Translations under genes and position numbers: made by a program
Shown: in pieces, positions 1 through 64,000 of the stretch
How the letters are laid out: each line of letters opens with the position of its first letter
How positions within the stretch are numbered: position 1 is the stretch's first letter
Source: a virus
Strand: one strand, 5' to 3'
IMG/VR virus record: IMGVR_UViG_3300032242_001916
Span: 1 to 64,000 of that record
Length of the DNA stretch: 64,000 bases
Notes under the pieces: generated by a model
The model's database searches: none
The model's input: only the letters and a program-made list of their open reading frames with translations
What the model was told of the DNA's origin: nothing

Positions 1-119
1 ATAATGTTTAAAAAAATAATGTTTAAGTTTGTTCATAAATTTTGTAATTGGGCAATGAATGTAAAAGATGGCGAAGATGCCACATGGGTTGGCGTTTACC
101 ACATACAGGAATGGGAATA

Positions 120-599
120 ATGAATAACAGTTCACACGCATTAAATGCGTTAACTAAAAAAGGCTTTAAGATACCAAACCAGCCAGCATATGAAATACCA
201 GCGCTACCTGTGGATATCACAGAGTTGCATGACGAAGATCTCATGGAGCTGTTTGTTACCTTGACTAGTTGGACTGACTACGTAGCACCCCAGGTTGCTG
301 TTGCAGCAATTGACGAGCGTGAATGCGATCGTTATGTTTCTGTATTAGAAGCCACAGCTATGGTAAACAACTGGAAAGGTGGCAGTGGCGATCGTGTAAC
401 TATCGCTAAAGCCAATATCCTTCTAGACCCAAAGGTCATAGAAGCTAAGCAAGAATTAGACGAGAAGCACGCTTACCGTAAATTGGTAGAAGTATTGCTG
501 CAAAATCTAGAGCGAGATGCTGCATTGGTATCTCGTGAATTAACTCGTCGTACGTCAGATAGTGGTGTAAAAGCCCGTTCACGGAGGTACTCAGTATAA
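120..599 (+). CDS. helical hypothetical protein (possibly UvsY-like recombination mediator)
   Basis: ORF track 48..599; likely start ATG 120, coupled (TAATG) to a 38-aa ORF at 4..120; coiled-coil-like and near the resolvase. Confidence 0.45.
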   Translation: MNNSSHALNALTKKGFKIPNQPAYEIPALPVDITELHDEDLMELFVTLTSWTDYVAPQVAVAAIDERECDRYVSVLEATAMVNNWKGGSGDRVTIAKANILLDPKVIEAKQELDEKHAYRKLVEVLLQNLERDAALVSRELTRRTSDSGVKARSRRYSV

Positions 600-1045
600 T
601 GGGATACTTTAAAAAGTTAGCAGCAACAAATCGTATAGGCGAAAATTTACAGCGATTTGATATTAGTGTACTAGAAGAAAATATAAGGGCTACTCTTCCA
701 CAGGTACTAGAAAATGTACTTCAAGACTACATTTTAGTGTGTGAAGAAGATTGCTGCGAAGACCAAGCTCAAATAAACATACGAGAAATAGCAGATGCCG
801 TTATCAATGCCTTGCTAGTAGATTTTATTGACACAATTAAAACCGAAATTGTAGACGTATATGAAGAGCAATTAGTAAGCATGCGTAAAGAACTTTCTTG
901 GGGTAGGGACAAGCACGATCCTTACACTCCATCAACCACTGTTTCAAAAGCAAAAACTTATATTAGTCAGACAAAGCCAGGGGGGCATTCTACATCATGG
1001 GACAAGAACAGCAAAATATATTACGACAAGCCGAAGCACTCGTAA
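599..1045 (+). CDS. hypothetical protein
   Basis: 148-aa ORF coupled to the upstream stop. Confidence 0.6.
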   Translation: MGYFKKLAATNRIGENLQRFDISVLEENIRATLPQVLENVLQDYILVCEEDCCEDQAQINIREIADAVINALLVDFIDTIKTEIVDVYEEQLVSMRKELSWGRDKHDPYTPSTTVSKAKTYISQTKPGGHSTSWDKNSKIYYDKPKHS

Positions 1046-1299
1046 GTGGAGCTAGGCAAGCAGCCTATGACCATCCGTTAGATAACTTCAACCGTACTGC
1101 AAAGATCTGGGAAGTAATTTTAGGTGTAGAGGTCACTGCAGAACAGGTAGGACTTTGCATGGTTGGCTTAAAGCTAGCACGCGAGGCCTACACACATAAA
1201 GAAGATAACCTAGTAGATGCTGCAGGATACTTACACACAACTGATTTAGTAATCAAAGAACGGGAGATACGAAATGGCGACAAACCCAAAAATCTTTGA
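997..1299 (+). CDS. DUF6378-family / dNTP diphosphohydrolase-like protein
   Basis: R.AAYDHP..NF...AKIW...LKLARE......DNLVDAAGY pattern. Confidence 0.75.
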   Translation: MGQEQQNILRQAEALVSGARQAAYDHPLDNFNRTAKIWEVILGVEVTAEQVGLCMVGLKLAREAYTHKEDNLVDAAGYLHTTDLVIKEREIRNGDKPKNL

Positions 1300-1837
1300 T
1301 GGTGGGTTAAAAAATGGGGCAAAATGCTGGATGGGGATAGATCAATCCCTAACCGGCTTTGCCGTTACCTTTATAGACAAAGACGACAAGTATATGACTT
1401 ATGTCTACAAGGCAGAGGATACCGGGATTAAACGGCTGTTTAATATCGAAACCTGGCTTTGTGACTTACTAAAAAAGTATAAGATCATAGACATTGCTTT
1501 AGAGTCTCCAGTTAAGATGTCTCATGCAGCTATTATCTCCGGAGAACTTTACGCCACAGTGCGCCTAGCGTTGTATAAGAACTGCAAAGAGCCTGGACGT
1601 GCTCCTTTACAAGTTGCTCCCCCCGTACTAAAGAAGTATGTAGCCGGTAAAGGAACTGGAGTTCAAAAAAACCAAATGCTTTTACAGGTATATAAAAAGT
1701 GGGGCGTAGAGTTCAATGACGATAATGCCGCAGACTCCTATGGGTTGGCACGTATTGTTAGGGGCAACTATGACCACAAATACGAAGAAGACATAATAAA
1801 TAGCCTTAAGGACCCTAAGTTCCGGGATATAGTGTAA
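1274..1837 (+). CDS. ruvC: RuvC-like Holliday junction resolvase
   Basis: GIDQSLTGFA, ALE, LKKYVAGKG, DDNAADSYGLA acidic catalytic motifs. Confidence 0.85.
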   Translation: MATNPKIFDGGLKNGAKCWMGIDQSLTGFAVTFIDKDDKYMTYVYKAEDTGIKRLFNIETWLCDLLKKYKIIDIALESPVKMSHAAIISGELYATVRLALYKNCKEPGRAPLQVAPPVLKKYVAGKGTGVQKNQMLLQVYKKWGVEFNDDNAADSYGLARIVRGNYDHKYEEDIINSLKDPKFRDIV

Positions 1838-1886
1838 AGTTTTCTTAGAGGGCGCTCAATAATCGGAAAACTAAGGAATAATAATC

Positions 1887-2168
1887 GTGAGCGAAACACA
1901 AGAAGACGACAAATTCTTACGGGTTGGTGGCGGTTCAAACGCACAGTCCGTAGGATCAGCTATAGCGCATGCGCTATACGAAACCCCGGTCGTAAAGATC
2001 AGAGCAGTTGGGGCTTCAGCAGTTAATCAGGCTGTTAAAGCAATAGCAATTGCACGAGGCTACGTAGCCCCAAGAGGTCTTGATCTGGTTTGCAAGCCCG
2101 GCTTTACTACTGTAGAGTCTAGGGAAGGCAAGATTTCAGCAATTGTTTTTACAATTACTGCCAGTTAA
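1887..2168 (+). CDS. spoVS: SpoVS-family (Alba-like) nucleic-acid-binding protein
   Basis: SVGSAIA...RAVGASAVNQAVKAIAIARG...KPGF...ISAIVF closely matches SpoVS; AAGGA RBS. Confidence 0.9.
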   Translation: MSETQEDDKFLRVGGGSNAQSVGSAIAHALYETPVVKIRAVGASAVNQAVKAIAIARGYVAPRGLDLVCKPGFTTVESREGKISAIVFTITAS

Positions 2169-2233
2169 CACTGATAAATTAAGCCGTAAAGCTTACGGTT
2201 TACATATAAACTCTATTCTAGAATGAGGTAAAA

Positions 2234-2605
2234 ATGGCTAATTCGTCAGAAGACGTAGATGCAGCCCTAGCCGGTATGGCAAAAGTCGGTGCACCACGCG
2301 TTCCTATGGGTACTTCGGCAATTGATGAAACCTACTATGCTTCGGCAAACACAGGTAATCAGCATCTGATGCCCCGTGGAAACGTACAGGCAGGAGACCC
2401 AACCGCAGGAGAAATGCCCGCTCATCGTACAAACGTACAGCTCGGTGCAGATCGCCTTGGTGCAAAGTACACAGTTGTTACTAACACTGTGATTCCTACT
2501 GCTCCAGAAGCTGGCGCTACACAGGCAAGTGGACGTATCGTTCCACCTAAGACTATCCGCAGCCGTGAGTCATTTGACGACGGTATGGGATCGTCTTACA
2601 ATTAA
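2234..2605 (+). CDS. hypothetical protein
   Basis: GAGG RBS, followed by a terminator. Confidence 0.7.
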   Translation: MANSSEDVDAALAGMAKVGAPRVPMGTSAIDETYYASANTGNQHLMPRGNVQAGDPTAGEMPAHRTNVQLGADRLGAKYTVVTNTVIPTAPEAGATQASGRIVPPKTIRSRESFDDGMGSSYN

Positions 2606-2641
2606 TATATAATTAAATAATAACTAAATAGCTTGTATCGT

Positions 2642-2665
2642 GGTGGCCCGCAAGGGCCACCCTTT
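2642..2665 (+). terminator. intrinsic terminator
   Basis: GGTGGCCC-GCAA-GGGCCACC then CTTT. Confidence 0.7.
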
Positions 2666-2691
2666 AATTGGGATAACACACGGAGGTCACT

Positions 2692-2931
2692 GTGCTAGCA
2701 GAAGCACTAAACGAATTTAAAACCAAGCGGTTAATGGAAGTTAAGCGCTGTATTGTAGGGGAATGGTCAGAAGCATTATCTGACGATGACCAGCAAGTAT
2801 TGAGCGAAGCTATGATGGATTATTCCATCTCTAATCGCCAACTATTAATGATTTTACGTAATGCAGGGGCATCTTTTAGCCTAGAAGCAATCCGTCGTCA
2901 TCGTAACGAGGAGTGCCCATGTCGAGTTTAG
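2692..2931 (+). CDS. small HTH-like protein upstream of the phosphoesterase
   Basis: GGAGG RBS; C-terminal RRHR...CPC. Confidence 0.65.
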   Translation: MLAEALNEFKTKRLMEVKRCIVGEWSEALSDDDQQVLSEAMMDYSISNRQLLMILRNAGASFSLEAIRRHRNEECPCRV

Positions 2932-3941
2932 GTGATGAATTAACAAAGCTACGCCTAGACATTAACTTGGCAAAGCCACAACCTGCTCCCTCCTGGCCTG
3001 TAATTCAGCCAGCAAAGCCAATAGTAATCAAGCAACAGCCAAAGCCTAAAAAAGCCCCTGCCCTTGTAGGTGGCTGGAAGACCGCAGTTGTATTGCCCGA
3101 TCCACAGATAGGCTATCGCCAGTTTGAAGATACTGGCCTGGATCCTTTTCACGATGAAGCAGCTATGGACGTAGCTATTCAAATTCTTAGTGCTGAGAAT
3201 CATGATAGTGGGGTGCATCAGGTTGTAAATCTTGGAGATTACATTGATCTTCCAGCACAAGGTAAGTACGAGCAGGAAGCTTCGTTTGCTTTTACCACTC
3301 AGCATGCAATAGACCGGGGCAGCCTATTTGCCGCAGAGCAGCGTGCTGCAGCCCCAAATGCAAAAATTGTTATCCTTGAGGGTAACCATGACCGCCGTAT
3401 GCAAAAATTTGTACAGGCAAATGCCTTATCTGCTTTTGGATTACGTCGTGCCAACCTGCCAGACTCTTGGCCAGTAATGTCAATGCCATATCTTCTTCGT
3501 CTAGACGAGTTTGATATTGAATATATCGATGCTTACCCAGCAGGGGTTTGGTGGATTAACGACAAACTTCGGGCTATTCATGGAGATAAGGTTCGTAGCA
3601 ATGGCTCAACTGCCAATGCTTACACAGCCGATATGCCGCATATCTCAACAGTCTTTGGCCATATTCATCGCCAAGAAATTCAGTCTAAAACTACTTTTGA
3701 CCGCCAGGGCAAGATCAAGGCTATGGCAATTAGTCCAGGGTGTCTATGCCGTGTAGACGGTCATGTACCTAGTGTCAAGGGTTCTGTAGACTCCGCAGGT
3801 AAGCCAGTAACCTATTGGGAAAACTGGCAACAGGGAGTCGCAGTCATTCGTTATAAGGATGAAGGCTCATTCCATGTGGATCTAGTTCATATTGATGAGG
3901 GCAAAACTCTTTATAAAGGTCAAGAATTTATCGCCAAGTAA
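2919..3941 (+). CDS. calcineurin-like metallophosphoesterase
   Basis: LPDPQ, NLGDYID, EGNHD, IHGD, FGHIH motifs. Confidence 0.9.
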   Translation: MSSLGDELTKLRLDINLAKPQPAPSWPVIQPAKPIVIKQQPKPKKAPALVGGWKTAVVLPDPQIGYRQFEDTGLDPFHDEAAMDVAIQILSAENHDSGVHQVVNLGDYIDLPAQGKYEQEASFAFTTQHAIDRGSLFAAEQRAAAPNAKIVILEGNHDRRMQKFVQANALSAFGLRRANLPDSWPVMSMPYLLRLDEFDIEYIDAYPAGVWWINDKLRAIHGDKVRSNGSTANAYTADMPHISTVFGHIHRQEIQSKTTFDRQGKIKAMAISPGCLCRVDGHVPSVKGSVDSAGKPVTYWENWQQGVAVIRYKDEGSFHVDLVHIDEGKTLYKGQEFIAK

Positions 3942-3955
3942 GTTGCATCGAACAG

Positions 3956-3983
3956 AGGGCTCACCAGAAATGGTGGGCCCTTT
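3956..3983 (+). terminator. intrinsic terminator
   Basis: GGGCTCACCA-GAAA-TGGTGGGCCC-TTT. Confidence 0.7.
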
Positions 3984-4021
3984 GGCATTACAACTCTTAA
4001 TAATTAAAGGAAAATAAGAAC

Positions 4022-4237
4022 ATGGGAATTCCAGTAGATCCACGAGCTGATAGAGCCGGGAAAAATAAAGTAGAAGGCCTTAGATTTGCTCATAGAATGG
4101 GTCTTCACCAAGGTAATCCTGATCCATCACAGGGTGGGTGTATTACTTGTTTTACTGACCAAAATTCACATATAATGAATAATCATAAGAAAAACCCAAA
4201 CCCTAAATGTGCTTATTGCCCACCTAAACGCGGATAG
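4022..4237 (+). CDS. small protein with two Hxx(G/N)xH...CxxC modules
   Basis: HRMGLH..CITC and HIMNNH..CAYC; AAGGA RBS. Confidence 0.7.
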   Translation: MGIPVDPRADRAGKNKVEGLRFAHRMGLHQGNPDPSQGGCITCFTDQNSHIMNNHKKNPNPKCAYCPPKRG

Positions 4238-4252
4238 TAAAAGGAAAATAAC

Positions 4253-4879
4253 ATGATTGAAAATACTGTAACCCCAGAAGAACATGCCAAAATGGCAAAA
4301 GAAGTAATAGATCGTATGGAATCTAAAGAAGGTACCAAGGTCTTTACCAAAGCTCATTCAGATGAATTAAACGCTATGCTTGCAGCTGATAAAGCTAAAG
4401 GTAAGGGTAAAGGTAAGAAAAACTCTGCACCTGCTGCAGAAGCAGAGCCAAAAGCAGAGCCAAAAACAGAACCAGAGGAAGAGCCTACGGGTAAGCCAAA
4501 GCCTGAAAGGGAATTTGTCAACGTTGGCGCTGCAACCGCCCCTATTCCAGAGCCACAATCTAATCCTGAAATGGATTCAGATACTAGGAGTGAAGTATTC
4601 CACCAAGCAACTAAAGCTCATAAAGCTCCTGCACGTGCTGGACGTGAAATACTTTTTGGTAAGCCACTAGGACCAAATGCTACGGTTTTTGATCATATTC
4701 GTAATGATCAGGGATATAACCATACTGAAGAAGATTTAACAGATCTTCAGCATAAGAACCAATTAAACGATTTTTATGGGCATTTAGATAAGGATCATGC
4801 TAGAGGAGACCACGAAGAGTCATCTCTGGGTAATCACCCACATTGTTCTGCATGTATAGTAAAGGCAGCGATTAGTTAA
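4253..4879 (+). CDS. orphan protein with C-terminal HxxGxH...CxxC
   Basis: HARGDH..CSAC; disordered AEPK repeats. Confidence 0.75.
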   Translation: MIENTVTPEEHAKMAKEVIDRMESKEGTKVFTKAHSDELNAMLAADKAKGKGKGKKNSAPAAEAEPKAEPKTEPEEEPTGKPKPEREFVNVGAATAPIPEPQSNPEMDSDTRSEVFHQATKAHKAPARAGREILFGKPLGPNATVFDHIRNDQGYNHTEEDLTDLQHKNQLNDFYGHLDKDHARGDHEESSLGNHPHCSACIVKAAIS

Positions 4880-5412
4880 TGCCTAGTTCACATCAAAACT
4901 GGCAATACCTGGGTGGTAATGGGTTTGTAGGCTCATACACTACCACAGGTGGAGGCGGCACGCCTGTAACCGGACGTAGTGAAATGGACTTTGCCCGTAT
5001 GGGTGTTGGCAAAGTACCCTCTGCAGAATACCCAGATGGTTATTTAGGTACAATTCGTTCACGTCGTGACGATAAAGGTAATGGTACAGACACTGTTTTG
5101 GACTCTCTTAAGAGTCGCAGCAATCAAAGAGCTTATCAGCGCGGTGTTCACAAGGGTGAGCGTATTGACCCCGGTCAGTACTATTGGCCAGGTGGATTAG
5201 AAGCAGAGCGTCGAGTAATGCTTAAACCAAAAATTGTAAATAACGACGGTGCAACAAATATGCTAGTACCTAGATACACTCCAAATACAATTATGGCTCC
5301 CCCTCCAGCTCTTATCAATGATGGTAAAGCGGATATAACAGCCGATCAGCCAATAGATATTAACTATGTTCGTAATCATAGGCTGCAAAATCTAGTCCCT
5401 AGGTGGAACTAA
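4879..5412 (+). CDS. phage hypothetical protein
   Basis: coupled ORF; EYPDGYLGTI..RRDD, YQRGVHKGERID. Confidence 0.75.
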   Translation: MPSSHQNWQYLGGNGFVGSYTTTGGGGTPVTGRSEMDFARMGVGKVPSAEYPDGYLGTIRSRRDDKGNGTDTVLDSLKSRSNQRAYQRGVHKGERIDPGQYYWPGGLEAERRVMLKPKIVNNDGATNMLVPRYTPNTIMAPPPALINDGKADITADQPIDINYVRNHRLQNLVPRWN

Positions 5413-5792
5413 TGCCAAATACTCCAGACGGTAGATATGATACAACTAAGCCATGGCAAAATAAACCTGGCATGGTTCGAGATGATGAAGCAGATCCCTA
5501 TAATCTTAGGTACGACTACTTAGGTCCTCATGGTAGTAGGGATGAAGCTGTTATCTCCCAGGCTATTGCCTCGGTAACTACCCCAGCACAGTTTCTGCAG
5601 GACATTGTGCGACCTCCTTTACCACAAGTTCAGTTATTTAGGTCTAGATTTGGGTATAGGTCACGTCAAATAGGTATTGCAGATATCATGGATGTTGACG
5701 AGATATATGCAGAGCCTAGAACAGATCTAAGCGGTGGCATAGGTGGATACGAAGGAACAAGCCGAAATTCCTCGGGGAATGCCTCATATTAA
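5412..5792 (+). CDS. hypothetical protein
   Basis: coupled TAATG start. Confidence 0.7.
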   Translation: MPNTPDGRYDTTKPWQNKPGMVRDDEADPYNLRYDYLGPHGSRDEAVISQAIASVTTPAQFLQDIVRPPLPQVQLFRSRFGYRSRQIGIADIMDVDEIYAEPRTDLSGGIGGYEGTSRNSSGNASY

Positions 5793-5801
5793 GGAGAACT
5801 A

Positions 5802-6224
5802 ATGGGTAGCTTTCAAGATGCTGTCAATTCCGAACTAAGACGGCGTAAGGGTTTGGGCAATTGCCCTACCTGTGGATACACCATGTACCCTTCAACTGAG
5901 CCTGTAAAAAATGAAGGCGGAAAAGTAACCGTTCCACCACCAGTTTGTGAAAACCCAAAGTGTGGCGACAACAGCACGGCTAATAAAATGTCACTTGCCA
6001 TAAGATTAATCAAAGAACGCGCAGCAAAAGACCCTTCAGTAGTAATCCATCATATTGACGATGATTGTTCAGCTGGTCTTTGTGAGCCCGGAGTTGGAAT
6101 ACAGGGTAAACCCGGCAATACTGTGGTTCATATTGATCAAAGGACCGCTGAGGAAAGAGACCCCAGCAGTCGTAAACACATCCCTAAACCATTGAATTCA
6201 ACCCATGTCTTCTTCGATAAGTAA
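5802..6224 (+). CDS. Zn-ribbon hypothetical protein
   Basis: CPTCG...CENPKC; AAGGAG RBS. Confidence 0.7.
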   Translation: MGSFQDAVNSELRRRKGLGNCPTCGYTMYPSTEPVKNEGGKVTVPPPVCENPKCGDNSTANKMSLAIRLIKERAAKDPSVVIHHIDDDCSAGLCEPGVGIQGKPGNTVVHIDQRTAEERDPSSRKHIPKPLNSTHVFFDK

Positions 6225-6553
6225 CCAAACCGAGTATAACTATTCCGACACTTGCGATAAGTGCGGCAAAATGATTCAGCCTGTGGAAAGATTATATTCA
6301 AGAGATAATGGTAAGTGTAAGGACTGCGAAGTCCGAGACTTTAGTGCGATAATACAGGCAGGTTTTAAATGAAATCTCAGACTTCAGAGTTTGAAGAGAA
6401 TGACAACTGCCCACGTTGTGGGGAGAAGTCATGCAACCACTGGACTCCTAGAGAACCAGTAATGCCGAGCTACTTACGTGGCAAGGAAGAGGCTCCAAAA
6501 GATGGGGTTGACGTATCAAAAGCTAAGAAGAATCTTGGAATATAGGAGAAACA

Positions 6554-6835
6554 ATGTCAAACAGATCTCATAATGGTGAACTTCATGAAGGTGCAACCGA
6601 TGGCAAGTACCGCAAGGTTCGTCCAAACACCCATGTAGCTCCAGGACTAGGCGATGAGCTTGTAAGAGCTAACCGCGCAAGTCTTCACCCATTCTTTAAC
6701 TATGGTTTTATTGACACTGAAGAAACAAAGATGGTTTCTCCAGGCGAAGCAAATGTAAAAGCCTCTCGCGTACCTTCTTTTAGCAGCACTCCGGTAGCTG
6801 ACATCGATAACAATATGATGGGACAGACACACTAA
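6554..6835 (+). CDS. hypothetical protein
   Basis: AGGAG RBS. Confidence 0.7.
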   Translation: MSNRSHNGELHEGATDGKYRKVRPNTHVAPGLGDELVRANRASLHPFFNYGFIDTEETKMVSPGEANVKASRVPSFSSTPVADIDNNMMGQTH

Positions 6836-7047
6836 TGGGACTATTTAGCAGAGAAGGCAAAAGCTCCGGCGTATGCCGTGATTGCAAAATGCTAAAAAAC
6901 TCTAATAATGATTGTAAATGTACTGCCAATGATGGCAAAGCTAGTTGCACTGGTTGTGGGGCAAAAGGATACGTTCCAAATAGAGACGCACATCCAGATG
7001 AAATTCGATCACAAATTGGCTGCAGCTGCGGCAGTGAAGAAAATTAG
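6835..7047 (+). CDS. Cys-rich protein, N-terminus paralogous to the next ORF
   Basis: FSREGKSSGVCRDC. Confidence 0.7.
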   Translation: MGLFSREGKSSGVCRDCKMLKNSNNDCKCTANDGKASCTGCGAKGYVPNRDAHPDEIRSQIGCSCGSEEN

Positions 7048-7056
7048 GAAAGTAAA

Positions 7057-7677
7057 ATGGCATTTGAATCAAGAGAAGGTCAGTCTTCCGGCGTATGTCG
7101 TGATTGCTCAACTTTAAGAAGCCCACATGACGGAAGTTGTGCATGCACCCATTGGAAAGAAATTGCAAACTCAGTGGGCCCAGATTTAGATGAAGGTTCT
7201 ACATCAGGGTACAATTCTTCTAAAGATGATGCTGAGCCCGATATTGATAAAGAACCGCATAGTGCTGGGCTTTGGACCTGCAGCAATTGTGACAAATCTT
7301 TTAATCCTTCAACAGAGCTTTATGAAAGACAACCAGGAACCGATCTTAAGTTTTTATGCTCTAATTGCTCAGATAAAAATTTTGGGGCAAATTCTGCAGA
7401 AGATTCATCTAGCAAAGAGCATAAAATGATGGAGCATGCTGCACATCATTTTGAAGTAAACGGGTATCATGAAGGAGACCCAGGAGAATTAGAAGAAGAT
7501 TTTGAAAAAGTGGGTAAAAATACCCAAGCAATTGCACATGAATACTTTAAGCCTCTTCATGCAGCTTTTTCAAAGATATGGGACCACAAAGGTCCTAAAA
7601 TAAATGCACAGCATCACACCGACATTCATCGTGAATTACTTGCTAATGCTGCTGCTAAAGTAAATCGTTATCAATAG
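7057..7677 (+). CDS. Cys/His-rich Zn-binding hypothetical protein
   Basis: FESREGQSSGVCRDC; CSNC twice. Confidence 0.75.
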   Translation: MAFESREGQSSGVCRDCSTLRSPHDGSCACTHWKEIANSVGPDLDEGSTSGYNSSKDDAEPDIDKEPHSAGLWTCSNCDKSFNPSTELYERQPGTDLKFLCSNCSDKNFGANSAEDSSSKEHKMMEHAAHHFEVNGYHEGDPGELEEDFEKVGKNTQAIAHEYFKPLHAAFSKIWDHKGPKINAQHHTDIHRELLANAAAKVNRYQ

Positions 7678-7696
7678 GACTAATCTAAGGAAATAA

Positions 7697-7879
7697 ATGA
7701 ATCACGAAGATGAGGAATTTGAAGAGGGCTTAACTCATAAAGAAAGAATGATGAGAGAGTTCCTACTTCGTAGAACTGAAGAAGAAGCGTCACAAAACTT
7801 TGTAAATATGCTGCGTAAGCATAAGAGCAAAGAAACTTTTAAGGACTTTGATTACTATGGAGAACGTCGACTGGGATAA
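7697..7879 (+). CDS. hypothetical protein
   Basis: AAGGA RBS, 60 aa. Confidence 0.55.
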   Translation: MNHEDEEFEEGLTHKERMMREFLLRRTEEEASQNFVNMLRKHKSKETFKDFDYYGERRLG

Positions 7880-10103
7880 GTGGGATAAACTTGCGGATAC
7901 CTCCGATGTCGAAGCCCATGTAGACCCAAGTATTTATTCAGAAGCTGCTGAAGAGGCTGAGCAATTTGAGCCTGAAAGCAATAGGCAAATGGCTGCCTCC
8001 TGTGAATACCCACATGTAAATGAATTTGGGCGTAAAGTTCCATGCCCTAACCCAGCTACTCGCATAGCGTTCAGAGTAGACCATAGTGACCCAGAAAACC
8101 CAGAATTACATCAATCTGGTATTGGGTTTGTATGTGATCAGCACGCTCAGCAAACTCACCTTACACATGAGGCCCTTAAACAATCTGCCGTTGCTAGAGC
8201 AGCAGAAACAGGGGCTAGTATTAATTTAAATCGTACTACTTTGCACACTCCAGAACTTAATTCTGTTCAGGATGGATTAACTGAAGCGGGTATACGAAAA
8301 GGCAGCACAGAAGAGCTAGAAGCTCAAACTTTAATGGCTCACCGTTTAGCAAATAACCTTGTTACCCATCAAGGACAGCCAGTTCCTGCAGACTATGGTC
8401 TTAGTTCGGGTCGTGCAATAACCAGTGGTTTAGGCACTGATTTATCTCAGTTCCAAGAAGTAGAGCAACCTAAAGAACTTAGTGCTCATGGAAAATTTTT
8501 ACAGCATGAGGCTGATAAAACTCGTTATCAAAAACAAATTACTGATCATAATGCGGGTAAGCACACCGTAGAAAGCTATGGTCAGACTGTTGATAACGCA
8601 AGATCTGGAAATATTAGCCAAGTATGCCCATCATGTTTGATGAAGGGTAATACAAACATGGCTATTCGTTTAGCTAAAAGATTTGGGTTAAATTTTGGTC
8701 CATTAGGCATTCATACTCCACACCCTGCAGATACAGCTAAAGAAGCTGAAGATAAACGTCAAGCATTAGCTACAAGAAACATAGTTAGAAAATCTTATGG
8801 ATTAGATCCCATTACTGATGAAAGAGGCGTAGGTCGACCATCTACTCTTGAGTCCGGAGATACTGGGCACTTTACAGTGCCCGTAACCCCTTGGTCTATA
8901 AACCAAGCTCTTCCATCGGGAATTACTGGTTCGGGGGATCCTATCTCCTATGCTGCAAGATCTAGAGAATTTGATGAAAATGGTAATTTAAGAACAACTA
9001 AAATTGTAAACGGAAAAGAAGTTGAGATTAAATCCCCTAGAGTTAACATAGTTAATGCTAGACAACCGTACCCCGCTAAATCAGTTGCCCCTACTGGAAG
9101 AATTTGGACACCTGAAGTTTCTCCAAAGCGTATTGAAAGATTACAATTATCTGCGGCTGCTCCAGAAACGGGGGTTGTTGCATTTCCAATGGCTAGTGAT
9201 TACCAAGGAACTGAGGAATACGCAGATTTGGATGTAAGACAGCATCCCTACGCTGATCCAAATCTTGGTACCCCTATTGCTTGGCATAACGGCCGTGCAG
9301 TGCACGTATTGCGTGAAGAAAGCCGGGGCGGAGGCACTGTTTGGCTTCCTAGTGAAGATGTTGCAATGCATCACACGTCTGACTGCCCAAATAAAGATAC
9401 TTATCCATATAGAAATGCGTGTAAGGCAGGGTGTAAAAATTTAACCCATGCAGAAGTACGCGGTGCTACACAGGCTAGCCATATTCAAGCTGCTGAGTCA
9501 CGTAGAACAGCTAATGAACAACTAGAAGACTTAGGCGGTGCTTTAAGAAGCAGGAGAGCTAATTTACAGGCTAAAGGTTTAATAAGAACTCTAAGGGAAA
9601 TGGGAGTAGAAAACGTTAATGACAAAGAAGCTGTTGCAGCCCATCTTAACTCTCTTGGTCATGACGTAACTCCTGAAGATATACCGGATAACTTGGGGGA
9701 TGCTCTTGAACCAACTTATGCGGGTGAAGATATACGTGATGAAAACGCTAGAATTTTGGCAGCATTGGCAACTAGAACTGCGGCTATGAGTGCCGATGAA
9801 CTAGAGGCGGAATTCAGTAGAGTTAGTTATCCACAGACATTTAGGCCAACTTTTGAAAGAGGTAAAGGGTTACCCCCTAATTCAACCTTCTTTACGGATA
9901 TTCAAGCTGCTAAAGCAAAAGCCCAGGCTGATGCCGAAGCCGCTAAAGCTGCTAAAAAGTCTATTAAAAAGAAGGTTAAGAAAAGGTCTGTCAGTGGTAG
10001 GGTTAAGACTAGAACAGCTAGCGCTGAAGAGCTTGATTCTGCAAGAGATGCAGCCACCGGTCGTAGGGTGGCTCGAGAAGTCATTACCAGAGACGATAAC
10101 TAG
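7857..10103 (+). CDS. large orphan protein with several Cys/His clusters and a basic C-terminal tail
   Basis: ~750-aa ORF; HNAGKH..CPSC. Confidence 0.8.
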   Translation: MENVDWDKWDKLADTSDVEAHVDPSIYSEAAEEAEQFEPESNRQMAASCEYPHVNEFGRKVPCPNPATRIAFRVDHSDPENPELHQSGIGFVCDQHAQQTHLTHEALKQSAVARAAETGASINLNRTTLHTPELNSVQDGLTEAGIRKGSTEELEAQTLMAHRLANNLVTHQGQPVPADYGLSSGRAITSGLGTDLSQFQEVEQPKELSAHGKFLQHEADKTRYQKQITDHNAGKHTVESYGQTVDNARSGNISQVCPSCLMKGNTNMAIRLAKRFGLNFGPLGIHTPHPADTAKEAEDKRQALATRNIVRKSYGLDPITDERGVGRPSTLESGDTGHFTVPVTPWSINQALPSGITGSGDPISYAARSREFDENGNLRTTKIVNGKEVEIKSPRVNIVNARQPYPAKSVAPTGRIWTPEVSPKRIERLQLSAAAPETGVVAFPMASDYQGTEEYADLDVRQHPYADPNLGTPIAWHNGRAVHVLREESRGGGTVWLPSEDVAMHHTSDCPNKDTYPYRNACKAGCKNLTHAEVRGATQASHIQAAESRRTANEQLEDLGGALRSRRANLQAKGLIRTLREMGVENVNDKEAVAAHLNSLGHDVTPEDIPDNLGDALEPTYAGEDIRDENARILAALATRTAAMSADELEAEFSRVSYPQTFRPTFERGKGLPPNSTFFTDIQAAKAKAQADAEAAKAAKKSIKKKVKKRSVSGRVKTRTASAEELDSARDAATGRRVAREVITRDDN

Positions 10104-10202
10104 TAAAATACCCAAAATATTGGCAATAATTCTTGCCGTATCTGCGGATAATGGGGCCAAGTGCATGTACAGTAGTAGTTGTAACTACAACTAGGAGCAC
10201 TT

Positions 10203-10784
10203 GTGGGCATTCCAATTATTGGGCAAGGAAATCGGCCTCCTGCCGATCAGGGCACTGTCACTGAGATCAAAGACAATGGCCCTAAAATTCGCATACTTTA
10301 TTGCTGGAATTGTAAAACTATTGAAGAACTTCCAGACTTTGAAGGAAATCCAGATGATGACGTCCTTCTCTCTATAATCATAGAGCCTCACCAGAGCGCA
10401 GGTGTTGCGCATGCCGGTACTTTATTTAAGATCGGCCTAAAGATCTGGGAAAATACTAAGTACCGTGAGCAAATTATTGATCAGATGCGTGACCAAGTTG
10501 GTGGAGGTCTTGACAACCTAGATAAAGGTTACTATGAGACTCGCGCTACTTTCCACGAAGATGCTATGGCATGCTACAGCCGTCACCTTCGCCCAACAGA
10601 TAGCTGCCCAGACTACGCAAGTGAAGGCAAGCGTCTAATCCCTAAGACTGACGAGCTTCGCAAAGATGCCGGTCTCGTTTCAGCAAGCAAATCTCAAAGC
10701 ACACGGGTTTACCTGTGTGATTTTTGTCCAGTTAAATCACTAGTAATGACAAAGCAGCGCAGTGCTGCTGGCATGTATAAATAG
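10203..10784 (+). CDS. Zn-binding hypothetical protein
   Basis: CWNC, YLCDFCP; AGGAG RBS. Confidence 0.75.
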   Translation: MGIPIIGQGNRPPADQGTVTEIKDNGPKIRILYCWNCKTIEELPDFEGNPDDDVLLSIIIEPHQSAGVAHAGTLFKIGLKIWENTKYREQIIDQMRDQVGGGLDNLDKGYYETRATFHEDAMACYSRHLRPTDSCPDYASEGKRLIPKTDELRKDAGLVSASKSQSTRVYLCDFCPVKSLVMTKQRSAAGMYK

Positions 10785-10794
10785 AAGGAAAATA

Positions 10795-11082
10795 ATGTCA
10801 GACGAAACAGTAGAAGAAACACCGGCCGTTGAAGTTGAAACCGCTTCAGAACCAGATTTAGTTGCAGCATTTGTTGTAGCAATTGGTAAGGATAGTCGAG
10901 TTTACTTAGAGCGTAATACCGAAGCAACCACCCTTAAAGTAGAGCGTGAAGCTTCTTTGATCGAAGTTCGCCGCTATCTTTCAGAGATCTTAATGGATCT
11001 ACAAGCACAGGCAGCTGGGGAATATACCATAACAGCCTTGATGGCAGCACAGTCTGCTAACGCACCACAAGAAGAAAATTAA
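10795..11082 (+). CDS. hypothetical protein
   Basis: AAGGA RBS before ATG 10795. Confidence 0.7.
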   Translation: MSDETVEETPAVEVETASEPDLVAAFVVAIGKDSRVYLERNTEATTLKVEREASLIEVRRYLSEILMDLQAQAAGEYTITALMAAQSANAPQEEN

Positions 11083-11113
11083 ACTACGCCGATCGTTAGG
11101 AAAGGATGCAAAA

Positions 11114-11338
11114 ATGTATGTAGAAATGGTATGTGTGTGCACTGCTAGCTTCAGCATAGATTCAGACGAGGATAATTACGAACCCGTCTGGCATTTGACC
11201 TATCGATTTGCAAACGCTCACGTAAATTGTGGGTATCTAACTCCTGGGGTATCCCCAGAGTCAGAAGAAGAAAAGTCATTAGAAAAACGCATAGCGCGTA
11301 AAAATAAAGTTGATAACGAGACGGAGCTAGGAGAATAG
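11114..11338 (+). CDS. hypothetical protein
   Basis: AAGGA RBS; CxC...HxxCG. Confidence 0.65.
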   Translation: MYVEMVCVCTASFSIDSDEDNYEPVWHLTYRFANAHVNCGYLTPGVSPESEEEKSLEKRIARKNKVDNETELGE

Positions 11339-12261
11339 TGTACCCAGATAACCCAAATGTATCTATAACTCCTAGCTCTACATCGTATTTTAGTGACCCA
11401 TCTTCCGGATTAGACCCCAAGTTGTTTGAAGGTAAACACCTTCGCTCTTGGGTAAGAAACAACATCTTAAGATTATTGTTTGATCATTTAGCCGTAATGT
11501 ATCAAGATCCTCACAAATGGGTCTTTGCTTGGCTTGCAGGGTCTGGCGTTTCATACCAATGGGAAAGTGAACGATTCCCAGGAGATTTGGACTGTCTTGT
11601 TGGCATTGATTACGTAGTTTTTCGCCGCTACAACTCTGATTATTCAGGGTTAAGTGATGACGAAATTGCCCACATGTTTAATGAGGATTTTTCTAAGAGC
11701 TTAATGCCCGAAACAGCTAACTGGGAAGGGTACGAGCTTACCTATTATGTAAACTCTCAGACAAATATCATAGATATTAATCCTTACGCAGCTTACGACT
11801 TGATTGAGGATGAATGGACTGTAGAGCCAAGCGAAACTCAAAATCCACCTTACTCACGTATGTGGGAACAGCGGGCTACTAAAGATGTAGAGCTTGCAAC
11901 AGACTATGTCAAACGTTATCACGCGGCAGTTGAAGAGTATCGTAACTCGGTTAACAGCCCTGCTAGCTTGGTAAACGCAGAGCGTAAGTTACGTATGGTC
12001 ATAGATCAAGCATCAGAGTTTTATGATGATATTCATAAGAGCCGTAAGATTGCTTTTAGTAAGACTGGTGCAGGCTACGCAGACTTTGCTAATTATAGGT
12101 GGCAGGCTGGAAAGAAGGCTGGAATTGTCCAGGCTCTTCGACAGATTAAAGATTACCGTGATAAATCTCGTGGGTCATCAGAACTAGAAACGTACGGGGT
12201 AGAGTTGCCAGATGCTAACACATTAGTACGACGGGCTGCGGTACATAGGCGGGGAATATGA
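11338..12261 (+). CDS. Pol-beta superfamily nucleotidyltransferase
   Basis: hGS motif (LAGSGVSY), GDLD, third acid in ELTYY. Confidence 0.8.
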   Translation: MYPDNPNVSITPSSTSYFSDPSSGLDPKLFEGKHLRSWVRNNILRLLFDHLAVMYQDPHKWVFAWLAGSGVSYQWESERFPGDLDCLVGIDYVVFRRYNSDYSGLSDDEIAHMFNEDFSKSLMPETANWEGYELTYYVNSQTNIIDINPYAAYDLIEDEWTVEPSETQNPPYSRMWEQRATKDVELATDYVKRYHAAVEEYRNSVNSPASLVNAERKLRMVIDQASEFYDDIHKSRKIAFSKTGAGYADFANYRWQAGKKAGIVQALRQIKDYRDKSRGSSELETYGVELPDANTLVRRAAVHRRGI

Positions 12262-12728
12262 CAGCTTTGATGTCAGTAGAGGGCGTCCTAAGAAACGAAC
12301 TAGGCGAGCCTATTCAAGAAGGTTTTAAATTATTTAGAACCCTTGTAGTTGCATACAGAGTAGTTTTATCATCTACCATGAATGCTCAAGAGTTAGAGCA
12401 CTTTGTTAAAAGAAACTACCTGTTTGACTATGGTAACCTGCTTAGCTCAGAGGATTTTTACGAAGGTCAACCACTAAGAATGCGCCACTTAGACTTGTCA
12501 CGTCAAGAGGGTAAATTGGAGTTATTCATTGACTCAGACCCTGATATGTGCGCACAAGCACTTGCTCAAAGTGTCCCAGCTATATTATTCACAACCCCTA
12601 AATATTTTCAAGCTCACAGGCATATAAAGCCTTGGGATGTAATTACTGAAGAGCAGCAGCGGCAGAAAGAACTGGTTGCTGAAAAATATGTTCAATATAT
12701 AAATGGGGAAGGAAAAAGATGGGAATGA
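12258..12728 (+). CDS. HAD-fold (PNK-phosphatase-like) protein with degenerate motif I
   Basis: MSVEGVL in place of DxDGVL; LSS; FIDSD. Confidence 0.6.
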   Translation: MTALMSVEGVLRNELGEPIQEGFKLFRTLVVAYRVVLSSTMNAQELEHFVKRNYLFDYGNLLSSEDFYEGQPLRMRHLDLSRQEGKLELFIDSDPDMCAQALAQSVPAILFTTPKYFQAHRHIKPWDVITEEQQRQKELVAEKYVQYINGEGKRWE

Positions 12729-12882
12729 GTAAAGGTCCATTAGGTTTTTCGCCAAGTAATGATGATGATATCAACTATGATGAGAACTGGGTTGAAGGGG
12801 AATCTATAGTCCCTTTGTATATCCAGGATATACCGGATCGCAGCGATGATGACTTAAGTGAAGGCTATGCTGAGGATATTTA

Positions 12883-14385
12883 ATGAAAATTGTATACCTC
12901 GGTGGAGAGGTTCCTTCACACCGAGAACTTCTTACTAAATCTGGTGCTAAAGCTATAGGTGTCAATTACTGGGCCCTAAAACGACGTGGCTTACCAAAAA
13001 CCAAAGACTACATATTAGCAGAAAGATTTGACCCTACCGTAAAAATCTATGTAGATAGTGGGTCTGTTGCAGCTGCTAAATCTACTTTGTCCCGTATTGA
13101 GCTCGAAGAGTTTTGCGAAGAGTATCAAGACTGGGTATCTCTCAATGAGCCTAGAATTGCTGGAGCAACAGAGTTTGTTCACCCTGGCTTAGGACCAACC
13201 TGGGTTAAGACGCAGCGCAAAGACTTCTGGGCTTATACAGAAGAAGGCTTGTTCATGCCTGTGTGGCAAGGTGGACATATAGACTTAGTAGACCTAGTAA
13301 AGAACTACGATAATGTGGCTGTACCTGGCCACGTAATTGAAGAAGACAAAGCACTTGCTGCAAAAGTACGTGCCCTCAGTCACCAGTTCGATTTTAACTT
13401 ACACGGGCTGGCTTGTGCCAAGCCAGATAACCTACGCCAAGTCCATCTCGCAACTGCCAGTACTCTCTCCTGGTTGTCTCCCATGATGCGAGGAGAGACT
13501 ATTGTGTGGGATGGCACAAAGCTTATGAGATACCCCAAGAAAATGAAGGATCAAGCTCGTCCTAGGTATAAAAGGATTATTGAAGATGCTGGGTTAGACT
13601 TTAATAAGATACTTAATGATGACCCTAATGAAGTTACCAAACTAGCAATATGGTCTTACATACAATTGGAGAACACCTTGAACAACAACCCCTCAGACTA
13701 TGAATATTCAGATGAAGACTTTGACTCACTCCTATCTGATAACAGTGGTGACATAGATGACCCTGGTTCTGCGGAAACTGGGGGTAGCATACCTGATAAT
13801 AGCCTTGTTGAAGTGCGGAAAGAAATTACCGTTAGAGACTCTACAGAGGTCAGAACTTTACCTGTTTTTGGGGTAGAAAACCGCACTATAATCGACCGGG
13901 ATGAGAGTGGCAGAGACGTTATAAAAAACGTACCTGTGCTTAGTTCAAATACCCAATCTTTACGTCAATGCAATACCTGTTTTGTTGCATCAAACTGCCC
14001 TGCATTTAAGGCCGATAACTCCTGTGCATTCAACCTTCCAGTAGAGGTAAAAACCAAAGATCAGCTACGTGCATTACTTAATGCAATCATTGAAATGCAG
14101 GCACAAAGAGTAGCATTTGCAAGGTTTGCAGAGGAAATGAATGGCGGGTACCCTGACCCAAATACTGGCCAAGAAATCGACCGCTTATTTAAGGTAGTTG
14201 AACAGCTAAAGAAGCTGGAATCTAACAATGAATTTGTTAGAATGACTGTAGAGCGACAAACTAACGGGGGCATTCTAAGCAGCCTTTTTGGAGACAAAGC
14301 GGCCTCTTTAAAAGACCTTCCAAACGGTGGTTTGAAAGAGTCTGAGGTTACCGAAATTATCGTCGATGCAATAGAAGATAACTAG
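12883..14385 (+). CDS. TGT/DpdA-like TIM-barrel protein with C-terminal Cys4 domain
   Basis: KIYVDSG, FMPVW, LHGLA, STLSW; CNTC....CP......C. Confidence 0.55.
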   Translation: MKIVYLGGEVPSHRELLTKSGAKAIGVNYWALKRRGLPKTKDYILAERFDPTVKIYVDSGSVAAAKSTLSRIELEEFCEEYQDWVSLNEPRIAGATEFVHPGLGPTWVKTQRKDFWAYTEEGLFMPVWQGGHIDLVDLVKNYDNVAVPGHVIEEDKALAAKVRALSHQFDFNLHGLACAKPDNLRQVHLATASTLSWLSPMMRGETIVWDGTKLMRYPKKMKDQARPRYKRIIEDAGLDFNKILNDDPNEVTKLAIWSYIQLENTLNNNPSDYEYSDEDFDSLLSDNSGDIDDPGSAETGGSIPDNSLVEVRKEITVRDSTEVRTLPVFGVENRTIIDRDESGRDVIKNVPVLSSNTQSLRQCNTCFVASNCPAFKADNSCAFNLPVEVKTKDQLRALLNAIIEMQAQRVAFARFAEEMNGGYPDPNTGQEIDRLFKVVEQLKKLESNNEFVRMTVERQTNGGILSSLFGDKAASLKDLPNGGLKESEVTEIIVDAIEDN

Positions 14386-14437
14386 TAACTGTTACCTGAT
14401 AACAGCGTTCACATTACGTGAATTCGCTCTGTGTAAA

Positions 14438-14465
14438 TTGACACTATAAAAACTAATGGTAGTGT
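14438..14465 (+). promoter_or_regulatory. putative sigma70/SigA-type promoter for nrdJ
   Basis: TTGACA-16 nt-TAGTGT upstream of the AAGGAG RBS. Confidence 0.45.
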
Positions 14466-14496
14466 TATGTCTGTAACTAACTAAATAAGGAGAAAC

Positions 14497-16527
14497 ATGT
14501 TTTCTTTTCATCTCAATGATGAATTTGTAAGCTCGTACAATGACCGTCTAGTTCCATGGGGATATACGGATGCTGGTGGAAACTCAGTAGGTGAAATAAC
14601 GTTTATGCGTACCTACTCCCGTCTTAAAGAAGATGGCTCAAAGGAAACATGGGTAGACGTATGTCGCCGTGTTATTGAGGGTATGTACTCAATTCAGAAA
14701 GATCATTGCTGGACCAACCGCCTTCCTTGGAACGGAGTGCAGGCTCAGGCATCAGCCCAAGAAGCATTTGATCGTCTGTTCAATCTTAAGTGGACACCTC
14801 CAGGTCGTGGACTATGGATGATGGGTACTGAGTATGTAATGGAAAAGAAGAACTCCGCTGCACTACAAAACTGTGCGTTTGTTTCTACCGACTCAATGAC
14901 TAAGAGTAACCCGGCTAAGCCTTTCCGGTTCTTAATGGAAGCCTCTATGCTCGGAATCGGGGTAGGTTTCGATACTAAGGGCAAGGACAAGGGATTCACT
15001 GTACATAAGCCAACAGAAAAGACTTACGAGGTTAAGATTTCTGATACTCGTGAAGGTTGGCGTGATTCCACAGCAGACTTAATTAATTCATACTTAAAAG
15101 CTGACCTGCCAACTAGTGTATTTGATTATAGTGCTATTCGTGAAGCTGGCCTTCCAATCAAGGGATTTGGTGGAACGTCATCAGGCCCTGAACCTCTAAT
15201 CAAGCTGCACACTCAGTTAAGGGAACTCTTTGATTCTCGTATTGGTGAGCCAGTAGACTCTATTCTAATTACTGATATTGCTAATCTAATTGGTGTATGT
15301 GTTGTTTCCGGTAACGTACGTCGCTCAGCTGAGCTAGCTCTTGGCCAGCCAGATGACGTCGATTTTATTAATGCTAAGAATGCAGAAGCATTTCCTGTGC
15401 GTAACTCTTACGACCCGGAGAAGCCGGGCTGGGGTTGGATGTCTAACAATTCGCTAGAAGCAACCGTGGGTATGGATTACACGCCATTTGTAGAGAACAT
15501 TGCGCTAAACGGTGAGCCAGGATTCATTTGGTTAGACGTGTCTCGTAAGTATGGGCGTCTGAATGACCCAATCAATAACAAGGACTACCGTGTCTCCGGA
15601 TACAACCCTTGTGCAGAACAAAGCCTTGAGTCATTTGAGTGCTGTACTCTGGTTGAAACTTACATCAACCGTCACGAATCATTAGAGGACTACAAGCGTA
15701 CGCTTAAGTTTGCGTACTTGTACGCCAAGACTGTAACCCTGATCCCAACGCACTGGGAAGAAACTAATGCAATCATGCAGCGTAATCGCCGCATTGGCTG
15801 CTCGGTATCAGGCCTTGCAGCGTTTGCAGACGTAAAGGGTCTACCGGTGTTGCGTGAGTGGTTAGATAAGGGGTATGAGACTGTCCAGAAGTGGGACACA
15901 ATGTATTCTGAGTGGTTATGTGTACGGGAGTCAGTAAAGACTACAACCGTAAAGCCATCGGGAACGGTGTCAATCCTTGCTGGAGAGACTCCTGGTGTTC
16001 ACTGGCCGGTGGGTGGAGAGTATGTTCTACGCTCTATTCGATTCTCTAAGATAGACCCAATGGTTCCACTATTTGAAAAGGCGGGGTATCTTATTGAGGA
16101 TTCAATCACTGACCCAGACAACACTGTAGTAGTGTATTTCCCAATTAAATCGGTACCTGTGCGTCCGGAGGGTCAGGTCTCTATCTTTGAGAAGGCTAAC
16201 CTGGCCGCCTTTGCTCAGCAATACTGGTCAGACAACTCGGTGTCAGTAACGCTCAGCTTTGATAAAGAGACTGAGTCAAAGCATGTGGGCACTATTTTAC
16301 ACATGTACGAAGGCCGGTTGAAGACGGTATCATTCTTGCCACAAGGTAAAGATGTATACCCACAGCAGCCGTACACCGAAATCTCAAAGGATGAGTACGA
16401 CGCTTACATCGGTAAGTTAAAGCGTATTAGCCTAAGGACAGTCTACAACAGCAAGTCTGCGGTGGACGCGGTGGGCGAGGCCTACTGCACAACGGACGCT
16501 TGTGAGATTCCGGTGCCTGCAAAATAG
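14497..16527 (+). CDS. nrdJ: class II (B12-dependent) ribonucleoside-triphosphate reductase
   Basis: RTYSR, PPGRGLW, NCAF, GNVRRSAEL, NPCAEQ, TTVKPSGT, C-terminal CTTDAC. Confidence 0.95.
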   Translation: MFSFHLNDEFVSSYNDRLVPWGYTDAGGNSVGEITFMRTYSRLKEDGSKETWVDVCRRVIEGMYSIQKDHCWTNRLPWNGVQAQASAQEAFDRLFNLKWTPPGRGLWMMGTEYVMEKKNSAALQNCAFVSTDSMTKSNPAKPFRFLMEASMLGIGVGFDTKGKDKGFTVHKPTEKTYEVKISDTREGWRDSTADLINSYLKADLPTSVFDYSAIREAGLPIKGFGGTSSGPEPLIKLHTQLRELFDSRIGEPVDSILITDIANLIGVCVVSGNVRRSAELALGQPDDVDFINAKNAEAFPVRNSYDPEKPGWGWMSNNSLEATVGMDYTPFVENIALNGEPGFIWLDVSRKYGRLNDPINNKDYRVSGYNPCAEQSLESFECCTLVETYINRHESLEDYKRTLKFAYLYAKTVTLIPTHWEETNAIMQRNRRIGCSVSGLAAFADVKGLPVLREWLDKGYETVQKWDTMYSEWLCVRESVKTTTVKPSGTVSILAGETPGVHWPVGGEYVLRSIRFSKIDPMVPLFEKAGYLIEDSITDPDNTVVVYFPIKSVPVRPEGQVSIFEKANLAAFAQQYWSDNSVSVTLSFDKETESKHVGTILHMYEGRLKTVSFLPQGKDVYPQQPYTEISKDEYDAYIGKLKRISLRTVYNSKSAVDAVGEAYCTTDACEIPVPAK

Positions 16528-16591
16528 CCAACACAAACAAACCCCTTTGTTAGGGGTCAAATCAGGCCTAGAAAAAAAAGCCAACACAAAC

Positions 16592-16631
16592 AAAGTAACC
16601 CCCCAGCTAAATTAGCTGGGGGGTTACTTTA
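16592..16631. terminator. bidirectional terminator at the convergence of the rightward and leftward blocks
   Basis: AAAGTAACCCCCCAGCTA-AAT-TAGCTGGGGGGTTACTTT perfect inverted repeat. Confidence 0.9.
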
Positions 16632-16792
16632 TTGTATTAAGATGGGTTAATCTCTTTGACTATCCCATTATCCATTTGCTCACCAATTACAGCTTCCATG
16701 TAATTGTCACAGTCATGGCAATAGCCACCCCACTGATCTGTAGTGGGTTGGCTACATAGACTGCAGCTAATGTGTTCAGCCATAGTATCCTC

Positions 16793-17224
16793 CTAAGTTA
16801 CTGGCCATACATAAGGCAGGTTGTCTGTTACATCCCAGTTGTACTGGCCGTAAAAGACAGGGTCCTTACGCAATAGATTTGATTGATGTGATTCGTGTAC
16901 TGCATTGACACCAAACCAAGGTGGCAGTGTTTCTGTAACTCCGGCAACAAGGAACTGTGTTTGTAAGTCTACAATCTGTATTAGACAGTTATCTTTGTAG
17001 CCTCTGTTTGTCCACTCGGTACAGATAAACATGCCGTAGTCTGCCAGCGCAACCTCGTAACCCCGCCACATTACTGCAGCGGGGTGGTTGCGCCAGCCTT
17101 TGGTCATACCCATGTTAGCTTTGAGCAGTTGTATTACTTCTACTCGTTGCTTACCTAGGCGTTGCCGGTCTAGTATCTTAGCTGATTCTCTAAGATCAGC
17201 TACTGGCAGAAACGTGTTCACCAT
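16793..17224 (-). CDS. MSMEG_6728-family pyrimidine-dimer DNA glycosylase (DenV/endonuclease V-like)
   Basis: NTFLP...LD..RLGKQRVE...HPA..MWRG...PPW.G...H.SHQSNLLRKDP..Y. Confidence 0.85.
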   Translation of the reverse strand: MVNTFLPVADLRESAKILDRQRLGKQRVEVIQLLKANMGMTKGWRNHPAAVMWRGYEVALADYGMFICTEWTNRGYKDNCLIQIVDLQTQFLVAGVTETLPPWFGVNAVHESHQSNLLRKDPVFYGQYNWDVTDNLPYVWPVT

Positions 17225-17414
17225 GTGTGGTGTCACCTAATCCGCTTTTAGCCATTTCAATGATCTTACCTAACGCATCTACTGAAATTACAGCAGTGCC
17301 TTGGAAGTCAACGGCAACTTGTTCACAGTGTTGGTACACTAGGTCAAGGATAGAGTCGGTAAGTTCATTAGCACTTTGCATAATGTTCTTAACTAATTCC
17401 TCTTTGCTATCCAT
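17196..17414 (-). CDS. hypothetical protein
   Basis: AAGGAG RBS. Confidence 0.6.
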   Translation of the reverse strand: MDSKEELVKNIMQSANELTDSILDLVYQHCEQVAVDFQGTAVISVDALGKIIEMAKSGLGDTTHGEHVSASS

Positions 17415-17697
17415 GTGTTATCTCCTTTTTCTTTTGGTTGGTGCCCTTGAGGGCTGACACGTCAAAGCCTACTTGGCGTAGTGACATGTACATGTTTTGA
17501 CGCTGGCGACCATTGCCAGCTGGGGTTGATGGTATAGATATCTGTCGTCCGTCTTGAGGATTACGGACTTTGATATGCTTATTACCTTTCTTACTTACTT
17601 CAAAGCCAGCCTGTTCTAACTCACGAACAATCCGGCGTATCTCTTTGTCTGGAGATACCATTGCTAGTGCAAAGTATTTCCAATTGGTTTTAGGCAT
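17407..17697 (-). CDS. HicA-like dsRBD-fold protein
   Basis: KEIRRIVRELEQAGFEV...G.KHIKV.NP...ISIPSTP. Confidence 0.7.
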   Translation of the reverse strand: MPKTNWKYFALAMVSPDKEIRRIVRELEQAGFEVSKKGNKHIKVRNPQDGRQISIPSTPAGNGRQRQNMYMSLRQVGFDVSALKGTNQKKKEITHG

Positions 17698-17950
17698 TAT
17701 GCATTTATCTCCACTTCTTCACCAATTAGTTCTATGTTGTCATCTTCCCACTCGATGATAGAAGTTTTTGGGTGTTCATTCCACAGCTTCATTGCTTCTC
17801 CAGGTGTCTCAGCTGTTACTAAGTAGCTGATGATCTGTGTTATTTCGTATTGCATTATTCCTCCTCATTGCATTTGCTGCAAGGTTCATTTAGTTCTGGT
17901 GTCTCACTTTGATAGCAGACACCACATATATAACTAATCATTTGTCTCCT

Positions 17951-18073
17951 TATAAAAGATAAGTGGCAAAGCTCGTACAGAAATAAGACTTGTCACCAAA
18001 TCTACGGCCAGCGCATTACGTTTTGATAAAAGTTTTAAACTTATTTGTACGCAGCTTTGCCACCTACATTTAT
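17951..18073 (-). ncRNA. rod-like structured RNA candidate
   Basis: long imperfect inverted repeat AGTGGCAAAGCTCGTACAGAAATAAG / CTTATTTGTACGCAGCTTTGCCACC, intergenic. Confidence 0.55.
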
Positions 18074-18161
18074 TGCTAAAAGAAGAGTAAAGTCAGACGG
18101 AAATAAAGTTACTAGTGAGCACGCTCTCGTTTGCCCATATTCGCCTGTACCATACTCTTCG

Positions 18162-18234
18162 TACCCTCGGCTGGATTCGAACCAGCGACACGCAGGGTAG
18201 AAACCTGCTGCTCTATCCCCTGAGCTACGAGGGC
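18162..18234 (-). tRNA. tRNA-Arg(UCU)
   Basis: full cloverleaf GCCCTCG..TAGCTCAG..GCAGG-TTTCTAC-CCTGC..GGTTCGAATCC; no encoded CCA. Confidence 0.9.
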
Positions 18235-18235
18235 T

Positions 18236-18379
18236 GGATAACAACAGAGTTATCTGCAGTTACCCCTCCATTGTGACAAGTAATCACAAGTCATTTGCGC
18301 GGTAGATTATTAAGTTATGGGGGAGTCATACCTTAGGTCATATAGACTTAAAGTATACCTCAGTGGTAAGTAGTTATCC
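18236..18379 (-). ncRNA. stem-closed structured RNA candidate abutting the 5' end of tRNA-Arg
   Basis: GGATAAC/GTTATCC closing stem, internal hairpins, no ORF. Confidence 0.4.
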
Positions 18380-18382
18380 CCT

Positions 18383-18430
18383 AACAGGTAGGGCCCTAGG
18401 ACAACCGTGCAATCCTAGGGCCTTACTGTT
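18383..18430 (-). terminator. strong hairpin (terminator or processing stem)
   Basis: GGCCCTAGGA/TCCTAGGGCC extended stem. Confidence 0.55.
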
Positions 18431-18616
18431 CTAGTTTAGAAACCGTAGCTTTGGATTAAAAGACTGCTCGCCATATCGATCTAGGTCTACATCAAATATG
18501 AGAGCACCTGTCTTTATATCCAGTAACGCTACGTTCCAGTTACTAGTGTCGGTTAGGTCTATGTCCCTATCATCATCAATGTATAAGAGCATAGTCATCC
18601 TTACCTTTTTTATCAT
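18431..18616 (-). CDS. hypothetical protein
   Basis: GGAGG RBS. Confidence 0.65.
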   Translation of the reverse strand: MIKKVRMTMLLYIDDDRDIDLTDTSNWNVALLDIKTGALIFDVDLDRYGEQSFNPKLRFLN

Positions 18617-18736
18617 ATATCCCCTCCTCGTGGGGCTTTCTATTGTGAGTAGCGTATATCACACTGACTACAATAGAAACTTTGATCGCCCTCTGTACTG
18701 GTCGCTGGCTGCGACCCGCACCTAGGGCATAAATAT

Positions 18737-18925
18737 CTACTCACTGTTTTTAGCTTTCGATTTCTTCATGTGGCAATCACACGTACAGTTAGTAGGTGTG
18801 GTGTTGCCCTCCAATGACCAGAATGTTATGTGCACCCTGCATTGTTTGTGTTGGTCATCCAGGCACCAAGAGAACTTATGGTCCGAGGGAACCTTATAAG
18901 TCTCCGGCCTGATGGTCCTAGCCAT
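18737..18925 (-). CDS. small Cys/His protein
   Basis: WCLDDQHKQC...CTCDCH. Confidence 0.65.
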   Translation of the reverse strand: MARTIRPETYKVPSDHKFSWCLDDQHKQCRVHITFWSLEGNTTPTNCTCDCHMKKSKAKNSE

Positions 18926-19910
18926 TATTAATTGACCAACCTTCTGGGGGACAGCAACCACTGTTCTCACACATTAGTGAACGAACATGGGTACCATCCT
19001 CACTGACCATCAATATGTCAGCAACCTTTGCAAAAGTTCCATTGAGTCCATTATATATTCCCTCACGGATGAGTTGAATAGTTTCTTCGTCAATGGTATC
19101 CAATGTAGATACGTAGGCAATGTAGTCCTCTTCATTCATTTTTGAAGCCAAGTCATTGTACTCGTCAGCAGCCGCTTGAATATTTGATGAGAAATCAATT
19201 GTAGCCATATCAAGTACCTCATCATCATCAGAAAGTGCAACAGCTATAAGTAGATGCTTGTTGTTAACTAACTCATCCCCCATGCTAAATGCTAACTGTT
19301 TCATCAGATCTTTTGGACCAAGTACAGTAGATCCTACGATAGATATTTTTTCAGGTAACTCTGGAATGTCTAAGTAATCTTCGGTGAAACCTTTACGACT
19401 TGCCTGCAAAGATTCATTGAAGATTATAGCAACCATTTCTTCATCACCCTTTTCTATGAATGATTTAGTACTTCGTATCAATAAGTTGGCTAGCCCAGCA
19501 TTGTATGCTTTTACAGAGTCAATGCTTAAATACCCAAAGGCACGCTCACTGGCAGCCAACGATTCTGGAACATCACCATTACTTAGAAGAGCTGCCCCCA
19601 TTACTGTAAGCATAATTGCTTTTTCTTTATGGGGTAAGTTCTTGAGCCTATCCTCATTGAGTTCCCACCACCTAAAGAAAGAAGAACGTATTCTACTTTC
19701 TGCAAAGTTACACAGGATTCTATCTCGTAGTTCTAGGGAGTCTAACAATGAACATACATCTTCTAGGTCCAACGTATGCTTAGAACAAAACATCTCATCT
19801 ACAACTTGTAGATAGTATGTTTTGAGTGCTTCCGGATCAGTCTTGATTGTTGTAACTACCTGTTCCTTAGCCTCCGGAGTACTGAACAGTTTTTCTATTG
19901 ATTGCGACAT
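18918..19910 (-). CDS. DUF4192-like protein, apparently domain-permuted
   Basis: C-terminal RSLMC...CCPPEG signature; N-terminal LD.LELRD helical part. Confidence 0.65.
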   Translation of the reverse strand: MSQSIEKLFSTPEAKEQVVTTIKTDPEALKTYYLQVVDEMFCSKHTLDLEDVCSLLDSLELRDRILCNFAESRIRSSFFRWWELNEDRLKNLPHKEKAIMLTVMGAALLSNGDVPESLAASERAFGYLSIDSVKAYNAGLANLLIRSTKSFIEKGDEEMVAIIFNESLQASRKGFTEDYLDIPELPEKISIVGSTVLGPKDLMKQLAFSMGDELVNNKHLLIAVALSDDDEVLDMATIDFSSNIQAAADEYNDLASKMNEEDYIAYVSTLDTIDEETIQLIREGIYNGLNGTFAKVADILMVSEDGTHVRSLMCENSGCCPPEGWSINNG

Positions 19911-19919
19911 GTGTTCTCC

Positions 19920-20120
19920 TTAACAACTTGCCATTATAAATGCGTCAATATTATCTTGGATCCATTCGTCCGGTTCCGTTAGATAATATACTTCTAGTGG
20001 AGACATGTTGTATTTAGCAACCTCCTCCACCTTAACCACAAAGCTTATTGCATCTTCGTGTTTTTCAAAAGGGCCAATCATTGACTGACTGTCCTCATCA
20101 TGAACTATGAACATCTTCAT
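19920..20120 (-). CDS. hypothetical protein
   Basis: IGPF...EDA small early-type protein; GGAG RBS. Confidence 0.65.
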   Translation of the reverse strand: MKMFIVHDEDSQSMIGPFEKHEDAISFVVKVEEVAKYNMSPLEVYYLTEPDEWIQDNIDAFIMASC

Positions 20121-20820
20121 TCTCCTCTACGTATCCAATGTCTATATAATTTAGATCTTTGTCAAAACCAATAGGCTTGGCATCCCATAGCCTACCCCTA
20201 CGTTTGCTACCGTAATCTGCCTTGCCTAAACCTGCACACTTTGTACACATGTGCATACGCTTCTGGGTGTGTGGAGCTGATTTACCGTGTAAGCAACGTG
20301 TATGGTTTTTATGTGGGCTTACTCGGCTATCCCAAAATGGAACCTCACACTCGTTCATTAAACGATGACGCTCAATGTTTTCTTCACAGTCACCCTCTAA
20401 ACATAGACCTGGACCAGAGCAAAAACCTGACACTAAGCCGCAACCATCACAGGTCCTGCATCGCTTTATGTTAGGTGGACTAATTCCATCAGCTGGACTG
20501 CTGATGATTAGATTACCTTTTCTAATTAAAACTTGCACGCCGGGAACATATTTCATCCAAATCTTACGCATATATGGCCAATGGTTTCCTGTTGGAGTAC
20601 CAACAACCGTTGTGCCATCAGAACGATAGATTACAAAATACTTTGTAGAATTTTGCCATCTAGCGGTGATACCTATCTGGTCGCTATCTATTCTCTCAAG
20701 GTACAGGTAGTCATACAGTGTGCGAGATTTTGCATTGTTTTCTCTAGCCCCAGCTAACCATCTAACTGCTGAGTCATAGTCTTTCACGCCTGAGCGTGAT
20801 TTGTATTGATACTTTGGCAT
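20098..20820 (-). CDS. hypothetical protein with CxxCxGxG zinc-finger motifs
   Basis: CRTCDGCG, CTKCAGLG; GGAGG RBS. Confidence 0.75.
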   Translation of the reverse strand: MPKYQYKSRSGVKDYDSAVRWLAGARENNAKSRTLYDYLYLERIDSDQIGITARWQNSTKYFVIYRSDGTTVVGTPTGNHWPYMRKIWMKYVPGVQVLIRKGNLIISSPADGISPPNIKRCRTCDGCGLVSGFCSGPGLCLEGDCEENIERHRLMNECEVPFWDSRVSPHKNHTRCLHGKSAPHTQKRMHMCTKCAGLGKADYGSKRRGRLWDAKPIGFDKDLNYIDIGYVEENEDVHSS

Positions 20821-20832
20821 CTAGCCTCCTAT

Positions 20833-20879
20833 AAAAATGCGGGCTACACCAAGGAGGGAAGTCCCTGATGTAGCCCGCA
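20833..20879 (-). terminator. intrinsic terminator
   Basis: TGCGGGCTACA...TGTAGCCCGCA + T5 on the minus strand. Confidence 0.75.
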
Positions 20880-20887
20880 GTAATTAA

Positions 20888-22846
20888 CTAGTGACGGCCC
20901 GCCATACGAATGGCGTTAGTTACTATTGGTTTAGTGAATGGAATCAAATCCGCAGCAGTTTCTACTATGCCGTGGATTTGAGTCTTATGGTAAAGCTCTT
21001 CAAGAGTACCGTTAGTCTGTTTTGCATAGTACTCCATTTCAGATGGAGTAGCAATCATAACAAGCACGGTAATAACACCTTTACCATTTAAACGTTCAAT
21101 GATTTCATCGTTAACGTCTGTGTCAAACTGACCGTCGGTAATAATGAACATCATCTTAGTTTTGCGCTTACTGGATGCAAGTAATCGCTCTGCAGCAATC
21201 AATGCATTTTGGGGATCGGTACCACCACTGCCATAGATAAACGGTAGTTCAGTACGACTCGCTTTTTGATCGCGACCGTACACCAACTCAGTTTTACCAT
21301 CAAAGGCATACACGGTTACAGGTACATCAATCTGTTCCATTGCTCGTTTAATAACCCACGATGCTTCGGAAGCACGCATGTCGTTATGGTTAGAGCACAT
21401 AGAGCCTGAGCGATCGACAAGGAGTACTACTTCCATGTCTGTACCATCTCCACCCTCATCCCAACGATCGAATGCATCATCAATGTCACAACCTTTAATG
21501 ACACGCTGAACATTTATACGTCCGGAGGGTTGTTCACGCTGCCAAGTAGGTTCCAGATCTTGTTTGATCCGTTCCAGTTCCCTAGAGAACCTACGAGCAG
21601 TTAGTAGAACATCATTGGGCACTTGAACGTTGCTGTACCTGCCGTAAGATAAGCTATCTTGATGCTTACCATCACCGCCGATAATAACACGCTGCTTAGC
21701 CTTAACATCCTGCAAGACATCCTTGCGAGAATAGATTTCATTCTCAATTTCAGCAATGATGTCTGCGATGTTTTCAGGGATACCGCCCGCGCTTTTAACG
21801 TGAGCATTGGCACCCGTTGTATGCGTTACTTCAGAACTAGGATCACGACGACGAAGGGCTTCTTCGGCGCTGATTTCATGCACTGAATCATCGGGAGCAA
21901 CACGGCCAGGCGCATTGCCTGTGCCAGGAGTGTTGTTTGTGTTGGACGTATCTCCACCCTCAGTTGGGTTGTCTTTCGACTGTTCACCATCTGTTGGTTT
22001 AGATACGTTGTACACAGGCTCCTTTTGCCCAATACCACTGGCACGCTCAGAGTCTCTAATCTGAGCCTTGCCTGGTTCGGGACGGCCTTTACGACTGGGG
22101 TCACGATGCTCACAGTCATTGGGGCCACCCTTGGGCTTTGGGTTATTGCGGTTTTGCCCAAGAACATCTAGCACTTCAGTCTTGAAGCGTTCAATAAGCT
22201 CTTGTGCTTTTGCATAGTCTCTCGGGAATGCAAGTAACCGGTATTCATCTACAATCTCTGCAATGACCGGAATCAGTTCAGGTTTAATAAACTGATCTCG
22301 GAATGCAAGACGTAGTTCTAAGGGCAAATACTGACGGCCACGAATCGATAGGTAGTTAACCTGAAAAGACTCGGGGCTGTCAGCAAGCCAGCGGACAGTT
22401 GTCTTGGTTAGATACGGAACAATAGCAGGGTATCGACCAATCAATAAAGTCTCAATCCGTTGATCTTCCAGAATATTTGCTGCTGAAAGATAGCCGGATG
22501 TAAAGTCTTCTTGACTTCGAATCCACTGCATTAGTGTAGTACCTTTGCGTGGTGAGTACAAGTGATGGGCCAGCTCATGATAGTTGAGGCCAGTAATCTG
22601 CACCAACTCTTCAATGTCGAATTGCTCGATCATATCCGCGTTGATGTAGATGTCTTCGCCATCAGACCATGCAGGAGCATCGCCTTCGTTGACTACGTGA
22701 ACTGTAACTGGGTCACCAGTAAGAACACGGTCAGCCTGCTCATACACACGACAAAGGGCATTTAGGCGTACCGCACGCTGCTGAGCATCTTCTGATGCGT
22801 CAGGGCGATTGTAGTACCCCGTATCCCCTAGTTTGTCGTCATACAT
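20888..22846 (-). CDS. VWA-domain protein with N-terminal HExxH domain (CobT-like MoxR partner)
   Basis: HELAH..EDQRIE; MIDAS DRSGS, GGT, ITDG. Confidence 0.9.
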   Translation of the reverse strand: MYDDKLGDTGYYNRPDASEDAQQRAVRLNALCRVYEQADRVLTGDPVTVHVVNEGDAPAWSDGEDIYINADMIEQFDIEELVQITGLNYHELAHHLYSPRKGTTLMQWIRSQEDFTSGYLSAANILEDQRIETLLIGRYPAIVPYLTKTTVRWLADSPESFQVNYLSIRGRQYLPLELRLAFRDQFIKPELIPVIAEIVDEYRLLAFPRDYAKAQELIERFKTEVLDVLGQNRNNPKPKGGPNDCEHRDPSRKGRPEPGKAQIRDSERASGIGQKEPVYNVSKPTDGEQSKDNPTEGGDTSNTNNTPGTGNAPGRVAPDDSVHEISAEEALRRRDPSSEVTHTTGANAHVKSAGGIPENIADIIAEIENEIYSRKDVLQDVKAKQRVIIGGDGKHQDSLSYGRYSNVQVPNDVLLTARRFSRELERIKQDLEPTWQREQPSGRINVQRVIKGCDIDDAFDRWDEGGDGTDMEVVLLVDRSGSMCSNHNDMRASEASWVIKRAMEQIDVPVTVYAFDGKTELVYGRDQKASRTELPFIYGSGGTDPQNALIAAERLLASSKRKTKMMFIITDGQFDTDVNDEIIERLNGKGVITVLVMIATPSEMEYYAKQTNGTLEELYHKTQIHGIVETAADLIPFTKPIVTNAIRMAGRH

Positions 22847-22855
22847 CTTAACCTC

Positions 22856-24289
22856 CTAGATGTTGAAGATAGTTGGAGCAGTAACAGTATTAGTATTACT
22901 TGTCGGGCCGCCGACAAAATTATTTGTATCTGTTACTACGGGCGCTGTTGCATCTTCTACAACAGCTGTCTCAGCTTGCACAATATCAATGCCAAAATCA
23001 GGCTTGAGATTGTACTCGTGAGTTTGGAACACGAGACGTACAGATGCTTGCTCTTCGTAAGCAAAGTGAGCAATGAAGTTCTCAACTGCAAATTCATAGC
23101 CGAGTTCCTGTACTAAATCACCAAACTCAATCAACATGTTGGTTGCAATTGGTGTCTCGTACTGTCCCTTTGCTGCCTCAGTACGAAGCTGCTTAGCAAG
23201 TGCTAATAAGTTCTTAGACTTGACAAGTTTAGCCTCGACCTTATCATCGTAATCCCATTGGATTTGAATACCAAAGCGGTTACGCATTGCAGCATTTAGA
23301 CCAGCAGTGCCGATGTAATCTGGATTCATCGTGGCAAAGATAGTTAAGTCTGGATGCGCATGCACTACCTCACCCTTGTGGTCAAGCAGCGTGATCATAC
23401 GCTGACCAGTTAGCAATGTGAACAGAACGGTGTAAATCTTAGGTGAGATAAAGTTAAGCTCATCTAAGTTGAGTGCACCGCCATTACGTACAACATCAGT
23501 AACTGGGCCGTCAATCCATACAAAGTTACCTGCGCCTTCACTGATGATCTTACCGAACAAGTGACTAGGCTCAAGCGCAGCATTACCTGATACCTGAGCT
23601 AGACGCAAGCCGCGTGCAGCACACCATGCTTCGATTGATGTAGTCTTACCGGGACCGGTAGGACCGTAGATCAATACGTTACGATGATTAGCACGAGCAT
23701 TGTCAAAGATAGCAAAATCTTCCTTGCCACTGATTGTGCGGTGAACGTAACGTTCTGCAAGCTCAATCGGTGGGACAGATGCTAGTGAGAAGTGACCAGC
23801 AGGTTCTAGCTCAGGAGCCGTTGGGGCTACTGGAGCTGCAACTCTATTGATAACCGGTGGAGCAACAACAGCCATCTGACGACGACCATCAATTACTCGG
23901 GCATGCAATAAGTCAGAGCCACTAGATACGCTTGCAAATAGCTCGCAGATAACTTCAATAGGATCACTATTGCTTGGTAGTTCTGCGCTCTTATGTGCAT
24001 GTGTTGCCTTGGTGGTCAACACTGGTGAATAGCCCTTCTCACGAATTGCTTCTTCATCAGCATTGGTTACGTACACGCCAACTGGTTCTTTTGTAACCAA
24101 TTCGGTTGGGTCGATATCACCAATCACGCCATCAAGATCAGATTCAGTCCACTTATTGCGTGGACCTTTCTGACCGTCAGTTACTCGTGAGTAAAGGCGG
24201 ACATCATTACCAACTGGTACGATTAACACCTGGCGACGGTCATTACCCATCGATTCAGTGTAGGACTCGATAAAAACGGAAATACCCAT
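22856..24289 (-). CDS. MoxR/CbbQ/CobS-type AAA+ ATPase
   Basis: Walker A GPTGPGKT, Walker B LDE, ATMNPDY.GT..LN.A..NRF. Confidence 0.9.
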   Translation of the reverse strand: MGISVFIESYTESMGNDRRQVLIVPVGNDVRLYSRVTDGQKGPRNKWTESDLDGVIGDIDPTELVTKEPVGVYVTNADEEAIREKGYSPVLTTKATHAHKSAELPSNSDPIEVICELFASVSSGSDLLHARVIDGRRQMAVVAPPVINRVAAPVAPTAPELEPAGHFSLASVPPIELAERYVHRTISGKEDFAIFDNARANHRNVLIYGPTGPGKTTSIEAWCAARGLRLAQVSGNAALEPSHLFGKIISEGAGNFVWIDGPVTDVVRNGGALNLDELNFISPKIYTVLFTLLTGQRMITLLDHKGEVVHAHPDLTIFATMNPDYIGTAGLNAAMRNRFGIQIQWDYDDKVEAKLVKSKNLLALAKQLRTEAAKGQYETPIATNMLIEFGDLVQELGYEFAVENFIAHFAYEEQASVRLVFQTHEYNLKPDFGIDIVQAETAVVEDATAPVVTDTNNFVGGPTSNTNTVTAPTIFNI

Positions 24290-24320
24290 TTTTATTTCTC
24301 TCTCTTTCTGTTGTTGTTGT

Positions 24321-24572
24321 TTAAATCTCGAACCATTTTGGTTCGGGATCGTCTTTCCTTTTGAACATCTCGTGCATTTTGTGAGCAATGTTATACATTA
24401 AGAACGCTTGCTCGTATGCTATGACCTTTTCTTTAGGCCATTGAGTGATCATTTCAAACAGAAGATCATCTTCTTCTGCCTGGTCTATAACCGCTACCGA
24501 GAACTCTGCCAGATCGTCTATTTCTTCATCTGACAGAGGTTCGTTTAACGGTTCATCCATTGGATCGAACAT
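24321..24572 (-). CDS. acidic hypothetical protein
   Basis: GGAGG RBS. Confidence 0.7.
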   Translation of the reverse strand: MFDPMDEPLNEPLSDEEIDDLAEFSVAVIDQAEEDDLLFEMITQWPKEKVIAYEQAFLMYNIAHKMHEMFKRKDDPEPKWFEI

Positions 24573-24597
24573 GCTACCTCCAGCATTTTGTTAATTG

Positions 24598-24640
24598 AAA
24601 AACCCCGTACTAGCTCCAGCACGGTTCTAGTACGGGGTTG
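24598..24640 (-). terminator. intrinsic terminator
   Basis: AACCCCGTACTAG/CTAGTACGGGGTT + T-run. Confidence 0.8.
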
Positions 24641-24651
24641 TAAAGAAAGAG

Positions 24652-24739
24652 TTATTTCTGAATTCAGCGTGAACCCAATCCATTCGCTCAGACAGCCTGT
24701 CCAGCAGACACGCTCTCATACCCTAGAATTCAAAAAATA
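24652..24739 (-). ncRNA. stem-closed structured RNA candidate
   Basis: UAUUUUUUGAAUUC/GAAUUCAGAAAUA closing stem, inner AGCGUG/CACGCU. Confidence 0.4.
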
Positions 24740-24740
24740 T

Positions 24741-24893
24741 GCTTTGAGATGTAGTTATCTCCGAATTGAATTCCCGGTAGTATTGAAACATATGCTGCCA
24801 CCACCTACTGCCACTCTTGCCTCGCCATCACGGGGTTCTCATGCCATTGAGAACCTTGCGCTAGACTACGGTGAATGATACCAGAATAGAAGC
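24741..24893 (-). ncRNA. structured RNA candidate, possible third member of the ~160-nt family
   Basis: GUAGU/ACUAC stem, GGUUCUCA/UGAGAACC hairpin, GGCGAGGCAAGAGUGGCAG motif. Confidence 0.45.
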
Positions 24894-25010
24894 CTACTCT
24901 TTCTTTCCGACAGGCAAATACGTACCCTTGAACCCCTTTGGGGCGGATATGTAAATGGACCTCCTGCCAAATCTATGTGTGTGAGCGCGGTTTGTTTGTG
25001 TTGGCCGCAC

Positions 25011-25295
25011 TCACTTGCGAAGACGCAAGGGAGCTATGTCAAAGTCCTCGTCTTCTTCGCTTAGCACGCCTTGGTCAATCAAATCATTGATTAACTTTTT
25101 TGTGGCAACCATAGCGTCAATACGTACATTGAGAAGAAGAACATACGTAGCTGTATCTTCCCATGTATATACGTAAAATGGGTCTAGATCAATATACGAG
25201 AGTGGGGCCCTGTTGCCGTCAACAAATCTAAAGTTATCTTTGTCTTGTCCGGCATCATCCCATCTCATATCGTTTGGTATTAATGATTCTGACAT
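25011..25295 (-). CDS. hypothetical protein
   Basis: AAGGAG RBS. Confidence 0.7.
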   Translation of the reverse strand: MSESLIPNDMRWDDAGQDKDNFRFVDGNRAPLSYIDLDPFYVYTWEDTATYVLLLNVRIDAMVATKKLINDLIDQGVLSEEDEDFDIAPLRLRK

Positions 25296-25343
25296 AGCGT
25301 CTCCTTGCTTAAACTATATACACACCGGTTGTGTAAATAGTAG

Positions 25344-25417
25344 TGGGGCGTGTGGGACTTGAACCCACGACGGGCAGATTATGAGTCTGCTGCTCTAACC
25401 AACTGAGCTAACGCCCC
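25344..25417 (-). tRNA. tRNA with CAU anticodon (Ile2-lysidine type or elongator Met)
   Basis: cloverleaf GGGGCGT..GCAGA-CTCATAA-TCTGC..GGTTCAAGTCC; no encoded CCA. Confidence 0.9.
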
Positions 25418-25420
25418 TAA

Positions 25421-25548
25421 CCCTACACGAAATGCTTCATAGTTGAGTTCATCACCGACAGTATGCATTGTGTAGGGATTTTACGTGGAAGTTTGGTATC
25501 GTGGTCGCCCGCAAGGGTTGGACAGTATTACCGGTTGTCACGTAAAAT
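25421..25548 (-). ncRNA. two abutting stem-closed RNA elements
   Basis: CCCTACAC/GTGTAGGG (25421-25477) and ATTTTACGTG/CACGTAAAAT (25478-25548). Confidence 0.5.
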
Positions 25549-25553
25549 TTTGT

Positions 25554-25856
25554 TTAATCAACCCACGACAAAGTAAGAGGTTGATCTAAGTCGTATACAA
25601 CCTCGTTTTCGTGGTATTTGCGAAGCTCTATCTTGCTACCACGATCAATGATCGAGTAGAGAGAAGGTTCAGCATCTGGATCAATTAGTCTCAGCGCAGC
25701 ACGTAATCCATGTGATGTACCGCGGTGATAATCAGACAAGCCTAGGCTTGCATCTTCAAACTCAGCCAAGTCAGCCAACTCAATGAGTCCAACTAACCGG
25801 TCTGAAATCTTTTTGATCTTGAGCTTCTTGAGCTTCTTATTGGATTTTTTACCCAA
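25554..25856 (-). CDS. hypothetical protein
   Basis: GGAGG RBS, TTG start. Confidence 0.65.
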   Translation of the reverse strand: MGKKSNKKLKKLKIKKISDRLVGLIELADLAEFEDASLGLSDYHRGTSHGLRAALRLIDPDAEPSLYSIIDRGSKIELRKYHENEVVYDLDQPLTLSWVD

Positions 25857-25857
25857 T

Positions 25858-25938
25858 TTACTTACCTCCCTTTTTCTTAGGTTCGACTGGTCGTCTTTTA
25901 TTGGCGACCACTAACGATAGGACAATCTTTTTGTCCAT
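25858..25938 (-). CDS. 26-aa basic microprotein (MDKKIVLSLVVANKRRPVEPKKKGGK)
   Basis: AAGGGG RBS, fills the gap, not in the ORF track. Confidence 0.45.
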   Translation of the reverse strand: MDKKIVLSLVVANKRRPVEPKKKGGK

Positions 25939-26057
25939 AAGCACCCCTTTACTATGCTAGTGAGCAGTTTATACACATGCTCAGGTGTTACCTATACTTC
26001 GACATCCTTTGGTGATAGGTAACCAGTCAGTCTTTTATAGTCATCCTTAGGACTATG

Positions 26058-26216
26058 CTTATTAAGTGCGGAATCGATTGGTACTTTCGCGCCCCGTCCG
26101 ACGTTGGGTTGGGTTTTTACGGCCAACCTGCAACTCTAACTCGCCTATTCATCATCATGGTATACCTAGTAAACTTTCACAACTAGTAGTGACACCGGTG
26201 ATCGCTCTCCTATAAG
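26058..26216 (-). ncRNA. ~160-nt structured RNA, copy B
   Basis: CUUAUAGGAGAGCGAU...CGAUUCCGCACUUAAUAAG; homologous to copy A. Confidence 0.7.
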
Positions 26217-26255
26217 CAAAACTAATGAGCCAGTTTATAGTCATGGCTCAGGACT

Positions 26256-26423
26256 CTTATTAGGAACGGAATCGTTGTAGGCTTTCGACGTAGCCGGGCA
26301 CGTTGTGGAGGGTAAAACCATTGCACATATACCACGGTCTAGCTACTTGCTCGCGTTTCCAGCATGCTCGTTGTTAGTTTTACCCGTAAGAACAGAGGCA
26401 CTACGTAATCGCTCCCCTATAAG
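26256..26423 (-). ncRNA. ~168-nt structured RNA, copy A
   Basis: CUUAUAGGGGAGCGAU...CGAUUCCGUUCCUAAUAAG. Confidence 0.7.
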
Positions 26424-26471
26424 TCTGTGCAGTTTAGAGACATGCAGGTCATCAGCTTTTGATTACTTGAG

Positions 26472-26568
26472 CGCCTAATCAAGTTGCCTCCGTTATTTAT
26501 ACTCGCTGAGGCTCATGCCCTAGCATTTGTACGAGTCTTCTACCGTTCGACATTGCGGCTACTAGGCG
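26472..26568 (-). ncRNA. pseudoknotted RNA candidate
   Basis: CGCCUA/UAGGCG closing stem; ACUCG/CGAGU followed by AUAAAUA; GCCUC/GAGGC. Confidence 0.45.
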
Positions 26569-26574
26569 AAGTTT

Positions 26575-26802
26575 TTAATGTATTTTGTTATAGTTTGTAT
26601 ATTTAATTGGGGTTGGATTAGTTTCATCAATCATAATCAAACTATTACCATTACGAAGTAAGTCCATAGTTGGACCATCAAGCCACGTAAGGTCTTCAAT
26701 TGGCACGTAATGTTCCTTATCCCACTTAGCAGCGTACCTTTTGCTGGTAGTGTAACGGAATACACGGTAATTGATTTTTATCTTAAAAAGGAAATCTTTC
26801 AT
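26575..26802 (-). CDS. hypothetical protein
   Basis: GGAGG RBS. Confidence 0.6.
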   Translation of the reverse strand: MKDFLFKIKINYRVFRYTTSKRYAAKWDKEHYVPIEDLTWLDGPTMDLLRNGNSLIMIDETNPTPIKYTNYNKIH

Positions 26803-27274
26803 TAGTCCTCCAACTGTTTTAGTAGTTTTTCTTTTCTGTCACAAATTACATCGTGCAAAGGGTAAAATACCCACACGAATGGTCGTCGCCACCAAATGGT
26901 ATACCACTTGTATTTGTTATACAGTCTGCATAGCAAGGGCGTCTTCCGTATCATCACTTACCTCCTAGTAACATTTGCACTTCTTTTTAGTGCAACCCTC
27001 ATAAATGTATGCGAAGCACTGTTCTTGCCTCCATTTATGGGAGAGTTTAAATAAAAACTCTTCAATGTTAGGCAAAGTAGTGTTGTTAAACTCCACAACT
27101 TTGACATAGAACCAAAAAACAATTTTGTAGAGCCACATAATTTAGTCCCCCAACTGTTCGTTGATCCATTGCTTATTTTCACGACGCTCACGACGGTGAG
27201 TGCGCTTCTTTATTTTCTTTATTTCACCAGATCTCCAGATGAACATGTTACGCCATTTGGTGTAAGCATCCTGC

Positions 27275-27457
27275 TCATCCCCTGTTTTGATTAGGCGTTT
27301 CATAGCTTTCACCCGTTTCTTTTTCATATTCGGCAATCATCTGATCTATAAGATCAGAAATGTCTGCATCTGCAGGAATCTGAACAATCCTGCCCTCAGC
27401 ACGTGCCTTTTCTATTTCTTTATCTGCCGGTGATCCTGGGGTTACTATACAACCCAT
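27275..27457 (-). CDS. hypothetical protein
   Basis: coupled small ORF. Confidence 0.55.
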   Translation of the reverse strand: MGCIVTPGSPADKEIEKARAEGRIVQIPADADISDLIDQMIAEYEKETGESYETPNQNRG

Positions 27458-27642
27458 CAGTTTTCCTCTCCTGGTTGTCTAAACTGAGATAAGTCCATGC
27501 CCATTTCAAGGGCTAACTTATCACCAATTGGGTTTTCACTCGGTGGCACTTCTATAATGCGTCCGCCATACTTCCATGCAATAGTCATAAGAAAACAGCA
27601 AAGCACAAATAAAAACACCTCAATTACATCAGTCTTCGTCAT
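27457..27642 (-). CDS. small membrane protein
   Basis: one hydrophobic segment. Confidence 0.6.
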   Translation of the reverse strand: MTKTDVIEVFLFVLCCFLMTIAWKYGGRIIEVPPSENPIGDKLALEMGMDLSQFRQPGEEN

Positions 27643-27934
27643 CTAACTCTCCGTTCTTCTTGCGATTATGTGGTCGCGGTGGTACTGCAACCACGGGTTG
27701 AGCAAACCTAGCACGACGTTCTTCAGTCGTGCGAAGTTCTTTACCATTACGCTCATTAATACAAGCAAAACATACGCAATCTTGCGCATCCTGTATTTTA
27801 AGCACCATCATCTTACTGTCAGATACGATAGGGTCTAGAAGTTTTCTATTCCCTACCATATGCTTGACGTAAGTATGGCCTTTCATCCTGTACCATATTT
27901 CGTATTTATGGTTACTAACCATGATCTTACTCAT
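27629..27934 (-). CDS. hypothetical protein
   Basis: AAGGAG RBS. Confidence 0.65.
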   Translation of the reverse strand: MSKIMVSNHKYEIWYRMKGHTYVKHMVGNRKLLDPIVSDSKMMVLKIQDAQDCVCFACINERNGKELRTTEERRARFAQPVVAVPPRPHNRKKNGELDDED

Positions 27935-27943
27935 ATGCTCTCC

Positions 27944-28150
27944 TTAACTTCTTCCTGATGACTTACCGCCACGTAATGCGGGGTCGGACTTATGTACAAG
28001 GGTAAAACCTTGCTTTGGGACTAGCATGATACGGTAATCAGCCGCCCAATCTCTGTCGTGCTGAGCAATACAACCCTCGGACATACAATAGTTCTTGCCG
28101 AGTTCTACACGCTCAGGAGCGACTGGTTGGTTGCAATAGAGACAATTCAT
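27944..28150 (-). CDS. small Zn-finger protein (DksA/TraR C4-like N-terminus)
   Basis: CLYCNQPVAPER.ELG..YC...C. Confidence 0.6.
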   Translation of the reverse strand: MNCLYCNQPVAPERVELGKNYCMSEGCIAQHDRDWAADYRIMLVPKQGFTLVHKSDPALRGGKSSGRS

Positions 28151-28388
28151 GTTCTCTTATCCTCATTCCTGCTTCAACTAATAGGTCAGCACTGTCAAAC
28201 AATAGCGCTTGGCACACGGAGCTGATTATCTCAGAAGATGGTTCTTTGACACCCCGCTCTATTTCTGATAAATAGCCAAGAGCAATGCCAGCATTCTGAG
28301 CGACTTCTCGCATAGACAACTTGCTTTGTTCCCGCTGTTCTCTCAGAATTTGACCAACAGCATCCCTAATTAATAGGTTATTCTTCAT
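28113..28388 (-). CDS. ClgR-like XRE HTH transcriptional regulator
   Basis: LIRDAVGQILR..R......REVA..AGIALGYLSEIERG.KEPSSE....VC.AL matches actinobacterial ClgR. Confidence 0.8.
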   Translation of the reverse strand: MKNNLLIRDAVGQILREQREQSKLSMREVAQNAGIALGYLSEIERGVKEPSSEIISSVCQALLFDSADLLVEAGMRIREHELSLLQPTSRS

Positions 28389-28470
28389 GTTTCTCTCTTT
28401 TCTAGGTTTCAACGGGAAACCCGCAAAACCCACATCTACGCACATAGATATGGGCAATGCGCACTACCTG

Positions 28471-28764
28471 TTAAAGTAATTCGAACTTGTCAACAGTAGG
28501 CTTTGGGCCATTTTCAGTTGACCATAGTGCGTGATGACTAGCAAGTATTTCTAATGCTCTGTCGTATGAATGGCACTCAAAGGTGTATGAAGTGCCGTTC
28601 ACTGTCAAAACTAGTGAATTGAACCGCTCATTGCGCTTGTACGCAATAAGGTCGGTTAGTTCCCTAATCTGACGGTGAAGTCTTCCACGATCACGGTCTG
28701 ACGCACTAAGCATGAATCCAAGTGCTGCACACATGCTCATTAGTAGTAATACGAATAGCCACAT
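28471..28764 (-). CDS. membrane-anchored hypothetical protein
   Basis: GAGGAG RBS, N-terminal TM segment. Confidence 0.65.
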   Translation of the reverse strand: MWLFVLLLMSMCAALGFMLSASDRDRGRLHRQIRELTDLIAYKRNERFNSLVLTVNGTSYTFECHSYDRALEILASHHALWSTENGPKPTVDKFELL

Positions 28765-28843
28765 GGCTATCTCCTCTCGTTTAAGTGAGTTTGAGTAAAC
28801 TCCTCGGGGATACATTCACGCTAGTAGATGTATCCCCTGGGTG

Positions 28844-29125
28844 CTACTCAATAACACCTATCTTTTCTTTCATTTGCTCCTTATGTAACGCTAGGACTTG
28901 TCGAAGTTCAACGAGTTTGTCCCAGCAAGGACGACAACGCCAACCGTTCTCGATTCCTGCTTTGGACGCTAGTGAGTCTTCATATAGCTCTACTTGCGTA
29001 GCACGACATCGAGTGCAGTTACCCTGTCTTGAATCACCAAATACCACAGGGTTATCCTTTCTATGGTGTCTAATGACTTCCCACCGAAATTTTCGGGGGA
29101 AACTTACGGGTGCACAAAGGCACAC
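28844..29125 (-). CDS. Zn-binding hypothetical protein (start uncertain)
   Basis: CTRC..CRPC. Confidence 0.5.
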   Translation of the reverse strand: MCLCAPVSFPRKFRWEVIRHHRKDNPVVFGDSRQGNCTRCRATQVELYEDSLASKAGIENGWRCRPCWDKLVELRQVLALHKEQMKEKIGVIE

Positions 29126-29152
29126 CCCTAGTGTGGGTAGAAAAAAAGAAAT

Positions 29153-29194
29153 AAAAAAAAAGGGCTACCACCCTAATGGATGATAGCCCTTTTT
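29153..29194 (-). terminator. intrinsic terminator
   Basis: AAAAGGGCTA/TAGCCCTTTT with long T-run. Confidence 0.8.
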
Positions 29195-29196
29195 GG

Positions 29197-29379
29197 TTAG
29201 GCGTGGCAGTCGCACTCGCAAGGACCACACACGTGCTCACCTGCGGTGTGGCACTTATCACCACAGGCTAAAGCAACGTGCCCAGTCTTGCAAGGGCAAT
29301 TGTCCACTGCTCTCATTAGTTGGATCTTGAGACCCTCACCAATGACAGCACCTAATGTGTATGTCAATGTCTTTGACAT
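29197..29379 (-). CDS. Cys/His-rich microprotein
   Basis: GAGGAG RBS; CPC..H..C...CH...C..CECDCH. Confidence 0.65.
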   Translation of the reverse strand: MSKTLTYTLGAVIGEGLKIQLMRAVDNCPCKTGHVALACGDKCHTAGEHVCGPCECDCHA

Positions 29380-29406
29380 GGTTTCTCCTCTCTGCAGAGA
29401 AAACTA

Positions 29407-29456
29407 AAAAAAGGCGGGGGAACTAAAAGGCTGTACAACCTAATAGTTCCCCACAC
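29407..29456 (-). terminator. intrinsic terminator
   Basis: GGGGAACUA...UAGUUCCCC + U6. Confidence 0.7.
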
Positions 29457-29590
29457 CCTGATAGAGAGATACCGTAGACCTATGCCAACGATAGCCGAGT
29501 GTATTCTCCCCTATCCACACCAGTGCACTGGCTGGGAGTTTCCCTGTGGACAGATAAAGGGGATTGGAGTATCACTATCATTCTCCCACA

Positions 29591-29644
29591 TCGTGCCCCC
29601 CTGTGGAATTGAACCACAGTAGTGAAGCCTTACACTTTAGGGGC
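29591..29644 (-). ncRNA. anticodon-less tRNA-like element
   Basis: GCCCCUAAAGUGUAAGGCUUCACUACUGUGGUUCAAUUCCACAGGGGGGCACGA: acceptor, D-like and T arms only. Confidence 0.65.
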
Positions 29645-29778
29645 TTGTTGGGAACTACCTGATAACAGATAGCCCCCACACTGTATAGCCTGGTTGCACT
29701 CTCAATGACCATAGTCATAGAGAAGCAGTAGCCCAGCCTTTCTTCTGTGACGAGCGAGGGGTGTCCCACACTAATCAC

Positions 29779-29819
29779 AAAAAAAAGGCTGGAACACCGA
29801 AATGTCCCAGCCTTTTTCT
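29779..29819 (-). terminator. intrinsic terminator
   Basis: AAAAAGGCTGG...CCAGCCTTTTT. Confidence 0.85.
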
Positions 29820-29831
29820 CTCCCTTGCGGG

Positions 29832-30419
29832 TTACGACTTGATAGCCGCTAGGATTGCATCTGCAATCTTTTGCGCACGAGCCTTGTCAGACTCGGTGTG
29901 AACGCCACGAGTGACGAACTCAAGTTCTGCTTCCATACGAAGCAACGCAGATGTTGAAGTCTGCTTGAGTGATGCTCGAATGTCGGCATTTTCCTGAGTC
30001 TTAGCCTTTTTATCGGCTAAGTCACGAACCAATGCGTCATAACCCGCACTGACCTTTTGCTTGAAGGCTAGTGGGCCGGCAGCACCTACTAGGAATGCAG
30101 ACGCGAAGTCTACACATTCCTGAGCGGTAGCGTCATCTTCCAACTGATTGAACGCCCAAGCAGACCACATAAGAAGGGTGGCGCTACGAGCGACTGACTT
30201 CTTACCCATAACGGCAAGGCGGTCAGACAGTCTTCCAGTAACCTGAGTAATCCACTGTTCACCCTGACCAGCAATAACGCTAGCAATACGAGGTACAGCA
30301 ACGACAATACCAAGACCGAGGACCTCAATAATGAGTTCCGCAGTTACTAGGTCTGCGTTAGTAGCGGTAGGGTTCACAACAGGTGCTGCTCCCTCTGTCT
30401 TTAAAGATGTGTTAGCCAC
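29832..30419 (-). CDS. first gene of the leftward block, helical hypothetical protein
   Basis: AAGGAG RBS before GTG 30419. Confidence 0.75.
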   Translation of the reverse strand: MANTSLKTEGAAPVVNPTATNADLVTAELIIEVLGLGIVVAVPRIASVIAGQGEQWITQVTGRLSDRLAVMGKKSVARSATLLMWSAWAFNQLEDDATAQECVDFASAFLVGAAGPLAFKQKVSAGYDALVRDLADKKAKTQENADIRASLKQTSTSALLRMEAELEFVTRGVHTESDKARAQKIADAILAAIKS

Positions 30420-30464
30420 GGCTAAACTCCTTTGTGACAACTACGCGCACAGTGTGTGAGCGTA

Positions 30465-30499
30465 TGGTGATACGGACTGGACTTGAACCAGCCCGTACC
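30465..30499 (-). ncRNA. tRNA minihelix with encoded ACCA end
   Basis: GGUACGG GCUGG UUCAAGU CCAGU CCGUAUC A CCA. Confidence 0.75.
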
Positions 30500-30841
30500 G
30501 AGAGAGAGGTTATTGTGTGTTCTGGTGTAATGTAGAGACGGAACAGTTGTTCGGTCATACCCCCTGCCCAGTTATTTTTGGACAGCAAAAAGGGCAGACT
30601 ATTCCTAGCCTACCCAGAACAAGTTTTTCAACTTCGTAGTTGATAATAATTATTTATTACCCCCCCACCGTTAAATAACAATTTTTTATCATATTGGCCA
30701 GGTGAGACAAGTTACCAGGACCTTTTGGGCTGTACAGTGGCCCAATCTATGATCATAGAATGCACGGAGCACATTTTGCGGGTAGCTCAAATTTTTCAGG
30801 GTTTAGGCGTTTTTAGGCAGTGGCTACTTTAAGATAGGTGT

Positions 30842-31084
30842 ATGAATCCTGAAAACCCACAGTTTCGGAAACCAACTGAAGCAGAAACCATCGCAAAGAT
30901 GTATTTGGATGTAAATGGTGGGAATTGCCCTGAAGGACATGATCCACATGACTTATCTAAGCAACCTGAGGGCGGTTGTAATAAGTGTGTTGGTATGAAC
31001 CAACTTCACCATCTTGCGGGTAACCATAGCGATTCTGTGTATTTAGATACATGTCCAGAGTGCAGAAAAGAGTTGTACAAGTAA
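30842..31084 (+). CDS. MNPENPQF-leader protein with HxxGxH...CxxC
   Basis: HLAGNH..CPEC. Confidence 0.7.
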   Translation: MNPENPQFRKPTEAETIAKMYLDVNGGNCPEGHDPHDLSKQPEGGCNKCVGMNQLHHLAGNHSDSVYLDTCPECRKELYK

Positions 31085-31299
31085 TGTCAAAGATACTAGA
31101 TAAAGGCAATGGCGGGTTTCGGCCATTCAAGCGTTCAGATAAAGAAGCCGTAGAAGGCAGCATGGCGGATGGCTCTCATCCTTCATGTAAGAACTGCTCC
31201 CCATGCCCGGATTGCAAGGGGCAGTCCAACTACAGGACAGATCCGTGTGAGACGTGTAACAGCACTCATTTCATACCTAATAGAGACTTCTACGGATAA
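31084..31299 (+). CDS. small Zn-ribbon protein
   Basis: CKNC, CPDC, CETC. Confidence 0.6.
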   Translation: MSKILDKGNGGFRPFKRSDKEAVEGSMADGSHPSCKNCSPCPDCKGQSNYRTDPCETCNSTHFIPNRDFYG

Positions 31300-31356
31300 T
31301 CCCTGGTGTGACTCTACAATACCCAGCCGCGATGGCGTTAAGGTTGTAAAAAAGAT

Positions 31357-31743
31357 ATGAACCCTGAAAATCCTCAATTTGATGAAGTGTCTGCTCGCAG
31401 AGTAAAAAAAGAGCATGACAACGGTGAGCATGAGTTTCATGGCCCCGCATTCCTAAATGCCCCCAAAGAGCATCAGGACGCTATGATGGCTAAAATTAAC
31501 AGCTGCCCACACTGCAAGGCAGAGAATGAGGAAAACGCCTCAGAGGGCTCTACAGAGGCTCCTATGGCCACTGTGACTAAATTACCCACTCCATCCTTTG
31601 GTAAACAACTATTTAACACTGTTAAAGGGTTAAACCTTGCAGTTATGCACGGCATAGGTGATCACGAGTACAAAGATGGTAAAAACAGAGAAGCAGGGTT
31701 TAATAAAGATTGTCCCGTTTGTAACGGAACATTTTGGGAATAG
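31357..31743 (+). CDS. MNPENPQF-leader protein with two HxxGxH...CxxC modules
   Basis: HDNGEH..CPHC, HGIGDH..CPVC. Confidence 0.75.
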   Translation: MNPENPQFDEVSARRVKKEHDNGEHEFHGPAFLNAPKEHQDAMMAKINSCPHCKAENEENASEGSTEAPMATVTKLPTPSFGKQLFNTVKGLNLAVMHGIGDHEYKDGKNREAGFNKDCPVCNGTFWE

Positions 31744-31808
31744 TTTAAACAGTCCGTTGACTAGTTTTTAGTAATAATAAAGTAAGTCCAATTAGATAAG
31801 GAAAAGTA

Positions 31809-32117
31809 ATGGCGGCACAAAACCCATTCAGTTTTGATGAAGATGATGATTTTAACAGCTTCACTCCTAGCAGTTCTCCGGAAGATAGAGGCGAGCATAA
31901 AGGTCGTAAAGTTCGCGCACGTGTAGCAGACTTTGTTGGGGGTGGCAGCGCCTACTCAGGTGACAAGCCAGCTAAAGAACCAAAGCCAGCTAAAGCGCCT
32001 CTGCGTGACCGTATTGCAGGTAAGATTGCGTCTAAGCCCAAAGATTCAGGCGAGGCTGCTAAACCGCCTCATGATCATGACTTTGACTGCGCTAACAACC
32101 CCTTCTGCGATAAGTAA
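31809..32117 (+). CDS. hypothetical protein
   Basis: AAGGA RBS. Confidence 0.7.
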   Translation: MAAQNPFSFDEDDDFNSFTPSSSPEDRGEHKGRKVRARVADFVGGGSAYSGDKPAKEPKPAKAPLRDRIAGKIASKPKDSGEAAKPPHDHDFDCANNPFCDK

Positions 32118-32128
32118 GGATTTAAATA

Positions 32129-32500
32129 ATGGCTAACATGAGAACAAAAGCAAGAGTTATAAAGAGCAAGGTAAAAAAGGCTGTAAAAGGTTTAGAGCCT
32201 ATTAATACACTTAGTACAGATGATTCAGGCAATACTAAATCTTCATGGACTCTTCGTAAGAATATTCCAAATGATGACCAACCAGGTACAGGTCCAGGTA
32301 AAAGAGGCGTAACTAACTGGGAAACTCATATGAATGAAAAGCAATATGACCCTAATAGTTCGTTTGGCGGTAAGCAACCCAAATCAGAGGGTCGCCGTGT
32401 TGCCCCCGAGAGCAATCTTTCAAGGCACGATGCTAATATGGCTAACGCAGCTCGAAGTCGTAGTGACCATTTTAATGTTGGTCAGTCAGAAGGTAAGTAA
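32129..32500 (+). CDS. basic hypothetical protein
   Basis: AAGGA RBS. Confidence 0.7.
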   Translation: MANMRTKARVIKSKVKKAVKGLEPINTLSTDDSGNTKSSWTLRKNIPNDDQPGTGPGKRGVTNWETHMNEKQYDPNSSFGGKQPKSEGRRVAPESNLSRHDANMANAARSRSDHFNVGQSEGK

Positions 32501-32502
32501 CC

Positions 32503-33300
32503 ATGGCAAAAAAAGCAAATAAATTTGTACCTAAGTATGTACCGTACGAATTGCAGCTAGAAAAGCATCCTGAAAAAGTAGATAGCTCTGGACTTACAAA
32601 TAAAAATATAGCTCCTCGCCTTTCTGGAGAAGCTAGAGACTTTGACCCTACACAGGGCTCTAATGATGTAAACAACGCAGTAGATGAAAAAGGTAACGCT
32701 GTTCCTGATATCCTTAAAAAAGGTCTTGCTCGTGGTTTAGAGGTTAGGGCTAGTAAAAAAGCTGCTGCCGCGGCAGCAGCTGAAAAAGAAGGTGTTCCAG
32801 TTACTGAAGAAGAAGGAAAAATAGCTGCAGAAGCTTTTGCTCCTAAAGATAGCCCCAAAGTAATTGACAAGATGGTAACAAGGCGTAAAAGTGAAAAGCC
32901 TCGTCCATTTGTTGGTTCTAAAGACAAAGAAGACTTTGTCACTCGTTCAAGAGACCTAAACCCAGACGCTTCTGAGGGAGGTCGCGTAGTTAATACTGCG
33001 TACGAACAGGGAGATATTGACGCTAGCGCTGCTACTACAGCTTTTGTAGACTACCCGGATACATTTGAAGAACTTCGCCGCTCAGCAACTAACCCAGGCG
33101 CTGGTCGTACTATTGGAGATATTCAAGAAGATTATAAAACACATGGAGATACCTTTGAAACTTCAGGTGCTGACGTAGCCAAAGCGCGTCATATGAATCC
33201 TCGCGCTGGTAATCCAACTGATGTTCCAAACCGTGCAAATGCTAGCAATCGCACAATTAGCATTGCTACTCCAAACAACCCTACAGAATCGACAATGTAA
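32503..33300 (+). CDS. hypothetical, largely disordered protein
   Basis: 265-aa ORF. Confidence 0.7.
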   Translation: MAKKANKFVPKYVPYELQLEKHPEKVDSSGLTNKNIAPRLSGEARDFDPTQGSNDVNNAVDEKGNAVPDILKKGLARGLEVRASKKAAAAAAAEKEGVPVTEEEGKIAAEAFAPKDSPKVIDKMVTRRKSEKPRPFVGSKDKEDFVTRSRDLNPDASEGGRVVNTAYEQGDIDASAATTAFVDYPDTFEELRRSATNPGAGRTIGDIQEDYKTHGDTFETSGADVAKARHMNPRAGNPTDVPNRANASNRTISIATPNNPTESTM

Positions 33301-33578
33301 TGGAACTTAATAGAGTAACTGCATTAACCACTATCATAATCGGTATATGTATTTTTGCTGCAGCTGCTTGGGGTATACACCTAATAAGAAGCGAAGAAAA
33401 AAAAGAAAAAGAAGAATTAGCACGTATTGCAGCAAAACCGCCTGTTAAGACGGCAGTAGCTAAAAAAGCAGTGCCAGTAGCTAAAAAAGCAGTTAAGAAA
33501 GCTCCAGTTAAGAAATCAGCGGTTAAAGTTGCTGAAAAGAAAGCTGCTGCTAAGCGTAGTCCTAAAAAAGAAAAATAA
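33300..33578 (+). CDS. membrane-anchored protein with histone H1-like AKK repeats
   Basis: TM helix then VAKKA repeats. Confidence 0.7.
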   Translation: MELNRVTALTTIIIGICIFAAAAWGIHLIRSEEKKEKEELARIAAKPPVKTAVAKKAVPVAKKAVKKAPVKKSAVKVAEKKAAAKRSPKKEK

Positions 33579-33846
33579 ATAAATTATGAATTTCTTAAAA
33601 CAAATGGGTCTTAAGAATACAATTAATGATTTAAAACCTAACGACTGGCATTCAGACGATAGAACCTCTTTACTAACTGCAAACCCTGAGCACGATAGTA
33701 TGAGCCGTTCAAGCCATTTTACAGATGGCATGAATAAATCTCGTAGCTAAAGTATACTTATAGAATTCCCTGGGCTTAGTCATTAGGGATCCGAGCAAGC
33801 GCGAAGACGTTGCCCAAAGCGCCCTCCCAAACTTTATAGGAAGATC

Positions 33847-34308
33847 ATGCCAAAGCCAGGGGATTATGGGTGCGTAAGCACTAATGGGCGTATAGGCAGG
33901 ATAATTCGCCTATTTTTAAGAAGTAAAGTTAACCACGTCTTTATTTACATAGGTGGGGGCAAAATCATAGAAGCTAGGCCTTCTGGCGCAGCTGTATCCG
34001 ATATTCACTACTCAAGCATAACTTGGAGTACTGAAAAACTTACCCAACGCCAAAGAACTAAGATATCTGTTTCTGCAGCCCTTCTTGTAGGCACTCCGTA
34101 CGGCTTTTTAGATATTTTCTTTTTGTGGTTAAAAACTTTGGGAGTTACCCTACCTTATGTATCCAACTGGGTACTAAGAGATGATAGGATGATTTGTTCC
34201 CAACTAGTGGCACACTGCTATGCAAAAGCAGGTATAACACTAGTTGACAAGCCAGAGAATGAAGTAACCCCTAAGGATCTATACGAAAGGGCAAGAGATG
34301 CCATTTAA
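33847..34308 (+). CDS. permuted NlpC/P60 (YiiX/YebB-like) papain-fold enzyme
   Basis: NHVFIYIG..IIEA...G.PY...ICSQLVA. Confidence 0.85.
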   Translation: MPKPGDYGCVSTNGRIGRIIRLFLRSKVNHVFIYIGGGKIIEARPSGAAVSDIHYSSITWSTEKLTQRQRTKISVSAALLVGTPYGFLDIFFLWLKTLGVTLPYVSNWVLRDDRMICSQLVAHCYAKAGITLVDKPENEVTPKDLYERARDAI

Positions 34309-34429
34309 GTCACAAGCACAGCGTAAGTGGATGTATGCCCATGATCCTAAGATGGCAAGGCAGTGGCAAGAACATACACCAAAAGATGCAAAATTACCGG
34401 AAAAGGTAAAGAAAACAAAGAAAAAATGA
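34298..34429 (+). CDS. 43-aa basic protein (MPFKSQAQRKWMYA...)
   Basis: read directly from the sequence; below the ORF-track cutoff. Confidence 0.6.
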   Translation: MPFKSQAQRKWMYAHDPKMARQWQEHTPKDAKLPEKVKKTKKK

Positions 34430-34519
34430 GCATATTAATAATGTGGGCACTTTTGTGCCTTTGGGCTTTTATGTCCTATCGCGGCAAATAATAGCCAAAT
34501 TTGTGTTACCCTAGAGGTA

Positions 34520-35005
34520 ATGCAATTCAAGATCAAAGCATTGGTCCCCGCTGCTGCGCTTCTTGCAGGTTTAATACTTGCACCGCTACCAGCAGCCCAG
34601 GCCCAATCTGAGAACGCGATACAAGCAGGGATACCCGCCAAAAATAGTAGATGCATTAATCATGCGTCTCGTTCTTCCGCAAGAGTGCCATTTGCATCTC
34701 CCGCTTTTAACAAGCGGTATGCATCTTGCCGAATGCAGGAGAAATATAAATGGGGATCAAAAGAGTACGGTTGTTTAGTAACCATGTGGAGCCGCGAAAG
34801 CGGTTGGCGTGTGGATGCTCACAATCGCTCTTCAGGTGCCCATGGTATACCCCAATCCCTTCCCGGGAACAAAATGGCAAGTGCCGGACCTAACTGGTAT
34901 ACAAACCCGTTTACGCAAGTAGACTGGGGATTAAAGTATATTAAGAGTCGGTATGGCACTCCATGTAACGCCTGGGGATTTTGGCAAAGTCACCATTGGT
35001 ACTAA
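34520..35005 (+). CDS. secreted lytic transglycosylase (SLT/Rpf-like)
   Basis: signal peptide; RESGW...A.N.SSGAHGIPQ..PG.KM; YIK.RYG.PC.AW. Confidence 0.9.
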   Translation: MQFKIKALVPAAALLAGLILAPLPAAQAQSENAIQAGIPAKNSRCINHASRSSARVPFASPAFNKRYASCRMQEKYKWGSKEYGCLVTMWSRESGWRVDAHNRSSGAHGIPQSLPGNKMASAGPNWYTNPFTQVDWGLKYIKSRYGTPCNAWGFWQSHHWY

Positions 35006-35091
35006 TATAAAGCACAGGGTCTGGACAACTCTCCAGACCCTGTGTTACTATCTAGTGTTGTTACGTAACAACCAATACAATAAGGAATAAC

Positions 35092-35505
35092 ATGAAAAAG
35101 ATTATTATAGTTGCTGCAGCTGCTATTTTACTAGGGATTGGTCTAGCATCTTGTGGCTCTTCCAACACAAACAATGATGCGACAAGTGTTTCTACTCCAG
35201 CACCTATTGATACCTATGTACCGCCTACACCTAAAGAGCAATTTTTATCTGATATTAATTCACTCAACGATCCAATAATTGCTCAGACCGCAGACTCTGA
35301 ACTTTGGTCTCTTGCAACTAGCACTTGTGATGCTTTAAACCAGGGCAATTCGGTAACTGATTTGATTACATATTTAGCTAACAGTGGGGCTATGACTAAC
35401 GATAACGCAACTTCAATTGGGGAAATAATTGGAGCTGCGGTTAAAGACGTATGCCCATCCCATATGCAGGAAGTTCAAGACTACATTAATGCAAACGCTA
35501 GTTAG
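35092..35505 (+). CDS. DUF732-like lipoprotein
   Basis: lipobox LASC; TCDAL..G; AAV...CP. Confidence 0.75.
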   Translation: MKKIIIVAAAAILLGIGLASCGSSNTNNDATSVSTPAPIDTYVPPTPKEQFLSDINSLNDPIIAQTADSELWSLATSTCDALNQGNSVTDLITYLANSGAMTNDNATSIGEIIGAAVKDVCPSHMQEVQDYINANAS

Positions 35506-35513
35506 GTAAGAAT

Positions 35514-35585
35514 TCCCCCTTAGCTCAACGGCAGAGCACAGAGCTGTTAACTCTGGGGTTGGTGGTTCGAATCCATCAGGGGGAG
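35514..35585 (+). tRNA. tRNA-Asn(GUU)
   Basis: TCCCCCT..CAGAG-CTGTTAA-CTCTG..GGTTCGAATCC; no encoded CCA. Confidence 0.92.
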
Positions 35586-35657
35586 CGATAAACGTTTTAT
35601 AGATACAAATGTTTATTAATAAGAGAGAATAAAAACACAAACTCATAGGAGAAAAAA

Positions 35658-36068
35658 ATGGCATTGCCAATTAAAAATGGACACATTGGAACACCTTACG
35701 GTAAACCAGGTGCTATATGGATGGCAGGACACCACCAAGGCGTAGACTTCCCTACCCCTGTTGGAACACCTGTACTCGCGGCAGCAGATGGAACTGTTAT
35801 TGGCGTTGGACAGTGTTGGGGACCTAACTTTGGTAACCATCAGGTCATTGTTAAGCATGTAGTTGAAAAGCGTGCTTTTTACACAATTTACGCACATTGT
35901 TCGTCTGACTTTGTAAAAGTCGGAGACGAAGTAAAGAAGGGCCAAAAGATTGCTCTATCTGGTGCTGAAGGTCACGTAACTGGGCCGCACCTACACTTTG
36001 AAGCCCACACCGTATCTCATTGGGATACTAAGACCGATGTAAACCCACAACCATTGCTCGACGCATAA
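35658..36068 (+). CDS. M23 peptidase (endolysin candidate)
   Basis: HQGVD, YAH, GPHLHFE. Confidence 0.9.
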   Translation: MALPIKNGHIGTPYGKPGAIWMAGHHQGVDFPTPVGTPVLAAADGTVIGVGQCWGPNFGNHQVIVKHVVEKRAFYTIYAHCSSDFVKVGDEVKKGQKIALSGAEGHVTGPHLHFEAHTVSHWDTKTDVNPQPLLDA

Positions 36069-36295
36069 CTTAATAAACTTCACCCTGCGAGGGCAGGAGA
36101 GATAGCGATGATCGTTATTAAAGAAGTGGTCACCAAAGAGCGCTGTGACTCCTGCCCCGCACGTGGTACTTTTAGAATTACCCTAAAAACAGGGAAACTA
36201 TACTTTTGTACGCATCACTTTAACGAACACAAAGATGCCTTAAATAAACTATAATTAAACCAGATTTATTATCTCATCCATAGGAAGATAGCTAT

Positions 36296-37102
36296 ATGTT
36301 AATGAACAATAACCAAAATGGGTCATTTAAACCGGGCGGATACTACGGAAGAAAAATGCGTAGAAACGCAGGCCGCGGTAGTTATGACTACACAGGTAAC
36401 TGGAATCCTTTTAAAGCTGCTAGTAAAGCGCTTGGTATGTTTAATACCGCAGATATGCAATTAAGAAATAATCTTCGAGTAGGGCTTATGAAGGGCATGG
36501 TTTCTGCTGAAGCAGCAAAAATGAAAACTGCGGCACAAGGCGAAGCCAGCGTAGATTTCTGGGAAAACTTAAATAAAGCACACTCAGGTATACAAGAAAA
36601 CGATCCAAGAATGGGCCCTATCACATCTGCTACACCGGGTGGAAAAGTTACCACATCTGGTCAGGCAAACATTATTGCAGCAGAAGAAAAGAATAAAAGA
36701 CTTAAAGACAAAGCTAAAGATCGTGCTGATGAGCCAAAGCCTGGTACTTCACAATCTGGCACTGGTACTCCGCCACCTGACACTAGTAAAAGAAAAGATT
36801 CTACAGTGGCTCAGGATCTTGGTACTACCGATGAAGACGGCGTTTATTCTGTAACCGTAAAAACTCCCGCACCACAAGCCGGTGGTGGAACTCCAAGACC
36901 TGTAAGAAACTTTCCTACTTTTACTCCTACAGAAGCTGAAGCTCCTAAAACTGATACCGAAGGTAAAGTAGGTAAAGCTGGCGGGGATGCACCACTAGGA
37001 CCAATGGTACCTATGGGACCGATAGATCCGTTGCACGAAGAAGACGACAAAGTAGTTAATAAAAAAAATAAAGCAGCTGCTCGTCCAGATGACGAAGCCT
37101 AG
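36296..37102 (+). CDS. hypothetical protein with disordered C-terminus
   Basis: 268-aa ORF. Confidence 0.7.
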   Translation: MLMNNNQNGSFKPGGYYGRKMRRNAGRGSYDYTGNWNPFKAASKALGMFNTADMQLRNNLRVGLMKGMVSAEAAKMKTAAQGEASVDFWENLNKAHSGIQENDPRMGPITSATPGGKVTTSGQANIIAAEEKNKRLKDKAKDRADEPKPGTSQSGTGTPPPDTSKRKDSTVAQDLGTTDEDGVYSVTVKTPAPQAGGGTPRPVRNFPTFTPTEAEAPKTDTEGKVGKAGGDAPLGPMVPMGPIDPLHEEDDKVVNKKNKAAARPDDEA

Positions 37103-37126
37103 TATTAATAAACGATAAGGTAAAAC

Positions 37127-38575
37127 ATGTCAAACGTTGAAGATAATTTTAGTGATGTAAGTGCGGCTCCGTCCGCTCCAGCACCTAAAGCTCCAGCACG
37201 TAGTGCTGTAATGAAGGCCGCAGATGCGATGGAACCTTACATGGACGCAACAGCGGCAAATATTTCTGAAATTGACCGAAAACAAGATGAGGCTTTAGCT
37301 GAAAATAATAGAAGAATGCGAGATCTTAAGCTCCACGAGGGTGCTTATACCGCTGCGGATATTCCGTCTCCTCGCGGTGGTCGTGCAGGATTCCCAGCTT
37401 CTACTCCAATAAGTGGTGGAGAAATGTCCCGCCGTCTTGAAAGAGAGTCTAAAGGTGACACTGAAGCCTGGAAAGGTGGGGCTTCCCGTGTTGATGAGCA
37501 TTTAGATGAGCCCGAGCGTAGAGCTCTAGAAGCTCGCAATAAAGACTTGGCCGAAACCCACAGAAAAGGTGTAAACCTTCGGGTTGGTAAAGCAAGAATG
37601 AATGCAGTACGAGATTCATTTTTACGCCATGAAGCAGATCATGCAAAGGCAAATGCTAGCGGAGGAACAAATATTGCAGCTTGTGGAAATAGCGACTGTG
37701 CAGATAGACGCGCTCAACTAAAGGGTGTTGGAGCAGAGTATACATTGCCTAACTTTATGGAGCATCATGGTGGTGAAGGAACTCTTATTGGTGAAGCTGC
37801 ACAAAATGCGGAAGATGCTGAGCGTGCTCATCCAAGAAACGAAGAGCCTGCCCCAATTAGCCCAGAGCATTGGCACAATGACCGAAACTGCCAGTACTGG
37901 ACTCGACTATACCAACTTGCAGATATGACTTCTGATGATAAAGTAACTGTTTCTCCCCACGAAGTTAAATCTTTTATTTCTCAAGCTTCTGGAAGAACTA
38001 CAAGAGTTGGAGCTAGCAAGGGCGGTGTCGGAGGACGCGTTGTTGGAGTTAAAAAAGAGTCTCTTGCAGCAGATCAACCATGGTTCTGGAATGCAGGCCA
38101 TACTTCTACCGTAGAGGCGTCTAAAGGTCCTTGGGGACTAATGAGACAGGCACTTAATAAAATTCGCCTACATGATAAAGAGCATGCAGACGTAGATGCA
38201 TCAACTCTTAAGTACAGAACTCCTGAAGCTAAAGCTGCAAGAAAAGCGGAAATTACAGGCGCAAGAGACCATGCAATTAAGATTGCAGATCAAGTTAAGT
38301 CTGCTATTCAAGCACATGCACTTGCGCTTCGTGCATCAAAGAAAAGTGGCGCAGCAGATAGCGCTGCGGCAGTTTCGGCAACTGGGGCAGTACTCCGCGA
38401 ATCTATAGGTAAGGGTGAAACTCGTGCTAAGGGAAGCGCTTCTGGCACAATAGCAGATGATTTAGCCGCTAATGGTGATCAGACTGCTAAGGATTCTGGA
38501 ACAATTACTGATGCTGGAAGACTTGTACCAAAAGCTCGAGTAGGCCTTAAAAAAGATAGCCCAACCGCGGAATAA
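37127..38575 (+). CDS. large Ala-rich orphan protein
   Basis: 482-aa ORF; HEADH..CGNSDC. Confidence 0.75.
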   Translation: MSNVEDNFSDVSAAPSAPAPKAPARSAVMKAADAMEPYMDATAANISEIDRKQDEALAENNRRMRDLKLHEGAYTAADIPSPRGGRAGFPASTPISGGEMSRRLERESKGDTEAWKGGASRVDEHLDEPERRALEARNKDLAETHRKGVNLRVGKARMNAVRDSFLRHEADHAKANASGGTNIAACGNSDCADRRAQLKGVGAEYTLPNFMEHHGGEGTLIGEAAQNAEDAERAHPRNEEPAPISPEHWHNDRNCQYWTRLYQLADMTSDDKVTVSPHEVKSFISQASGRTTRVGASKGGVGGRVVGVKKESLAADQPWFWNAGHTSTVEASKGPWGLMRQALNKIRLHDKEHADVDASTLKYRTPEAKAARKAEITGARDHAIKIADQVKSAIQAHALALRASKKSGAADSAAAVSATGAVLRESIGKGETRAKGSASGTIADDLAANGDQTAKDSGTITDAGRLVPKARVGLKKDSPTAE

Positions 38576-38578
38576 ATT

Positions 38579-38785
38579 ATGAGTAGAAGTTTTAAAGACT
38601 TCCAAAACGCTAAAACTGACCGTTATCCTAAGAGAAAAAAGAATCTTAGGCACAACGGCAGAGAAGCCTATAATTTCTTTTCTGAGATTGATGAAGAAGA
38701 CTACACGCCTAAAAGTGAAGAAAACTCTAGTATTTTTACCTATCGTAGCGTAGGTAGAGGTGTTCAAGGAGAATCAAGTAACTAA
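38579..38785 (+). CDS. hypothetical protein
   Basis: ORF track. Confidence 0.55.
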   Translation: MSRSFKDFQNAKTDRYPKRKKNLRHNGREAYNFFSEIDEEDYTPKSEENSSIFTYRSVGRGVQGESSN

Positions 38786-39078
38786 TGCCTAGAAGTAAAG
38801 CCCAATTTAAGCGGGGGAGCTCTATACTTCCTAAACTTACACAACCAGTAGCATTTAAGAATAAGTTCCCTACGCACTGCGATACCTGTGGAACTAAGCA
38901 GGGTATTGGTCAAGTAATGATGTCCGCAGATCCTGGGGACAAAAAATGGACTGCAGAATGCGATCAGTGTGCTACTATAAAAGAAGCTGCTCAAGAGCAG
39001 TCTGATAAAGAATGGAATAGCGTACCAGCTATGCGCATTCCAGAAGATTATGATGGAGATTATCATGGCCGCCGGTAA
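38785..39078 (+). CDS. Zn-ribbon hypothetical protein
   Basis: NKFPTHCDTCG...CDQC. Confidence 0.65.
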   Translation: MPRSKAQFKRGSSILPKLTQPVAFKNKFPTHCDTCGTKQGIGQVMMSADPGDKKWTAECDQCATIKEAAQEQSDKEWNSVPAMRIPEDYDGDYHGRR

Positions 39079-39379
39079 GAATGAAGATCATAAAGGCGCT
39101 AAGTCTTATACTTTAGGCCCATATAAAGGCAGTGATGCTAATGGTGGGCGTGCTATCTATGTTAAGAAATATAAAGGCAAAGATGGCAAATGGCATACAA
39201 CTTCTGAAAATAAAGCTCGTAAAGACTATGAAGATAAGAACGGCAAAGTCGGTAAGGGTAAAGAAGTTGACCATAAGGATAATAATAAGAAAAATGACTC
39301 GAAGAGCAATCTTCGTGTAATATCAAAGAGTGATAACGTCGCTAAAGAAAACAAGCGCCGTGCTACTAAGAAAAAGTAA
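39065..39379 (+). CDS. small HNH endonuclease-like protein
   Basis: EVDHKDNNKKND..SNLRVIS..DN. Confidence 0.8.
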   Translation: MAAGKNEDHKGAKSYTLGPYKGSDANGGRAIYVKKYKGKDGKWHTTSENKARKDYEDKNGKVGKGKEVDHKDNNKKNDSKSNLRVISKSDNVAKENKRRATKKK

Positions 39380-39389
39380 AGGAATATAA

Positions 39390-39593
39390 ATGCATAAAAT
39401 TCTAACCTGGTTAGCAACTAACCCGCTTGCTACCGCAGTAAAAATTGGTGCTGGTGCAGCACTAAGTTGGGTTCTAGAAAATATTGGGTCTTTCAATTTT
39501 GCCCCAGCTACCTCAGCGGTAGTTATTGCAGCTACAACAGTGGCTATTAATGCTCTTAATCCAGCTGATAAGCGCTATGGTGTAGGGAAGTAA
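39390..39593 (+). CDS. holin-like two-TM protein
   Basis: two hydrophobic helices, LNPADKRYG tail. Confidence 0.65.
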   Translation: MHKILTWLATNPLATAVKIGAGAALSWVLENIGSFNFAPATSAVVIAATTVAINALNPADKRYGVGK

Positions 39594-39597
39594 TATA

Positions 39598-39909
39598 ATG
39601 GGTGAATCTGCAGCATGGCAGCGTAAAGAGGGTAAAAACCCTAAAGGTGGTCTAAACGCCAAAGGTCGTGCTTCAGCAAAAGCTGAAGGTCATAATCTTA
39701 AAGCACCAGTAAAATCTGGAGATAATCCACGTCGTGCGTCTTTCTTAGCACGTATGGGTGGAATGCCAGGACCAGAATACGATAAAGATGGTAAGCCAAC
39801 CCGCTTGTTACTTTCATTGCAGGCTTGGGGCGCTTCAAGCAAAGCTGACGCTAAAAAGAAAGCAGCAGCTATTTCTAAGCGCAATGAGTCAAAAAAGAAG
39901 ACAAAATAA
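39598..39909 (+). CDS. DUF6321-like basic protein
   Basis: AWQRKEGKNPKGGLNAKGRAS..RRASFLARM. Confidence 0.7.
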   Translation: MGESAAWQRKEGKNPKGGLNAKGRASAKAEGHNLKAPVKSGDNPRRASFLARMGGMPGPEYDKDGKPTRLLLSLQAWGASSKADAKKKAAAISKRNESKKKTK

Positions 39910-40109
39910 TGGCTGAAAAGAAAAAGCCAGCAAAGGCTAAATCTAAAGTTAATGAAGCTGGTAATTACACCAAGCCGGCATTACGTGCGTCTTTGTTTAA
40001 AAAAATTAAGGCTGGCACAAAAGGCGGAGATGCAGGCCAATGGTCAGCACGTAAAGCACAGCTTCTTGCATCTGAATACAAGAAAGCTGGCGGAGGATAC
40101 AAAGACTAA
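39909..40109 (+). CDS. DUF5872-like protein, N-terminal half
   Basis: YTKP.LR....KIKAG.KGG..GQWSARKAQL....YKK.GGGY. Confidence 0.7.
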   Translation: MAEKKKPAKAKSKVNEAGNYTKPALRASLFKKIKAGTKGGDAGQWSARKAQLLASEYKKAGGGYKD

Positions 40110-40351
40110 TGGCTAAGGCAAAACCTCAAAAGTCTCTAGATAAATGGACTAAAGAAAAATGGCGTACTTCAGATGGTAGCCCGTCTGAGGGTAAAAAACG
40201 CTATTTACCAGATAAAGCTTGGGACTCGCTTAGCGCTAAAGAAAAAGCTGCTACTAACAAAGCTAAAGCTGCTGGGGATAAAAAAGGTAAGCAATACGTA
40301 GATCAGCCTAAAAAGATTGCTAAGAAGACCGCAAAGTACAGGAGTAAGTAA
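40109..40351 (+). CDS. DUF5872-like protein, C-terminal half
   Basis: QKSL.KWTKEKWRT.DG....RYLP.KAW. Confidence 0.7.
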   Translation: MAKAKPQKSLDKWTKEKWRTSDGSPSEGKKRYLPDKAWDSLSAKEKAATNKAKAAGDKKGKQYVDQPKKIAKKTAKYRSK

Positions 40352-40785
40352 TGAGTAAATTACCTGAAGAGTTAAAAGAACTTTTGGCTGATGTTACTGT
40401 CTTTTACTTCCGTACCCACGGTTATCATTGGAATGTTGAGGGCGAAGATTTTGCCGCTTACCATGAATTATTTGAAAATATCTACGAAGATGTGTATAGT
40501 AGTATAGATCCAATTGCGGAAAATATTCGTAAGTTAGACGAGTACGCTCCGTTCAAATTAGATACACTAATAAAGTTGGCCTCGCTAGAAGATAGCAAGG
40601 TTCCGACCAAACCGGTGGCAATGGCAAAAGATTTGCTTAGTGCCAACGGTGAGGTAATCGAAAAACTAAAATCGGTTTTTCATACCGCTAATGATGCTGA
40701 CGAGCAAGGAATTGCTAACTTCATCGCGGAGAGAATTGACATGCATCAGAAATGGGCATGGCAACTCAAGGCTAGCACAAAATAA
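40351..40785 (+). CDS. dps: Dps ferritin-like DNA protection protein
   Basis: HGYHWNVEG.DF...H.LFE..Y....D.IAE.IR; HQKWAWQL. Confidence 0.93.
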   Translation: MSKLPEELKELLADVTVFYFRTHGYHWNVEGEDFAAYHELFENIYEDVYSSIDPIAENIRKLDEYAPFKLDTLIKLASLEDSKVPTKPVAMAKDLLSANGEVIEKLKSVFHTANDADEQGIANFIAERIDMHQKWAWQLKASTK

Positions 40786-40812
40786 CCCTCTAGAGAAAAA
40801 GGTAATGATCAA

Positions 40813-41820
40813 ATGTCATTAAATCTTGACGCCGGTGCATTCGTTGTATCCGGAAATATTGCAAGTCCTTCTGCAGGTACAACTGTACTTATCCAGAATA
40901 CGCCTTGTGAACTAGATGTTGCAGGTTTCCAGTTGTACGCAGGTACCGTTGGCACAACCCCATCATCATTCAACATTAAGGTAACTCCTCCAACTGTAGC
41001 TCCAGTCTACGCACGTACCTACAATTACAACTACGCAACTGCTAAGAATGTAGCAGTTTCAAACATTGCAACTGATGGTACAACCCTAACCTTCACAACT
41101 GCTGCAGCACACAGCTTGAACACCGGCGATGTAATTTCCGTAACTGGTTCAACTCTTCCTGCTTGGAACCTGAAGGATGCTGTTGTTGCATCTGCAACTC
41201 CTGGTACAACCACTTTCACAGTTAAGTACCCAGAAGCTACCGCAACTTCAATCCACGCAACTGGTGTTCTATCAGTACCTTACGCTAACATGTCAAACAA
41301 TGGTTCAGGTGTTGGTACTTTCCAGACTTCTACCAATCATGGCTTGAAGACTGGCGATAAGGTAACTATCACTGGTATTTCAACCGCTACTGGCTACAAC
41401 ATCACAAACCAGGCTGTAACTGTAACTGGTGGAAACACCTTCACAGCTGCTGTATCAGGAACCCTAACCGGTGGTTCAGGTACCGGTGCAGTAGTCGTGA
41501 CCGTTGTGGCAAGCTCAATTAGCCCAATTGTTGTTACAAAGGGTAAGGTTGTAGACGCTGTTCAGCTAGTAACCGACGTTACCGATTACAATGTATCTCC
41601 TGATTTTACTCAGGGTACTGCGTACTACGGATACGTTTCTGACCAGGTTCTTCCGATCAACGCTAAGGGTGTAACCTTTGGTGCTGCTACCGCTCTTGGT
41701 AACGCAGATGCTCGTATTGCTGGCAAGATTCCTACAGGTTCAAAGATTGAACTTGAGATTCTTGTTGCAGGTAGTTCACTTGCTAACCTTGCTTACGGTG
41801 TAGAGTTCAAGAAGAAGTAA
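40813..41820 (+). CDS. virion decoration-like protein with two beta-barrel (E1-FCCH-like) repeats
   Basis: TAAAHSLNTGDVISVTG; TNHGLKTGDKVTITG. Confidence 0.6.
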   Translation: MSLNLDAGAFVVSGNIASPSAGTTVLIQNTPCELDVAGFQLYAGTVGTTPSSFNIKVTPPTVAPVYARTYNYNYATAKNVAVSNIATDGTTLTFTTAAAHSLNTGDVISVTGSTLPAWNLKDAVVASATPGTTTFTVKYPEATATSIHATGVLSVPYANMSNNGSGVGTFQTSTNHGLKTGDKVTITGISTATGYNITNQAVTVTGGNTFTAAVSGTLTGGSGTGAVVVTVVASSISPIVVTKGKVVDAVQLVTDVTDYNVSPDFTQGTAYYGYVSDQVLPINAKGVTFGAATALGNADARIAGKIPTGSKIELEILVAGSSLANLAYGVEFKKK

Positions 41821-41836
41821 TCTAAATTAACCCACA

Positions 41837-41880
41837 GGAACCCTACCTAGGCTGCTATAATCGGCTTAGGTAGGGTTTCC
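41837..41880 (+). terminator. hairpin terminator
   Basis: ACCCTACCTA/TAGGTAGGGT stem. Confidence 0.6.
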
Positions 41881-41906
41881 TACTTATAAACAAAAAGGTA
41901 GAAATT

Positions 41907-42215
41907 ATGAAATGCAATAATTGTGATGCACAGGCTACTTACTTCTTTGCATCTTTTGGTGCAGCTACTCAGTACTTTTGTGAACCATGTGTTCCTTGGT
42001 CTTTGCAGGATCGTTTGAGTGCCGGAGAGCTTTCAAAAATTGAGGATATTACAGCTCCTTTTGAGCCTGCTCCATTAGAAGAGCCTGTTGTTGAAGAGGC
42101 CCCAGTTGAGCCTGCCCCAACACAAACAAAGTCAAAGAAGACAAAAACCGCAGTAGTAGAAGACGTATTACCTGATACGGCGGATACGGTCGATTCAAAT
42201 GTCCCGAATAACTAG
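41907..42215 (+). CDS. Zn-ribbon hypothetical protein
   Basis: CNNC..FCEPC. Confidence 0.65.
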   Translation: MKCNNCDAQATYFFASFGAATQYFCEPCVPWSLQDRLSAGELSKIEDITAPFEPAPLEEPVVEEAPVEPAPTQTKSKKTKTAVVEDVLPDTADTVDSNVPNN

Positions 42216-42489
42216 GATTCAAACAAAACAAGGACACCCGGTACCTAGAACGGCATTGCCTCCTAGAGGACCATTTCCATCAGAACTATACACTTCTCAA
42301 CCTGTAGTTGAAACTTACGTGGGTATTAGTGGAAATGGTAGCCCAGAGGTGCCTGCAGAGGGCACGGCGCAAAATAACTTTACCCCGTACAAATGGTACC
42401 GGTGCAAGTTATGCTCCGACTTAGTACGTCAAGATGCTCTTGCAGATCATATCTGTGCAGAAGAGGAAGATGAAATAGATGAATTCTGA
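42199..42489 (+). CDS. hypothetical protein with CxxC...HxC
   Basis: CKLC...HIC. Confidence 0.65.
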   Translation: MSRITRIQTKQGHPVPRTALPPRGPFPSELYTSQPVVETYVGISGNGSPEVPAEGTAQNNFTPYKWYRCKLCSDLVRQDALADHICAEEEDEIDEF

Positions 42490-42664
42490 AATTGAAGAAG
42501 TACCAGAGCATTTGCACTTTACTGCTGATAATCATGTACATGAAAAAATGTGGACAGCTCAAATGACTGGCACTCATTTTTTGAAGCATGAGTACGTAGA
42601 GACTGACGATTACTTAGCAGAAGATCTAGAACGCATAGATTTTACGCTTACTGACACTTTTTAA
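42479..42664 (+). CDS. hypothetical protein
   Basis: ORF track. Confidence 0.55.
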   Translation: MNSEIEEVPEHLHFTADNHVHEKMWTAQMTGTHFLKHEYVETDDYLAEDLERIDFTLTDTF

Positions 42665-42673
42665 GGATAGGTT

Positions 42674-43501
42674 ATGGCTGCTGACGACAATATGGATGAT
42701 ATCTATACTCATATAGGCACACCAGACAGAGAAGCTTACGACCAAGTATTTCCTCGTAATACTACGATGAAAAATCTTAATAGGCCTCAAAACTTACCCC
42801 GTGGATACGGTATGACGTCGCATCTTGCTAGTCAGGTAGGGACTTATGGATTCCAGCTTCCTCCTGTTGGCAGTCGTGCTCAAATGCTGCAAAACGTAGA
42901 TTTTATTGAACATGTAGCACACCACGATTTTTACTACGATGACTCAAAAGGCAATACCACCGGTACAAGTTTTGAAAATCAATCACAAAGAGCTATTGAG
43001 CCTTATATAGGTGAAAAATACATTTACGGTGATACTGGCGAGGAAGTAAACCTTGCACCAGTATACTTTGGTCCTTCAAACATGAATACCGAAATTCCCA
43101 CAAGAACCAAGAACCCTATGCGCCCCCGTACAGTGGCCGCGGCTTTTGATCCTAAAAGACACATAATTACCATCATATTTAGAGATGGAACTATGTATAA
43201 TTATTATGAGTGCGATCGAGTTGACTGGAATGGCTTTGTTAGAGAGTCAACTAAGGGAGACTACATTGCTAGAGTATTGGATGCTAAGCCAAGAGGCATT
43301 GCTGACTCCTCCTCGGTAGACCCTCAGATTAGATTAGCAGCGGTAACTGCAGCAAGACTGCAGCAGTTTGATCGTTCACGCAAGGGCGGCAACTTTAAAC
43401 CAGCAGCTCCTAAACGGCCCTACACGCCTCGTGGAACGGCTAAGACAAATAACTTGTATACTAGTGGTAGAAAAGGCGGCTACCAAGGAAAGACTTTTTA
43501 A
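42674..43501 (+). CDS. KTSC-domain-containing protein
   Basis: AAAFDP.....TIIFRDGTMYNYY......W..F....TKG.YI. Confidence 0.75.
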   Translation: MAADDNMDDIYTHIGTPDREAYDQVFPRNTTMKNLNRPQNLPRGYGMTSHLASQVGTYGFQLPPVGSRAQMLQNVDFIEHVAHHDFYYDDSKGNTTGTSFENQSQRAIEPYIGEKYIYGDTGEEVNLAPVYFGPSNMNTEIPTRTKNPMRPRTVAAAFDPKRHIITIIFRDGTMYNYYECDRVDWNGFVRESTKGDYIARVLDAKPRGIADSSSVDPQIRLAAVTAARLQQFDRSRKGGNFKPAAPKRPYTPRGTAKTNNLYTSGRKGGYQGKTF

Positions 43502-43504
43502 AAT

Positions 43505-43819
43505 ATGGCAACAGAACCTAAAGAATTTAAAAATATATATTGGCACCCTTTAAAATATGCGGTAAAGCCAAAAGAACTGTTTGAACGAGCAGAAACTCAA
43601 GAAATTGATCCACCTTTTAGAGGTGGCAAGGGATGGGCAATAAGACTCCCTTTTACTCGTCAAGCTCTTGTAATAGGCAAATGGACGGCGTCCTACTCTG
43701 AAAGCGAAGCATTAACTTACGCTATTAGAGGGAGATATGTCTCAGAAGATGAGTTAGACTGGGATATAGTTCGTTATGGAACCAGTGAGGCGGAAAATGA
43801 TACGGCGCAACAAGTCTGA
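43505..43819 (+). CDS. hypothetical protein
   Basis: ETQEIDPPFR.GKG..IRLPF. Confidence 0.7.
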   Translation: MATEPKEFKNIYWHPLKYAVKPKELFERAETQEIDPPFRGGKGWAIRLPFTRQALVIGKWTASYSESEALTYAIRGRYVSEDELDWDIVRYGTSEAENDTAQQV

Positions 43820-44039
43820 AAAAGAACAGACAAAACTAGAGAAGCGCATAGCTTCTATGGATACAGACCAACTTACTCGTTGGCTTGATCAAGCCCTATT
43901 TACTATTGGACGTAACGTATCTGATTGGGCATCTAGTCGTGAACCTGCGTATATTAATGAAGCACACTCAGGAGCTGAAGTACTACACCTAGCTGTAGCT
44001 GAGCTTAAGCGCCGTGCAGATGCAACAAGGAACTTATAA
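43797..44039 (+). CDS. helical protein immediately upstream of the terminase (small-subunit candidate)
   Basis: position only. Confidence 0.5.
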   Translation: MIRRNKSEKEQTKLEKRIASMDTDQLTRWLDQALFTIGRNVSDWASSREPAYINEAHSGAEVLHLAVAELKRRADATRNL

Positions 44040-44040
44040 C

Positions 44041-45630
44041 ATGGCAAGTGAAGAAGAAGAATTATTTGAAGAATTATTCTTTGAAGACCCTGCAGCTTAT
44101 ATTGAAATTTCTGAAGGAGAAGAAGAGCAGGAAGATGGGCTCGATGAGCTCTCTAGAGAATTTGTAAGACAGCTTATTGATAAAATCATGGAGTTTATGA
44201 CTGTCCTTGTTGGACACGAACTCCATCCTTATCAGAAGCCACTAGCTAGAAGAATTATTGAATCCATTATTATTAATGATGGTGAAGAAATTACCGCTCT
44301 TGCGGCACGTCAGTCTGGTAAATCAGAGACGATTGCTAATACGGTAGCCACATTAATGGTTATTCTTCCACGACTAGCTAAGATATACCCTGAGCTTCTT
44401 GGAAAATTTGGAGATGGATTGTGGGTTGGAATGTTTGCCCCAATTCAGTCCCAGGCTGAAACTTTGTTCTCAAGAGTAGTCAGCCGCCTCACTAGTGAGA
44501 CGGCACTTGAGATCCTCAACGACGCGGAGATAGACGACGCGCTTGGCAAAAATGCGGGTGTAGTCAAAAACATCAAGCTAAAGAACTCTGGTTCTATAGC
44601 CATGATGATGACGGCAAACCCTAGAGCAAAGATCGAATCGAAATCCTTTCACCTTATGATTATTGACGAATGTCAGGAAGCAGATGATTTTGTTGTTGCC
44701 AAATCTATTAGCCCAATGGGTGCTTACTATAACGCTACAATGGTTAAAACGGGAACCCCAACCACATCAAAAAATAACTTCTACCGAGCCATACAGCTAA
44801 ACAAGAGGCGCCAAACAGGGCGCAACTCTAAACAAAACCACTACCAGTGGGACTGGCGAGATGTTGCTAAAGTAAACCCAAACTACGATAAGTTCATTAA
44901 AAAAGAAATGTTACGTATTGGTGAGGACTCTGATGAGTTCCAAATGTCTTATTTTTGCAAATGGTTGCTAGAACGAGGCATGTTTGTTACATCCAATGTT
45001 ATGGATGATTTAGGGGATACCTCACAGGAATTAGTCAAGAGCTGGCATCAATCCCCGGTAATTGTAGGTATTGACCCTGCCCGTAAAATGGACTCTACGA
45101 TTGTTACTGTAGTCTGGGTAGACTGGGATAGGCCAGATGAGTTTAATTATTATGATCATAGAGTACTTAACTGGTTAGAGATTCAAGGTGATGACTGGGA
45201 AGAGCAGTACTACCAGATTGTTAACTTTTTAAGTGCTTATGATGTTTTGGCTATTGGTATTGATGCTAACGGTGTTGGAGATGCTGTAGCACAGCGACTT
45301 AAAGTACTTATGCCTAGAGCACAGGTAGTTCCTCTAACTAGTAGCCCAACTGAACAATCTAAGCGATTTAAGCATTTACAAGCTCTTATTCAGCGCAGGA
45401 TGATTGCTTGGCCCGCCCACGCTAAAACTCGTCGTTTACGTATTTGGAAACGTTTCTACCAACAAATGGTTGATGCTGAAGTACAATATAAAGGACCAAA
45501 CTTTTTGGTCGCAGCTCCAGATGAAGCACATGCACATGATGACTTTGTGGATTCTTTAGCTATTGCCTGCTCTATGACCCAAGAACTAGTTATGCCAAGC
45601 GTAGAAGTTAGTTCAAATCCTTTTTTCTAA
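44041..45630 (+). CDS. terL: terminase large subunit
   Basis: ARQSGKS, IIDE, TGTP, GIDPAR, HDDFVDS. Confidence 0.93.
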   Translation: MASEEEELFEELFFEDPAAYIEISEGEEEQEDGLDELSREFVRQLIDKIMEFMTVLVGHELHPYQKPLARRIIESIIINDGEEITALAARQSGKSETIANTVATLMVILPRLAKIYPELLGKFGDGLWVGMFAPIQSQAETLFSRVVSRLTSETALEILNDAEIDDALGKNAGVVKNIKLKNSGSIAMMMTANPRAKIESKSFHLMIIDECQEADDFVVAKSISPMGAYYNATMVKTGTPTTSKNNFYRAIQLNKRRQTGRNSKQNHYQWDWRDVAKVNPNYDKFIKKEMLRIGEDSDEFQMSYFCKWLLERGMFVTSNVMDDLGDTSQELVKSWHQSPVIVGIDPARKMDSTIVTVVWVDWDRPDEFNYYDHRVLNWLEIQGDDWEEQYYQIVNFLSAYDVLAIGIDANGVGDAVAQRLKVLMPRAQVVPLTSSPTEQSKRFKHLQALIQRRMIAWPAHAKTRRLRIWKRFYQQMVDAEVQYKGPNFLVAAPDEAHAHDDFVDSLAIACSMTQELVMPSVEVSSNPFF

Positions 45631-45713
45631 TTCTTTAAGTTTAGGGCGACATTTAACCAAATTCGTAGGAAACTCAATATGAGGATCCTCAACTTCCTTT
45701 AGGAGAAAAAATT

Positions 45714-46118
45714 ATGGCAAGCACCCTTGGTCCGGCACCTCAGTTCCCTGAGCGTACTCCGGTTTCCTACGAGCGTAAGTTCAGCCCTGCAGCAGCAGGT
45801 CAGCGTGGCCCACTTCGTTTTGAAGAAGGCATCGCAACTGACACTGACGTCCCTCGTGAATTCGAAAATGGCGCGTCACAAGGCTACATTACGCCTCCAG
45901 GCCGTCCAAACCATAACCAGAATGTATTCGAGAAGCCGGCTGATGAGACCATGGCAGAAAGAGCACACGTTGGCTCAGCTGCTTGGGTTGAAGCACCAAC
46001 CTTCTTGGGCAACTTCTCAGAAGGCGCTTTCAGCAATGCTGCAGAGCAGAGCTTTGAAGAAGACATTCGTTCAGGCGGTCACTACACCCGCGTGAACCCA
46101 GCTACGGTTATAGACTAA
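45714..46118 (+). CDS. head-region hypothetical protein
   Basis: AGGAG RBS; GPLRFEEGIATDTD. Confidence 0.7.
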   Translation: MASTLGPAPQFPERTPVSYERKFSPAAAGQRGPLRFEEGIATDTDVPREFENGASQGYITPPGRPNHNQNVFEKPADETMAERAHVGSAAWVEAPTFLGNFSEGAFSNAAEQSFEEDIRSGGHYTRVNPATVID

Positions 46119-46188
46119 TATGTAAATAGTAACTCCCCTGCTCCATACCCCTTCTCTGGAGCAGGGTAGTTACTCTACTAGAGTAAAC

Positions 46189-46446
46189 ATGTATCCTGCT
46201 AACCCAATGCTGTATAACTCAATCTCACGTATTCAACGTGCGATGCATCACGCAACTCGTGGAAATAACTTTGCTGCGGCAAAGGGAATCCAACAGCAGT
46301 ATGCTAGTGAGGGTGGGCAATTTGTTGAGTCAAAGAACGATGTTGACCCACGATTTAGAGATACAATAAAAGAAGAAGAAGACGCTAAAAAGCGTAAAGA
46401 AAAAGAAAAGAAGAAGCCAGGCAAATCTGGCGTAGTCTTATTATAG
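46189..46446 (+). CDS. hypothetical protein
   Basis: ORF track. Confidence 0.65.
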   Translation: MYPANPMLYNSISRIQRAMHHATRGNNFAAAKGIQQQYASEGGQFVESKNDVDPRFRDTIKEEEDAKKRKEKEKKKPGKSGVVLL

Positions 46447-46484
46447 AGGGCAATTATGATCATTAATATGGAAGGACGTGAAGC

Positions 46485-48179
46485 ATGAGCATTGACTTTT
46501 CGCCACCGTCCTATAGAGCGGCGTCGTCCGACTTAACTATTTCCATTTCCCCATTAGGTCTTGTAGAACTTGCTGACGAAGAGTTTGAAGTTCATGGTCC
46601 AAGACTTAACCGTTATTCTTTAAACTGGGCTATGTACCTAGGCCACCACTGGAGCTACCGACGTGAGATCGGTGAAGCCCAGATGGTTTACAACTACTTC
46701 AGAGCTTTTACTGATTACATCATCAACTTCAGCTTTAGCCGCGGTGTTTCATTCCGTAGCCCTAAAGAGACTGAAGCTATTGTTCCGGACATTCTTAAAA
46801 GAGTCTGGGAAGTAGATAACGACAAACACGCTGTTCTTTGGGAAATTGGTCAGCAGGGTGGCGTGTCAGGCGACTGTTTTATCAAGGTAGCTTACGAAGA
46901 GCCTTGGGAAGATAGCGCTGGTGGTTATCACCCAGGTCGTGTAAGAATTCTTCCACTTAACTCTTCTTTTTGTTTTCCAGAATTTCACCCGCATGATCGT
47001 AACCGATTGATGCGATTTAAACTTAAGTACCGTTTCTGGGGTACTTCCGTTGAGGGCACTCGTCAGGTATACACCTACACTGAAATCCTCACTGATGACA
47101 TGATTGAGGAGTATATTAATGACGAACTTATTGACTCGCGCCCGAATCCGCTTGGCGTTATTCCTATGGTCCATATCCCAAATGTTCTAGTTTCTGGATC
47201 ACCTTGGGGCCTATCTGACTGCCACGACATTATTGTTCTTAACCGTAACTATAATGAAGTAGCTACCGATGTTGCTGACATCATTAATTACCACGCTGCT
47301 CCTGTTACCGTTATTACTGGGGCTAAAGCATCTAACCTTGAAAAGGGCCCTAAAAAGGTCTGGGGTGGACTTCCTAAGGATGCACAGGTCTTTAACCTAG
47401 ATGGCGGCGGTTCTGGTCTACAAGGCGCTATAGAGTACTTAAAGGTCGTTAAAACGGCTATGCACGAAATGACGGGTGTTCCTGAAACTGCTTTGGGTCA
47501 GGTACAAGCTATTTCTAATACTTCTGGTGTTGCCCTTTCTATTCAGTACCAGCCTTTGATGAACCGTTACCAGCAGAAGATTGTGCAGTACGGTAGAGGC
47601 GTTGAAATGGTTAACAGCCTTGTCCTTCGCACTATTGCTTTTAAAGAACCAGAGATGTTCGTATGGAATCCTAACTTCAATGGTCCTATTAAGCCTGAGC
47701 AGTACCCACAGTTAGACCCGGCGGATCCTTTAACTTACCAAACTTTTATACACTTCCCACCACCACTTCCACTAGATAAGCTAATTGTTCTTAGCGAAAT
47801 GCAGCAGAAGATGGCTATGGGCTTGGAGAGCCGTGAAGGCGCTCTTCGTGCGCTTGGTGAAGAATTCCCGAATGAAAAGCTTGAAGAAATTAGAACAGAG
47901 CTTATTGAAGACGCTAAGTCTGATGGTGCTCTAAATCTTCTTAAGAGTCAAATTAACTCTGCAATCATGTCACTTACTGGTCTTTTGCCAGAAGGTGGTG
48001 GAGAAATGGCTCCAGGTCCTGATGGTCAACCACAGGCTCCTTCATCCGTTACTCCTGTTGATCCTAACGCATTCCAGTTCGATCAGATGAATGCAGTTAA
48101 GTTGCAGACAGATCTAGTTACAAAGGCGTATGGAACTAAAATTCCTCAGCGTAGAGGGCCCGACGACGACAGTAATTAG
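46485..48179 (+). CDS. portal protein
   Basis: size and position; SPP1-like SNTSGVALSIQYQPL motif. Confidence 0.88.
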   Translation: MSIDFSPPSYRAASSDLTISISPLGLVELADEEFEVHGPRLNRYSLNWAMYLGHHWSYRREIGEAQMVYNYFRAFTDYIINFSFSRGVSFRSPKETEAIVPDILKRVWEVDNDKHAVLWEIGQQGGVSGDCFIKVAYEEPWEDSAGGYHPGRVRILPLNSSFCFPEFHPHDRNRLMRFKLKYRFWGTSVEGTRQVYTYTEILTDDMIEEYINDELIDSRPNPLGVIPMVHIPNVLVSGSPWGLSDCHDIIVLNRNYNEVATDVADIINYHAAPVTVITGAKASNLEKGPKKVWGGLPKDAQVFNLDGGGSGLQGAIEYLKVVKTAMHEMTGVPETALGQVQAISNTSGVALSIQYQPLMNRYQQKIVQYGRGVEMVNSLVLRTIAFKEPEMFVWNPNFNGPIKPEQYPQLDPADPLTYQTFIHFPPPLPLDKLIVLSEMQQKMAMGLESREGALRALGEEFPNEKLEEIRTELIEDAKSDGALNLLKSQINSAIMSLTGLLPEGGGEMAPGPDGQPQAPSSVTPVDPNAFQFDQMNAVKLQTDLVTKAYGTKIPQRRGPDDDSN

Positions 48180-48302
48180 TTAAACTAGGTTTAGCATGAC
48201 ATTGAATAAAACATATGTTGTGCTATATACATAATCAAACCGCAGGTCAATCGTGTTATTAATTTGGAAAACGACCTAATTCACACAAAGGAACAAATAA
48301 AT

Positions 48303-49061
48303 ATGTCTACATCCGACGTTGAAGTTGCAGATCAGTTTACTGAAGCAACTCAAGAAAATGTTGATCATTCTTTAGTACCGGTCTCAGAAGAGCCCGTGTC
48401 TAAGGCGTACTCAGAAGACGATCTTCGTAAAGTACGTGAGCAAGAAAAATCTAAGCTTTATCCTCAGATCGAATCACTGAAGGAAGAGTTAAACCTTCTA
48501 AAGCAGGACCGTGAGTCTCGTCTTGAAGAAGAGGCACGCTTAAGGGCAGAAGCTGAAGCTGAGGCCAAGCGTCGTGCAGAAGAAGAAATGGATGTTCGCG
48601 AACTACTTACAGCCAAAGAAGCCGAATGGCAGACCCGGTTAGAAGCAGAAAAGCAGGAACGTGAAAAAGCGTTTGCATTGCTAGAGCGTGAGCGCCATTT
48701 TAGTGAGATTCAAACTTACCGTAATGCTCGTCTTGAAGAAGAGCGGGAAAACATTATTCCTGAACTAGTTGACCTTATCTCAGGTAATACCGCCGAAGAA
48801 ATTGAGCAGAGTATTGCGGGACTAAAGGATCGTTCATCGCGTATCCTTGAATCAGCCCAGCAGGCAATGTCGTCTGCTAGGCGTGAAATGACTGGGAGCC
48901 GTGTCACGGTTCCCGCGTCTGGACCCCTGGACACCAATTCGGAGCAGCAAACGTTCACGGCAGAGCAAATCGCCGCCATGTCAGTGAGTGAGTACGCCAA
49001 ATACCGTGGGAAGCTCTTAGGTCAAGCAGCTTCTGATCGCGGCAAGGGTCTATTCAGCTAG
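48303..49061 (+). CDS. capsid scaffolding protein
   Basis: E/K/R coiled coil between portal and capsid; C-terminal MSVSEYAKYR. Confidence 0.85.
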   Translation: MSTSDVEVADQFTEATQENVDHSLVPVSEEPVSKAYSEDDLRKVREQEKSKLYPQIESLKEELNLLKQDRESRLEEEARLRAEAEAEAKRRAEEEMDVRELLTAKEAEWQTRLEAEKQEREKAFALLERERHFSEIQTYRNARLEEERENIIPELVDLISGNTAEEIEQSIAGLKDRSSRILESAQQAMSSARREMTGSRVTVPASGPLDTNSEQQTFTAEQIAAMSVSEYAKYRGKLLGQAASDRGKGLFS

Positions 49062-49107
49062 AAATAGCTTCTATCCACACCTAATATCTCTTTAAGGAGT
49101 AAATTAC

Positions 49108-50202
49108 ATGGCAGCGTCCATTACAGGAACTGGCAATCTCGCCGCTTCCCCAACAGCGTATTCTGGTGCTAACAGCCAGCTAACGCAATCAATTCAGACC
49201 ATCTGGTCAAAAGAAATCCTATTCCAGTCAATGCCTATTCTACGCTTTGAGCAGTTCGCTGTTAAGAAGACTGAACTTGGTGTTGCTCCTGGTCTTCAGA
49301 TCAACTTCATGCGTTACAACAACCTCGGCAGTGCATCAGCGCTTGTTGAAGGTGTTCGCATGTCAACCAACGCGCTTACCGCACAGCAGTTCTCAATCAC
49401 TGTTGCTGAGCACGGTTACGCAATTGCTGTTTCAGAACTTCTTCTGAACGCATCTTTCGACGATGTTATGGCTTCGGCTTCTCGCCTTCTTGGCCGTAAC
49501 ATGGCTCTGTACCTTGATGGTCAGGCTCGCGATACCCTTATGGCAGCTTCTTCTGTAATCTACGGTGAAGATGTTCTTAAGACTCCAGCCGGTGCATCAC
49601 GTACGGATAACAACATCAACAACTGGTACCAGGCTGGCTACGTTGCAACGCAGCGTTCAGAACTTGCTGGCACCAACTACTTGACTCCTCACACGATCAA
49701 GGACGCTGTTGAGACCCTTGCAACCAAGAACATTCCTAGACTAGGTGAAACCTACGTTGCATTCGTTCATCCACACCAGAGCCGTCGTCTACGCGACAAT
49801 CCTGAATTCATCGAAGTAACGAAGTATGCTGCTCCAGGTAACTTCATGCTTGGTGAAATCGGCCGTCTATACGACACTGTGTTCATTGAGACCACCCAGG
49901 TACAGAAGGTACCTAATGGTGCTGGTTCAGGTTACTCTGCTGATTCATCAGTCAACAACGTTGTTTACCCAACTGGTGGAGGTTACACCACCCCAGTAAC
50001 AAAGCAGGGTAATGGCTCTGCAGACCGCTACTCAGCGATCTTCATTGGTGACAACGCTTTCGGTCACGCTATCTCATTGCCAGTTGAACTGCGCGATGGT
50101 GGTATCCTAGACTTTGGTCGTGAGCATGCACTTGCATGGTACTCAATCTACGGCTTGGGTCTAATCACCGATCAGTCTGTAGTTATCGCAGAAACCAACT
50201 AA
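49108..50202 (+). CDS. major capsid protein (N4-gp56-like family)
   Basis: GEIGRLYD..FIET, HPHQ, DFGRE; strong RBS, followed by a terminator. Confidence 0.92.
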   Translation: MAASITGTGNLAASPTAYSGANSQLTQSIQTIWSKEILFQSMPILRFEQFAVKKTELGVAPGLQINFMRYNNLGSASALVEGVRMSTNALTAQQFSITVAEHGYAIAVSELLLNASFDDVMASASRLLGRNMALYLDGQARDTLMAASSVIYGEDVLKTPAGASRTDNNINNWYQAGYVATQRSELAGTNYLTPHTIKDAVETLATKNIPRLGETYVAFVHPHQSRRLRDNPEFIEVTKYAAPGNFMLGEIGRLYDTVFIETTQVQKVPNGAGSGYSADSSVNNVVYPTGGGYTTPVTKQGNGSADRYSAIFIGDNAFGHAISLPVELRDGGILDFGREHALAWYSIYGLGLITDQSVVIAETN

Positions 50203-50211
50203 TCAAGTCCC

Positions 50212-50240
50212 TTGAGGGGGGCCTTCGGGCCCCTCTCAAA
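50212..50240 (+). terminator. terminator
   Basis: GC-rich stem with CTTCGG loop. Confidence 0.75.
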
Positions 50241-50283
50241 TCTCTACAACAAATATCGAGCTATTCATTAGGAGAATACAATT

Positions 50284-50655
50284 ATGGCCACAAAGGCTAA
50301 GCCGACCGATGTTACTGGTCGCCAGCGCGAAGCGCTGATCAAAGAACAGGCCGCAGAACAGACTCGTCGTTCAGATGAAATGACAATGGCTTCTGCAGCT
50401 GAAGCAGCCCGCTTAGAAACAGAGATCCTAGATCTTTCGGAAAAAGCAGACAATCCAACCGTAATCGATGAGGTTGAAGACCTCGGTGTAGGTCTTGCAG
50501 ATGACACGACAGTTATTCGTGTTGCTGATGACCTAGACATGGTTACAATCGGCTCTGGAAACCACTACAGTTTTAAAGCCGGACAGAAGTACAAGGTTCC
50601 AACAAACGTAGCCCGTCATTTGACAGAAAAAGGTTACGTTTACGACCGCCTCTAG
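50284..50655 (+). CDS. hypothetical head-associated protein
   Basis: follows the capsid gene. Confidence 0.7.
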   Translation: MATKAKPTDVTGRQREALIKEQAAEQTRRSDEMTMASAAEAARLETEILDLSEKADNPTVIDEVEDLGVGLADDTTVIRVADDLDMVTIGSGNHYSFKAGQKYKVPTNVARHLTEKGYVYDRL

Positions 50656-50778
50656 ATCTGGCTTTTGTTAGACTGCTCGCGCCTATGACCGCCCTCCCAT
50701 AGGCGCGAGCTTTTTATATAGAAATTTTTTCTTGTTAAGTGGATAATGGATTTAACAACTACCTTTAAGGATAAGTAA

Positions 50779-52203
50779 GTGGCAAATATTACCTCCTTGT
50801 CTAACAGCCTAAGAACAGAGTTAGGCGATCTAGGTAAAGTTTTCTTACAAACTTTTGTATCTGACGGTGTTACCACAAGATACCAGCTTGATTACTACAC
50901 TATTGCCGGAGCTACCTTAATTGTTAAGGCCGGAAACACAGATATCTCCAGTACAGTTACTGTTGAGGAACATACAGGGCTTTTAATTCTAGCCACAGCC
51001 CCCGCTGCCAACACAAACATTGTAGTATCTGGCACTTTTTACCGTTACTTTACAGACGCTGAAATTCAAAACTACGTAAATATGGCGTTTATGCAGCATG
51101 CAAACACCGAAACTAATGCCTACGGATCTAAAATTGCTATGTCTAACCTTCCAGCGGTCGAGGAATACCCCGTAGTGCTCCTAGCATCCACGCTGGCGCT
51201 TTATACACTCGCTACTGATGCCTCGTATGACATTGACATCCACACGCCTGACGGTGTCTCTATACCCCGTTCTGAGCGTTACAGACAGCTCATGGACATG
51301 GTACAGGCCCGTAAAGAGCAGTATCGCGAGTTGTGTAACATGCTCAACATTGGTCTGCACCGTATTGAGGTTGCTACCCTTCGCCGTAACTCTAACCGTA
51401 CAAACCGCTATGTACCTGTATACAAGCCTCAAGAACTTGATGACAGCAGCACTCCAAAGCGTCTACACGTGCCTTTAGCTAGTTACATGGATCAATCTAC
51501 AGATACTGTGCCTACTTACGATATTAACCTATACCGCGGAGATTCATTTGAAGTTGATTTGGACTTCCCATTCAGTTTGGCAGATTACGCTTTCTTGTCT
51601 CAGATTCGAGCATACTCAGGTGCCTCGCTGGTTCTTGCTACGTTTAACGTAACTATTACGGACATTGTTAATGGCACTGCGGTTCTATCTCTAACTTCAG
51701 ATCAAACTTCGCAGCTTCCTAGCCGTGCTCTTTGGGATGTTCAGATTATCAAGAAATCTACTAGAAGCCTTAATACCAATGCAGCTTTAGCGGTAAAGCC
51801 GGGCTATAAAGGCACAGTTGCTAAAACCGGGTACGTAACTTACACAACGGCATCAGCCCATGGATTTGTAACTGGTGAAACAGTAACTATTTCAAACGTA
51901 GCCGTGCTAGACAGTTCAGGCGCAAAGAGCCTAAAAAATGCCTACAATGGCGATTTTGTTATTACAGTCTTTGATACAACAAGTTTTTACGTTACTAACA
52001 CTTACACAGCTACCCCAGCAGATACTGATGGCTACAACATTACAGACCCAGATACAGGTATTGTTTTATCCACAGTAAGTGCTGCTACTGCAACTTACAC
52101 GGATCCAACCTACACAAAGACTTATTTACATGGCGCTGTAATTGTTCAGGATCAGATTTCAAATTACAACAACGATCCATATGCTCCAGGATGGCAGGGA
52201 TGA
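50779..52203 (+). CDS. head-tail adaptor-like structural protein with FCCH-like insert
   Basis: RYFTDAEI, position; TASAHGFVTGETVTISN. Confidence 0.65.
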   Translation: MANITSLSNSLRTELGDLGKVFLQTFVSDGVTTRYQLDYYTIAGATLIVKAGNTDISSTVTVEEHTGLLILATAPAANTNIVVSGTFYRYFTDAEIQNYVNMAFMQHANTETNAYGSKIAMSNLPAVEEYPVVLLASTLALYTLATDASYDIDIHTPDGVSIPRSERYRQLMDMVQARKEQYRELCNMLNIGLHRIEVATLRRNSNRTNRYVPVYKPQELDDSSTPKRLHVPLASYMDQSTDTVPTYDINLYRGDSFEVDLDFPFSLADYAFLSQIRAYSGASLVLATFNVTITDIVNGTAVLSLTSDQTSQLPSRALWDVQIIKKSTRSLNTNAALAVKPGYKGTVAKTGYVTYTTASAHGFVTGETVTISNVAVLDSSGAKSLKNAYNGDFVITVFDTTSFYVTNTYTATPADTDGYNITDPDTGIVLSTVSAATATYTDPTYTKTYLHGAVIVQDQISNYNNDPYAPGWQG

Positions 52204-52523
52204 CAGACATAATTCAAATTAACCCCGGTAATCCTGAAGTAGTTGTTGTTGGTTCAGGCCAAGGTGGGGCTGTAGGTCCAGCCGGTCCAACTGGTCCAGC
52301 TGGTAAGGATGGTAAAGATGGCGTTTCTGGAGGTTTCTTTACTTATACACAGAGCGCTCCTGCAACAGTTTGGACAATTAATCATAATCTTGGGTATAGA
52401 CCTCAAGTTACCGTAGTTGACTCAGCAAACAATGTGGTAGAAGGAGACCGCGTCTATACAGACGCTAACAACCTAGTTTTAACCTTTTCTGCTCCTTTTT
52501 CTGGTGTAGCGTATTTATCTTAA
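52200..52523 (+). CDS. short collagen-repeat structural protein
   Basis: GPAGPTGPAGKDGKDG; W.INHNLG..P.VTVVD. Confidence 0.75.
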   Translation: MTDIIQINPGNPEVVVVGSGQGGAVGPAGPTGPAGKDGKDGVSGGFFTYTQSAPATVWTINHNLGYRPQVTVVDSANNVVEGDRVYTDANNLVLTFSAPFSGVAYLS

Positions 52524-52535
52524 GGAGATATAATA

Positions 52536-53897
52536 ATGTCGCGTAAATTTTTAACTAATCTTGATTTGAATGCAAATCAGCTATTAAATGCTGTTATTCA
52601 AAACGTTAGTTCGGACCCTACTACTGGCACGTACCCAGTTGGTCAGATAATCTATAACACTACTAGCAATGTTCTTAAATATAATACTAGCTCTACACTT
52701 AATGCCCCTAGTTGGCAGACAATTAGTAATGGCGCTGGGTCTTTTACTCTCGGGAATACTTCTATTGCTTTAGGCTCAACTGTTACGTCAGTTAATAACT
52801 TAAGCATTACAGGTACCGGCTCATGGACTGCTACCAATATTGCTGTAGCCAACGGCGGTACCGGTACTTCTACTGGCTCAATTACTGGCACTGGCGCTCT
52901 TACTTTTACCGCAGGATCAGGTAACCTTAACATTAACCTTGTTCCTACGGGAACCGGCTCTGTAGATGTTGCAAGTAAAAAGATTACAAACCTTGCTGAT
53001 CCGGGCGCTGCTCAGGATGCCGCTACTAAAGCCTATGTTGATACTGTTGCTACTGGCATGAATGCTCATGATGCTGTGGCTTATGCCACTACTGGCGCCC
53101 TTGGTACAACCGGCAACCTTGTTGGCGGAACTATTACAACTACTCAAACTACTCCGTTTCTTACTTTAACTATTGCTACTTCTTCTAACTGGACCTCAAT
53201 TACTATTGACGGACAATCACTAACTGTTGGTGACCGAGTACTTATTAAAGATCAAGCAACTGCTACACAGAACGGCCTCTACACGGTAACTTCCGTAGGT
53301 GCGGTTGGAAATACAACTTCATTTGTATTTACTCGATCTGCAGACGCGGATCAGATTCCGGAACTTGGTGCAGGCGATTTTTGCTTTGTTCTTGCTGGAA
53401 CAACTAACGGCAAGTTTACCTACATTCAGACAGCAACAGTTGTAACTCTTGGAACTAGCCCAATTAACTATACGGTGCTATCTAACGGTAACCTGACTTC
53501 TCTTGTTAGCCCATCTCAAGGCGGAACTGGTTCAAACTTAACTGCTACAACAGGTACTTTCCTTGTAGGTAACGGAACGGTATTTACTAATCGTGCTTTA
53601 GCATTTACTGATCTTGTTACTACTTCAAGCGGAACTATTTCTTTGTCCACCGGACTAAGTAATGCAACTATTGTAGTTGCTCAAAGAATTACAGCAAAAA
53701 TTACGGGCGATGGTACTACTAAGACGTTTACAGTTACTCACACACTAAACACAGCTACTTCGTTTGCTACTGCTCAAGTGTTTGATTCTACAGGTCTTCA
53801 AGTAGAATGCGACGTAACTCATACATCCACAAGCACAAAATTTGATTTTGTTACAGCCCCAAGTTCAGGCACTATTTATTACGTTACAATTGTTTAA
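52536..53897 (+). CDS. fibre-like structural protein
   Basis: KITNLADP...QDAATKAYVD; GDRVLIKDQ....QNGLY; T/G-rich. Confidence 0.75.
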   Translation: MSRKFLTNLDLNANQLLNAVIQNVSSDPTTGTYPVGQIIYNTTSNVLKYNTSSTLNAPSWQTISNGAGSFTLGNTSIALGSTVTSVNNLSITGTGSWTATNIAVANGGTGTSTGSITGTGALTFTAGSGNLNINLVPTGTGSVDVASKKITNLADPGAAQDAATKAYVDTVATGMNAHDAVAYATTGALGTTGNLVGGTITTTQTTPFLTLTIATSSNWTSITIDGQSLTVGDRVLIKDQATATQNGLYTVTSVGAVGNTTSFVFTRSADADQIPELGAGDFCFVLAGTTNGKFTYIQTATVVTLGTSPINYTVLSNGNLTSLVSPSQGGTGSNLTATTGTFLVGNGTVFTNRALAFTDLVTTSSGTISLSTGLSNATIVVAQRITAKITGDGTTKTFTVTHTLNTATSFATAQVFDSTGLQVECDVTHTSTSTKFDFVTAPSSGTIYYVTIV

Positions 53898-53910
53898 TAA
53901 GGAATATTAA

Positions 53911-55137
53911 ATGTCAAGAGTATTTAACACAGACGTAAATTATAATGGAAACCTTGCAATTAACTCAGGTTCAACGTCTGTTGTACCATTAATAATAAAA
54001 CCAACGGGTACTATTACTTATAGTAGCTTATCTGTATCTCACTCTGGCGGTACTCCAGGAACAGATATTATTAGTGGTTTTAGTAGTGTATCTGGTCTAT
54101 ACGTAGGTCAATATTTTACTAGTACTACCCCATTTGTACAAGGCGGAATATATACTGTTGGCTATGGAGCAGGGTCACAAATTAAATCAATTGATAGTAC
54201 TAATCTTGCTATTTCTGTTGCTGGTTCAGGTCCGTTTACTCCGACAGGTTCATATAGTGGAGGTACTCTTGTATTTTCAGGTACTCCTCAAAACTTACAA
54301 GAATGGCGGGAATCAAACAGCACAGCAGTCGCATCAGTTAGCAATACTGGGGTACTTACTGCATCAAGTTTTGTAGGAAATGGTGCATCACTAACAAGCT
54401 TGAATGGCGCAAACATATCGTCAATACCTACATCAGCATTATCTTCTGTAACTGGTACTGGCACAGTTGTTGTTACTGATGTAAACCCAACACTTACGGG
54501 CATAACATTAGTCAGCCCTATATCTGTTACATCAAACGTAGGTTTTACGGCTTTTAGTGCTGCTAGCAGTTTAACTATTCATAACTCAACTTTTACTGGT
54601 ACTGCTAGCTATTCAAGCGGTACAACTACTGGCACTGCTGTTAAGACGGTTAACTTAGGCACTGGTGCTATTTCAGGTACTGGCACAGCTGGTACTTCAC
54701 CCAACATGACTATTAACATTGGCACTGGTAACAACACTTCGACAACAGGCGGAACTGCTGTCAACATTATGACTGGTACAATTTCTGGTGGTGCAACAGG
54801 TGCGGTTACAATTGGTAGCACGTCTGCTGGCACAACGGTAACTGTTGTTAACCCTACAAATGCGCCAAGCGTTCAGTCTGGAACAACTTATTCACTACCA
54901 GCAACTGCGCCAACACCGCATTTGGTTCTAACTAGCTCATCACAAGTCACTTTGACGTTGCCAACATCCGTTGCAGGTAAAGAAATTCGCATTTTGAACC
55001 AAGGCGCTGGCGGTGTTATTTCTGCCTCATCAAACGTTTACCCAAAAACTTCTAGAACACTGGGAACTGCAATCATTACCGGTGCTGGTTCAGCATTACT
55101 TGTTGGCGATGGAACTAACTGGCAGGTAATGAGTTAA
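53911..55137 (+). CDS. fibre-like structural protein
   Basis: S/T/G-rich beta protein; C-terminal DGTNW. Confidence 0.7.
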   Translation: MSRVFNTDVNYNGNLAINSGSTSVVPLIIKPTGTITYSSLSVSHSGGTPGTDIISGFSSVSGLYVGQYFTSTTPFVQGGIYTVGYGAGSQIKSIDSTNLAISVAGSGPFTPTGSYSGGTLVFSGTPQNLQEWRESNSTAVASVSNTGVLTASSFVGNGASLTSLNGANISSIPTSALSSVTGTGTVVVTDVNPTLTGITLVSPISVTSNVGFTAFSAASSLTIHNSTFTGTASYSSGTTTGTAVKTVNLGTGAISGTGTAGTSPNMTINIGTGNNTSTTGGTAVNIMTGTISGGATGAVTIGSTSAGTTVTVVNPTNAPSVQSGTTYSLPATAPTPHLVLTSSSQVTLTLPTSVAGKEIRILNQGAGGVISASSNVYPKTSRTLGTAIITGAGSALLVGDGTNWQVMS

Positions 55138-55250
55138 TGAACCCAAATTGTAGATCAGGCTGCAAAACCCAGGATCATGAGTCCTACGGGGATTGCTTAC
55201 AAGACGCAGCTATTAGCATAGATAGAACAAGTCTCCAGGTTAAAGGCTGA
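55137..55250 (+). CDS. 37-aa Cys/His microprotein (MNPNCRSGCKTQDHESYGDCL...)
   Basis: read directly; coupled TAATG start. Confidence 0.55.
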   Translation: MNPNCRSGCKTQDHESYGDCLQDAAISIDRTSLQVKG

Positions 55251-55300
55251 CCCAAAAACTAAAAACCCTTACTATTTAAGAGAGAAGAAAGGCCCATTTA

Positions 55301-55702
55301 ATGGCTACATATTACAAGATTCTAGGTCAAGCAAAGAGCACTACTGCCCTTGCGTCAAAGCTGTACTACGCTGATCCCGCTGCTTCTACAGGGGTTCCAG
55401 CTGCTACTTCTGTACAGGCTATTGTTTCTACAATTACTGTTTGTAACATAACTTCAAGCACTCAAACTTACAACATTAATATTTACAAATCCGACTCAAT
55501 TGTTGCAGCTCCAGACACTTTTACATCTGTAGCCCCAGATAATGCAATTATTTACAATGGGTTTATCAATGCTAATGAGACTATTACTTTAACTTTAGGT
55601 ATAACTCTTGATACTTATGATAGAATTTCAGTTAATGCTTCTGGTGCCGCCTCTGGTCAATACGTTAATTTCTTTGCATTTGGTTCGGAGATTCGTCAAT
55701 GA
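55301..55702 (+). CDS. virion structural protein
   Basis: YKILGQ...VSTITVCN...FGSEI beta sandwich. Confidence 0.7.
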   Translation: MATYYKILGQAKSTTALASKLYYADPAASTGVPAATSVQAIVSTITVCNITSSTQTYNINIYKSDSIVAAPDTFTSVAPDNAIIYNGFINANETITLTLGITLDTYDRISVNASGAASGQYVNFFAFGSEIRQ

Positions 55703-56694
55703 CCGTAAGAGCAAATGGTGAAAGTACTAAAGGCGTAGGAATTTGGCACTCATATAGCCCGATAGTTAGTGGGGGCTACATCTCAGGCGGTAATCCGTTA
55801 TACACTTACTCTGGGGTTACCGCAAGAATTAATTTGGATGATAATAATGGCACTAAAGGAATTACAGCAACTTATTTGTACCAGGCAAGTAGTGTCACTA
55901 TTACTACAGGAATGGGCGTACAAATTACAGGAATGTCAAATAATCAGTTTACTGGAACGTATTTGGTTGGAGACACTGGGACTGCATACTCAAATTACAG
56001 GTTTTTTACAGTAAACCTTCAAACAACGGCTATAGATATTAAGCCTGGTACAGTAACTTCAGGTGCATTAAAAACCATTGTTTTACCCGCCTATCAACCT
56101 CTTTTAAGCTCTTTGGGTGTTGGCACTCTAATATCTGGAACAGGCGTAACTTCCGGAACAAAGATTACTGATGTTTCTTTGGATCGTTCAACCATAACTG
56201 TTGATACTAATATCACTGCAGGCGTAGATGTGCCCTTTACGTTTTATCCTCCTGAACCCACGGGAGGAACTGTTAGTGCGTATAACTCTGGCCTTTGGGA
56301 TATAGGAAATGGCAATTGTGTAGGCAAGTATTCTATTATTGGAGACACTGTAAACTTTAGTGGATCTTTAAAAATAGGAAGTACAACGGTTGTAGGGGAT
56401 AACTATCTAACTATTAGTTTACCTGTTCCATCTGCACAAGGAGACATTAATTCACGGTATCCAACTTTAGGTTCTGGTCGTACAGATCTTAGTAATTTTA
56501 AGGGTAATTCCTTTCCTTACTCTTCGCCAATGATATGTGCACAAATGAGCTCTACTACGTTTGAACCACAAATTTTGTATGTTTCATCAACTGGATCCAA
56601 TTACCCAATTGCCCGTGCAGGTTTGTATAGCGGAAATTACACCAGAACCACAAACGATCTTATTCTTTTCAGCGGTACATACGAAGCTCTTTAG
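55699..56694 (+). CDS. fibre/receptor-binding-like protein
   Basis: C-terminal GKY.IIGDTV...SLPV...SGTYE. Confidence 0.65.
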   Translation: MTVRANGESTKGVGIWHSYSPIVSGGYISGGNPLYTYSGVTARINLDDNNGTKGITATYLYQASSVTITTGMGVQITGMSNNQFTGTYLVGDTGTAYSNYRFFTVNLQTTAIDIKPGTVTSGALKTIVLPAYQPLLSSLGVGTLISGTGVTSGTKITDVSLDRSTITVDTNITAGVDVPFTFYPPEPTGGTVSAYNSGLWDIGNGNCVGKYSIIGDTVNFSGSLKIGSTTVVGDNYLTISLPVPSAQGDINSRYPTLGSGRTDLSNFKGNSFPYSSPMICAQMSSTTFEPQILYVSSTGSNYPIARAGLYSGNYTRTTNDLILFSGTYEAL

Positions 56695-56717
56695 TATTTA
56701 ACGGTTGGGAGACCACA

Positions 56718-57227
56718 GTGATTCCTAATGAACCAGGCGGTAGATTTGGTATTACCTACGAAAGAAAGGCCATTCTTTCCGGCATTACTGCCGATTTACG
56801 TCGTCCGACGGGCCAATATGTAAATTGGTGGCGTTGGGACTCTGTTCATACGTCTGTTGATAATGTTTACGATGTAGGTTCTATAACTAGCGGTAGAACT
56901 TGGAAAACTCCTATTGTAATTCCTTGCGTTAATGCAGTTATTTACCAGGGCGTTACACTTCAAGATGAACGCGGTTTTTACAACACTGACGTTTTAAGAA
57001 TGACCATAAATATGGAGGATGTTGAAAGACTTCTGCCTACAATGCCTGACTCTCCCGATAGTTTTCTACGGGATCGGATTGTTTACAGAAATGAAGTGTT
57101 TAGACCAACCCACTTCTACCCACGTGGTTTAATTACGGATAAATACACATTGTTTACGTTGGACGCTTCTCAGATTAACCCTGAAGAAATGGTCAATGAC
57201 AGGCAATTTACAGCATATTCAAACTAA
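56718..57227 (+). CDS. head closure/neck protein
   Basis: position; ERGFY..D; DRIVYR.EVF. Confidence 0.6.
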   Translation: MIPNEPGGRFGITYERKAILSGITADLRRPTGQYVNWWRWDSVHTSVDNVYDVGSITSGRTWKTPIVIPCVNAVIYQGVTLQDERGFYNTDVLRMTINMEDVERLLPTMPDSPDSFLRDRIVYRNEVFRPTHFYPRGLITDKYTLFTLDASQINPEEMVNDRQFTAYSN

Positions 57228-57237
57228 GAGAGCTATT

Positions 57238-57438
57238 ATGAACCCTAAATCTGCCCAAATTGACGGAGAAAAGCACGTAGCTTACAAGGCTAAAGATGGA
57301 GATATCCACGTCAATCATCCAGGTAAAAAATCTGGAAAATACAAGGATATAAACCTAACTAAAGAAACTCGTGGTAAAGTAAAGAATACCCAACAGGGTA
57401 TAAAAGCTGCCAAAAATTGGCATAAAAAGAACGGATAA
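57238..57438 (+). CDS. basic hypothetical protein
   Basis: K-rich ORF. Confidence 0.6.
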   Translation: MNPKSAQIDGEKHVAYKAKDGDIHVNHPGKKSGKYKDINLTKETRGKVKNTQQGIKAAKNWHKKNG

Positions 57439-57441
57439 AAT

Positions 57442-57657
57442 ATGTGTGCAACATGTGGCTGTGGACAGCCTAAAAATAAGCATGGAGAAAAAACAGTAGC
57501 AACAGCTAACAAAAAATTTGCTAAAAAAGAAGGTGAAAAAACAATGTGTAAAAAGTGCAAAAAAGCTAAGTGTGTGTGCAAGAACGCAAAATGCACTAAT
57601 TGCGGTAAAACTAACTGCTCTTGCAAGACTAAAAAAGCCCCTGCAAAAAAGAAATAG
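57442..57657 (+). CDS. metallothionein-like Cys/Lys-rich protein
   Basis: CATCGC...CKKC...CVC...CTNC...CSC. Confidence 0.65.
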   Translation: MCATCGCGQPKNKHGEKTVATANKKFAKKEGEKTMCKKCKKAKCVCKNAKCTNCGKTNCSCKTKKAPAKKK

Positions 57658-57908
57658 TTAATCAAGATATTTGTAGTCTTTAGCAGTATATTCATAGAGA
57701 CGCCGGATTTATCCGGAAACTGCTGAAGTACTGCCCTCAAGAAGAGGAAATTTGCGATGATATACACAGGTAAGCGCCTTGCAGAGATGCAATCAAACGC
57801 TGATCGTAGAGAGTTTGTAAAAGGATTAACAGACTCTGACAAAGTTCATTTAAGCGCCTTAGCAGCCGGGTTTATATCCACAAGGTTACTGCTAAAGGCG
57901 TTTAAAAA

Positions 57909-58241
57909 ATGAATGATTCATCCAGTTTTGTAGCAGTATCAAGTGTAGCCGGTAAACTTTCGGCTAGAAAATTAACAGCTAAACTTCGTAAAAGCGCATA
58001 TAAAAATGGTTGGCCTACCGGTATATCCCGCCAACTAAAAGTAACTTACACGGGTAATGGTAATTTTACTGTAGATTTTCCTGAAAGCGTTCTTGAAGAT
58101 ATCTTAGATCTTGAGTACGGCACTCAAAATACTCCCCCAAACCCGGTTATTCGTAATTCTATGAATAATCTCAATGATCATAGTCACATTGCGGAGCTTG
58201 ATATGGCTCTAGGTGCTTTTTTAAACGGGGTGATTAAGTAA
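57909..58241 (+). CDS. neck/tail completion protein (HK97 gp10-like)
   Basis: LEYGT...PP.PVIR. Confidence 0.7.
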   Translation: MNDSSSFVAVSSVAGKLSARKLTAKLRKSAYKNGWPTGISRQLKVTYTGNGNFTVDFPESVLEDILDLEYGTQNTPPNPVIRNSMNNLNDHSHIAELDMALGAFLNGVIK

Positions 58242-58837
58242 TGCCGTTTCTATTAAATGAAGATAAAGCTTTAAAAACCTTACTACAAGGCGTTACTGTA
58301 AGCGATGCCAAAAGCTCTGCACGCCCTGTTGGCGTATGGTTTGGTCAACCTGATGTTGAAATCCGCGACCAGTCTTACCCATACGTAACTATAGACTTAA
58401 TTGATATTTCTGAAGATCCTACTCGAGCTCATCGAAGTGTAGTAACCCTTCCTTATACCCCTGAAGGCTCAAATTCTTCTGTTAAATACCAAACAGAATT
58501 CCCTATACCTGTTAGTATTGACTATCAGGTAACTTCGTATGCAAGGCAACCTATTCATGATCGTCAGATCATTTCTAGCATGCTATATACGAAACTTCCG
58601 TTTAGATTCGGAACCTTAGAAATTCCAGAAGACAACACTTTACGAAGAGTTGAACTTCTTGGATATGCAAAAAGAGACAGAACCGAACAAGGTAAACGCC
58701 TATTCGTTAATATGTTTACTATACGCGTTAGTGCAGAAATTCTTACTTCTGCACTAGTTGCTTTAGATAAAAATGTTTCTGCTGTCAATATCGGAACAAC
58801 TACCTTCTACAATACTAATGTCACACCACCCAGCTAA
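58241..58837 (+). CDS. tail terminator (Pvc16-like)
   Basis: YPYVTIDL.DI.ED..R; P.SIDYQVT; immediately before the sheath. Confidence 0.7.
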   Translation: MPFLLNEDKALKTLLQGVTVSDAKSSARPVGVWFGQPDVEIRDQSYPYVTIDLIDISEDPTRAHRSVVTLPYTPEGSNSSVKYQTEFPIPVSIDYQVTSYARQPIHDRQIISSMLYTKLPFRFGTLEIPEDNTLRRVELLGYAKRDRTEQGKRLFVNMFTIRVSAEILTSALVALDKNVSAVNIGTTTFYNTNVTPPS

Positions 58838-58886
58838 TACACGGACCCACTAGATTATAAAAACCTAACTATTAAGGAGTTAAAAG

Positions 58887-61010
58887 ATGGCTGCATTCGG
58901 TCGTCCCGGCGTATATGTACAGGAAACTGCTGTACCTCAAAATATCGCCATTCAAGACAGATCAGACGCTATTGCGGGCTTTATTGGTGCTCTTCCTAAG
59001 GGCCCAACAGTTCCAACGTTTGTAAATTCATGGTCTAACTTTGTCAAGCTTTATGGCAATCTAGACTACTCATTCCCAACAAGTGTTGCGGTTTACCAAT
59101 TTTTTACAAATGGTGGCCGCGATGCATACATTGACCGAGCTGTAAATTCAACCTCTGCTGCGGCAAGTATTCCTTTAACAAGCTCTGACGCTGCAACAGC
59201 TTTGACAGTTACTGCAAAGAGCGTAGGTTCTTGGGGTAATCAAATTTCGGTTGAAGCAATTGCTTATGGAAACCCAGTTAATAACCGTTTTTCCATTGTA
59301 GTATATGGTCAGCCATACACTACCGGTGCCGGCTTACGCTCAAACGTTTTGGAGCAATTCAATGATCTTAGTGCAACAAGCACCGATAGTCGCTATGCTG
59401 TAACATTAATTAATAACACCTCAGCATATATTACTGTAGCTGCTTCGGGTACAGGTCTTCCGGCTCCTGACGCTATTGTGCATAGTTTAGCTGGCGGTAC
59501 TGACGTAGCTATTGCAACTACCGACATTGTTTCTGCATTAACTGGGTTTGATAATATCAACACACCTTTGTTGCTTAACGCCCCTGATCTTGCTTACGTA
59601 GGCTCTACTTCAGTGCAGGGTAACTTTACACGTTCAAACGTAATTTCTGCAGTTGGTAGCATCCTTAAATACGCAGAATACCGCGGTGATGCATTTGCTA
59701 TAGTTGATACTCCAAATCTAGCTTCGGCATTTGATGCAATTAACTTTGCTACAGACGCTTCTTACTCAGCAGCTACTGCTGGAGCATCCACAATTAGTTC
59801 AAATATTTCTTCGGTTACCCCAGGTACTCAAGGATCTACCACAGCTGCTGGATACGTAACTTACACAACTACCTCGGCACATAGCTTTGTCCCGACTCAA
59901 CCAGTAACTATTACAAATGTAACTCGTGAACCTGCTCTAAATGCTAGTGCTACACTAGCCGTATTACCATCTACTCCTTCTACAGGACAGGTAAAATACG
60001 TTACTGCTGCTTCACATGGCTTTAAAACTGGTGATTTAGTAACAATCAGTGGTATTACAGGAACTGTTGGAACTACGTACAACTTTAGCACTGCTAAAGC
60101 AGTTACAGTTATTGATTCAACTTCGTTCTATGTAACCAGCGCTGTAACCGGCAGCCTAGCGTCAAACGCAGATACTTCAGCTGCTAAAGCAGTTAGCACT
60201 GGTTACAGTGGTACTTACACCATCTATTCAACTCCTACAAACTCACAGTTTGTAATTGCTAATGCTGAAACTGGTACCGCTACACTAACAGGTGCCTCTG
60301 CATCAGTTCCTACAAGCACCGGCTCTACTCCATGGACTGGTGTTTCTGCAACAGGTGCTAATGCAGCCATGTATTACCCGTGGTTGGTTGTTCCTGATAC
60401 ACGAGGTACTCCTGGCAATACAATTACTATACCTACTGGTGGAGCTATTATAGGTAAATTCCAGGCAACAGATGCTTCTCGTGGAGTATTTAAGACTCCG
60501 GCAGGTTACCAGACCAGTATTGCTGGTGCTGTTAGCCTTGGTGCATCACTATCTAATAGTGATCTTGATGCTCTTAATTCTTCAACAGTGCCTGTAAATG
60601 CGCTTCGTACATATCCAGGAGCAGGAATTGTTGTAATGGGTGGACGCACAATGTCTACTTTGGCAGCAAACCGCTACATTAACACACGACGTTCGTTAAT
60701 TTACTTAAAGAAGGAACTAAGACTGCGTACTTCATATGCAATCTTTGAGAACAATGATGCCTACTTATGGAATTCAATTACTAATGCATTGAACTCATTC
60801 TTAGGAAATTATTGGGCACAAGGAGGACTTCGTGGAAATTCTCCATTTAAAGCCTTCTACGTAAAGTGCGATTCAACTACTACTACAGATACTGACGTAG
60901 TAAACGGTCGTGTAAACGTACAAGTAGGTGTGGCTCTGGAATACCCTGCAGAGTTCATCGTCATCAACATTGGTCAGTTCACCGGCGGCACGTCTGTGAC
61001 TCAGGGTTAA
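58887..61010 (+). CDS. contractile tail sheath protein
   Basis: RPGVYVQE; YYPWL; GVFKTPAG; RYINTRR; FYVKCD; PAEFIVI. Confidence 0.95.
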   Translation: MAAFGRPGVYVQETAVPQNIAIQDRSDAIAGFIGALPKGPTVPTFVNSWSNFVKLYGNLDYSFPTSVAVYQFFTNGGRDAYIDRAVNSTSAAASIPLTSSDAATALTVTAKSVGSWGNQISVEAIAYGNPVNNRFSIVVYGQPYTTGAGLRSNVLEQFNDLSATSTDSRYAVTLINNTSAYITVAASGTGLPAPDAIVHSLAGGTDVAIATTDIVSALTGFDNINTPLLLNAPDLAYVGSTSVQGNFTRSNVISAVGSILKYAEYRGDAFAIVDTPNLASAFDAINFATDASYSAATAGASTISSNISSVTPGTQGSTTAAGYVTYTTTSAHSFVPTQPVTITNVTREPALNASATLAVLPSTPSTGQVKYVTAASHGFKTGDLVTISGITGTVGTTYNFSTAKAVTVIDSTSFYVTSAVTGSLASNADTSAAKAVSTGYSGTYTIYSTPTNSQFVIANAETGTATLTGASASVPTSTGSTPWTGVSATGANAAMYYPWLVVPDTRGTPGNTITIPTGGAIIGKFQATDASRGVFKTPAGYQTSIAGAVSLGASLSNSDLDALNSSTVPVNALRTYPGAGIVVMGGRTMSTLAANRYINTRRSLIYLKKELRLRTSYAIFENNDAYLWNSITNALNSFLGNYWAQGGLRGNSPFKAFYVKCDSTTTTDTDVVNGRVNVQVGVALEYPAEFIVINIGQFTGGTSVTQG

Positions 61011-61028
61011 TTAAGGAGAATATAAAAA

Positions 61029-61652
61029 ATGGCTGATTCAGTACTTATTAACCCTAAGAGCCAACTGATTACGGATCCAATTCGTAATTTTAGGTTCTTG
61101 GTTCAATTCTCGCCGTATAACACTACAGGCGCAGGAAAAGTTACGCATTCCCCACAACTTGGATTCATGAACGTTTCCGGTTTTGGTATGACAACAGAGC
61201 CAATCCAGTACCGTGAAGGTGGTTATAACACCACTGTTCACCAGTTGCCAGGTCAAACAAGCTTTGAACCTATCAACTTTTCAAGAGGTCAAACTCTTGG
61301 TGGTAGCCAAAATCGTGACTGGATGAGACAATTATTTGCAATTACACAGGGAACTTCAAACCAACCCGTTGGTGACGATTTCCGGTGCACAATTGACGTT
61401 TCAGTTCTAAGCCATCCAAACCCTGGCACTACAAGTAGCCAAACTGGTGGATCCGTAGCTAATGCTCTAGATCTTCACACTTCAATGAGATTCCGCATTT
61501 ACAATGCGTGGATTGCTAACCTTTCATATGGAGACCTGTCCGCATCTGCGGCTACAGGCCTTATGATTGAAGGTATGACCATTGTTCATGAAGGTTTTGA
61601 CGTAATCTTTGCTAATGATTTCTCAGCAACTGCGGGTCAATTTAGCTACTAA
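61029..61652 (+). CDS. tail tube protein (T4 gp19-like)
   Basis: DPIRNFRF; YREGG....LPG; YNAW; IVHEG. Confidence 0.92.
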   Translation: MADSVLINPKSQLITDPIRNFRFLVQFSPYNTTGAGKVTHSPQLGFMNVSGFGMTTEPIQYREGGYNTTVHQLPGQTSFEPINFSRGQTLGGSQNRDWMRQLFAITQGTSNQPVGDDFRCTIDVSVLSHPNPGTTSSQTGGSVANALDLHTSMRFRIYNAWIANLSYGDLSASAATGLMIEGMTIVHEGFDVIFANDFSATAGQFSY

Positions 61653-61674
61653 AAACTAATATAAGGAAAATAAA

Positions 61675-62514
61675 ATGACAAACGAAACGATTAGTGCAGC
61701 AGAAAACCCTGCACTTGCCACACAGCTAGTACAAGCCGCCCTATCAATGTCTATGGCTGATGAGGGGGATCAGGTTGTTGAGCAAAAAGTTGCTGTTACA
61801 ACTGCCCCCTCTTCGCCAGGACATGTAGAGCTACTGGGAGGAATCTACAACTCTTTTACTGGAGAAGTAATCCGCACAGCAGAAATCCGTGAGCTAACGG
61901 GTGTTGATGAAGAGGCCTTGTCACGTATTAATGATTATGGTCGTACTCTTCTTGCCATATTAAGCCGTGGTACTGTCAAGATTGGTGAAGAAAAAGCAAC
62001 TCAGGAAGTTCTTGATAAGTTGCTCGCGGGAGATCGAGAATACTTAATTTTCCAGATTAGACTTGCTACTTTTGGCCCTGATCTTGAGCTTTCTGGTCCA
62101 TGCCCAAGCTGCCAAGTTGTTCAGACTTTCAATATAAATCTTTCTGAAGATGTAAAAATTGATAGTTTAGATGATCCTAGTGAGCGCAGTATTACTGTTG
62201 ATTGCAAAGTAGGCAAAGTAACTGTAGAGCTTCCTACAGGAGCAGTACAGCGCAAGTTAATCACTTCAACAGATAAAACAGCTGCAGAACTAGATAGCCT
62301 TTTGTTAAAAGATTGTGTGATCTTTATTAATGACAACCCAATTTTAGATCCAAGTTTAATTAAGAATTTAAGTATGGCCGATCGTCGTAAAATTCTTAAA
62401 GAATTAGGCGAAAAGAACCCAGGCCCAGACTTAAGCAGTATCAAGAAATCTTGTTCTGCTTGCGGGTCGGAGGTCCCGACACCGCTTACATTAGCGGATC
62501 TATTTCGGGTTTGA
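61675..62514 (+). CDS. tail assembly chaperone / baseplate hub assembly protein (T4 gp26-like)
   Basis: RELTG.DEE; LL.GDR; two CxxC. Confidence 0.75.
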   Translation: MTNETISAAENPALATQLVQAALSMSMADEGDQVVEQKVAVTTAPSSPGHVELLGGIYNSFTGEVIRTAEIRELTGVDEEALSRINDYGRTLLAILSRGTVKIGEEKATQEVLDKLLAGDREYLIFQIRLATFGPDLELSGPCPSCQVVQTFNINLSEDVKIDSLDDPSERSITVDCKVGKVTVELPTGAVQRKLITSTDKTAAELDSLLLKDCVIFINDNPILDPSLIKNLSMADRRKILKELGEKNPGPDLSSIKKSCSACGSEVPTPLTLADLFRV

Positions 62515-62677
62515 TAATAAAGAAATTTATAAATACTTATTGGATTCATATGAACTTATAAGTAGGGCCTTTGTAGGCTGGTCTCTTAAAGAGATTAGAG
62601 AGCTTAGCCACAGGGAACGTGAAAACTGGTTGCAAAGGGCAACCTTAAAACTAGGACTAGGAGACATAAATGGCTGA
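62501..62677 (+). CDS. overlapping +1-frame extension of the tail chaperone
   Basis: open frame ...YKYLLDSYELISRAFVGWSLKEIRELSHRERENWL..., no ATG or RBS. Confidence 0.6.
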   Translation, partial: YFGFDNKEIYKYLLDSYELISRAFVGWSLKEIRELSHRERENWLQRATLKLGLGDING

Positions 62678-64000
62678 TCCAACAGCAGGCCTTACTCCTC
62701 CTATGTCAGGATCTACAGGTTCGATTTCTCCCGTTAGTTCCGGAACTGCCGGTTCTAGCGGGAGTAAATCCCTGTATGTTAGAACCCTTGAACAGGGCTA
62801 CAACGTTATTGCAAAAACGTCTGCTATGTACGATCGTATTTTACGAACTACTAAAGAGATAAATAAAGAAAACGGTAAGCGCGGCGGAGTTGGTGGCGGC
62901 AGCACCAATATGTTTGCTAATTCAGGTGTTAATCAGCAAGCTGATGCAATGATGAATAAGCTCAACGAAATGATCCCAGCTTCTGGTATGAGTGCCGGAG
63001 GAAGAGCGGCTGTTGGGGCTGGTCAAACCGCTTTAGCCGCAGCTGGATTTATGTATTCTACACTTCCCAATGTACAAGATGCCGTATCTCAAAGAATTTC
63101 TGCACAAAGTGTTGCATCTTTGACAGGGCAAAGTGCACAAAGCGTAATAAATAGTAGTAATGCCCTTATAAAAGGTGGTATGACAGGTAACTACTCAGCG
63201 CAGTTGGCGGCACACTCTCTTGCAAGTGTAGGTGTTTATGGCACGGGTTACACTAATATTATGAGTCAAGTAGGCGGTCTTAGCGCTTTAACTGGTATGC
63301 AAAATGAGCAGGTAGCTGGAGCATACGGTGGCATTAACAGTATGAACTTTATGAGACTTGGAGTTCGTGCTCGTGATCGCCAGGGTAATATACGAGGCCC
63401 TAGTGATATCTCTAATGAACTTTACCAAAGATTAGTAGGTAAAAGAAAACTTACAATACAACAAGCAGGCAACACAATTCTTGCCCCACACTCTAGTGGT
63501 CAAATGGCAATTCAAGCAGCTGCGGGTGGAGATCAAGCATTAGCTGCAAGCTTGACAGAACAACTGTATTTTCAGGCACGCAATGGTGGAAAAAAGTTAC
63601 CACTAGGGGACCCTGAAAAAATTATGGGCAAAAAAGTTCTTAATCTTTCTGCAGACGACCCATTGCGTAAAATGTTTACTTACAATAAGCGTCAGTCTGA
63701 ATACTTACAGGCTGTGGGTGGGTCGGAAGTAGGCGGCTACGGTACTGCTTTAGATGCCAGCGGTAAGGTTGCTGAAGGAATGGCCGGACTAGCTAAAGTA
63801 ATGCCCGACGTTGTTGGTGGTATGGCTAGACTTGCAGGTCTTTTACAAACTCTTCCTGGAGCCGGTAATACAGGACTAGGATTAGCAAGTTTAGCTAGCG
63901 GAGTGGGCGGCTCTGGAACTAATATGCTTCAAATGGGTATGGAAGCCCGTGCAATAACCATGCTTGGGCGAGGAGGTGGCGGTACTCCTGGGGCAGTTGG
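62670..64000 (+). CDS. tape measure protein (truncated at window end)
   Basis: AGGAG RBS, ATG 62670, G/A-rich open frame after the chaperone. Confidence 0.75.
   Translation, partial: MADPTAGLTPPMSGSTGSISPVSSGTAGSSGSKSLYVRTLEQGYNVIAKTSAMYDRILRTTKEINKENGKRGGVGGGSTNMFANSGVNQQADAMMNKLNEMIPASGMSAGGRAAVGAGQTALAAAGFMYSTLPNVQDAVSQRISAQSVASLTGQSAQSVINSSNALIKGGMTGNYSAQLAAHSLASVGVYGTGYTNIMSQVGGLSALTGMQNEQVAGAYGGINSMNFMRLGVRARDRQGNIRGPSDISNELYQRLVGKRKLTIQQAGNTILAPHSSGQMAIQAAAGGDQALAASLTEQLYFQARNGGKKLPLGDPEKIMGKKVLNLSADDPLRKMFTYNKRQSEYLQAVGGSEVGGYGTALDASGKVAEGMAGLAKVMPDVVGGMARLAGLLQTLPGAGNTGLGLASLASGVGGSGTNMLQMGMEARAITMLGRGGGGTPGAV

What the first reader, a model, noticed from the sequence alone, without database searches (positions are those of the whole stretch)
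17951..30499. Candidate new system: an early phage transcript acting as a polycistronic source of tRNA mimics and structured RNAs
Seen: the leftward block has many non-coding gaps, and most hold a self-contained RNA fold. These include a minihelix (30465-30499), an anticodon-less tRNA (29591-29644), tandem ~160-nt homologs with pseudoknot punctuation (25960-26568), and stem-closed units abutting both tRNAs (25421-25548, 18236-18379). More lie at 24652-24893 and 17951-18073. At least five intrinsic terminators interrupt the block. Established: RNase P and 3' nucleases excise tRNA-shaped elements, and Actinobacteria encode the 5'-3' exonuclease RNase J. Inference: host RNases cut this transcript into about a dozen stable small RNAs. 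They could act as decoys for tRNA-targeting defences, as protein sponges or as put-like antiterminators. The phage's SpoVS, KTSC, HicA-like and nucleotidyltransferase proteins are possible partners.
Basis: partly seen in the sequence, partly recalled or inferred. Interest (0 to 1): 0.88.

Follow-up and report, generated by a model that had tools for sequence, protein, structure and literature searches.

The report
RNA punctuation of phage early genes
The gaps between the early genes of this 94-kb freshwater phage hold conserved RNA folds (two half-tRNA look-alikes, hairpins clamped on both sides of its tRNA genes, and a short array of ~160-base stem-closed RNAs) that most likely mark where host enzymes cut and protect the early messages; the idea that they act as decoys is untested.

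Summary
The 35-nt tRNA minihelix (30465-30499) and the tRNA-like element (29591-29644) are far above chance. Ten such elements (eight related phages plus the two here) keep the fold, with 116 of 120 stem positions paired. The two ~160-nt tandem units have five homologues in other contigs, a 15-bp closing helix and a co-varying inner stem. tRNA-Met sits between two co-varying hairpins. At least six strong terminators are real.

Some claims do not hold. The terminators argue against one polycistronic transcript. One "fold" (29655-29733) has conserved blocks but no shared structure and looks like a promoter/operator. Two gaps hold small ORFs. The "D-arm" of the tRNA-like element is lost in near relatives. 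In half the clade the minihelix slot holds a plain hairpin. The pseudoknot is only suggestive.

Best reading: these are cis-acting cut and end-protection signals, like plant mitochondrial t-elements, plus a few genuine small RNA modules. One close relative carries a hammerhead ribozyme in an early-gene leader.

No RNA data exist, so cleavage, stable products and any decoy role remain unshown. This scan has already noted tRNA-minihelix punctuation in several unrelated phages.

The parts
30661..30674 (-). G-rich 14-nt box at the head of the leftward block, one copy per genome in the window and in 12 relatives
30587..30615 (-). terminator-like hairpin with U tract, lying between the head box and the minihelix in the leader
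30465..30499 (-). tRNA minihelix (7+5 bp, T loop, A-CCA) about 45 nt before the first leftward gene. The same slot in relatives holds a minihelix or a plain 12-17-bp hairpin.
29832..30419 (-). first leftward gene (195 aa from the GTG that has a ribosome-binding site). It evolves fast and matches no family.
29779..29817 (-). intrinsic terminator after the first gene
   Evidence: (sequence)
29655..29733 (-). 'family X': three conserved sequence blocks at a fixed 76-77-nt span in 13 genomes, with no consensus structure and stop codons in all frames in relatives. Probably a promoter/operator.
29591..29644 (-). tRNA-like element: acceptor stem, a variable 19-nt insert and a T arm, with tail A-CGA
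29406..29453 (-). intrinsic terminator closing the non-coding unit
   Evidence: (sequence)
29157..29194 (-). intrinsic terminator (17-bp stem, long U tract)
26424..26572 (-). 'block 1': conserved non-coding stretch, 91-93% identical in L007 and L046 and 78% in L002. It ends in the first copy of hairpin M1 (26427-26450).
26256..26423 (-). stem-closed RNA unit A (168 nt); its homologue is L043:2478-2644
26226..26255 (-). hairpin M1, copy b: conserved 13-nt loop and a stem that lengthens by compensatory insertion
26058..26216 (-). stem-closed RNA unit B (159 nt); homologues in L001, L047, L007 and L046
25960..26056 (-). degenerate M1 copy, a 9-bp hairpin and M1 copy c, directly before a ribosome-binding site
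25858..25938 (-). possible 26-aa ORF, not conserved in relatives
   Evidence: sequence
25418..25553 (-). tRNA-Met 5' leader with two stem-closed hairpins. The proximal 9-bp stem ends 3-4 nt before the tRNA and co-varies in 7 genomes.
25343..25417 (-). tRNA-Met (CAT)
25312..25341 (-). hairpin starting about 3 nt after tRNA-Met and followed by the ribosome-binding site of the next gene. Present in all relatives with different sequence.
24598..24639 (-). intrinsic terminator (13-bp stem) 25 nt before the 83-aa / AAA / VWA genes
24640..25010 (-). ORF-poor gap with a modestly stable fold (z -2.7) and no homologue in relatives. It holds one copy of the genome's recurrent 12-mer.
20838..20879 (-). 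intrinsic terminator after the VWA gene
18235..18430 (-). gap 5' of tRNA-Arg: a strong hairpin at 18383-18430 and a hairpin abutting the tRNA. L001 and L007 have a hairpin in the same place with other sequence.
18161..18234 (-). tRNA-Arg (TCT)
18082..18160 (-). stem-closed 79-nt unit directly 3' of tRNA-Arg. L007 has the same architecture with a different closing stem.
17951..18073 (-). long hairpin (z -7.0) followed by a U-rich run and a ribosome-binding site; possibly a terminator
17855..17941 (-). 28-aa zinc-ribbon-like ORF, so this part of the 'gap' is coding

Best explanation
The leftward early block of this WhiB-encoding, probably actinobacterial, freshwater myophage is not one message. 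It is a chain of short transcription units whose RNAs carry conserved cis-acting structures.

(1) Two tRNA top-half elements, made of an acceptor stem and a T arm, act like plant-mitochondrial t-elements. Host RNase P and RNase Z (or equivalent 3' processing) recognise the 12-bp coaxial helix with its T loop. They cut there and set the 5' end of the downstream RNA.

(2) Each real tRNA is excised from its transcript. The hairpin that ends 3-4 nt before the tRNA becomes the protected 3' end of the upstream fragment. The hairpin that starts about 3 nt after the tRNA becomes the protected 5' end of the next mRNA.

(3) A local array at 25960-26572 consists of one conserved leader block and two ~160-nt modules. 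Each module is closed by the same 15-bp helix and followed by a conserved-loop hairpin. The array gives a few discrete structured RNAs whose own function is unknown.

(4) The block at 29655-29733 is a promoter/operator, not an RNA fold.

Shown here: the structures exist, they are conserved, they are specific to the leftward strand, and they co-vary. Inferred: every cleavage event, the enzymes involved and the protective effect.
For: tRNA-likeness above chance: (5 T-arm-plus-acceptor hits against 0.08 expected). In about 600 kb of related loci there are 12 hits on the gene strand and 1 on the other strand.

Orthology and covariation: the element always lies in the leader of the first leftward gene. 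Across 10 sequences, 116 of 120 stem cells pair, with 39 pair types over 12 pairs. Register-shifted controls give 54 and 53 of 120.

tRNA-Met 5' stem: 9/9 pairs in 5 of 7 genomes, with three double compensatory changes in L046 and G-U changes in L001, L002 and L043. The enclosed inserts are unrelated in sequence. The 3' hairpins are 9-10 bp with different sequences.

Non-coding stretches are 91-95% identical to L007 and L046, while the flanking proteins are 48-61% identical.

Units: a 15-bp closing helix with one compensatory pair and strand-specific G-U pairs. The inner stem P2 is more stable with its own partner than with partners from other units, -6.2 against -3.3 kcal/mol. The M1 hairpin stem lengthens by paired insertions, and M1 occurs nowhere else in the 94-kb genome.

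A close relative has a Hammerhead_II ribozyme above Rfam's threshold in an early-gene leader on the same strand. This shows that RNA cutting between early genes occurs in this clade.

Precedent: t-elements, found by the same T-loop motif, direct RNase Z and RNase P cuts at mRNA ends, and plain acceptor-like stem-loops are proposed to do the same (PMC1920247). RNase P also cuts phage P1/P7 C4 RNA and operon mRNAs (reference list of PMC11143913).
Against: There is no transcript evidence of any kind.

In L010, L016, L019, L021-L023 and L025 the slot holds a hairpin without a T loop. In L004 and L005 an outer helix continues beyond the acceptor stem. The conserved feature may therefore be only a stable hairpin.

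The minihelix sequences were partly found with a descriptor that demands pairing, which inflates the paired fraction.

The units and block 1 are not more stable than shuffled sequence. They rest on only seven copies from a narrow sub-clade.

Coding windows of the block are also fairly structured.

A cis processing role does not explain why the ~160-nt modules exist or why their copy number varies.
Confidence: 0.45

Rival explanations
1. The elements are excised as stable trans-acting small RNAs: tRNA decoys for tRNA-targeting defences, protein sponges or antiterminator RNAs. Their main function lies in the released RNA, not in the cut.
For: The ~160-nt units are not tied to a gene. They have an invariant closing helix with variable interiors, and they vary in copy number between near relatives. 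These are traits of accessory RNA genes. The 29.4-29.8 kb unit is non-coding, bracketed by terminators and contains a tRNA-like element. The window minihelix encodes A-CCA.
Against: Neither tRNA-like element has an anticodon arm, which is the usual target of anticodon nucleases. The T loop is dispensable in half the clade. The D-arm-like insert is not conserved. No CCA-adding enzyme or NTP_transf_2 family protein was found in the genome. There is no match to Y RNA, 6S, GOLLD, ROOL or any other Rfam family.
Confidence: 0.22
2. The tRNA-like pieces are decaying remnants of phage tRNA genes. The other conserved blocks are DNA-level signals such as promoters, operators or an origin with repeats. 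No RNA structure is under selection.
For: Family X has conserved blocks at fixed spacing and no consensus structure. Its 3' block is an imperfect palindrome that recurs in another intergenic site on the antisense strand. It lies right before a ribosome-binding site in L002 and L017. M1 contains a hexamer fitting the actinobacterial -10 pattern and lies 15-25 nt before a ribosome-binding site in several genomes. The units do not fold better than shuffles.
Against: Compensatory and G-U changes in four element classes work only as RNA on the leftward strand. The interleaved complementarity and paired stem insertions in M1 are not expected of a promoter. The minihelix keeps a full 5' acceptor strand joined directly to the T arm in distant relatives, which decay of a tRNA gene would not maintain. 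M1 is absent from the rest of the genome.
Confidence: 0.18
3. The gaps are mostly explained by unannotated small protein genes.
For: A conserved 28-aa CxxC...CxxC ORF fills 17855-17941, and a possible 26-aa ORF fills 25858-25938.
Against: Relatives have stop codons in all frames across family X. Near relatives differ by 1-nt and 4-nt indels in the 29.4-29.8 kb unit. No ORF is shared across the unit copies, whose interiors cannot be aligned. ORFs in the remaining gaps lack ribosome-binding sites.
Confidence: 0.05

Closest known systems
t-elements of plant mitochondria, and the mitochondrial tRNA-punctuation model (Forner et al. 2007, PMC1920247)
   Same: Both are partial tRNA mimics built around the T-loop motif with an acceptor-like stem. 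Both lie inside longer transcripts next to mRNA ends. Plain acceptor-like stem-loops can stand in for them. Real tRNAs next to genes serve the same purpose.
   Different: Here the setting is a phage of a bacterium, with no mapped RNA ends. The window copy is a bare 35-nt minihelix with an encoded CCA. The elements lie in the leader of the first early gene rather than being scattered.
tRNA acceptor/T-arm minihelix, the laboratory model substrate of RNase P, CCA-adding enzyme and some aminoacyl-tRNA synthetases (my own knowledge; the tRNA identity review PMC9976931 turned up)
   Same: 7+5 bp coaxial helix, 7-nt T loop with a closing G-C pair, a discriminator base and CCA.
   Different: This is a natural, genome-encoded element that is conserved with covariation. 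No enzymology has been done on it.
tRNA-minihelix punctuation noted earlier by this scan in unrelated phages
   Same: Top-half tRNA mimics in leaders or between early genes. In one of those cases hammerhead ribozymes occupy the same slots in relatives.
   Different: Those are unchecked notes on other phage lineages (Bacteroides, Flavobacteriia, Streptococcus, cyanophage, soil). Here the host is probably an actinobacterium, and the hammerhead in relative L001 is not shown to occupy the same slot.
Small stable RNAs co-transcribed with the phage T4 tRNA cluster, and RNase III sites between phage T7 early genes (my own knowledge, not checked in a paper here)
   Same: Phage early or tRNA transcripts are cut by host RNases into tRNAs, extra stable RNAs and separate mRNAs. 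Stem structures flank the cuts.
   Different: There is no sequence or Rfam relationship. The ~160-nt units with an invariant closing helix and the M1 hairpin have no described counterpart.

Membership tests
tRNA (Rfam RF00005) | Full cloverleaf with D arm and anticodon arm, scoring above the model threshold | tested here: not met
   ARAGORN and Rfam report only the three true tRNAs. At E up to 5 the tRNA model gives no match on either element. The only trace is a weak hit (E 1.3) to an antisense-tRNA-like model on the opposite strand at 29593-29644.
t-element / tRNA minihelix | T-loop motif closed by a G-C pair on a 5-bp stem, stacked on a 6-7-bp acceptor-like stem | tested here: met
   Both window elements and 8 relatives meet it, with the G-C closing pair invariant in 10 of 10.
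t-element / tRNA minihelix | RNA ends that coincide with the element, and cleavage by RNase P / RNase Z | not testable with these tools
t-element / tRNA minihelix | tRNA-like features conserved across orthologues | tested here: inconclusive
   Kept in about half of the clade. The slot holds 12-17-bp hairpins with other loops in L010, L016, L019, L021-L023 and L025.
Hammerhead ribozyme type II (RF02276), in relative L001 only | Score above the gathering threshold with intact catalytic core boxes | tested here: met
   39.4 bits against a threshold of 37, and both core boxes align. There is none in the window.
Intrinsic terminator | G+C-rich stem followed directly by a U tract on the transcribed strand | tested here: met
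   Six sites on the minus strand.
H-type pseudoknot (for M1) | Two interleaved stems, both supported by covariation | tested here: inconclusive
   Stem 1 is kept through paired insertions. Stem 2 has 4 or more Watson-Crick pairs in 6 of 10 distinct copies, against about 14% expected by my rough estimate. It fails or is weak in 3-4 copies, and the loop lengths are atypical.
Y RNA / YrlA with Ro (Rsr) | Rfam match, and a neighbouring protein with a TROVE domain | tested here: not met
   No Rfam match. The 652-aa VWA protein shows no TROVE domain.
Known large or phage-associated ncRNAs (6S, GOLLD, ROOL, raiA, riboswitches) | Rfam covariance-model match | tested here: not met
   window; relatives.
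put-type antiterminator RNA | Paired stem-loops just downstream of a promoter that make RNA polymerase read through terminators | not tested
   No model was available, and promoters are not mapped.

The most novel reading that the evidence does not exclude
The array at 25960-26572 encodes a new class of phage small RNAs. Each module is about 160 nt, with an invariant 15-bp closing helix, a co-varying inner stem and a freely diverging interior, and is followed by a conserved-loop hairpin or pseudoknot. The modules would be released by host double-strand-specific or tRNA-type RNases and act in trans, for example as scaffolds or sponges for a host or phage protein. The tRNA top-half elements would then belong to the same RNA toolkit rather than being mere cut marks.
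Probability: 0.2. Interest if true: 0.75.

Novelty: new variant of a known kind. Interest (0 to 1): 0.55.

Why it matters
If host tRNA-processing enzymes cut at these elements, a clade of abundant freshwater actinobacterial phages organises its early gene expression by tRNA-style punctuation. That logic is textbook for mitochondria but barely described for phages. The pattern seems to recur in unrelated phages seen by this scan, yet no RNA database lists it. The elements are short and have clear sequence rules, so they are easy to test in vitro. The ~160-nt module family and the conserved hairpins clamped around phage tRNA genes give concrete candidates for new RNA families, and for studying how phages stabilise message fragments against RNase J and 3' exonucleases.

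Tried and rejected
Expression data: no RNA holder was listed for 24300-30650. The four DNA runs I laid are contigs and show only variants and unit gain or loss.

Contigs for homologues of the 100-aa neighbour protein therefore came only from one metagenome scan, which gave 5 new loci.

Pattern scans of IMG/VR for the unit boxes and for a block-1 19-mer returned only the known relatives plus chance hits in coding sequence.

megablast against GenBank phages found only a tRNA match.

T7-type RNA polymerase: no match in the genome. The family rang in none of the control genomes either, so that search is uninformative. The resemblance of the unit's 5' box to a T7-like start site was therefore dropped; the box also occurs only twice in the window.

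Sigma-70-type promoter scan: fewer hits than in shuffles, so it was not used.

The idea that the VWA protein is a Ro60-like partner was rejected, because it has no TROVE domain.

The first leftward gene has no Pfam, PHROG or Atlas lead.

RNAalifold on family X gave no structure. My hand-built pairings between its blocks did not survive the variants in L007 and L010.

I considered whether M1 mimics a CRISPR repeat. I did not test it: the prior is low and the spacing is not array-like.

MAFFT misaligns the variable stems. Formal pair counts with the count of structure pairs were therefore replaced by coordinate-based scripts.

Full report
SETTING. The window is the first 64 kb of a complete 94.1-kb IMG/VR virus record with direct terminal repeats. 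Genes on the minus strand run from about 30.6 kb down to about 16.8 kb. Among them are an HTH regulator, an AAA_5 ATPase, a VWA protein, a weak HicA-like match (24.2 bits, below Pfam's 27-bit cut-off) and a pyrimidine-dimer glycosylase. The genome carries two WhiB genes, so an actinobacterial host is plausible. DNA holders of the stretch are lake and freshwater metagenomes. tRNA-Arg and tRNA-Met lie inside the block. Rfam at gathering thresholds finds only the tRNAs.

RELATIVES. The ATPase recovered 33 loci from IMG/VR at about 60% protein identity. L001, L002 and L007 share the two tRNAs and the local gene order. A metagenome scan with the 100-aa neighbour protein added L043-L047. Non-coding stretches of the window are 91-95% identical to L007 and L046, whereas the flanking proteins are 48-61% identical. 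That is the first sign of constraint on the nucleotides themselves.

tRNA TOP-HALF ELEMENTS. I scanned with a simple descriptor: T-loop consensus, 5/5 T stem and a 7-nt acceptor strand pairing upstream.
- It finds the three tRNAs plus 30499-30465 and 29644-29591.
- The first has a 7/7 acceptor stem directly abutting the T arm and is followed by A-CCA. The second has a 6/7 acceptor stem and a 19-nt insert.
- 200 Markov shuffles give 1.1 T arms, 0.08 T arms with a full acceptor stem and no abutting minihelix.
- In about 600 kb of related loci the descriptor hits 12 times on the gene strand and once on the other strand.
- The hits on the gene strand, apart from one weak A+T-rich match shared by the near-identical loci L010-L012, lie in one syntenic slot. 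The order is: a single-copy G-rich box that heads the block, sometimes a terminator-like hairpin, the element, often a second hairpin, then the ribosome-binding site of a fast-evolving 160-200-aa gene.
- Two further orthologues (L026, L015) were found by synteny alone and have a variant loop.
- Over ten sequences, 116 of 120 stem cells pair, with 39 pair types across 12 pairs. Register-shifted controls give 54 and 53 of 120. The closing G-C pair of the T stem is invariant, and the discriminator is A in 9 of 10.

There are four caveats.
- The descriptor selects for pairing, which inflates the paired fraction.
- In L010, L016, L019, L021-L023 and L025 the same slot holds a 12-17-bp hairpin with another loop.
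- In L004 and L005 an outer helix continues past the acceptor stem.
- The D-arm-like insert of 29644-29591 loses its 3' strand in near-identical relatives (indels at 29622-29626).

The robust feature is therefore a stable coaxial hairpin in this leader. About half of the clade dresses it as a tRNA top half.

THE 29.4-29.8 kb UNIT. Terminators at 29779-29817 and 29406-29453 bracket a stretch without a credible ORF. Its first part, 29733-29655, consists of three sequence blocks kept at a 76-77-nt span in 13 genomes.
- RNAalifold finds no shared structure.
- Relatives have stop codons in every frame.
- The 3' block is an imperfect palindrome. It recurs on the minus strand at 14395-14405, between two plus-strand genes.
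- In L002 and L017 the element ends 6-25 nt before a ribosome-binding site. In the window it ends 10 nt before the tRNA-like element.

I read it as a promoter/operator. The stretch after the tRNA-like element (29445-29590) is not notably structured (z -0.4).

THE ARRAY AT 25960-26572. Read on the minus strand, the order is: block 1 (about 150 nt, ending in hairpin M1), unit A, M1, unit B, a degenerate M1, a hairpin, M1, and then a ribosome-binding site.
- Units run from a conserved 5' box to a conserved 3' box and are 153-175 nt long. The seven copies are two in the window and one each in L001, L007, L043, L046 and L047.
- In every copy the two boxes form the same 15-bp interrupted helix (5+7+3 bp). 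It has one compensatory G-C to A-U change, and it has G-U pairs that would be A-C mismatches on the other strand.
- Just inside lies a 4-6-bp stem with a different sequence in each lineage. Duplexes between cognate strands average -6.2 kcal/mol, against -3.3 for non-cognate combinations, and the cognate partner ranks first in 4 of 7.
- Interiors fall into two or three types that cannot be aligned with each other.
- M1 keeps a 13-nt loop while its stem changes by paired insertions, from 4 to 6 to 8 bp. A second, interleaved pairing appears in 6 of 10 distinct copies. I rate that as suggestive only, because registers are flexible and copies are not independent.
- M1 occurs nowhere else in the 94-kb genome, so it is not a general promoter.
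- Near-identical relatives in lake metagenomes lack or gain whole units, for example a joint that skips 201 nt from 26048 to 26250.
- Block 1 shows a weak consensus fold with a few compensatory pairs.
- None of these pieces folds better than shuffled sequence. The case for them rests on comparison, and on only seven copies.

tRNA FLANKS. A 9-bp stem ends 3-4 nt before tRNA-Met in all seven genomes. It has 9/9 pairs in five of them and 8/9 in two. L046 has three double compensatory substitutions, and L001, L002 and L043 have G-U changes. The enclosed 39-54 nt are unrelated in sequence between lineages, and in L002 they contain a terminator-like hairpin. A 9-10-bp hairpin starts about 3 nt after the discriminator in each genome, again with different sequence, and is followed by the next gene's ribosome-binding site. 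tRNA-Arg likewise has a hairpin directly 5' in the window, L001 and L007. It also has a stem-closed 79-nt unit 3' in the window, with the same architecture but another closing stem in L007.

OTHER GAPS. 17855-17941 is a 28-aa CxxC...CxxC ORF with a strong ribosome-binding site, and it is conserved in L007. 17951-18073 is a long hairpin with a U-rich tail (z -7.0). 24640-25010 has z -2.7 and no homologue. As a control, 23 coding windows of the block average z -1.9, and one reaches -7.2. Thermodynamic stability alone is therefore weak evidence here.

TERMINATORS. Six strong hairpin-plus-U-tract sites lie on the minus strand.

A RIBOZYME IN A RELATIVE. An earlier scan note reported hammerheads replacing minihelices in another phage, so I scanned the relatives with Rfam. 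L001:304-365 is a type II hammerhead at 39.4 bits against a threshold of 37, with both core boxes intact. It lies on the gene strand, 17 nt before an ATG and about 1 kb upstream of the HTH homologue. No other locus has one. It shows that cutting of early RNA between genes occurs in this clade. It does not show that the cut falls in the same slot.

INTERPRETATION. The simplest account that covers the conserved elements is cis-acting punctuation.
- tRNA top halves and real tRNAs are cut out by the host tRNA-processing enzymes.
- The hairpins clamped on both sides are left as protective ends on the neighbouring RNA fragments.
- Plant mitochondrial t-elements are the documented parallel, including the substitution of plain stem-loops (PMC1920247). 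RNase P is also known to cut phage and operon RNAs.
- The ~160-nt modules do not fit a pure cis role.
- Nothing supports decoy, sponge or antiterminator functions specifically. The elements lack an anticodon arm, and the genome shows no CCA-adding enzyme or NTP_transf_2 family protein.

NOVELTY. I found no paper describing tRNA-minihelix punctuation in phages in the held library, and Rfam has no such family. This scan has, however, noted the same kind of element in several unrelated phages. I therefore rate the finding as a new variant of a known kind of system. It comes with a candidate new RNA module family of narrow distribution, and it has no expression evidence.

Noticed in passing
L001:304-365 (+): Type II hammerhead ribozyme above Rfam's gathering score. 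It lies in the leader of an early gene of a close relative, on the gene strand.
   Followed up: partly
window 14395-14405 (-), 13792-13802 (-), 13735-13745 (-), 29658-29668 (-): An 11-nt imperfect palindrome recurs 2-3 times per genome in nearly all relatives, always on the same strand. One copy is the 3' block of family X, one lies between two plus-strand genes, and two lie antisense inside a 500-aa gene. It may be an operator.
   Followed up: partly
window 30661-30674 (-): A G-rich 14-nt box occurs exactly once per genome, at the head of the leftward block, in the window and 12 related loci. It may be a promoter or another head-of-operon signal.
   Followed up: partly
window 16528, 16581, 35162, 42117, 51008 (+); 18843, 21934, 24993 (-): The same 12-mer occurs 8 times exactly (0.5 expected), always co-oriented with the local genes, both inside genes and in gaps.
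   Followed up: partly
window 27690-27890 (-): Three strong hairpins (z -5.6) lie inside the orphan 101-aa ORF 27629-27934. Either the coding RNA is unusually structured or part of this ORF is not coding.
   Followed up: no
L013:4270-4330, L033:3490-3550 and equivalents in L015, L026, L030: Three to four direct repeats of a 9-nt motif lie just upstream of the minihelix in one sub-clade. This looks like a set of operator sites.
   Followed up: no
window 26048-26530: Near-identical phages in lake metagenomes differ by loss or gain of whole repeat units (joints skipping 201, 121 and 100 nt; one 401-nt insertion at 25950-25959).
   Followed up: partly
G000 92138-92362 (+) and 82406-82591 (+), outside the window: Two WhiB-family genes, pointing to an actinobacterial host.
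   Followed up: no
window 41751 (-): A T-arm-like motif with a 7/7 acceptor-like match 73 nt upstream. The local sequence has no other tRNA-like feature, so it is probably chance.
   Followed up: no

Follow-up and report, generated by a model that had tools for sequence, protein, structure and literature searches.

A compact H-type RNA pseudoknot of 27–30 bases, here called the knot, is repeated within an array of non-coding RNAs on the minus strand of the phage DNA under study. It represents a knot family that is real, very widespread in phages, and uncatalogued, with no match in Rfam. The consensus is NNNC-CU-GAGCA-W-GNNN-NUAAAC-UGCUC. Stem 1 consists of 3–4 bp, loop 1 is C(U), stem 2 consists of 4–7 bp and is usually GAGCA/UGCUC, one base forms the junction, and loop 3 is NUAAAC. 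What is new here is that the knots follow folded non-coding modules instead of stop codons. No paper describing the phage knot was found in the literature, and it goes unmentioned in the text of a catalogue from 2023 that lists 10,006 candidates for viral structured RNAs.

The window, which is the whole 64,000-nt stretch of DNA that was analyzed, belongs to a phage genome of 94.1 kb that has direct terminal repeats and encodes a tail sheath, a portal, and a major head protein. On the minus strand, about 640 nt between the stop codon of an ORF at 26802-26575 and an ATG at 25938 are poor in ORFs, a 44-codon TTG frame being the only one to reach 40 codons. This region contains the array.

All elements of the array are on the minus strand. 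Module X (26451..26572) is a non-coding RNA of ~120 nt that folds into three hairpins, and the stop codon of the ORF upstream (26575-26802) directly precedes it. The 3' element of X is the knot wC (26428..26450; GAC-C(U)-GCA-U-GUC-UCUAAAC-UGC(A)), which has a short stem 2. Module Y1 (26256..26426) is 160–170 nt long, is closed by CUUAU/AUAAG and GGGAGCG/CGUUCCU, and has a divergent interior. Its AUAAG closing strand is directly adjoined by wB (26226..26255; AGUC-CU-GAGCCA-U-GACU-AUAAAC-UGGCUC(A)), whose stem 2 is one C-G pair longer. Module Y2 (26055..26217), with UGCUUAU/AUAAGCA as its closing helix, is the second Y copy, and the decayed knot wD (26029..26054) is placed 1 nt past it. Hairpin Z (25987..26024; GUUACCUAU...AUAGGUAAC) has a 3' strand that continues into stem 1 of the adjoining wA (25961..25988; ACAC-C(U)-GAGCA-U-GUGU-AUAAAC-UGCUC(A)), which is of the consensus form. 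wA ends ~11 nt before a Shine-Dalgarno sequence, AAAGGGG (25950-25944), which precedes a 26-codon basic ORF (25938-25858), the first coding unit past the array. At the closing helices of Y1, Y2, and Z, the knot begins 0–1 nt later. The linkers between a knot and the next module are single-stranded and 4–8 nt long.

Four minus-strand copies had been reported in an earlier, sequence-only reading of this DNA, and the coordinates agree with ours within 1–2 nt. That reading described one copy as degenerate in its second stem. This is wD, with an intact stem 1 AGUC/GACU, a stem 2 that has lost its partner strand, and AUAAAA in place of AUAAAC. The copies had been seen as punctuating two RNAs of 160 nt, and their placement bears this out: wC stands before the first of these RNAs, wB between them, wD just after the second, and wA past a further hairpin.

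Searches with known models and sequences returned little from the region. The Rfam covariance models matched only a tRNA, and one sub-threshold match on the opposite strand of this tRNA, between 25200 and 26900 at E<=10. In the entire window, they matched only tRNAs at gathering scores. A BLAST search with the 1.5-kb array gave 0 matches in 50,697 phage records. Among the sequencing runs listed as containing this phage, none is of RNA. The minimum free energy (MFE) fold of the whole 651 nt was not better than those of shuffled sequences (z 0.63), a measure that is uninformative for pseudoknots. No sigma-70-like promoter was found by scanning the minus strand of the array region. A scan of the window for intrinsic terminators found none on the minus strand, with a weak U-rich tail at wB alone. 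The array is thus probably internal to a long leftward transcript.

The copies in the window are far from what chance would produce. The pattern CCTGN{0,3}CATGNNNNTAAACTG occurs in the 64 kb exactly at wA, wB, and wC, compared with 0.00 occurrences in 100 dinucleotide shuffles. With a structural descriptor applied to the whole 94-kb genome, the same three were the only strong copies. A covariance model, R1, was built from other phages and then scored on the copies in the window. The scores were 46.6 bits for wA (E 5e-11), 27.9 for wB (2e-5), and 21.4 for wC (2e-3), and wD was not reported at E<=1. The sequence-only reading had proposed a descriptor search across phage genomes. In 1.5 Mb of fetched loci, a descriptor with both stems free found 141 sites, compared with 3 in shuffled sequence.

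Pairing and covariation were measured on an alignment of 127 sequences, and they support the earlier proposal of a pseudoknot whose two stems vary with pairing preserved. Paired cells amount to 93.5%, compared with 78.8% when shuffled. Pairing reaches 92.7% in stem 1, where three pairs show 45–60 double changes each. Stem 2 is 94% paired, in sequences collected with a search pattern that fixes this stem. Covariants of stem 2 that the pattern does not fix, namely GGACA/UGUCC, AGACA/UGUCU, AAGCA/UGCUU, GGGUA/UGCCC, and GGGUA/UACCC, came from extra copies on the same contigs and from model matches. The covariation score was 0.384, compared with 0.131 in the shuffled alignment and at most 0.09 with slid partners. 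G-U pairs are frequent, for example 17 at one pair of stem 2, indicating that the structure acts on this strand as RNA. A role at the DNA level, such as a promoter or a recombination site, was ruled out as the primary one by the G-U pairs and the co-orientation with genes. The repeated 20-nt core could still aid recombination of the modules.

The topology is that of an H-type pseudoknot. There are two helices, both covarying, and the 3' strand of stem 2 finds its partner in the stem 1 loop. Loop 1, of 1–2 nt, spans the 5–7 bp of stem 2, and loop 3, of 6–7 nt, spans the 3–4 bp of stem 1, as expected for loops that cross the grooves. The lengths of stem 1 and loop 3 have a constant sum. A C-G pair closes stem 1 in 122 of the 127 sequences. 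The paired bases of stem 2 and all loop bases are conserved far beyond the needs of pairing. The earlier reading had the loop letters CU, U, and UAAAC as fixed, which is correct; across the family, the search pattern and the covariance model partly impose the invariance of the loops. Among the variants found by the model, AAAC and the next U are unchanged, and the U of UAAAC may be A (NAAAAC variants).

Two deviations from the standard architecture were observed. At L057:6626-6672, a 17-nt hairpin is inserted into the one-base junction of the two stems, and the knot is otherwise intact. At L077:4051-4082, L095:1218-1249, L095:3123-3154, and L065:6935-6966, stem 2 is GGGUA/UGCCC or GGGUA/UACCC, and these copies form a subclass. 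In two of them the closing pair of stem 1 is flipped to G-C, a flip that abolishes resistance in the viral element coremin, described below.

The knot was found in at least 120 unrelated contigs of IMG/VR, where the pattern CCTGAGCAN{5,7}TAAACTGCT recovered at least 120 stretches. Nearly all of the matches listed have a complementary stem 1, NNNC...GNNN, and the sequences of these stems differ. Cultured phages with good stems include Roseophage SIO1, Lentibacter phages ICBM1-3, Celeribacter phage P12053L, crAss-like phage cr7_1, and Lactobacillus phage phiEF-1.1. The Clostridium tetani phage phiCT19406B also carries a good knot, with UAAGCA/UGCUUA as stem 2. In Roseophage SIO1, the knot is 8–10 nt past the stop codon of ribonucleotide reductase.

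In prokaryotic genomes, sampled as one per species, stem 1 is paired in 72 of the 125 pattern matches listed. The 72 come from Saccharibacteria, cyanobacteria, Firmicutes, Bacteroidota, Planctomycetes, Chloroflexota, Polynucleobacter, and two Methanobrevibacter genomes. Gamma-proteobacteria account for ~11 of the 53 chance-like matches listed, compared with 2–4 of the 72 with a paired stem 1. In this sample of pattern-limited matches, the figures hint at a depletion of the knot in Gamma-proteobacteria. The knots of the Methanobrevibacter genomes (L189:377-400 and L221:1893-1916), which are archaeal, are well formed and followed by U-runs, indicating that the family extends to archaeal elements. 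The densest array among the genome-collection matches listed is on L220, a contig of a metagenome-assembled genome (MAG) of Selenomonadaceae, with five knots in 3.7 kb (254-3871).

The Chaseviridae phages of E. coli, Erwinia, and Yersinia have elements with perfect loops and stem 2, and a stem 1 of only 2 bp. It is doubtful that they are members of the family. In Erwinia phage Berlingot (L158:401-426), the loop and stem 2 letters are perfect above such a 2-bp stem 1. In phiEcoM-GJ1 (L155:601-625), the element is inside an annotated hypothetical gene of 80 codons, ~200 nt upstream of tRNA-Arg. Matches in Bacillus phages, which share 82% identity within tail genes, were rejected as chance.

Outside this phage, the modules were found in three close relatives alone. 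None of X, Y1, and Y2 has a match in Rfam. Scans of IMG/VR with exact boxes for X and Y found only three contigs, the sources of the loci L002, L003, and L008. Other exact-box matches were in coding sequences or ribosome-binding sites and were rejected as chance. Module X is present only in the window, L003, and L008, and the consensus fold of these three relatives has 7 pairs changed on both sides. The ends of module Y are conserved as CUUAUAGGRGAGCGAU ... CGAUUCCG..CUAAUAAG, and its interior of 65–170 nt diverges freely. The closing helix of Y is kept in 4 sequences.

Each module is linked to its own type of knot. Module X carries a GAC/GUC knot in every occurrence; the copy after it is identical to wC in L008 and is a GAGCA version in L003. 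Full-length Y modules, for example that of L002, carry the AGUC/GACU knot or its decayed form, and L008 also holds the same decayed copy as wD. The short Y-like module of L003 carries a UGUC/GACA knot. The hairpin carries the ACAC/GUGU knot in the window, L003, and L008. L008 keeps hairpin Z in front of this knot type, and L003 has another hairpin there. The order of modules differs between loci: L003 has the Y-like module, the hairpin, and X, and L002 has a single Y. Since each module keeps its own knot despite the reordering, the evolving unit is the module with its 3' knot.

More distant relatives have one knot at the syntenic site, with a 6-bp stem 1 that contains a bulged A. The genes behind this knot are unrelated, with their Shine-Dalgarno sequence and start codon 13–20 nt past it. 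The sites concerned are L021:1880-1967, L027:2510-2604, L014:2556-2650, L005:3020-3111, and L019:1330-1422. Upstream of the knot is a conserved element, GGUUGGU...CCUGAGGUAAAA, in which the CCUGAG and UAAA of the knot recur and which may be a second, related fold. The tiny basic ORF after the last knot is conserved as well. It has 26–28 codons, is rich in K and R, and shows the motif L.L..AN.KR.P.P (window 25858-25938, minus strand; L003:4373-4459).

Across the family, the placement mostly ties the knot to the unit upstream. A same-strand stop codon is found 5–9 nt before stem 1 at 42 of 134 sites and 10–19 nt before it at 19 of 134, and at ~3% (19/~600) of random positions. The distance from the knot to the next start codon is broad. 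The 5–9 nt peak is in the spacer range of frameshift and read-through stimulators. The knot could accordingly be a ribosome-directed element that stalls or insulates ribosomes past the stop codon, either preventing read-through, sliding, or re-initiation or promoting recoding. Coremin itself is a stimulator of -1 frameshifting and an obstacle to scanning and elongating ribosomes (Dilweg et al. 2019, PMC6546385; 2023, PMC10520033, PMC10321173). We consider such a function of the phage knot unlikely. Three of the four window copies follow folded non-coding modules, which have no ORF to terminate, and in crAss-like phages the knot precedes tRNA genes. A consistent extended reading frame past the knots was not found. 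The same spacing would be needed by a 3' cap to stay folded beside a terminating ribosome. As the upstream units in the array are non-coding, the role of the knot cannot depend on translation termination.

Some knots are followed by features of transcription signals. TTTT occurs within 10 nt past stem 2 at 34 of 133 sites (26%), compared with 0 and 5 in the controls, and at least 6 U are in the next 8 nt at 23 sites, compared with 0 and 2. Boxes similar to -10 elements are 8–40 nt downstream at 35 sites and upstream at 17, and at some sites the knot is followed by a U-run and then TATAAT. These data would suit a factor-independent terminator or pause hairpin, formed by stem 2 on stem 1, that marks the 3' ends of transcription units. 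An intrinsic terminator has a GC-rich hairpin and an immediate U-tract, however, and three quarters of the sites are without a U-run. Many knots lead directly to a Shine-Dalgarno sequence and start codon, or to a tRNA. On the minus strand of the window, as noted above, the terminator scan found nothing, and only wB has a weak U-rich tail. Stem 2, with 5–6 bp and three G-C pairs, would be weak as a terminator hairpin, and a terminator would leave the invariant loop letters unexplained. It is therefore improbable that the knot is a transcription signal.

The sequences on both sides of the knot were compared with shuffled sequence. Structure is in excess in the 30 nt upstream (p 1e-7) and not in the 30 nt downstream (MFE -1.98 vs -1.81 kcal/mol when shuffled, p 0.39). 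Hairpins that end 0–3 nt before stem 1 are as frequent as at control positions, and only the general excess of upstream structure stands. Among pairs of unrelated contigs that share one flank, 17 share only the upstream flank and 5 only the downstream flank; counted as independent clusters, these are only ~10 and 4. The orientation of genes did not discriminate between a 3' and a 5' role, with 84 co-directional, 4 convergent, and 7 divergent sites. In crAss-like contigs, tRNA genes start 7 nt past the knot. At four crAss-like loci (L041:4661-4700, L111, L159:401-440, and L248) with the tRNA 7 nt after the knot, a partial repeat, GUAAACUGCUA, precedes the knot.

The likeness to coremin and the placement at unit boundaries suggest that the knot may be a protein-independent exoribonuclease barrier, the most likely of the roles considered, to which we give somewhat less than an even chance. 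If it is, the array could work as follows. X, Y1, Y2, and Z are four successive modules, each with a knot as its 3' element, on what is probably a long leftward transcript. Endonucleolytic cuts in the 4–8-nt linkers would free the modules. Exoribonucleases would halt at the knot mechanically, without a protein. Each module, and the message after the last knot, would then survive as discrete RNAs with defined ends.

The main direction of such a barrier would probably be 3'-to-5', with the knot as a 3' cap for the upstream unit. With the placement mostly tied to the upstream unit, a 3' cap fits better than a 5'-to-3' block, and it is favored by the anchoring to stop codons, the linkage to modules, the sharing of upstream flanks, and the U-runs. 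RNase P cutting at a crAss-like tRNA would leave the knot as a 3' end, which also links the knot to the unit upstream. A 5' shield fits equally well where the last knot in this phage group is concerned, since this knot is always 13–20 nt before a Shine-Dalgarno sequence and start codon.

The sequence-only reading had named RNase J among the enzymes to be blocked. The enzyme was called by the curated cut-off of TIGR00649 in 10 knot-carrying genomes. Four of the 10 have an RNase J over the cut-off and six have no such ortholog, so that RNase J is not a general target. The six are an isolate of Saprospira grandis, four further Bacteroidota MAGs, and Polynucleobacter, where MAGs may be incomplete. 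One of the Bacteroidota MAGs is a Segatella genome with a crAss-like contig. The hosts span bacteria and archaea, and no single accessory nuclease is obvious.

This range of hosts also counts against the knot as a cleavage signal, either a tiny self-cleaving ribozyme or a conserved site for an endoribonuclease, that punctuates transcripts as tRNAs do in mitochondria. The conservation of stem 2 and loop bases beyond the needs of pairing would be understandable for such a signal, as would the position of knots at unit boundaries beside tRNAs and non-coding RNAs. The knot with a hairpin inserted at its junction is reminiscent of the tolerance of modular ribozymes. On the other hand, no ribozyme of Rfam matched, even at E<=10. 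At ~27 nt, the knot is smaller than the natural self-cleavers that are known. Coremin is equally strict in sequence without cleaving. A cleavage signal is thus quite unlikely. Still, the conserved paired bases of stem 2 could reflect a protein or ligand partner, or catalysis, instead of a barrier.

As a nuclease barrier, if it is one, the knot would be the first RNA end-cap described from phages that is both widespread and independent of protein. DNA phages from many phyla would thereby be linked to the strategy that eukaryotic RNA viruses follow with exoribonuclease-resistant RNAs (xrRNAs). A barrier of this kind would explain stable cistrons, tRNAs, and small RNAs on long polycistronic phage transcripts. 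It would also offer a portable 27-nt insulator for synthetic biology. The constraint set by the window is that the knot serves untranslated units, so that its core role is at the level of RNA.

Several known compact folds resemble the knot. The preQ1-I riboswitch (RF00522) is also a ~30-nt pseudoknot of H-type topology with an A-rich 3' tail, the counterpart of loop 3, and is often upstream of a start codon. Many knots are 10–30 nt before a start codon, a position suited to a preQ1-I-like aptamer that regulates the next gene. In contrast to preQ1-I, stem 2 of the phage knot is long, and the Shine-Dalgarno sequence is free and never inside the knot. The junction is a single base, which leaves no ligand pocket like that of preQ1-I. 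Neither RF00522 nor any other riboswitch model matched at E<=10. The downstream genes are mutually unrelated, and many knots precede tRNAs, non-coding RNAs, or promoters. A ligand aptamer is therefore very improbable.

The luteoviral frameshift knots such as that of BWYV, and the gene 32 leader knot of T2/T4, are compact H-type pseudoknots with an A-rich loop 3. Each serves one gene and one function, which is recoding or the autoregulation of gp32. The phage knot shares with them a loop 1 of 1–2 nt over the deep groove of a 5–7-bp stem 2, an A-rich loop 3 of 6–7 nt along a short stem 1, and a single junction base. It differs in its near-fixed sequence across hundreds of unrelated phages and in its presence at any unit boundary, including non-coding ones.

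The stem-loops that stabilize the 3' ends of bacterial mRNAs, such as intrinsic terminator hairpins and REP elements, are plain hairpins of variable sequence. Like them, the knot is just past the ends of genes, one quarter of the knots have a U-run, and both presumably block 3'-to-5' exonucleases. Unlike them, the knot is a sequence-fixed pseudoknot common to many phyla.

The closest likeness is to coremin (xrRNA-C), which is carried by beny-, cucumo-, and other eukaryotic RNA viruses (Dilweg et al. 2019, PMC6546385; 2023, PMC10520033, PMC10321173). Coremin has a hairpin of 3–4 bp with a required C-G closing pair and a loop of the consensus YGAD (4 nt) or YGNNAD (6 nt). In its spacer, GUUAAACUAC, A16–A20 are essential and U13/U14 are tolerant, and a second hairpin directly downstream, hp2, of at least 4 bp, is obligatory for resistance. 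The stem 2 of its Watson-Crick variant, xrRNA-WCC, is GAG/CUC (Dilweg et al., PMC6546385, PMC10520033, PMC10321173). A flaviviral xrRNA stops the bacterial RNase J1 in vitro, indicating that such folds can act on bacterial enzymes.

The sequence-only reading had called the knots xrRNA-like, and part of this likeness stands. Stem 1 of the phage knot is as short (3–4 bp), and is C-G-closed in the proportion given above. The loop starts with a pyrimidine, C, and contains GA. UAAACU is in the same register as the essential residues of coremin, with the same U tolerant. After this U, the phage has paired GCUC and not the AC of the coremin spacer, and the invariance of AAAC-U is partly forced by the search. 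The GAG/CUC of xrRNA-WCC is contained in the phage GAGCA/UGCUC, and both elements are in untranslated or intergenic positions. Other parts of the likeness fail. The phage loop of 8–9 nt (CUGAGCAW) does not follow YGAD or YGNNAD and forms a Watson-Crick stem 2 of 5–7 bp. The C of AAAC is unpaired, opposite the junction base. The obligatory downstream hairpin is not found, as the structure downstream of the knot does not exceed that of shuffled sequence. Since two defining features of coremin, the loop consensus and the downstream hairpin, are not shared, the knot was not classified as coremin. We consider it possible, and only tentatively propose, that the knot is a prokaryotic counterpart of coremin, a self-sufficient end-cap that would cut the transcript into X, Y1, Y2, Z, and a shielded message. 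The knot is carried by DNA phages, prophages, and archaeal elements, in hosts that have no Xrn1, in contrast to the eukaryotic RNA viruses that carry coremin.

Follow-up and report, generated by a model that had tools for sequence, protein, structure and literature searches.

Tandem structured RNAs in an uncultured freshwater phage appear to represent an uncatalogued modular RNA family

Here we describe two neighboring copies of a structured RNA, A and B, which appear to be anciently diverged types of an uncatalogued, clade-restricted family of structured RNAs of 153–175 nt. They come from an uncultured freshwater phage, and the window analyzed covers bases 1–64000 (43% GC) of its 94,100-bp IMG/VR virus record, which has direct terminal repeats. 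Judged by comparison among relatives, a genuine and selected RNA structure on the minus strand is very probably present. The two copies are the largest parts of an RNA array that occupies an approximately 720-nt gap free of open reading frames (25857–26574), surrounded by small genes read leftward, which form a presumably early block.

Copy A (type A, 168 nt) lies at 26256–26423 and copy B (type B, 159 nt) at 26058–26216, both on the minus strand. From the 5′ end to the middle, each reads CUUAUAGG-N-GAGCGAU, CAUG, GCGAG and CAACGU, and the 3′ part of each reads CGAAAG-(7 nt)-CGAUUCCG-NN-C-N-UAAUAAG; the distance from CAACGU to CGAAAG is 12 nt in A and 11 nt in B. The 5′ box has two exact matches, and the 3′ box pattern occurs 2 times in the window versus 0.14 expected. 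The preliminary description, made from the letters of the window, had listed these shared boxes and spacings, had proposed that the two ends of each copy pair and had noted covariation in the next stem. All of the boxes are present in both copies on the minus strand with the listed spacings, and both pairings hold. The ends join as CUUAU/AUAAG followed by P1b, G(G/A)GAGCG/CG(UU/CA)C(C/U)U, while P2 differs in sequence yet still pairs, as GUAG-U-GC/GCCUAC in A and GGUGU/GUACC in B, with two-sided changes on MAFFT alignments. In copy A, P1 is formed by a 5′ strand at 26407–26423 and a 3′ strand at 26256–26273, P2 by 26398–26404 with 26277–26282, and a local hairpin by UGUUC (26390–26394) with GAGCA (26365–26369). 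In copy B, the P1 strands are at 26200–26216 and 26058–26075 and P2 pairs 26192–26196 with 26080–26084; its P4 hairpin starts near 26182–26187, the palindrome GGUAUACC is at 26159–26166, the P6 hairpin pairs GGUUGG (26123–26128) with CCAACC (26107–26112), and the CGAAAG box is at 26084–26089. All of these elements are on the minus strand.

A search with Rfam 15 (4227 models) returned no family match, either at the gathering threshold or at E <= 10, and gave only tRNA matches across 25300–26900, in agreement with the earlier view that the RNA is outside known families. Resemblances to the 16S rRNA 3′ end and to RNase P RNA were also considered, and no model match bears these out. A blastn search of a 751-nt gap query against 50,697 phage records found no similar DNA. 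Searching IMG/VR with the pattern CGAAAG-N7-CGATTCCG listed 120 matches and with CAACGT...CGAAAG...CGATTCC gave 9, all due to chance, and the 3′ box pattern retrieved two known contigs and otherwise chance matches. Homologs were recovered by nhmmer among 33 loci encoding relatives of the phage AAA-ATPase, with one each in L131 and L137, and by a two-box pattern scan of metagenomes, in which the 12 matches comprised 9 new loci, L131 and L137 again, and one chance match.

Beyond the window, lake metagenomes and IMG/VR contributed 12 members in 11 loci, together with a 69-nt mini form. The covariance model R1 derives from five type B sequences, all from phages other than that of the window. R1 recovers every member, scoring copy B at 67.6 bits (E 2.4e-14) and copy A at 34.8 bits (E 4.8e-6), and it also recovers the mini form (L132:6036–6104) at 31.2 bits. 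Over 33 related phage records R1 matched in 3 only, and over 100 pseudoknot-bearing phage loci it matched only the L132 contig. A pattern scan of 185,579 species genomes produced 3 chance matches, none with a model match, and thus no sign of the family in cellular genomes. The 160-nt RNA family is confined to a small clade of uncultured freshwater phages, and its small size and close relatedness (approximately 12 distinct sequences, from lake samples) mean that covariation events are few. Within the window, a stretch at 24741–24893 considered as a third copy gave no match even with filters off.

Type A comprises copy A of the window, L183A, L175, and L173, and type B comprises copy B of the window, L183B, L131, L172, L178, L137, L180, L174, L179, and L177. 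The most constrained part of the RNA is a stem of approximately 35 nt, interrupted by bulges, that unites both ends. In all members it runs in the order P1a, an AG/A internal loop, a 7-bp P1b, a UC bulge, and P1c (AU(C/U)/GAU). P1a (CUUAU/AUAAG) is invariant in every member, the mini form included. P1b is mostly GGGGAGCG/CGUUCCU, with GGAGAGCG/CGCACUU in copy B and GAAAAACG/CGUUUUU in the mini form, where three pairs are altered with pairing retained, two of them on both sides. P2 is type-specific: type A carries GUAG-U-GC/G(C/U)CUAC, whereas the type B stem is GGGAG(U)/(G)UUCCC-like. P1a, P1b, P1c, and P2 together provide 20–21 bp, broken by two loops and one bulge. Across 15 members, conservation extends to the terminal boxes, to CGAA(A), which in type B lies just ahead of the 3′ strand of P2, to an (A/G)UAG box, and to nothing else family-wide. 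Of the boxes listed in the preliminary description, the end boxes and CGAA(A) are conserved throughout, while CAUG, GCGAG, and CAACGU are common mainly to the two copies of the window and its near-twin L183.

Inside this scaffold, the types differ. Type B is arranged as P4, the palindrome GGUAUACC, an (A/G)UAGG box, and a second domain in which P5 encloses P6. Most members have AAUCUAU/AUAGAUU as the P4 stem, L178 has AGUCUGU/ACAGACU, and L131 and L172 have a longer, GC-rich stem, and P6 takes the forms GCUUGG/CCAAGC, CAUAGA/UCUAUG, GUUAG/CUAAC, GCCGG/CCGGC, and GGUUGG/CCAACC. The palindrome is an exact 8 nt in an unpaired stretch in 9 of 10 type B members and is lost in L172. The type A interior contains two hairpins, UGCUC/GAGCA, whose 20-nt loop is conserved, and another that varies. 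The mini form has no interior and consists of the stem only. Since type A members score approximately 35–43 bits with R1, barely above the 31 bits of the mini form, the A and B interiors share little past the scaffold, (A/G)UAG, and CGAAAG. The proposed combination of conserved scaffold and variable interior is borne out, as types A, B, and mini share little past the closing stem. The proposed loop–loop pairings fared less well: they are present in copy A, where GGGUAAAAC (26377–26385) is complementary to GUUUUACCC (26310–26318) over 9 bp, and in copy B (UUUAC/GUAAA, 5 bp), but they are not conserved across the family. The type A complementarity is lineage-specific, being 6 bp long in L175 and missing from L183A and L173, and the type B pair is seen in the window and L183 only.

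The support for this structure is comparative rather than thermodynamic, because neither copy has a better minimum free energy than shuffles do (z = +0.63 for A and +0.94 for B). In the alignment A7, 91.3% of cells pair and 20 of 44 pairs carry compensatory two-sided changes, compared to 8.6 ± 2.0 in shuffles (0 of 500 reach 20) and 3–6 with the partners slid; this count is biased by the fitting of A7 to the model, and the comparison was repeated on plain MAFFT alignments. There, P1 and P2 are 96% paired versus 39–53% when slid, two-sided changes occur at four pairs in P2 and P1b/P1c, and P4 has two A-U to G-C double changes. P4–P6 covary within type B. As P1 is mostly invariant, most of its pairs are uninformative for covariation, and P3 (CCUAC/GUAGG) is weakly supported, with end pairs mismatched in about half of the members. 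The strand can be read from P1b, where two positions are G-U pairs in 12–13 of 15 members; on the opposite strand these would be C-A mismatches, which places the RNA on the minus strand. The family does not appear to encode protein: stops interrupt nearly all frames, length indels are not multiples of three, and no frame is open across members. Together with homologs in other phages, the compensatory changes and the lack of a conserved reading frame agree with the earlier suggestion of a new class of non-coding RNA.

Types A and B also occur apart. Type A is found alone in L175 and L173, and type B alone in L180, L137, L174, L177, and L179, in each case with the same upstream Zn-ribbon gene; L183 retains the A and B tandem. 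Because each type occurs alone behind the same gene, A and B behave like alternatives filling a single slot. In contigs of relatives from other lake samples, overlaid on the region, structural variants are seen. One 201-nt unit (B and its knot) is missing, the interior of A is swapped for 119 unrelated letters with its ends conserved, and the upstream module X is replaced or missing. From the unit loss, the interior swap, and the variants of module X, we conclude that the array is modular and exchanged among phages.

The remainder of the array consists of smaller elements, all on the minus strand. At its head is a separate conserved non-coding module, RNA X (26452–26574), which is also present in L137 and L132, where it is ordered differently relative to the 160-nt RNA. 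A shorter pseudoknot (26428–26451, UGAC-CU-GCA-U-GUCU-CUAAAC-UGCA) lies 4 nt upstream of A. Directly 3′ of A is an H-type pseudoknot (26226–26255, AGUC-CU-GAGCCA-U-GACU-AUAAAC-UGGCUC(A)), connected to copy B by a U-rich spacer, UUAGUUUUG (26217–26225). By its sequence, this spacer with the preceding stem looks like a terminator. A terminator scan flagged nothing at the array under a rule that admits loops of 3–8 nt only, and the loop of the stem after copy A is 11 nt. Copy B is followed by a degenerate pseudoknot (26023–26054) with hairpin 1 AGUC[CUAAGGAU]GACU, which retains the AUAAAA spacer and is missing its stem 2 partner; this degenerate module is also found 3′ of the RNA in L137, L174, L175, L179, and L183. 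It is followed by a hairpin, GGUUACCUAU...AUAGGUAAC, with a loop repeating AAGGAUG (25987–26024), and by a canonical pseudoknot (25961–25988, ACAC-CU-GAGCA-U-GUGU-AUAAAC-UGCUC(A)) situated approximately 20 nt ahead of a small ORF.

This small ORF (25859–25939) encodes a 26-aa basic protein, and the gene after it (25554–25856) a 100-aa basic protein. A tRNA-Met gene (25343–25417, leftward) follows approximately 640 nt downstream of the array on the same strand. Both proteins travel downstream of the array; the 100-aa protein accompanies the RNA in 9 of 9 sufficiently long loci, including the distant L132, and it is also present in the relative L189, where the RNA is absent within the 946 nt of upstream sequence at hand. 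This co-travel may simply reflect shared ancestry. The protein has no Pfam or PHROG family and no Atlas lead, and its predicted helical hairpin has no match among solved folds. The closest cultured relatives of the AAA-ATPase of this phage are in 83–93-kb actinophages of Brevibacterium and Gordonia, at approximately 44–46% identity. A sigma-70 promoter scan found fewer sites than in shuffles and no promoter belonging to the array itself. The sequence CTTATAGGGGAG was considered as a promoter, being T7-like from −4 to +6, and was set aside: the upstream 12 nt are not conserved, and a search of the phage for a T7-type RNA polymerase gave no match, in a search whose control also matched nowhere. 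The conservation of CTTATAGGGGAG is explained by its pairing with the 3′ end of the RNA. A CUGAUGA upstream of A was likewise considered as part of a hammerhead, and it has neither a downstream GAAA nor hammerhead stems.

What these RNAs do can be proposed from their architecture. A bulged stem joining the two ends is typically found in protein handles and processing stems. Our leading reading, held tentatively and at somewhat less than an even chance, is that the RNA is a trans-acting stable small RNA from the early operon, with a handle and a cargo. The array, in the order module X, knot, A, knot, B, and knots, would share a transcript with the genes on either side and with the nearby tRNA-Met. 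Its modules would then last as stable small RNAs, their ends defined and shielded by the closing stems and the pseudoknots beside them. P1, the invariant “handle”, could serve as a docking or processing site for one constant protein of host or phage origin, with the exchangeable interior (type A, B, or mini) holding the specific activity, for which binding or titration of a host factor in trans seems most likely. We favor this stable-RNA model over its rivals because of the constrained end stem, the covarying and exchangeable interior, and the knots on both sides. Searches of the phage for RNase III, TROVE, and RtcB found none of the three, and a nearby 652-aa VWA protein is CobT-like without a TROVE signal. 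A more ambitious version, which we consider doubtful, would make these RNAs a new modular class of phage RNP in which a dedicated protein reads the P1 handle, the cargos are swappable, and the knots are nuclease-proof end caps. If that were true, cargos would be swapped at a fixed slot, for example as decoys each neutralizing a different host defense or RNA-binding factor, and the knot end caps would turn pieces of mRNA into stable small RNAs.

The position of the array can be explained equally well by a processing or stability role in cis, and a purely cis mRNA architecture is the main rival, at a somewhat lower probability. Under this explanation, P1 and P2, a looped stem of approximately 20 bp, would serve double-strand-specific processing, and the modules would insulate the early transcript; with the pseudoknots they would cut the polycistronic transcript and protect neighboring messages, with no function in trans. 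The modules do lie between genes of one operon, near a tRNA that itself needs processing, and the promoter scan gave the array none of its own. In other phages the adjoining pseudoknot stands alone, after a stop codon and ahead of the following ribosome-binding site, and the 69-nt mini form retains just the stem. However, a processing stem does not need an interior of at least 100 nt with covarying P4–P6 and the single-stranded boxes GGUAUACC, (A/G)UAG, and CGAAA, and RNase III sites usually do not require a near-invariant sequence. The phage also has no RNase III gene, though the host probably has one. The conserved flanks, replaceable interior, and gain or loss of units resemble modular recombination, and in a family this narrow they could also be read as non-functional, either as a decaying DNA duplication or as a recombination cassette whose ends provide homology for exchange. 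We give this very little credence, as the conserved ends are mutually complementary and co-vary in the mini form and copy B, the interior helices co-vary as well, and both types are kept as single copies in other phages behind the same gene; the decayed duplication named in the preliminary description as an alternative is contradicted by the same observations.

The stable-RNA model also competes with readings that assign the fold itself a more specific activity. RNAs such as phi29 pRNA and the large phage-associated ROOL and GOLLD RNAs have been reported to form dimers or rings through loop–loop contacts. Self-assembly of this kind would here proceed via GGUAUACC in type B or the 9-bp complementarity in type A, and it would suit a multi-helix junction closed by a bulged stem of both ends, the unpaired palindrome in 9 of 10 type B members, and the 9-bp and 6-bp complementarities in two type A members. 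It is nonetheless improbable: the palindrome is lost in L172 and could equally be the site of a dimeric protein, L183A and L173 have no such complementarity, and there is neither a pRNA model match nor a phi29-like genome, this one being 94 kb with direct terminal repeats. Tandem riboswitch-like aptamers, sensing a metabolite and controlling the downstream small genes via the following hairpin or pseudoknot, are very improbable. Their multi-stem architecture would be closed by P1 as it is here, a U-rich run trails the following stem in A and L131, and the position is 5′-UTR-like in L131, L172, L177, and L180. However, conservation is highest in the closing stem, whereas types A and B have different junctions and the mini form has none, opposite to what a riboswitch would show; moreover, the U tract after the knot is missing in most members, the downstream genes vary among loci, and no riboswitch model in Rfam matches. 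A catalytic or guide RNA would either cleave itself as a ribozyme or form the RNA subunit of an RNA-guided enzyme, for which the variable segments would be guides. Such an RNA would account for the conserved scaffold, variable interior, and tandem arrays, and is still highly improbable. No ribozyme family matches, and reverse transcriptase (PF00078) is absent from the whole phage, as are the IS110 recombinase and TnpB (PF01548, PF07282). The longest complementarity of the RNA to the phage genome is 12 nt, within the 11–15 nt reached by shuffles, and the variable parts are base-paired helices rather than open loops. The preliminary description had leaned toward an aptamer or ribozyme, or else guide-like segments. 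The first pair is disfavored by a junction core that is not conserved across types and by the absence of any ribozyme or riboswitch model match, and guide-like segments by the lack of a known RNA-guided partner gene in the phage and by the short complementarity.

Several known RNAs resemble the 160-nt RNA in part. Y RNAs and YrlA have a long, conserved, bulged end stem that acts as the protein handle (for Ro60/Rsr) and is joined to a variable second module, and examples occur in actinobacteria and in some actinobacterial phages. This layout of an end-stem handle and a variable module resembles that of the 160-nt RNA, but here there is no Rfam match, no phage TROVE gene, and no tRNA-like module. 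The phi29-family pRNA (RF00044) is approximately 120–174 nt, is made early, and has ends that form a bulged helix, a multi-helix junction, and pairing loops. The bulged end helix and multi-helix junction are shared with the 160-nt family, whereas the pRNA model does not match and loop complementarity is not conserved in the family. In addition, pRNA belongs to roughly 20-kb protein-primed genomes, unlike this 94-kb genome with direct terminal repeats, and the RNAs described here are two types in tandem that are not near packaging genes. At the RNase III sites of T7 early mRNA and of rRNA precursors, the flanks form a helix of about two turns around a structured interior. These stems are like the 160-nt RNA in having a looped flank helix and in being repeated between early-operon genes, and differ from it in that the stem sequence here is nearly invariant and the interior is conserved and covarying. 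Finally, species 1 and 2 (rnaC/rnaD) of the T4 tRNA region are approximately 120–140 nt and are co-transcribed and processed with the phage tRNAs. The proximity to tRNA is as seen here with tRNA-Met; the comparison is by description, and the blastn search of phage records gave no similar DNA. Structured RNAs of phages are far less charted than phage proteins, and pRNA, Y-like RNAs, and anti-CRISPR RNAs have each proved mechanistically important. The present family offers a clean test case, with a nearly invariant stem of approximately 35 nt as bait, two natural interior “alleles”, and a natural minimal form.

The pseudoknot that flanks the RNA extends well beyond this family. In 15 of 15 members, a 4-bp hairpin and an AUAA(A)(A/C) spacer follow within 0–3 nt, and in 9 of 15 an H-type knot results, the hairpin loop pairing with a 3′ strand. 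The flanking knots fit NNNC-CU-stem 2-U-GN'N'N'-NUAAAC-stem 2', with stem 1 covarying (AGUC/GACU, AGAC/GUCU, AUGUC/GACAU, and ACAC/GUGU); stem 2 covaries as well (GAGCCA/UGGCUC, GAGCA/UGCUC, and GAGCACCC/GGGGGCUC). A 21-base knot pattern is found in at least 120 IMG/VR contigs. Among the matches listed, contigs span 4 to 183 kb, a single locus carries as many as five copies, and most copies sit after a stop codon and ahead of the following ribosome-binding site. Among the rows read, the triplet 5′ of the pattern pairs with an internal triplet by Watson–Crick pairs, with one G-U position. Alone, the pseudoknot has no match in Rfam, and a generic pseudoknot finder did no better than on shuffles. 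The flanking knot is a very widespread, uncatalogued phage element. The H-type topology with an A-rich third loop is also that of the preQ1-I aptamer, which the Rfam library should include and which did not match. The coremin motif consists of GUCCGAAGACGUUAAACUAC, in which a 4-bp hairpin and a spacer containing UUAAAC precede a second helix (PMC10520033). The phage knot resembles this coremin/xrRNA-C element, which belongs to RNA viruses of plants and fungi, in that a 4-bp hairpin and (A/U)UAAAC precede stem 2; it differs in that its 8-nt loop pairs with the 3′ strand and in having no YGAD loop. The similarity is genuine but partial. In the 160-nt family this widespread knot sits beside non-coding RNAs rather than genes, an arrangement that helps to separate 3′-end protection, 5′-end protection, and the marking of cleavage sites as roles for the knot.

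Three copies of a compact pseudoknot lie on the minus strand of the window, at 25961-25988, 26226-26255 and 26428-26451, and the same element recurs in IMG/VR loci L195-L314. Its pattern reads NNNC-CU-GAGCA-U-GN'N'N'-NUAAAC-UGCUC, and in the matches examined stem 1 shows covariation that keeps Watson-Crick or G-U pairing. At least 120 IMG/VR contigs, 4-183 kb in length, contain the pseudoknot, which has no match in Rfam. Among the matches listed, most copies follow a stop codon and precede the next ribosome-binding site, and the maximum per locus is five copies, in L251. The pseudoknot family is far wider than the family of 160-nt structured RNAs to which copies A and B belong.

A second conserved module of non-coding sequence, RNA X, lies on the minus strand at window 26452-26574, with counterparts at L137:5185-5290 and L132:6200-6335, and always has a pseudoknot on its 3' side. 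RNA X is built on the stems CUUCGCC/GGUAGAAG and ACUCG/CGAGU with variable loops, and the order in which it and the 160-nt RNA occur varies from phage to phage. On the minus strand 3' of copy B is a further module (25987-26054), comprising a degenerate pseudoknot followed by a 9-bp hairpin, both of which carry AAGGAUG(A/U)C in their loops. This module also follows the 160-nt RNA in L137, L174, L175, L179 and L183. The loop motif is similar to a Shine-Dalgarno sequence.

Downstream of the array, the minus strand encodes a lysine/arginine-rich 26-aa ORF (25859-25939) and a 100-aa protein whose N-terminus is basic (25554-25856), neither of which gave a family or fold match. L132 and L137 have kept both, and the remaining RNA-bearing loci that are long enough to show it have the 100-aa protein as well; tblastn over approximately 28 related loci without the RNA returned no match to it. 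L132, an AT-rich relative, carries the mini RNA (a 69-nt form of the 160-nt RNA), ahead of which is a GC-richer, ORF-free stretch of approximately 380 nt (L132:5651-6035).

Window 24741-24893 was considered as a third, diverged member of the 160-nt RNA family and was rejected, as the family model did not match it even with all filters off. On the other side of the array, the minus strand contains a 75-aa ORF (26575-26802), which may be a duplicated gene fragment: its residues 38-69 are similar to a stretch in the AAA-ATPase gene region of the same phage (23429-23527), and a similar stretch is found in the AAA-ATPase gene region of nearly all relatives.

Follow-up and report, generated by a model that had tools for sequence, protein, structure and literature searches.

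In tRNA punctuation, which occurs in mitochondria and in bacterial operons of the tRNA-tufB type, a tRNA-shaped unit is excised from a transcript and defines the ends of the neighbouring RNAs. The mascRNA/MALAT1 and MEN-beta RNAs (RF01684) contain a tRNA-like fold that is cut by RNase P and RNase Z, which ends the long RNA and frees a CCA-tailed small RNA. Among phage RNAs, C4 is a 77-nt antisense regulator with target-pairing loops, and both early operons carry hairpins with no tRNA features in lambda and in HK022, namely boxB, a 5-bp stem with a pentaloop, and put, which consists of two stem-loops. In plant mitochondria, mRNA ends arise by RNase P/Z cleavage at t-elements (GGTTCRANYCC) and even at simple acceptor-like stem-loops, which can stand in for them (PMC1920247), and t-elements are CCA-tailed and not aminoacylated (bioRxiv 10.1101/2024.09.09.612099). 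Bacterial RNase P cleaves hairpins made of an acceptor stem and a T-stem-loop at the canonical site; its other substrates include phage M3 RNA, the C4 RNA of P1/P7 and mRNAs (PMC11143913). On the 3' side of tRNAs, E. coli RNase E cuts 1–3 nt past the encoded CCA (PMC2190699). The principle of tRNA-shape punctuation is known from mitochondria and MALAT1; for phage or bacterial mRNA leaders our literature search returned no paper on it and no description of natural minihelices.

Here, we analyzed a 35-nt element of this shape in a stretch of 64,000 nucleotides (the window), which covers the first 64 kb of a virus record that is 94.1 kb long and has direct terminal repeats. The phage looks like a myovirus, judging by its tail sheath, a class II ribonucleotide reductase and an AAA_5/VWA gene pair. 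Small fractions of the sampled words of the window are shared with lake/freshwater metagenomes, and contigs of relatives were present in two of them; no RNA run was listed among the matches. The minihelix is located in a divergent intergenic region of ~420 bp, at the head of a leftward operon whose gene content suggests that it is expressed early.

The minihelix and the head of the leftward operon

The features to which the text refers are the following, listed from the upstream side of the transcript:

30587..30615 (-), terminator-like hairpin with a U-run inside the leader, ~90 nt upstream of the minihelix
30500..30509 (-), tract rich in pyrimidines (C/U) that adjoins G1 on its 5' side, presumably the 5' leader that RNase P would take off
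30465..30499 (-), tRNA top-half mimic (minihelix) of 35 nt, identified by sequence, fold and covariation
30499-30493 (-), 5' strand of the 7-bp acceptor-like stem, with G1 at 30499
30492-30488 and 30480-30476 (-), the two strands of the T stem (5 bp), stacked on the acceptor stem
30487-30481 (-), T-loop UUCAAGU, 7 nt
30475-30469 (-), 3' strand of the acceptor stem, which pairs with 30499-30493
30468 and 30467-30465 (-), discriminator A73 and the encoded CCA, as read from the sequence
30442..30464 (-), hairpin 2, a predicted fold that begins one base past the CCA and presumably forms the 5' end of the mRNA after processing
30427..30432 (-), Shine-Dalgarno AAGGAG of the first leftward gene, 7 nt ahead of GTG 30419
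29832..30419 (-), first leftward gene (gene 1), 195 aa, start GTG 30419-30417
29776..29815 (-), strong intrinsic terminator directly 3' of gene 1, with 12 pairs and then 8 T in a row

The first-pass annotation had described a fold of 7+5 bp with a 7-nt T-loop, a discriminator and CCA at 30465-30499, behind a pyrimidine leader, and this description was exact for the minus strand, the C/U run extending over 30509-30500. All 12 pairs form, two of which are G-U (2:71 and 49:65), so the fold is specific to the minus strand. The isolated 35-mer reaches a minimum free energy of -20.9 kcal/mol (z = -6.7), none of 200 shuffled sequences folded equally well, and the same 12-bp helix was retained when 221 nt of native context were folded together. 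The acceptor 5' strand directly abuts the T stem with zero nucleotides between the two; as the annotation had stated, there is neither a D nor an anticodon arm, and the element is therefore not a canonical tRNA. It has the anatomy of a minihelix, i.e., 7+5 bp, a UUCAAGU loop closed by G53-C61, and an unpaired A followed by CCA. Position 3:70 is U-A, which bears out the remark that the alanine determinant G3-U70 is absent, and the 45 nt counted from the CCA to the GTG start at 30419 agree with the approximate distance first given.

In the window, ARAGORN and Rfam found ordinary tRNAs for Arg, Met and Asn, and as all three lack an encoded CCA, the minihelix is the only tRNA-like element of the window that carries one, again as first described. 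The minihelix itself was not called by either tool, even at E ≤ 10. The frequency of such hairpins by chance was estimated with 300 simulated genomes of the same dinucleotide make-up, in which twelve-pair hairpins with a UUCRA loop occurred at 0.003 per genome and never with NCCA, against one in the real genome. An intrinsic terminator was rejected as the identity of the element, as its tail has no U-run and the terminator scan made no call. Comparable C/U-rich tracts precede the element in the relatives L004, L006, L009, L017 and L034; the idea that this tract pairs with the Shine-Dalgarno sequence was dropped, since at most 4 pairs can form in the window.

Close relatives were found neither by megablast against phages, nor by an exact 35-mer scan of IMG/VR, nor by a search of IMG/VR with gene 1. 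A metagenome scan returned a single relative contig (L002), with a gene 1 that is 88% identical, in which the minihelix is unchanged and the surrounding intergenic region is more conserved than the adjacent coding sequence. The gene 1 product matched no Pfam or PHROG family, and its homologues among 5.8 billion proteins amount to two (88% and 62% identity). The terminator behind gene 1 is identical in L002. More strong terminators are situated on the same strand at 29160-29191 and 29405-29440, which makes three within ~1.3 kb of the operon head, so that read-through of the leftward block would need antitermination or re-initiation. A gene for an HTH regulator lies 2 kb downstream of the minihelix.

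Upstream, the terminator-like hairpin at 30587-30615 is kept in L002, and L004 has a comparable hairpin with a U-run 27 nt before its minihelix; this hairpin might serve as an attenuator or mark where a small or short leader RNA ends. The divergent intergenic region also contains a perfect 12-nt palindrome (30747-30758), which was found in L009 and L023 as well and in near-perfect form in L002 and L004, and which is a likely operator for early promoters. A scan of 29500-31500 for sigma-70 consensus promoters gave 0 sites, and a genome-wide repeat search revealed no repeated promoter-like motif linked to the minihelix. In addition, 81 bases of the window (30438-30518) recur without a difference inside a 153-nt contig of an aquatic metagenome run (X5), where both flanks differ from the window and the downstream flank reads as another ribosome-binding site and start (M-S-K). 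This leader module appears to be common to otherwise different genomes.

A second tRNA look-alike is located past the gene-1 terminator (29591-29644, minus strand; L002:1840-1894). It consists of a 6-bp acceptor stem, a D-arm-like hairpin that keeps the GG, a canonical T arm and A-CGA, with no anticodon arm, and its pair 1:72 is G-C in the window and C-G in L002, a compensatory change. The open reading frame that overlaps it (29578-29778) differs from L002 by a 1-nt indel, which indicates that the region is non-coding.

Conservation of the slot and of the fold among relatives

More distant relatives were collected by anchoring on the AAA_5 protein encoded 6 kb downstream, which yielded 33 IMG/VR loci from ~100-kb phages at ~60% identity. 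Custom scans and reading of the loci showed that a stable helix is always present in the same slot, i.e., at the head of the same operon, where it lies past conserved intergenic motifs and precedes the first start codon by 36-54 nt. Equivalent minihelices, of six other sequence types from ~100-kb phages, occupy this slot, and the helix comes in five forms overall:

Form (a), pure minihelix, 7+5 bp with a 7-nt T-loop or near T-loop, then A-CGC: L004:4937-4967; L015 and L016:4379-4409; L035:3601-3631; L017:3397-3427; L028 and L029:3873-3903; L032:3945-3976, the last with a one-base bulge and G-CGC
Form (b), acceptor stem, 13-nt insert and canonical T arm: L006:1822-1865; L007:1938-1981; L034:3854-3897
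Form (c), 12-bp helix with a 15-16-nt loop, then A or G, then CUAG: L012:3588-3627; L018:4261-4300; L021:2712-2750
Form (d), hairpin of ~17-20 bp: L023, L024, L025, L027
Form (e), three-way fold with an acceptor-like closing stem: L009

The first-pass annotation had named a full tRNA in relatives, pointing to a recent deletion, as the observation that would speak against it; no relative locus examined has a full tRNA in the slot. Rfam assigned neither a family nor a ribozyme to the minihelix or to the slots of the relatives and returned spurious miRNA-type hairpins only. A covariance model (R1) found exactly one copy per genome in three complete genomes. In a tree of the AAA_5 protein, forms with a T arm are present in four of the five subclades, and forms (c) and (d) are each limited to one part, a distribution by which the tRNA-like form is probably ancestral and long maintained, the backbone of this tree being poorly resolved. 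The first genes of different lineages have no detectable homology (A1 vs. A5, probability 0.1%; A5 vs. A6, 34%), which indicates that the element goes with the transcript and not with a particular protein. Most lineages compared also have a hairpin 2-5 nt past the discriminator, with no sequence in common and weak in L015 (the L012 and L018 rows of this comparison are not valid, as they were off coordinates).

Several other structures were noted in the relatives. A 7-bp outer helix, formed by the 5' leader and the 3' trailer, encloses the tRNA-like element in L006:1812-1878 and L007:1928-1994. Between the conserved intergenic motifs and the minihelix, a unit of ~10 nt (CGGACAAA-like) is repeated in five to six tandem copies (L015:4240-4320, L017:3240-3320, and the same region in L028, L032 and L035); these units look like a series of iterated binding sites. 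A second recurrent class of hairpins, with exactly 12 bp, G1-C72, a 6-nt loop and A-CG followed by T or C, occurs on the operon strand in a non-coding gap ~2.0-2.8 kb upstream of the AAA_5 gene, at these positions:

L015:7708-7741; L035:7744; L028:7650; L032:7647; L017:7649; L012:7529
L018:7246 and 7973; L021:7428; L005:3523; L008:903; L010:1699

A scan for 12/12 hairpins found no fully paired member of this second class in the genome of the window.

Selection on the fold was assessed with an alignment of the form (a) elements and the window (A4; seven class-A sequences of six distinct types). All 72 of its 72 cells are paired, and 9 of the 12 pairs have changed on both sides. The covariation score was 0.944, against 0.254 in shuffled alignments (0 of 500 scored as high), and controls in which the sequences were slid gave only 35-50% pairing. 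Eight of the 72 cells are G-U and would mismatch on the opposite strand, from which it follows that the structure is an RNA of the sense strand of the operon. The invariant positions are G1-C72, G52-C62, G53-C61, U54, C56, A58, U60, A73 and C74; U55 of the T-loop is replaced by G in L017 and L028, and the acceptor pairs 2:71 to 7:66 are free to vary between relatives. Since the geometry was retained through near-complete turnover of the stem sequence, purifying selection has acted on it, and by this covariation the minihelix is an RNA fold under selection that imitates the half of a tRNA in which acceptor stem and T arm stack coaxially. What the data establish is this fold and the selection on it, together with its fixed position and the tRNA-specific invariant bases.

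The encoded CCA has a narrower distribution. A-CCA is carried by the window, L002 and one short contig of another run only, the other class-A members having CGCU directly after A73 (A-CGC) and L032 having G-CGC. The same ACGCU letters stand five bases further on in the window than in the other class-A members, and it looks as if the lineage of the window gained five bases, the CCA among them. By this comparison, the conserved feature is A73-C74 and not the encoded CCA. Of the geometry that the first-pass annotation expected to find conserved in related phages, the 12 bp, the T-loop and A73 thus hold, with heavy covariation, whereas the CCA is confined to one sublineage.

Possible roles of the minihelix

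The comparative data suggest that the minihelix could be a t-element-like signal that acts in cis and directs cuts by RNase P and the 3'-end tRNA enzymes, a reading that we favour over the others and to which we give an even chance. It would be transcribed within the 5' leader of the first leftward gene, and RNase P would cut between C30500 and G30499, thereby removing all of the leader upstream of G1, the terminator-like hairpin and the C/U tract included. On the 3' side, RNase E would cut just past the encoded CCA in the window phage, followed by exonuclease trimming, and in the A-CGC relatives RNase Z would cut after A73, with CCA then added by the CCA-adding enzyme. Processing would release the minihelix as a 35-nt RNA ending in CCA and leave a shortened mRNA with hairpin 2 (30464-30442) at its new 5' end, ~10 nt ahead of the ribosome-binding site. 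Genes for a CCA-adding enzyme (PF01743) and for RtcB (PF01139) are both absent from the phage, so the enzymes of the host would have to act. What this scheme predicts is transcription through the minihelix, each of the cleavages, and whatever effect they may have on the stability or translation of the mRNA. As for the earlier proposal of a processing signal that sets the 5' end of the mRNA, the comparative pattern fits such a signal, and the setting of the end itself we infer.

Several observations argue for a cut signal. Relatives share the shape of the element and differ freely in stem sequence, and the invariant bases gather in the T-loop and at the ends of the helix, where the two cuts would be expected. 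The processing enzymes of tRNA read G53-C61, bases of the T-loop and the acceptor end, and free variation of the stem pairs fits an enzyme that reads shape rather than a sequence-specific partner. The element is present as a single copy, its distance to the start codon is fixed (36-54 nt) despite unrelated first genes, and a hairpin begins right after the discriminator. Other points count against it. A transcription start at or near G1 would make the RNase P step needless, and the promoter scan of the region was empty. Forms (c) to (e) hold the slot without a T-loop, which implies that the job of the slot is feasible without one, and the CCA that first drew attention is not conserved. An mRNA with a 5'-monophosphate, as left by cleavage, is normally less stable and not more, so hairpin 2 would have to compensate.

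The same forms without a T-loop are the starting point of another explanation, by which the element would be a plain structural leader hairpin, i.e., a 5' mRNA stabiliser, an antitermination site of the nut/put kind or a binding site for a phage regulator, with a tRNA likeness that reflects ancestry and not use by tRNA enzymes. Some subclades fill the slot with long plain hairpins or with 12-bp hairpins with a large loop, which makes the T-loop dispensable, and the leader hairpin stays while the first genes differ, which fits a role at the level of the transcript. The operon head meets strong terminators within 1.3 kb, the place where nut/put sites would sit, and the HTH regulator gene 2 kb downstream also speaks for this explanation. 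We nevertheless consider this explanation rather unlikely. It does not account for the exact 7+5 = 12 bp across stems that changed at 9 of 12 pairs, nor for the retention of G53-C61, of U54, C56 and A58 in the 7-nt loop, and of A73-C74. No boxA/boxB-like pair was found and the rightward operon head is without a matching element; for a terminator, a U-run after the helix is missing.

The minihelix could also act in trans, as a tRNA mimic whose released CCA-ended 35-mer would divert, as decoy or sponge, proteins that bind or attack the acceptor ends of tRNAs; possible targets include toxins of defence systems by which CCA ends are modified or cleaved, the CCA-adding enzyme and EF-Tu. The RNA has all the features for maturation like the top half of a tRNA, the surrounding block is rich in tRNA look-alikes and structured RNAs (e.g., the anticodon-less fold at 29591-29644), and the 81-nt module with the minihelix is 100% identical in another metagenome with differing flanks. 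Such a role is improbable in our view: the varying acceptor pairs 2:71-7:66 leave no conserved sequence-specific partner or synthetase identity, and a free RNA would not need the coupling seen here, with one copy per genome and tight spacing to the start codon. Moreover, a single lineage encodes the CCA, some subclades have lost the T-loop, and the phage is without a CCA-adding enzyme or RtcB. A decoy for uncharged-tRNA sensors, one of the functions first suggested, is disfavoured because such sensors on the ribosome, like a T-box, depend on an anticodon arm, and the minihelix has none. That the excised 35-mer would accumulate in infection and soak up host factors or defence toxins that recognise nothing but the acceptor/T-arm half of a tRNA, with the neighbouring anticodon-less mimic as a second decoy, we think quite improbable.

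A functionless remnant, either a decaying tRNA gene with its D and anticodon arms deleted or an att-type tRNA fragment, is highly improbable, for although the T arm resembles the tRNAs of the phage itself (the loop is that of tRNA-Met and the 5' T-stem strand that of tRNA-Arg) and the variants with a 13-nt insert (L006, L007, L034) resemble intermediate deletion forms, no relative has a full tRNA in the slot, the geometry outlasts near-complete stem turnover, so that covariation largely refutes decay, in L002 the minihelix has changed less than the coding sequence next to it, and its 21-nt 3' half was absent in an exact scan of one genome each of 185,579 species. An attP or host-tRNA fragment was rejected on that missing exact host match and on the presence of both acceptor strands, att fragments lacking the 5' one.

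Comparison with described tRNA-like elements

If the minihelix is a cut signal, phages would use stripped-down tRNA shapes as punctuation and thereby recruit the tRNA-trimming enzymes of the host, which are essential and ubiquitous, to cut early messages. For RNase P, RNase Z and the CCA-adding enzyme, nature would here have supplied a minimal substrate tested by evolution, and the forms seen among relatives (T-loop, enlarged loop, 13-nt insert, plain hairpin) would show how much variation these enzymes accept in vivo. With a single copy, a fixed slot and full covariation, the case is unusually clean.

Like lambda nut and HK022 put, the element is a hairpin RNA that heads an apparently early operon facing terminators. 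A lambda-type nut site was rejected as its identity, given a 12-bp helix with a 7-nt loop and no rightward counterpart; the bases after the CCA match the boxA consensus at 6 of 8 positions, and this match is not conserved in relatives. Full functional tRNAs are used in tRNA punctuation and in tRNA-mRNA co-transcripts, unlike here. The mascRNA/MALAT1 and MEN-beta class shares the placement of a tRNA-like fold inside a longer transcript, but it is eukaryotic, is cloverleaf-like with an analogue of the anticodon arm and stands at the 3' end of non-coding RNA, and the minihelix has no Rfam match. The P1/P7 C4 antisense RNA and the phi80 M3 RNA are phage RNAs whose 5' end is made by host RNase P via an acceptor-like stem, and some phage substrates of this group also head an operon (PMC11143913); unlike C4, the minihelix has no room for an effector part. 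Identical in build are the synthetic minihelix substrates of McClain, Guerrier-Takada and Altman (reviewed in PMC11143913), which have 7+5 bp, a T-loop and a single-stranded RCCA. Those are laboratory constructs from real tRNAs, whereas the phage minihelix is natural, conserved and placed in an mRNA leader.

The closest precedent is the plant t-elements (Forner et al. 2007, PMC1920247). They and the minihelix are both partial tRNA look-alikes in mRNA leaders (in plants, also in trailers), and the T arm of the window (30490-30480, minus strand) matches the GGTTCRANYCC motif. Those of plants belong to organelles, can mostly be recognised as homologues of tRNA genes and usually have fuller, cloverleaf-like folds. 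The phage element is a bare 12-bp helix with a T-loop, has no identifiable donor tRNA and, in this lineage, encodes its CCA; cleavage has been demonstrated for the plant elements and is predicted for the phage minihelix. By analogy, and with the scales evenly balanced, the minihelix may work like a t-element without being a member of that group, since it belongs to a phage genome and no descent from a tRNA was found. On the same kind of comparison, we assign it with middling confidence to the tRNA-like processing or punctuation elements, which are already known as a class.
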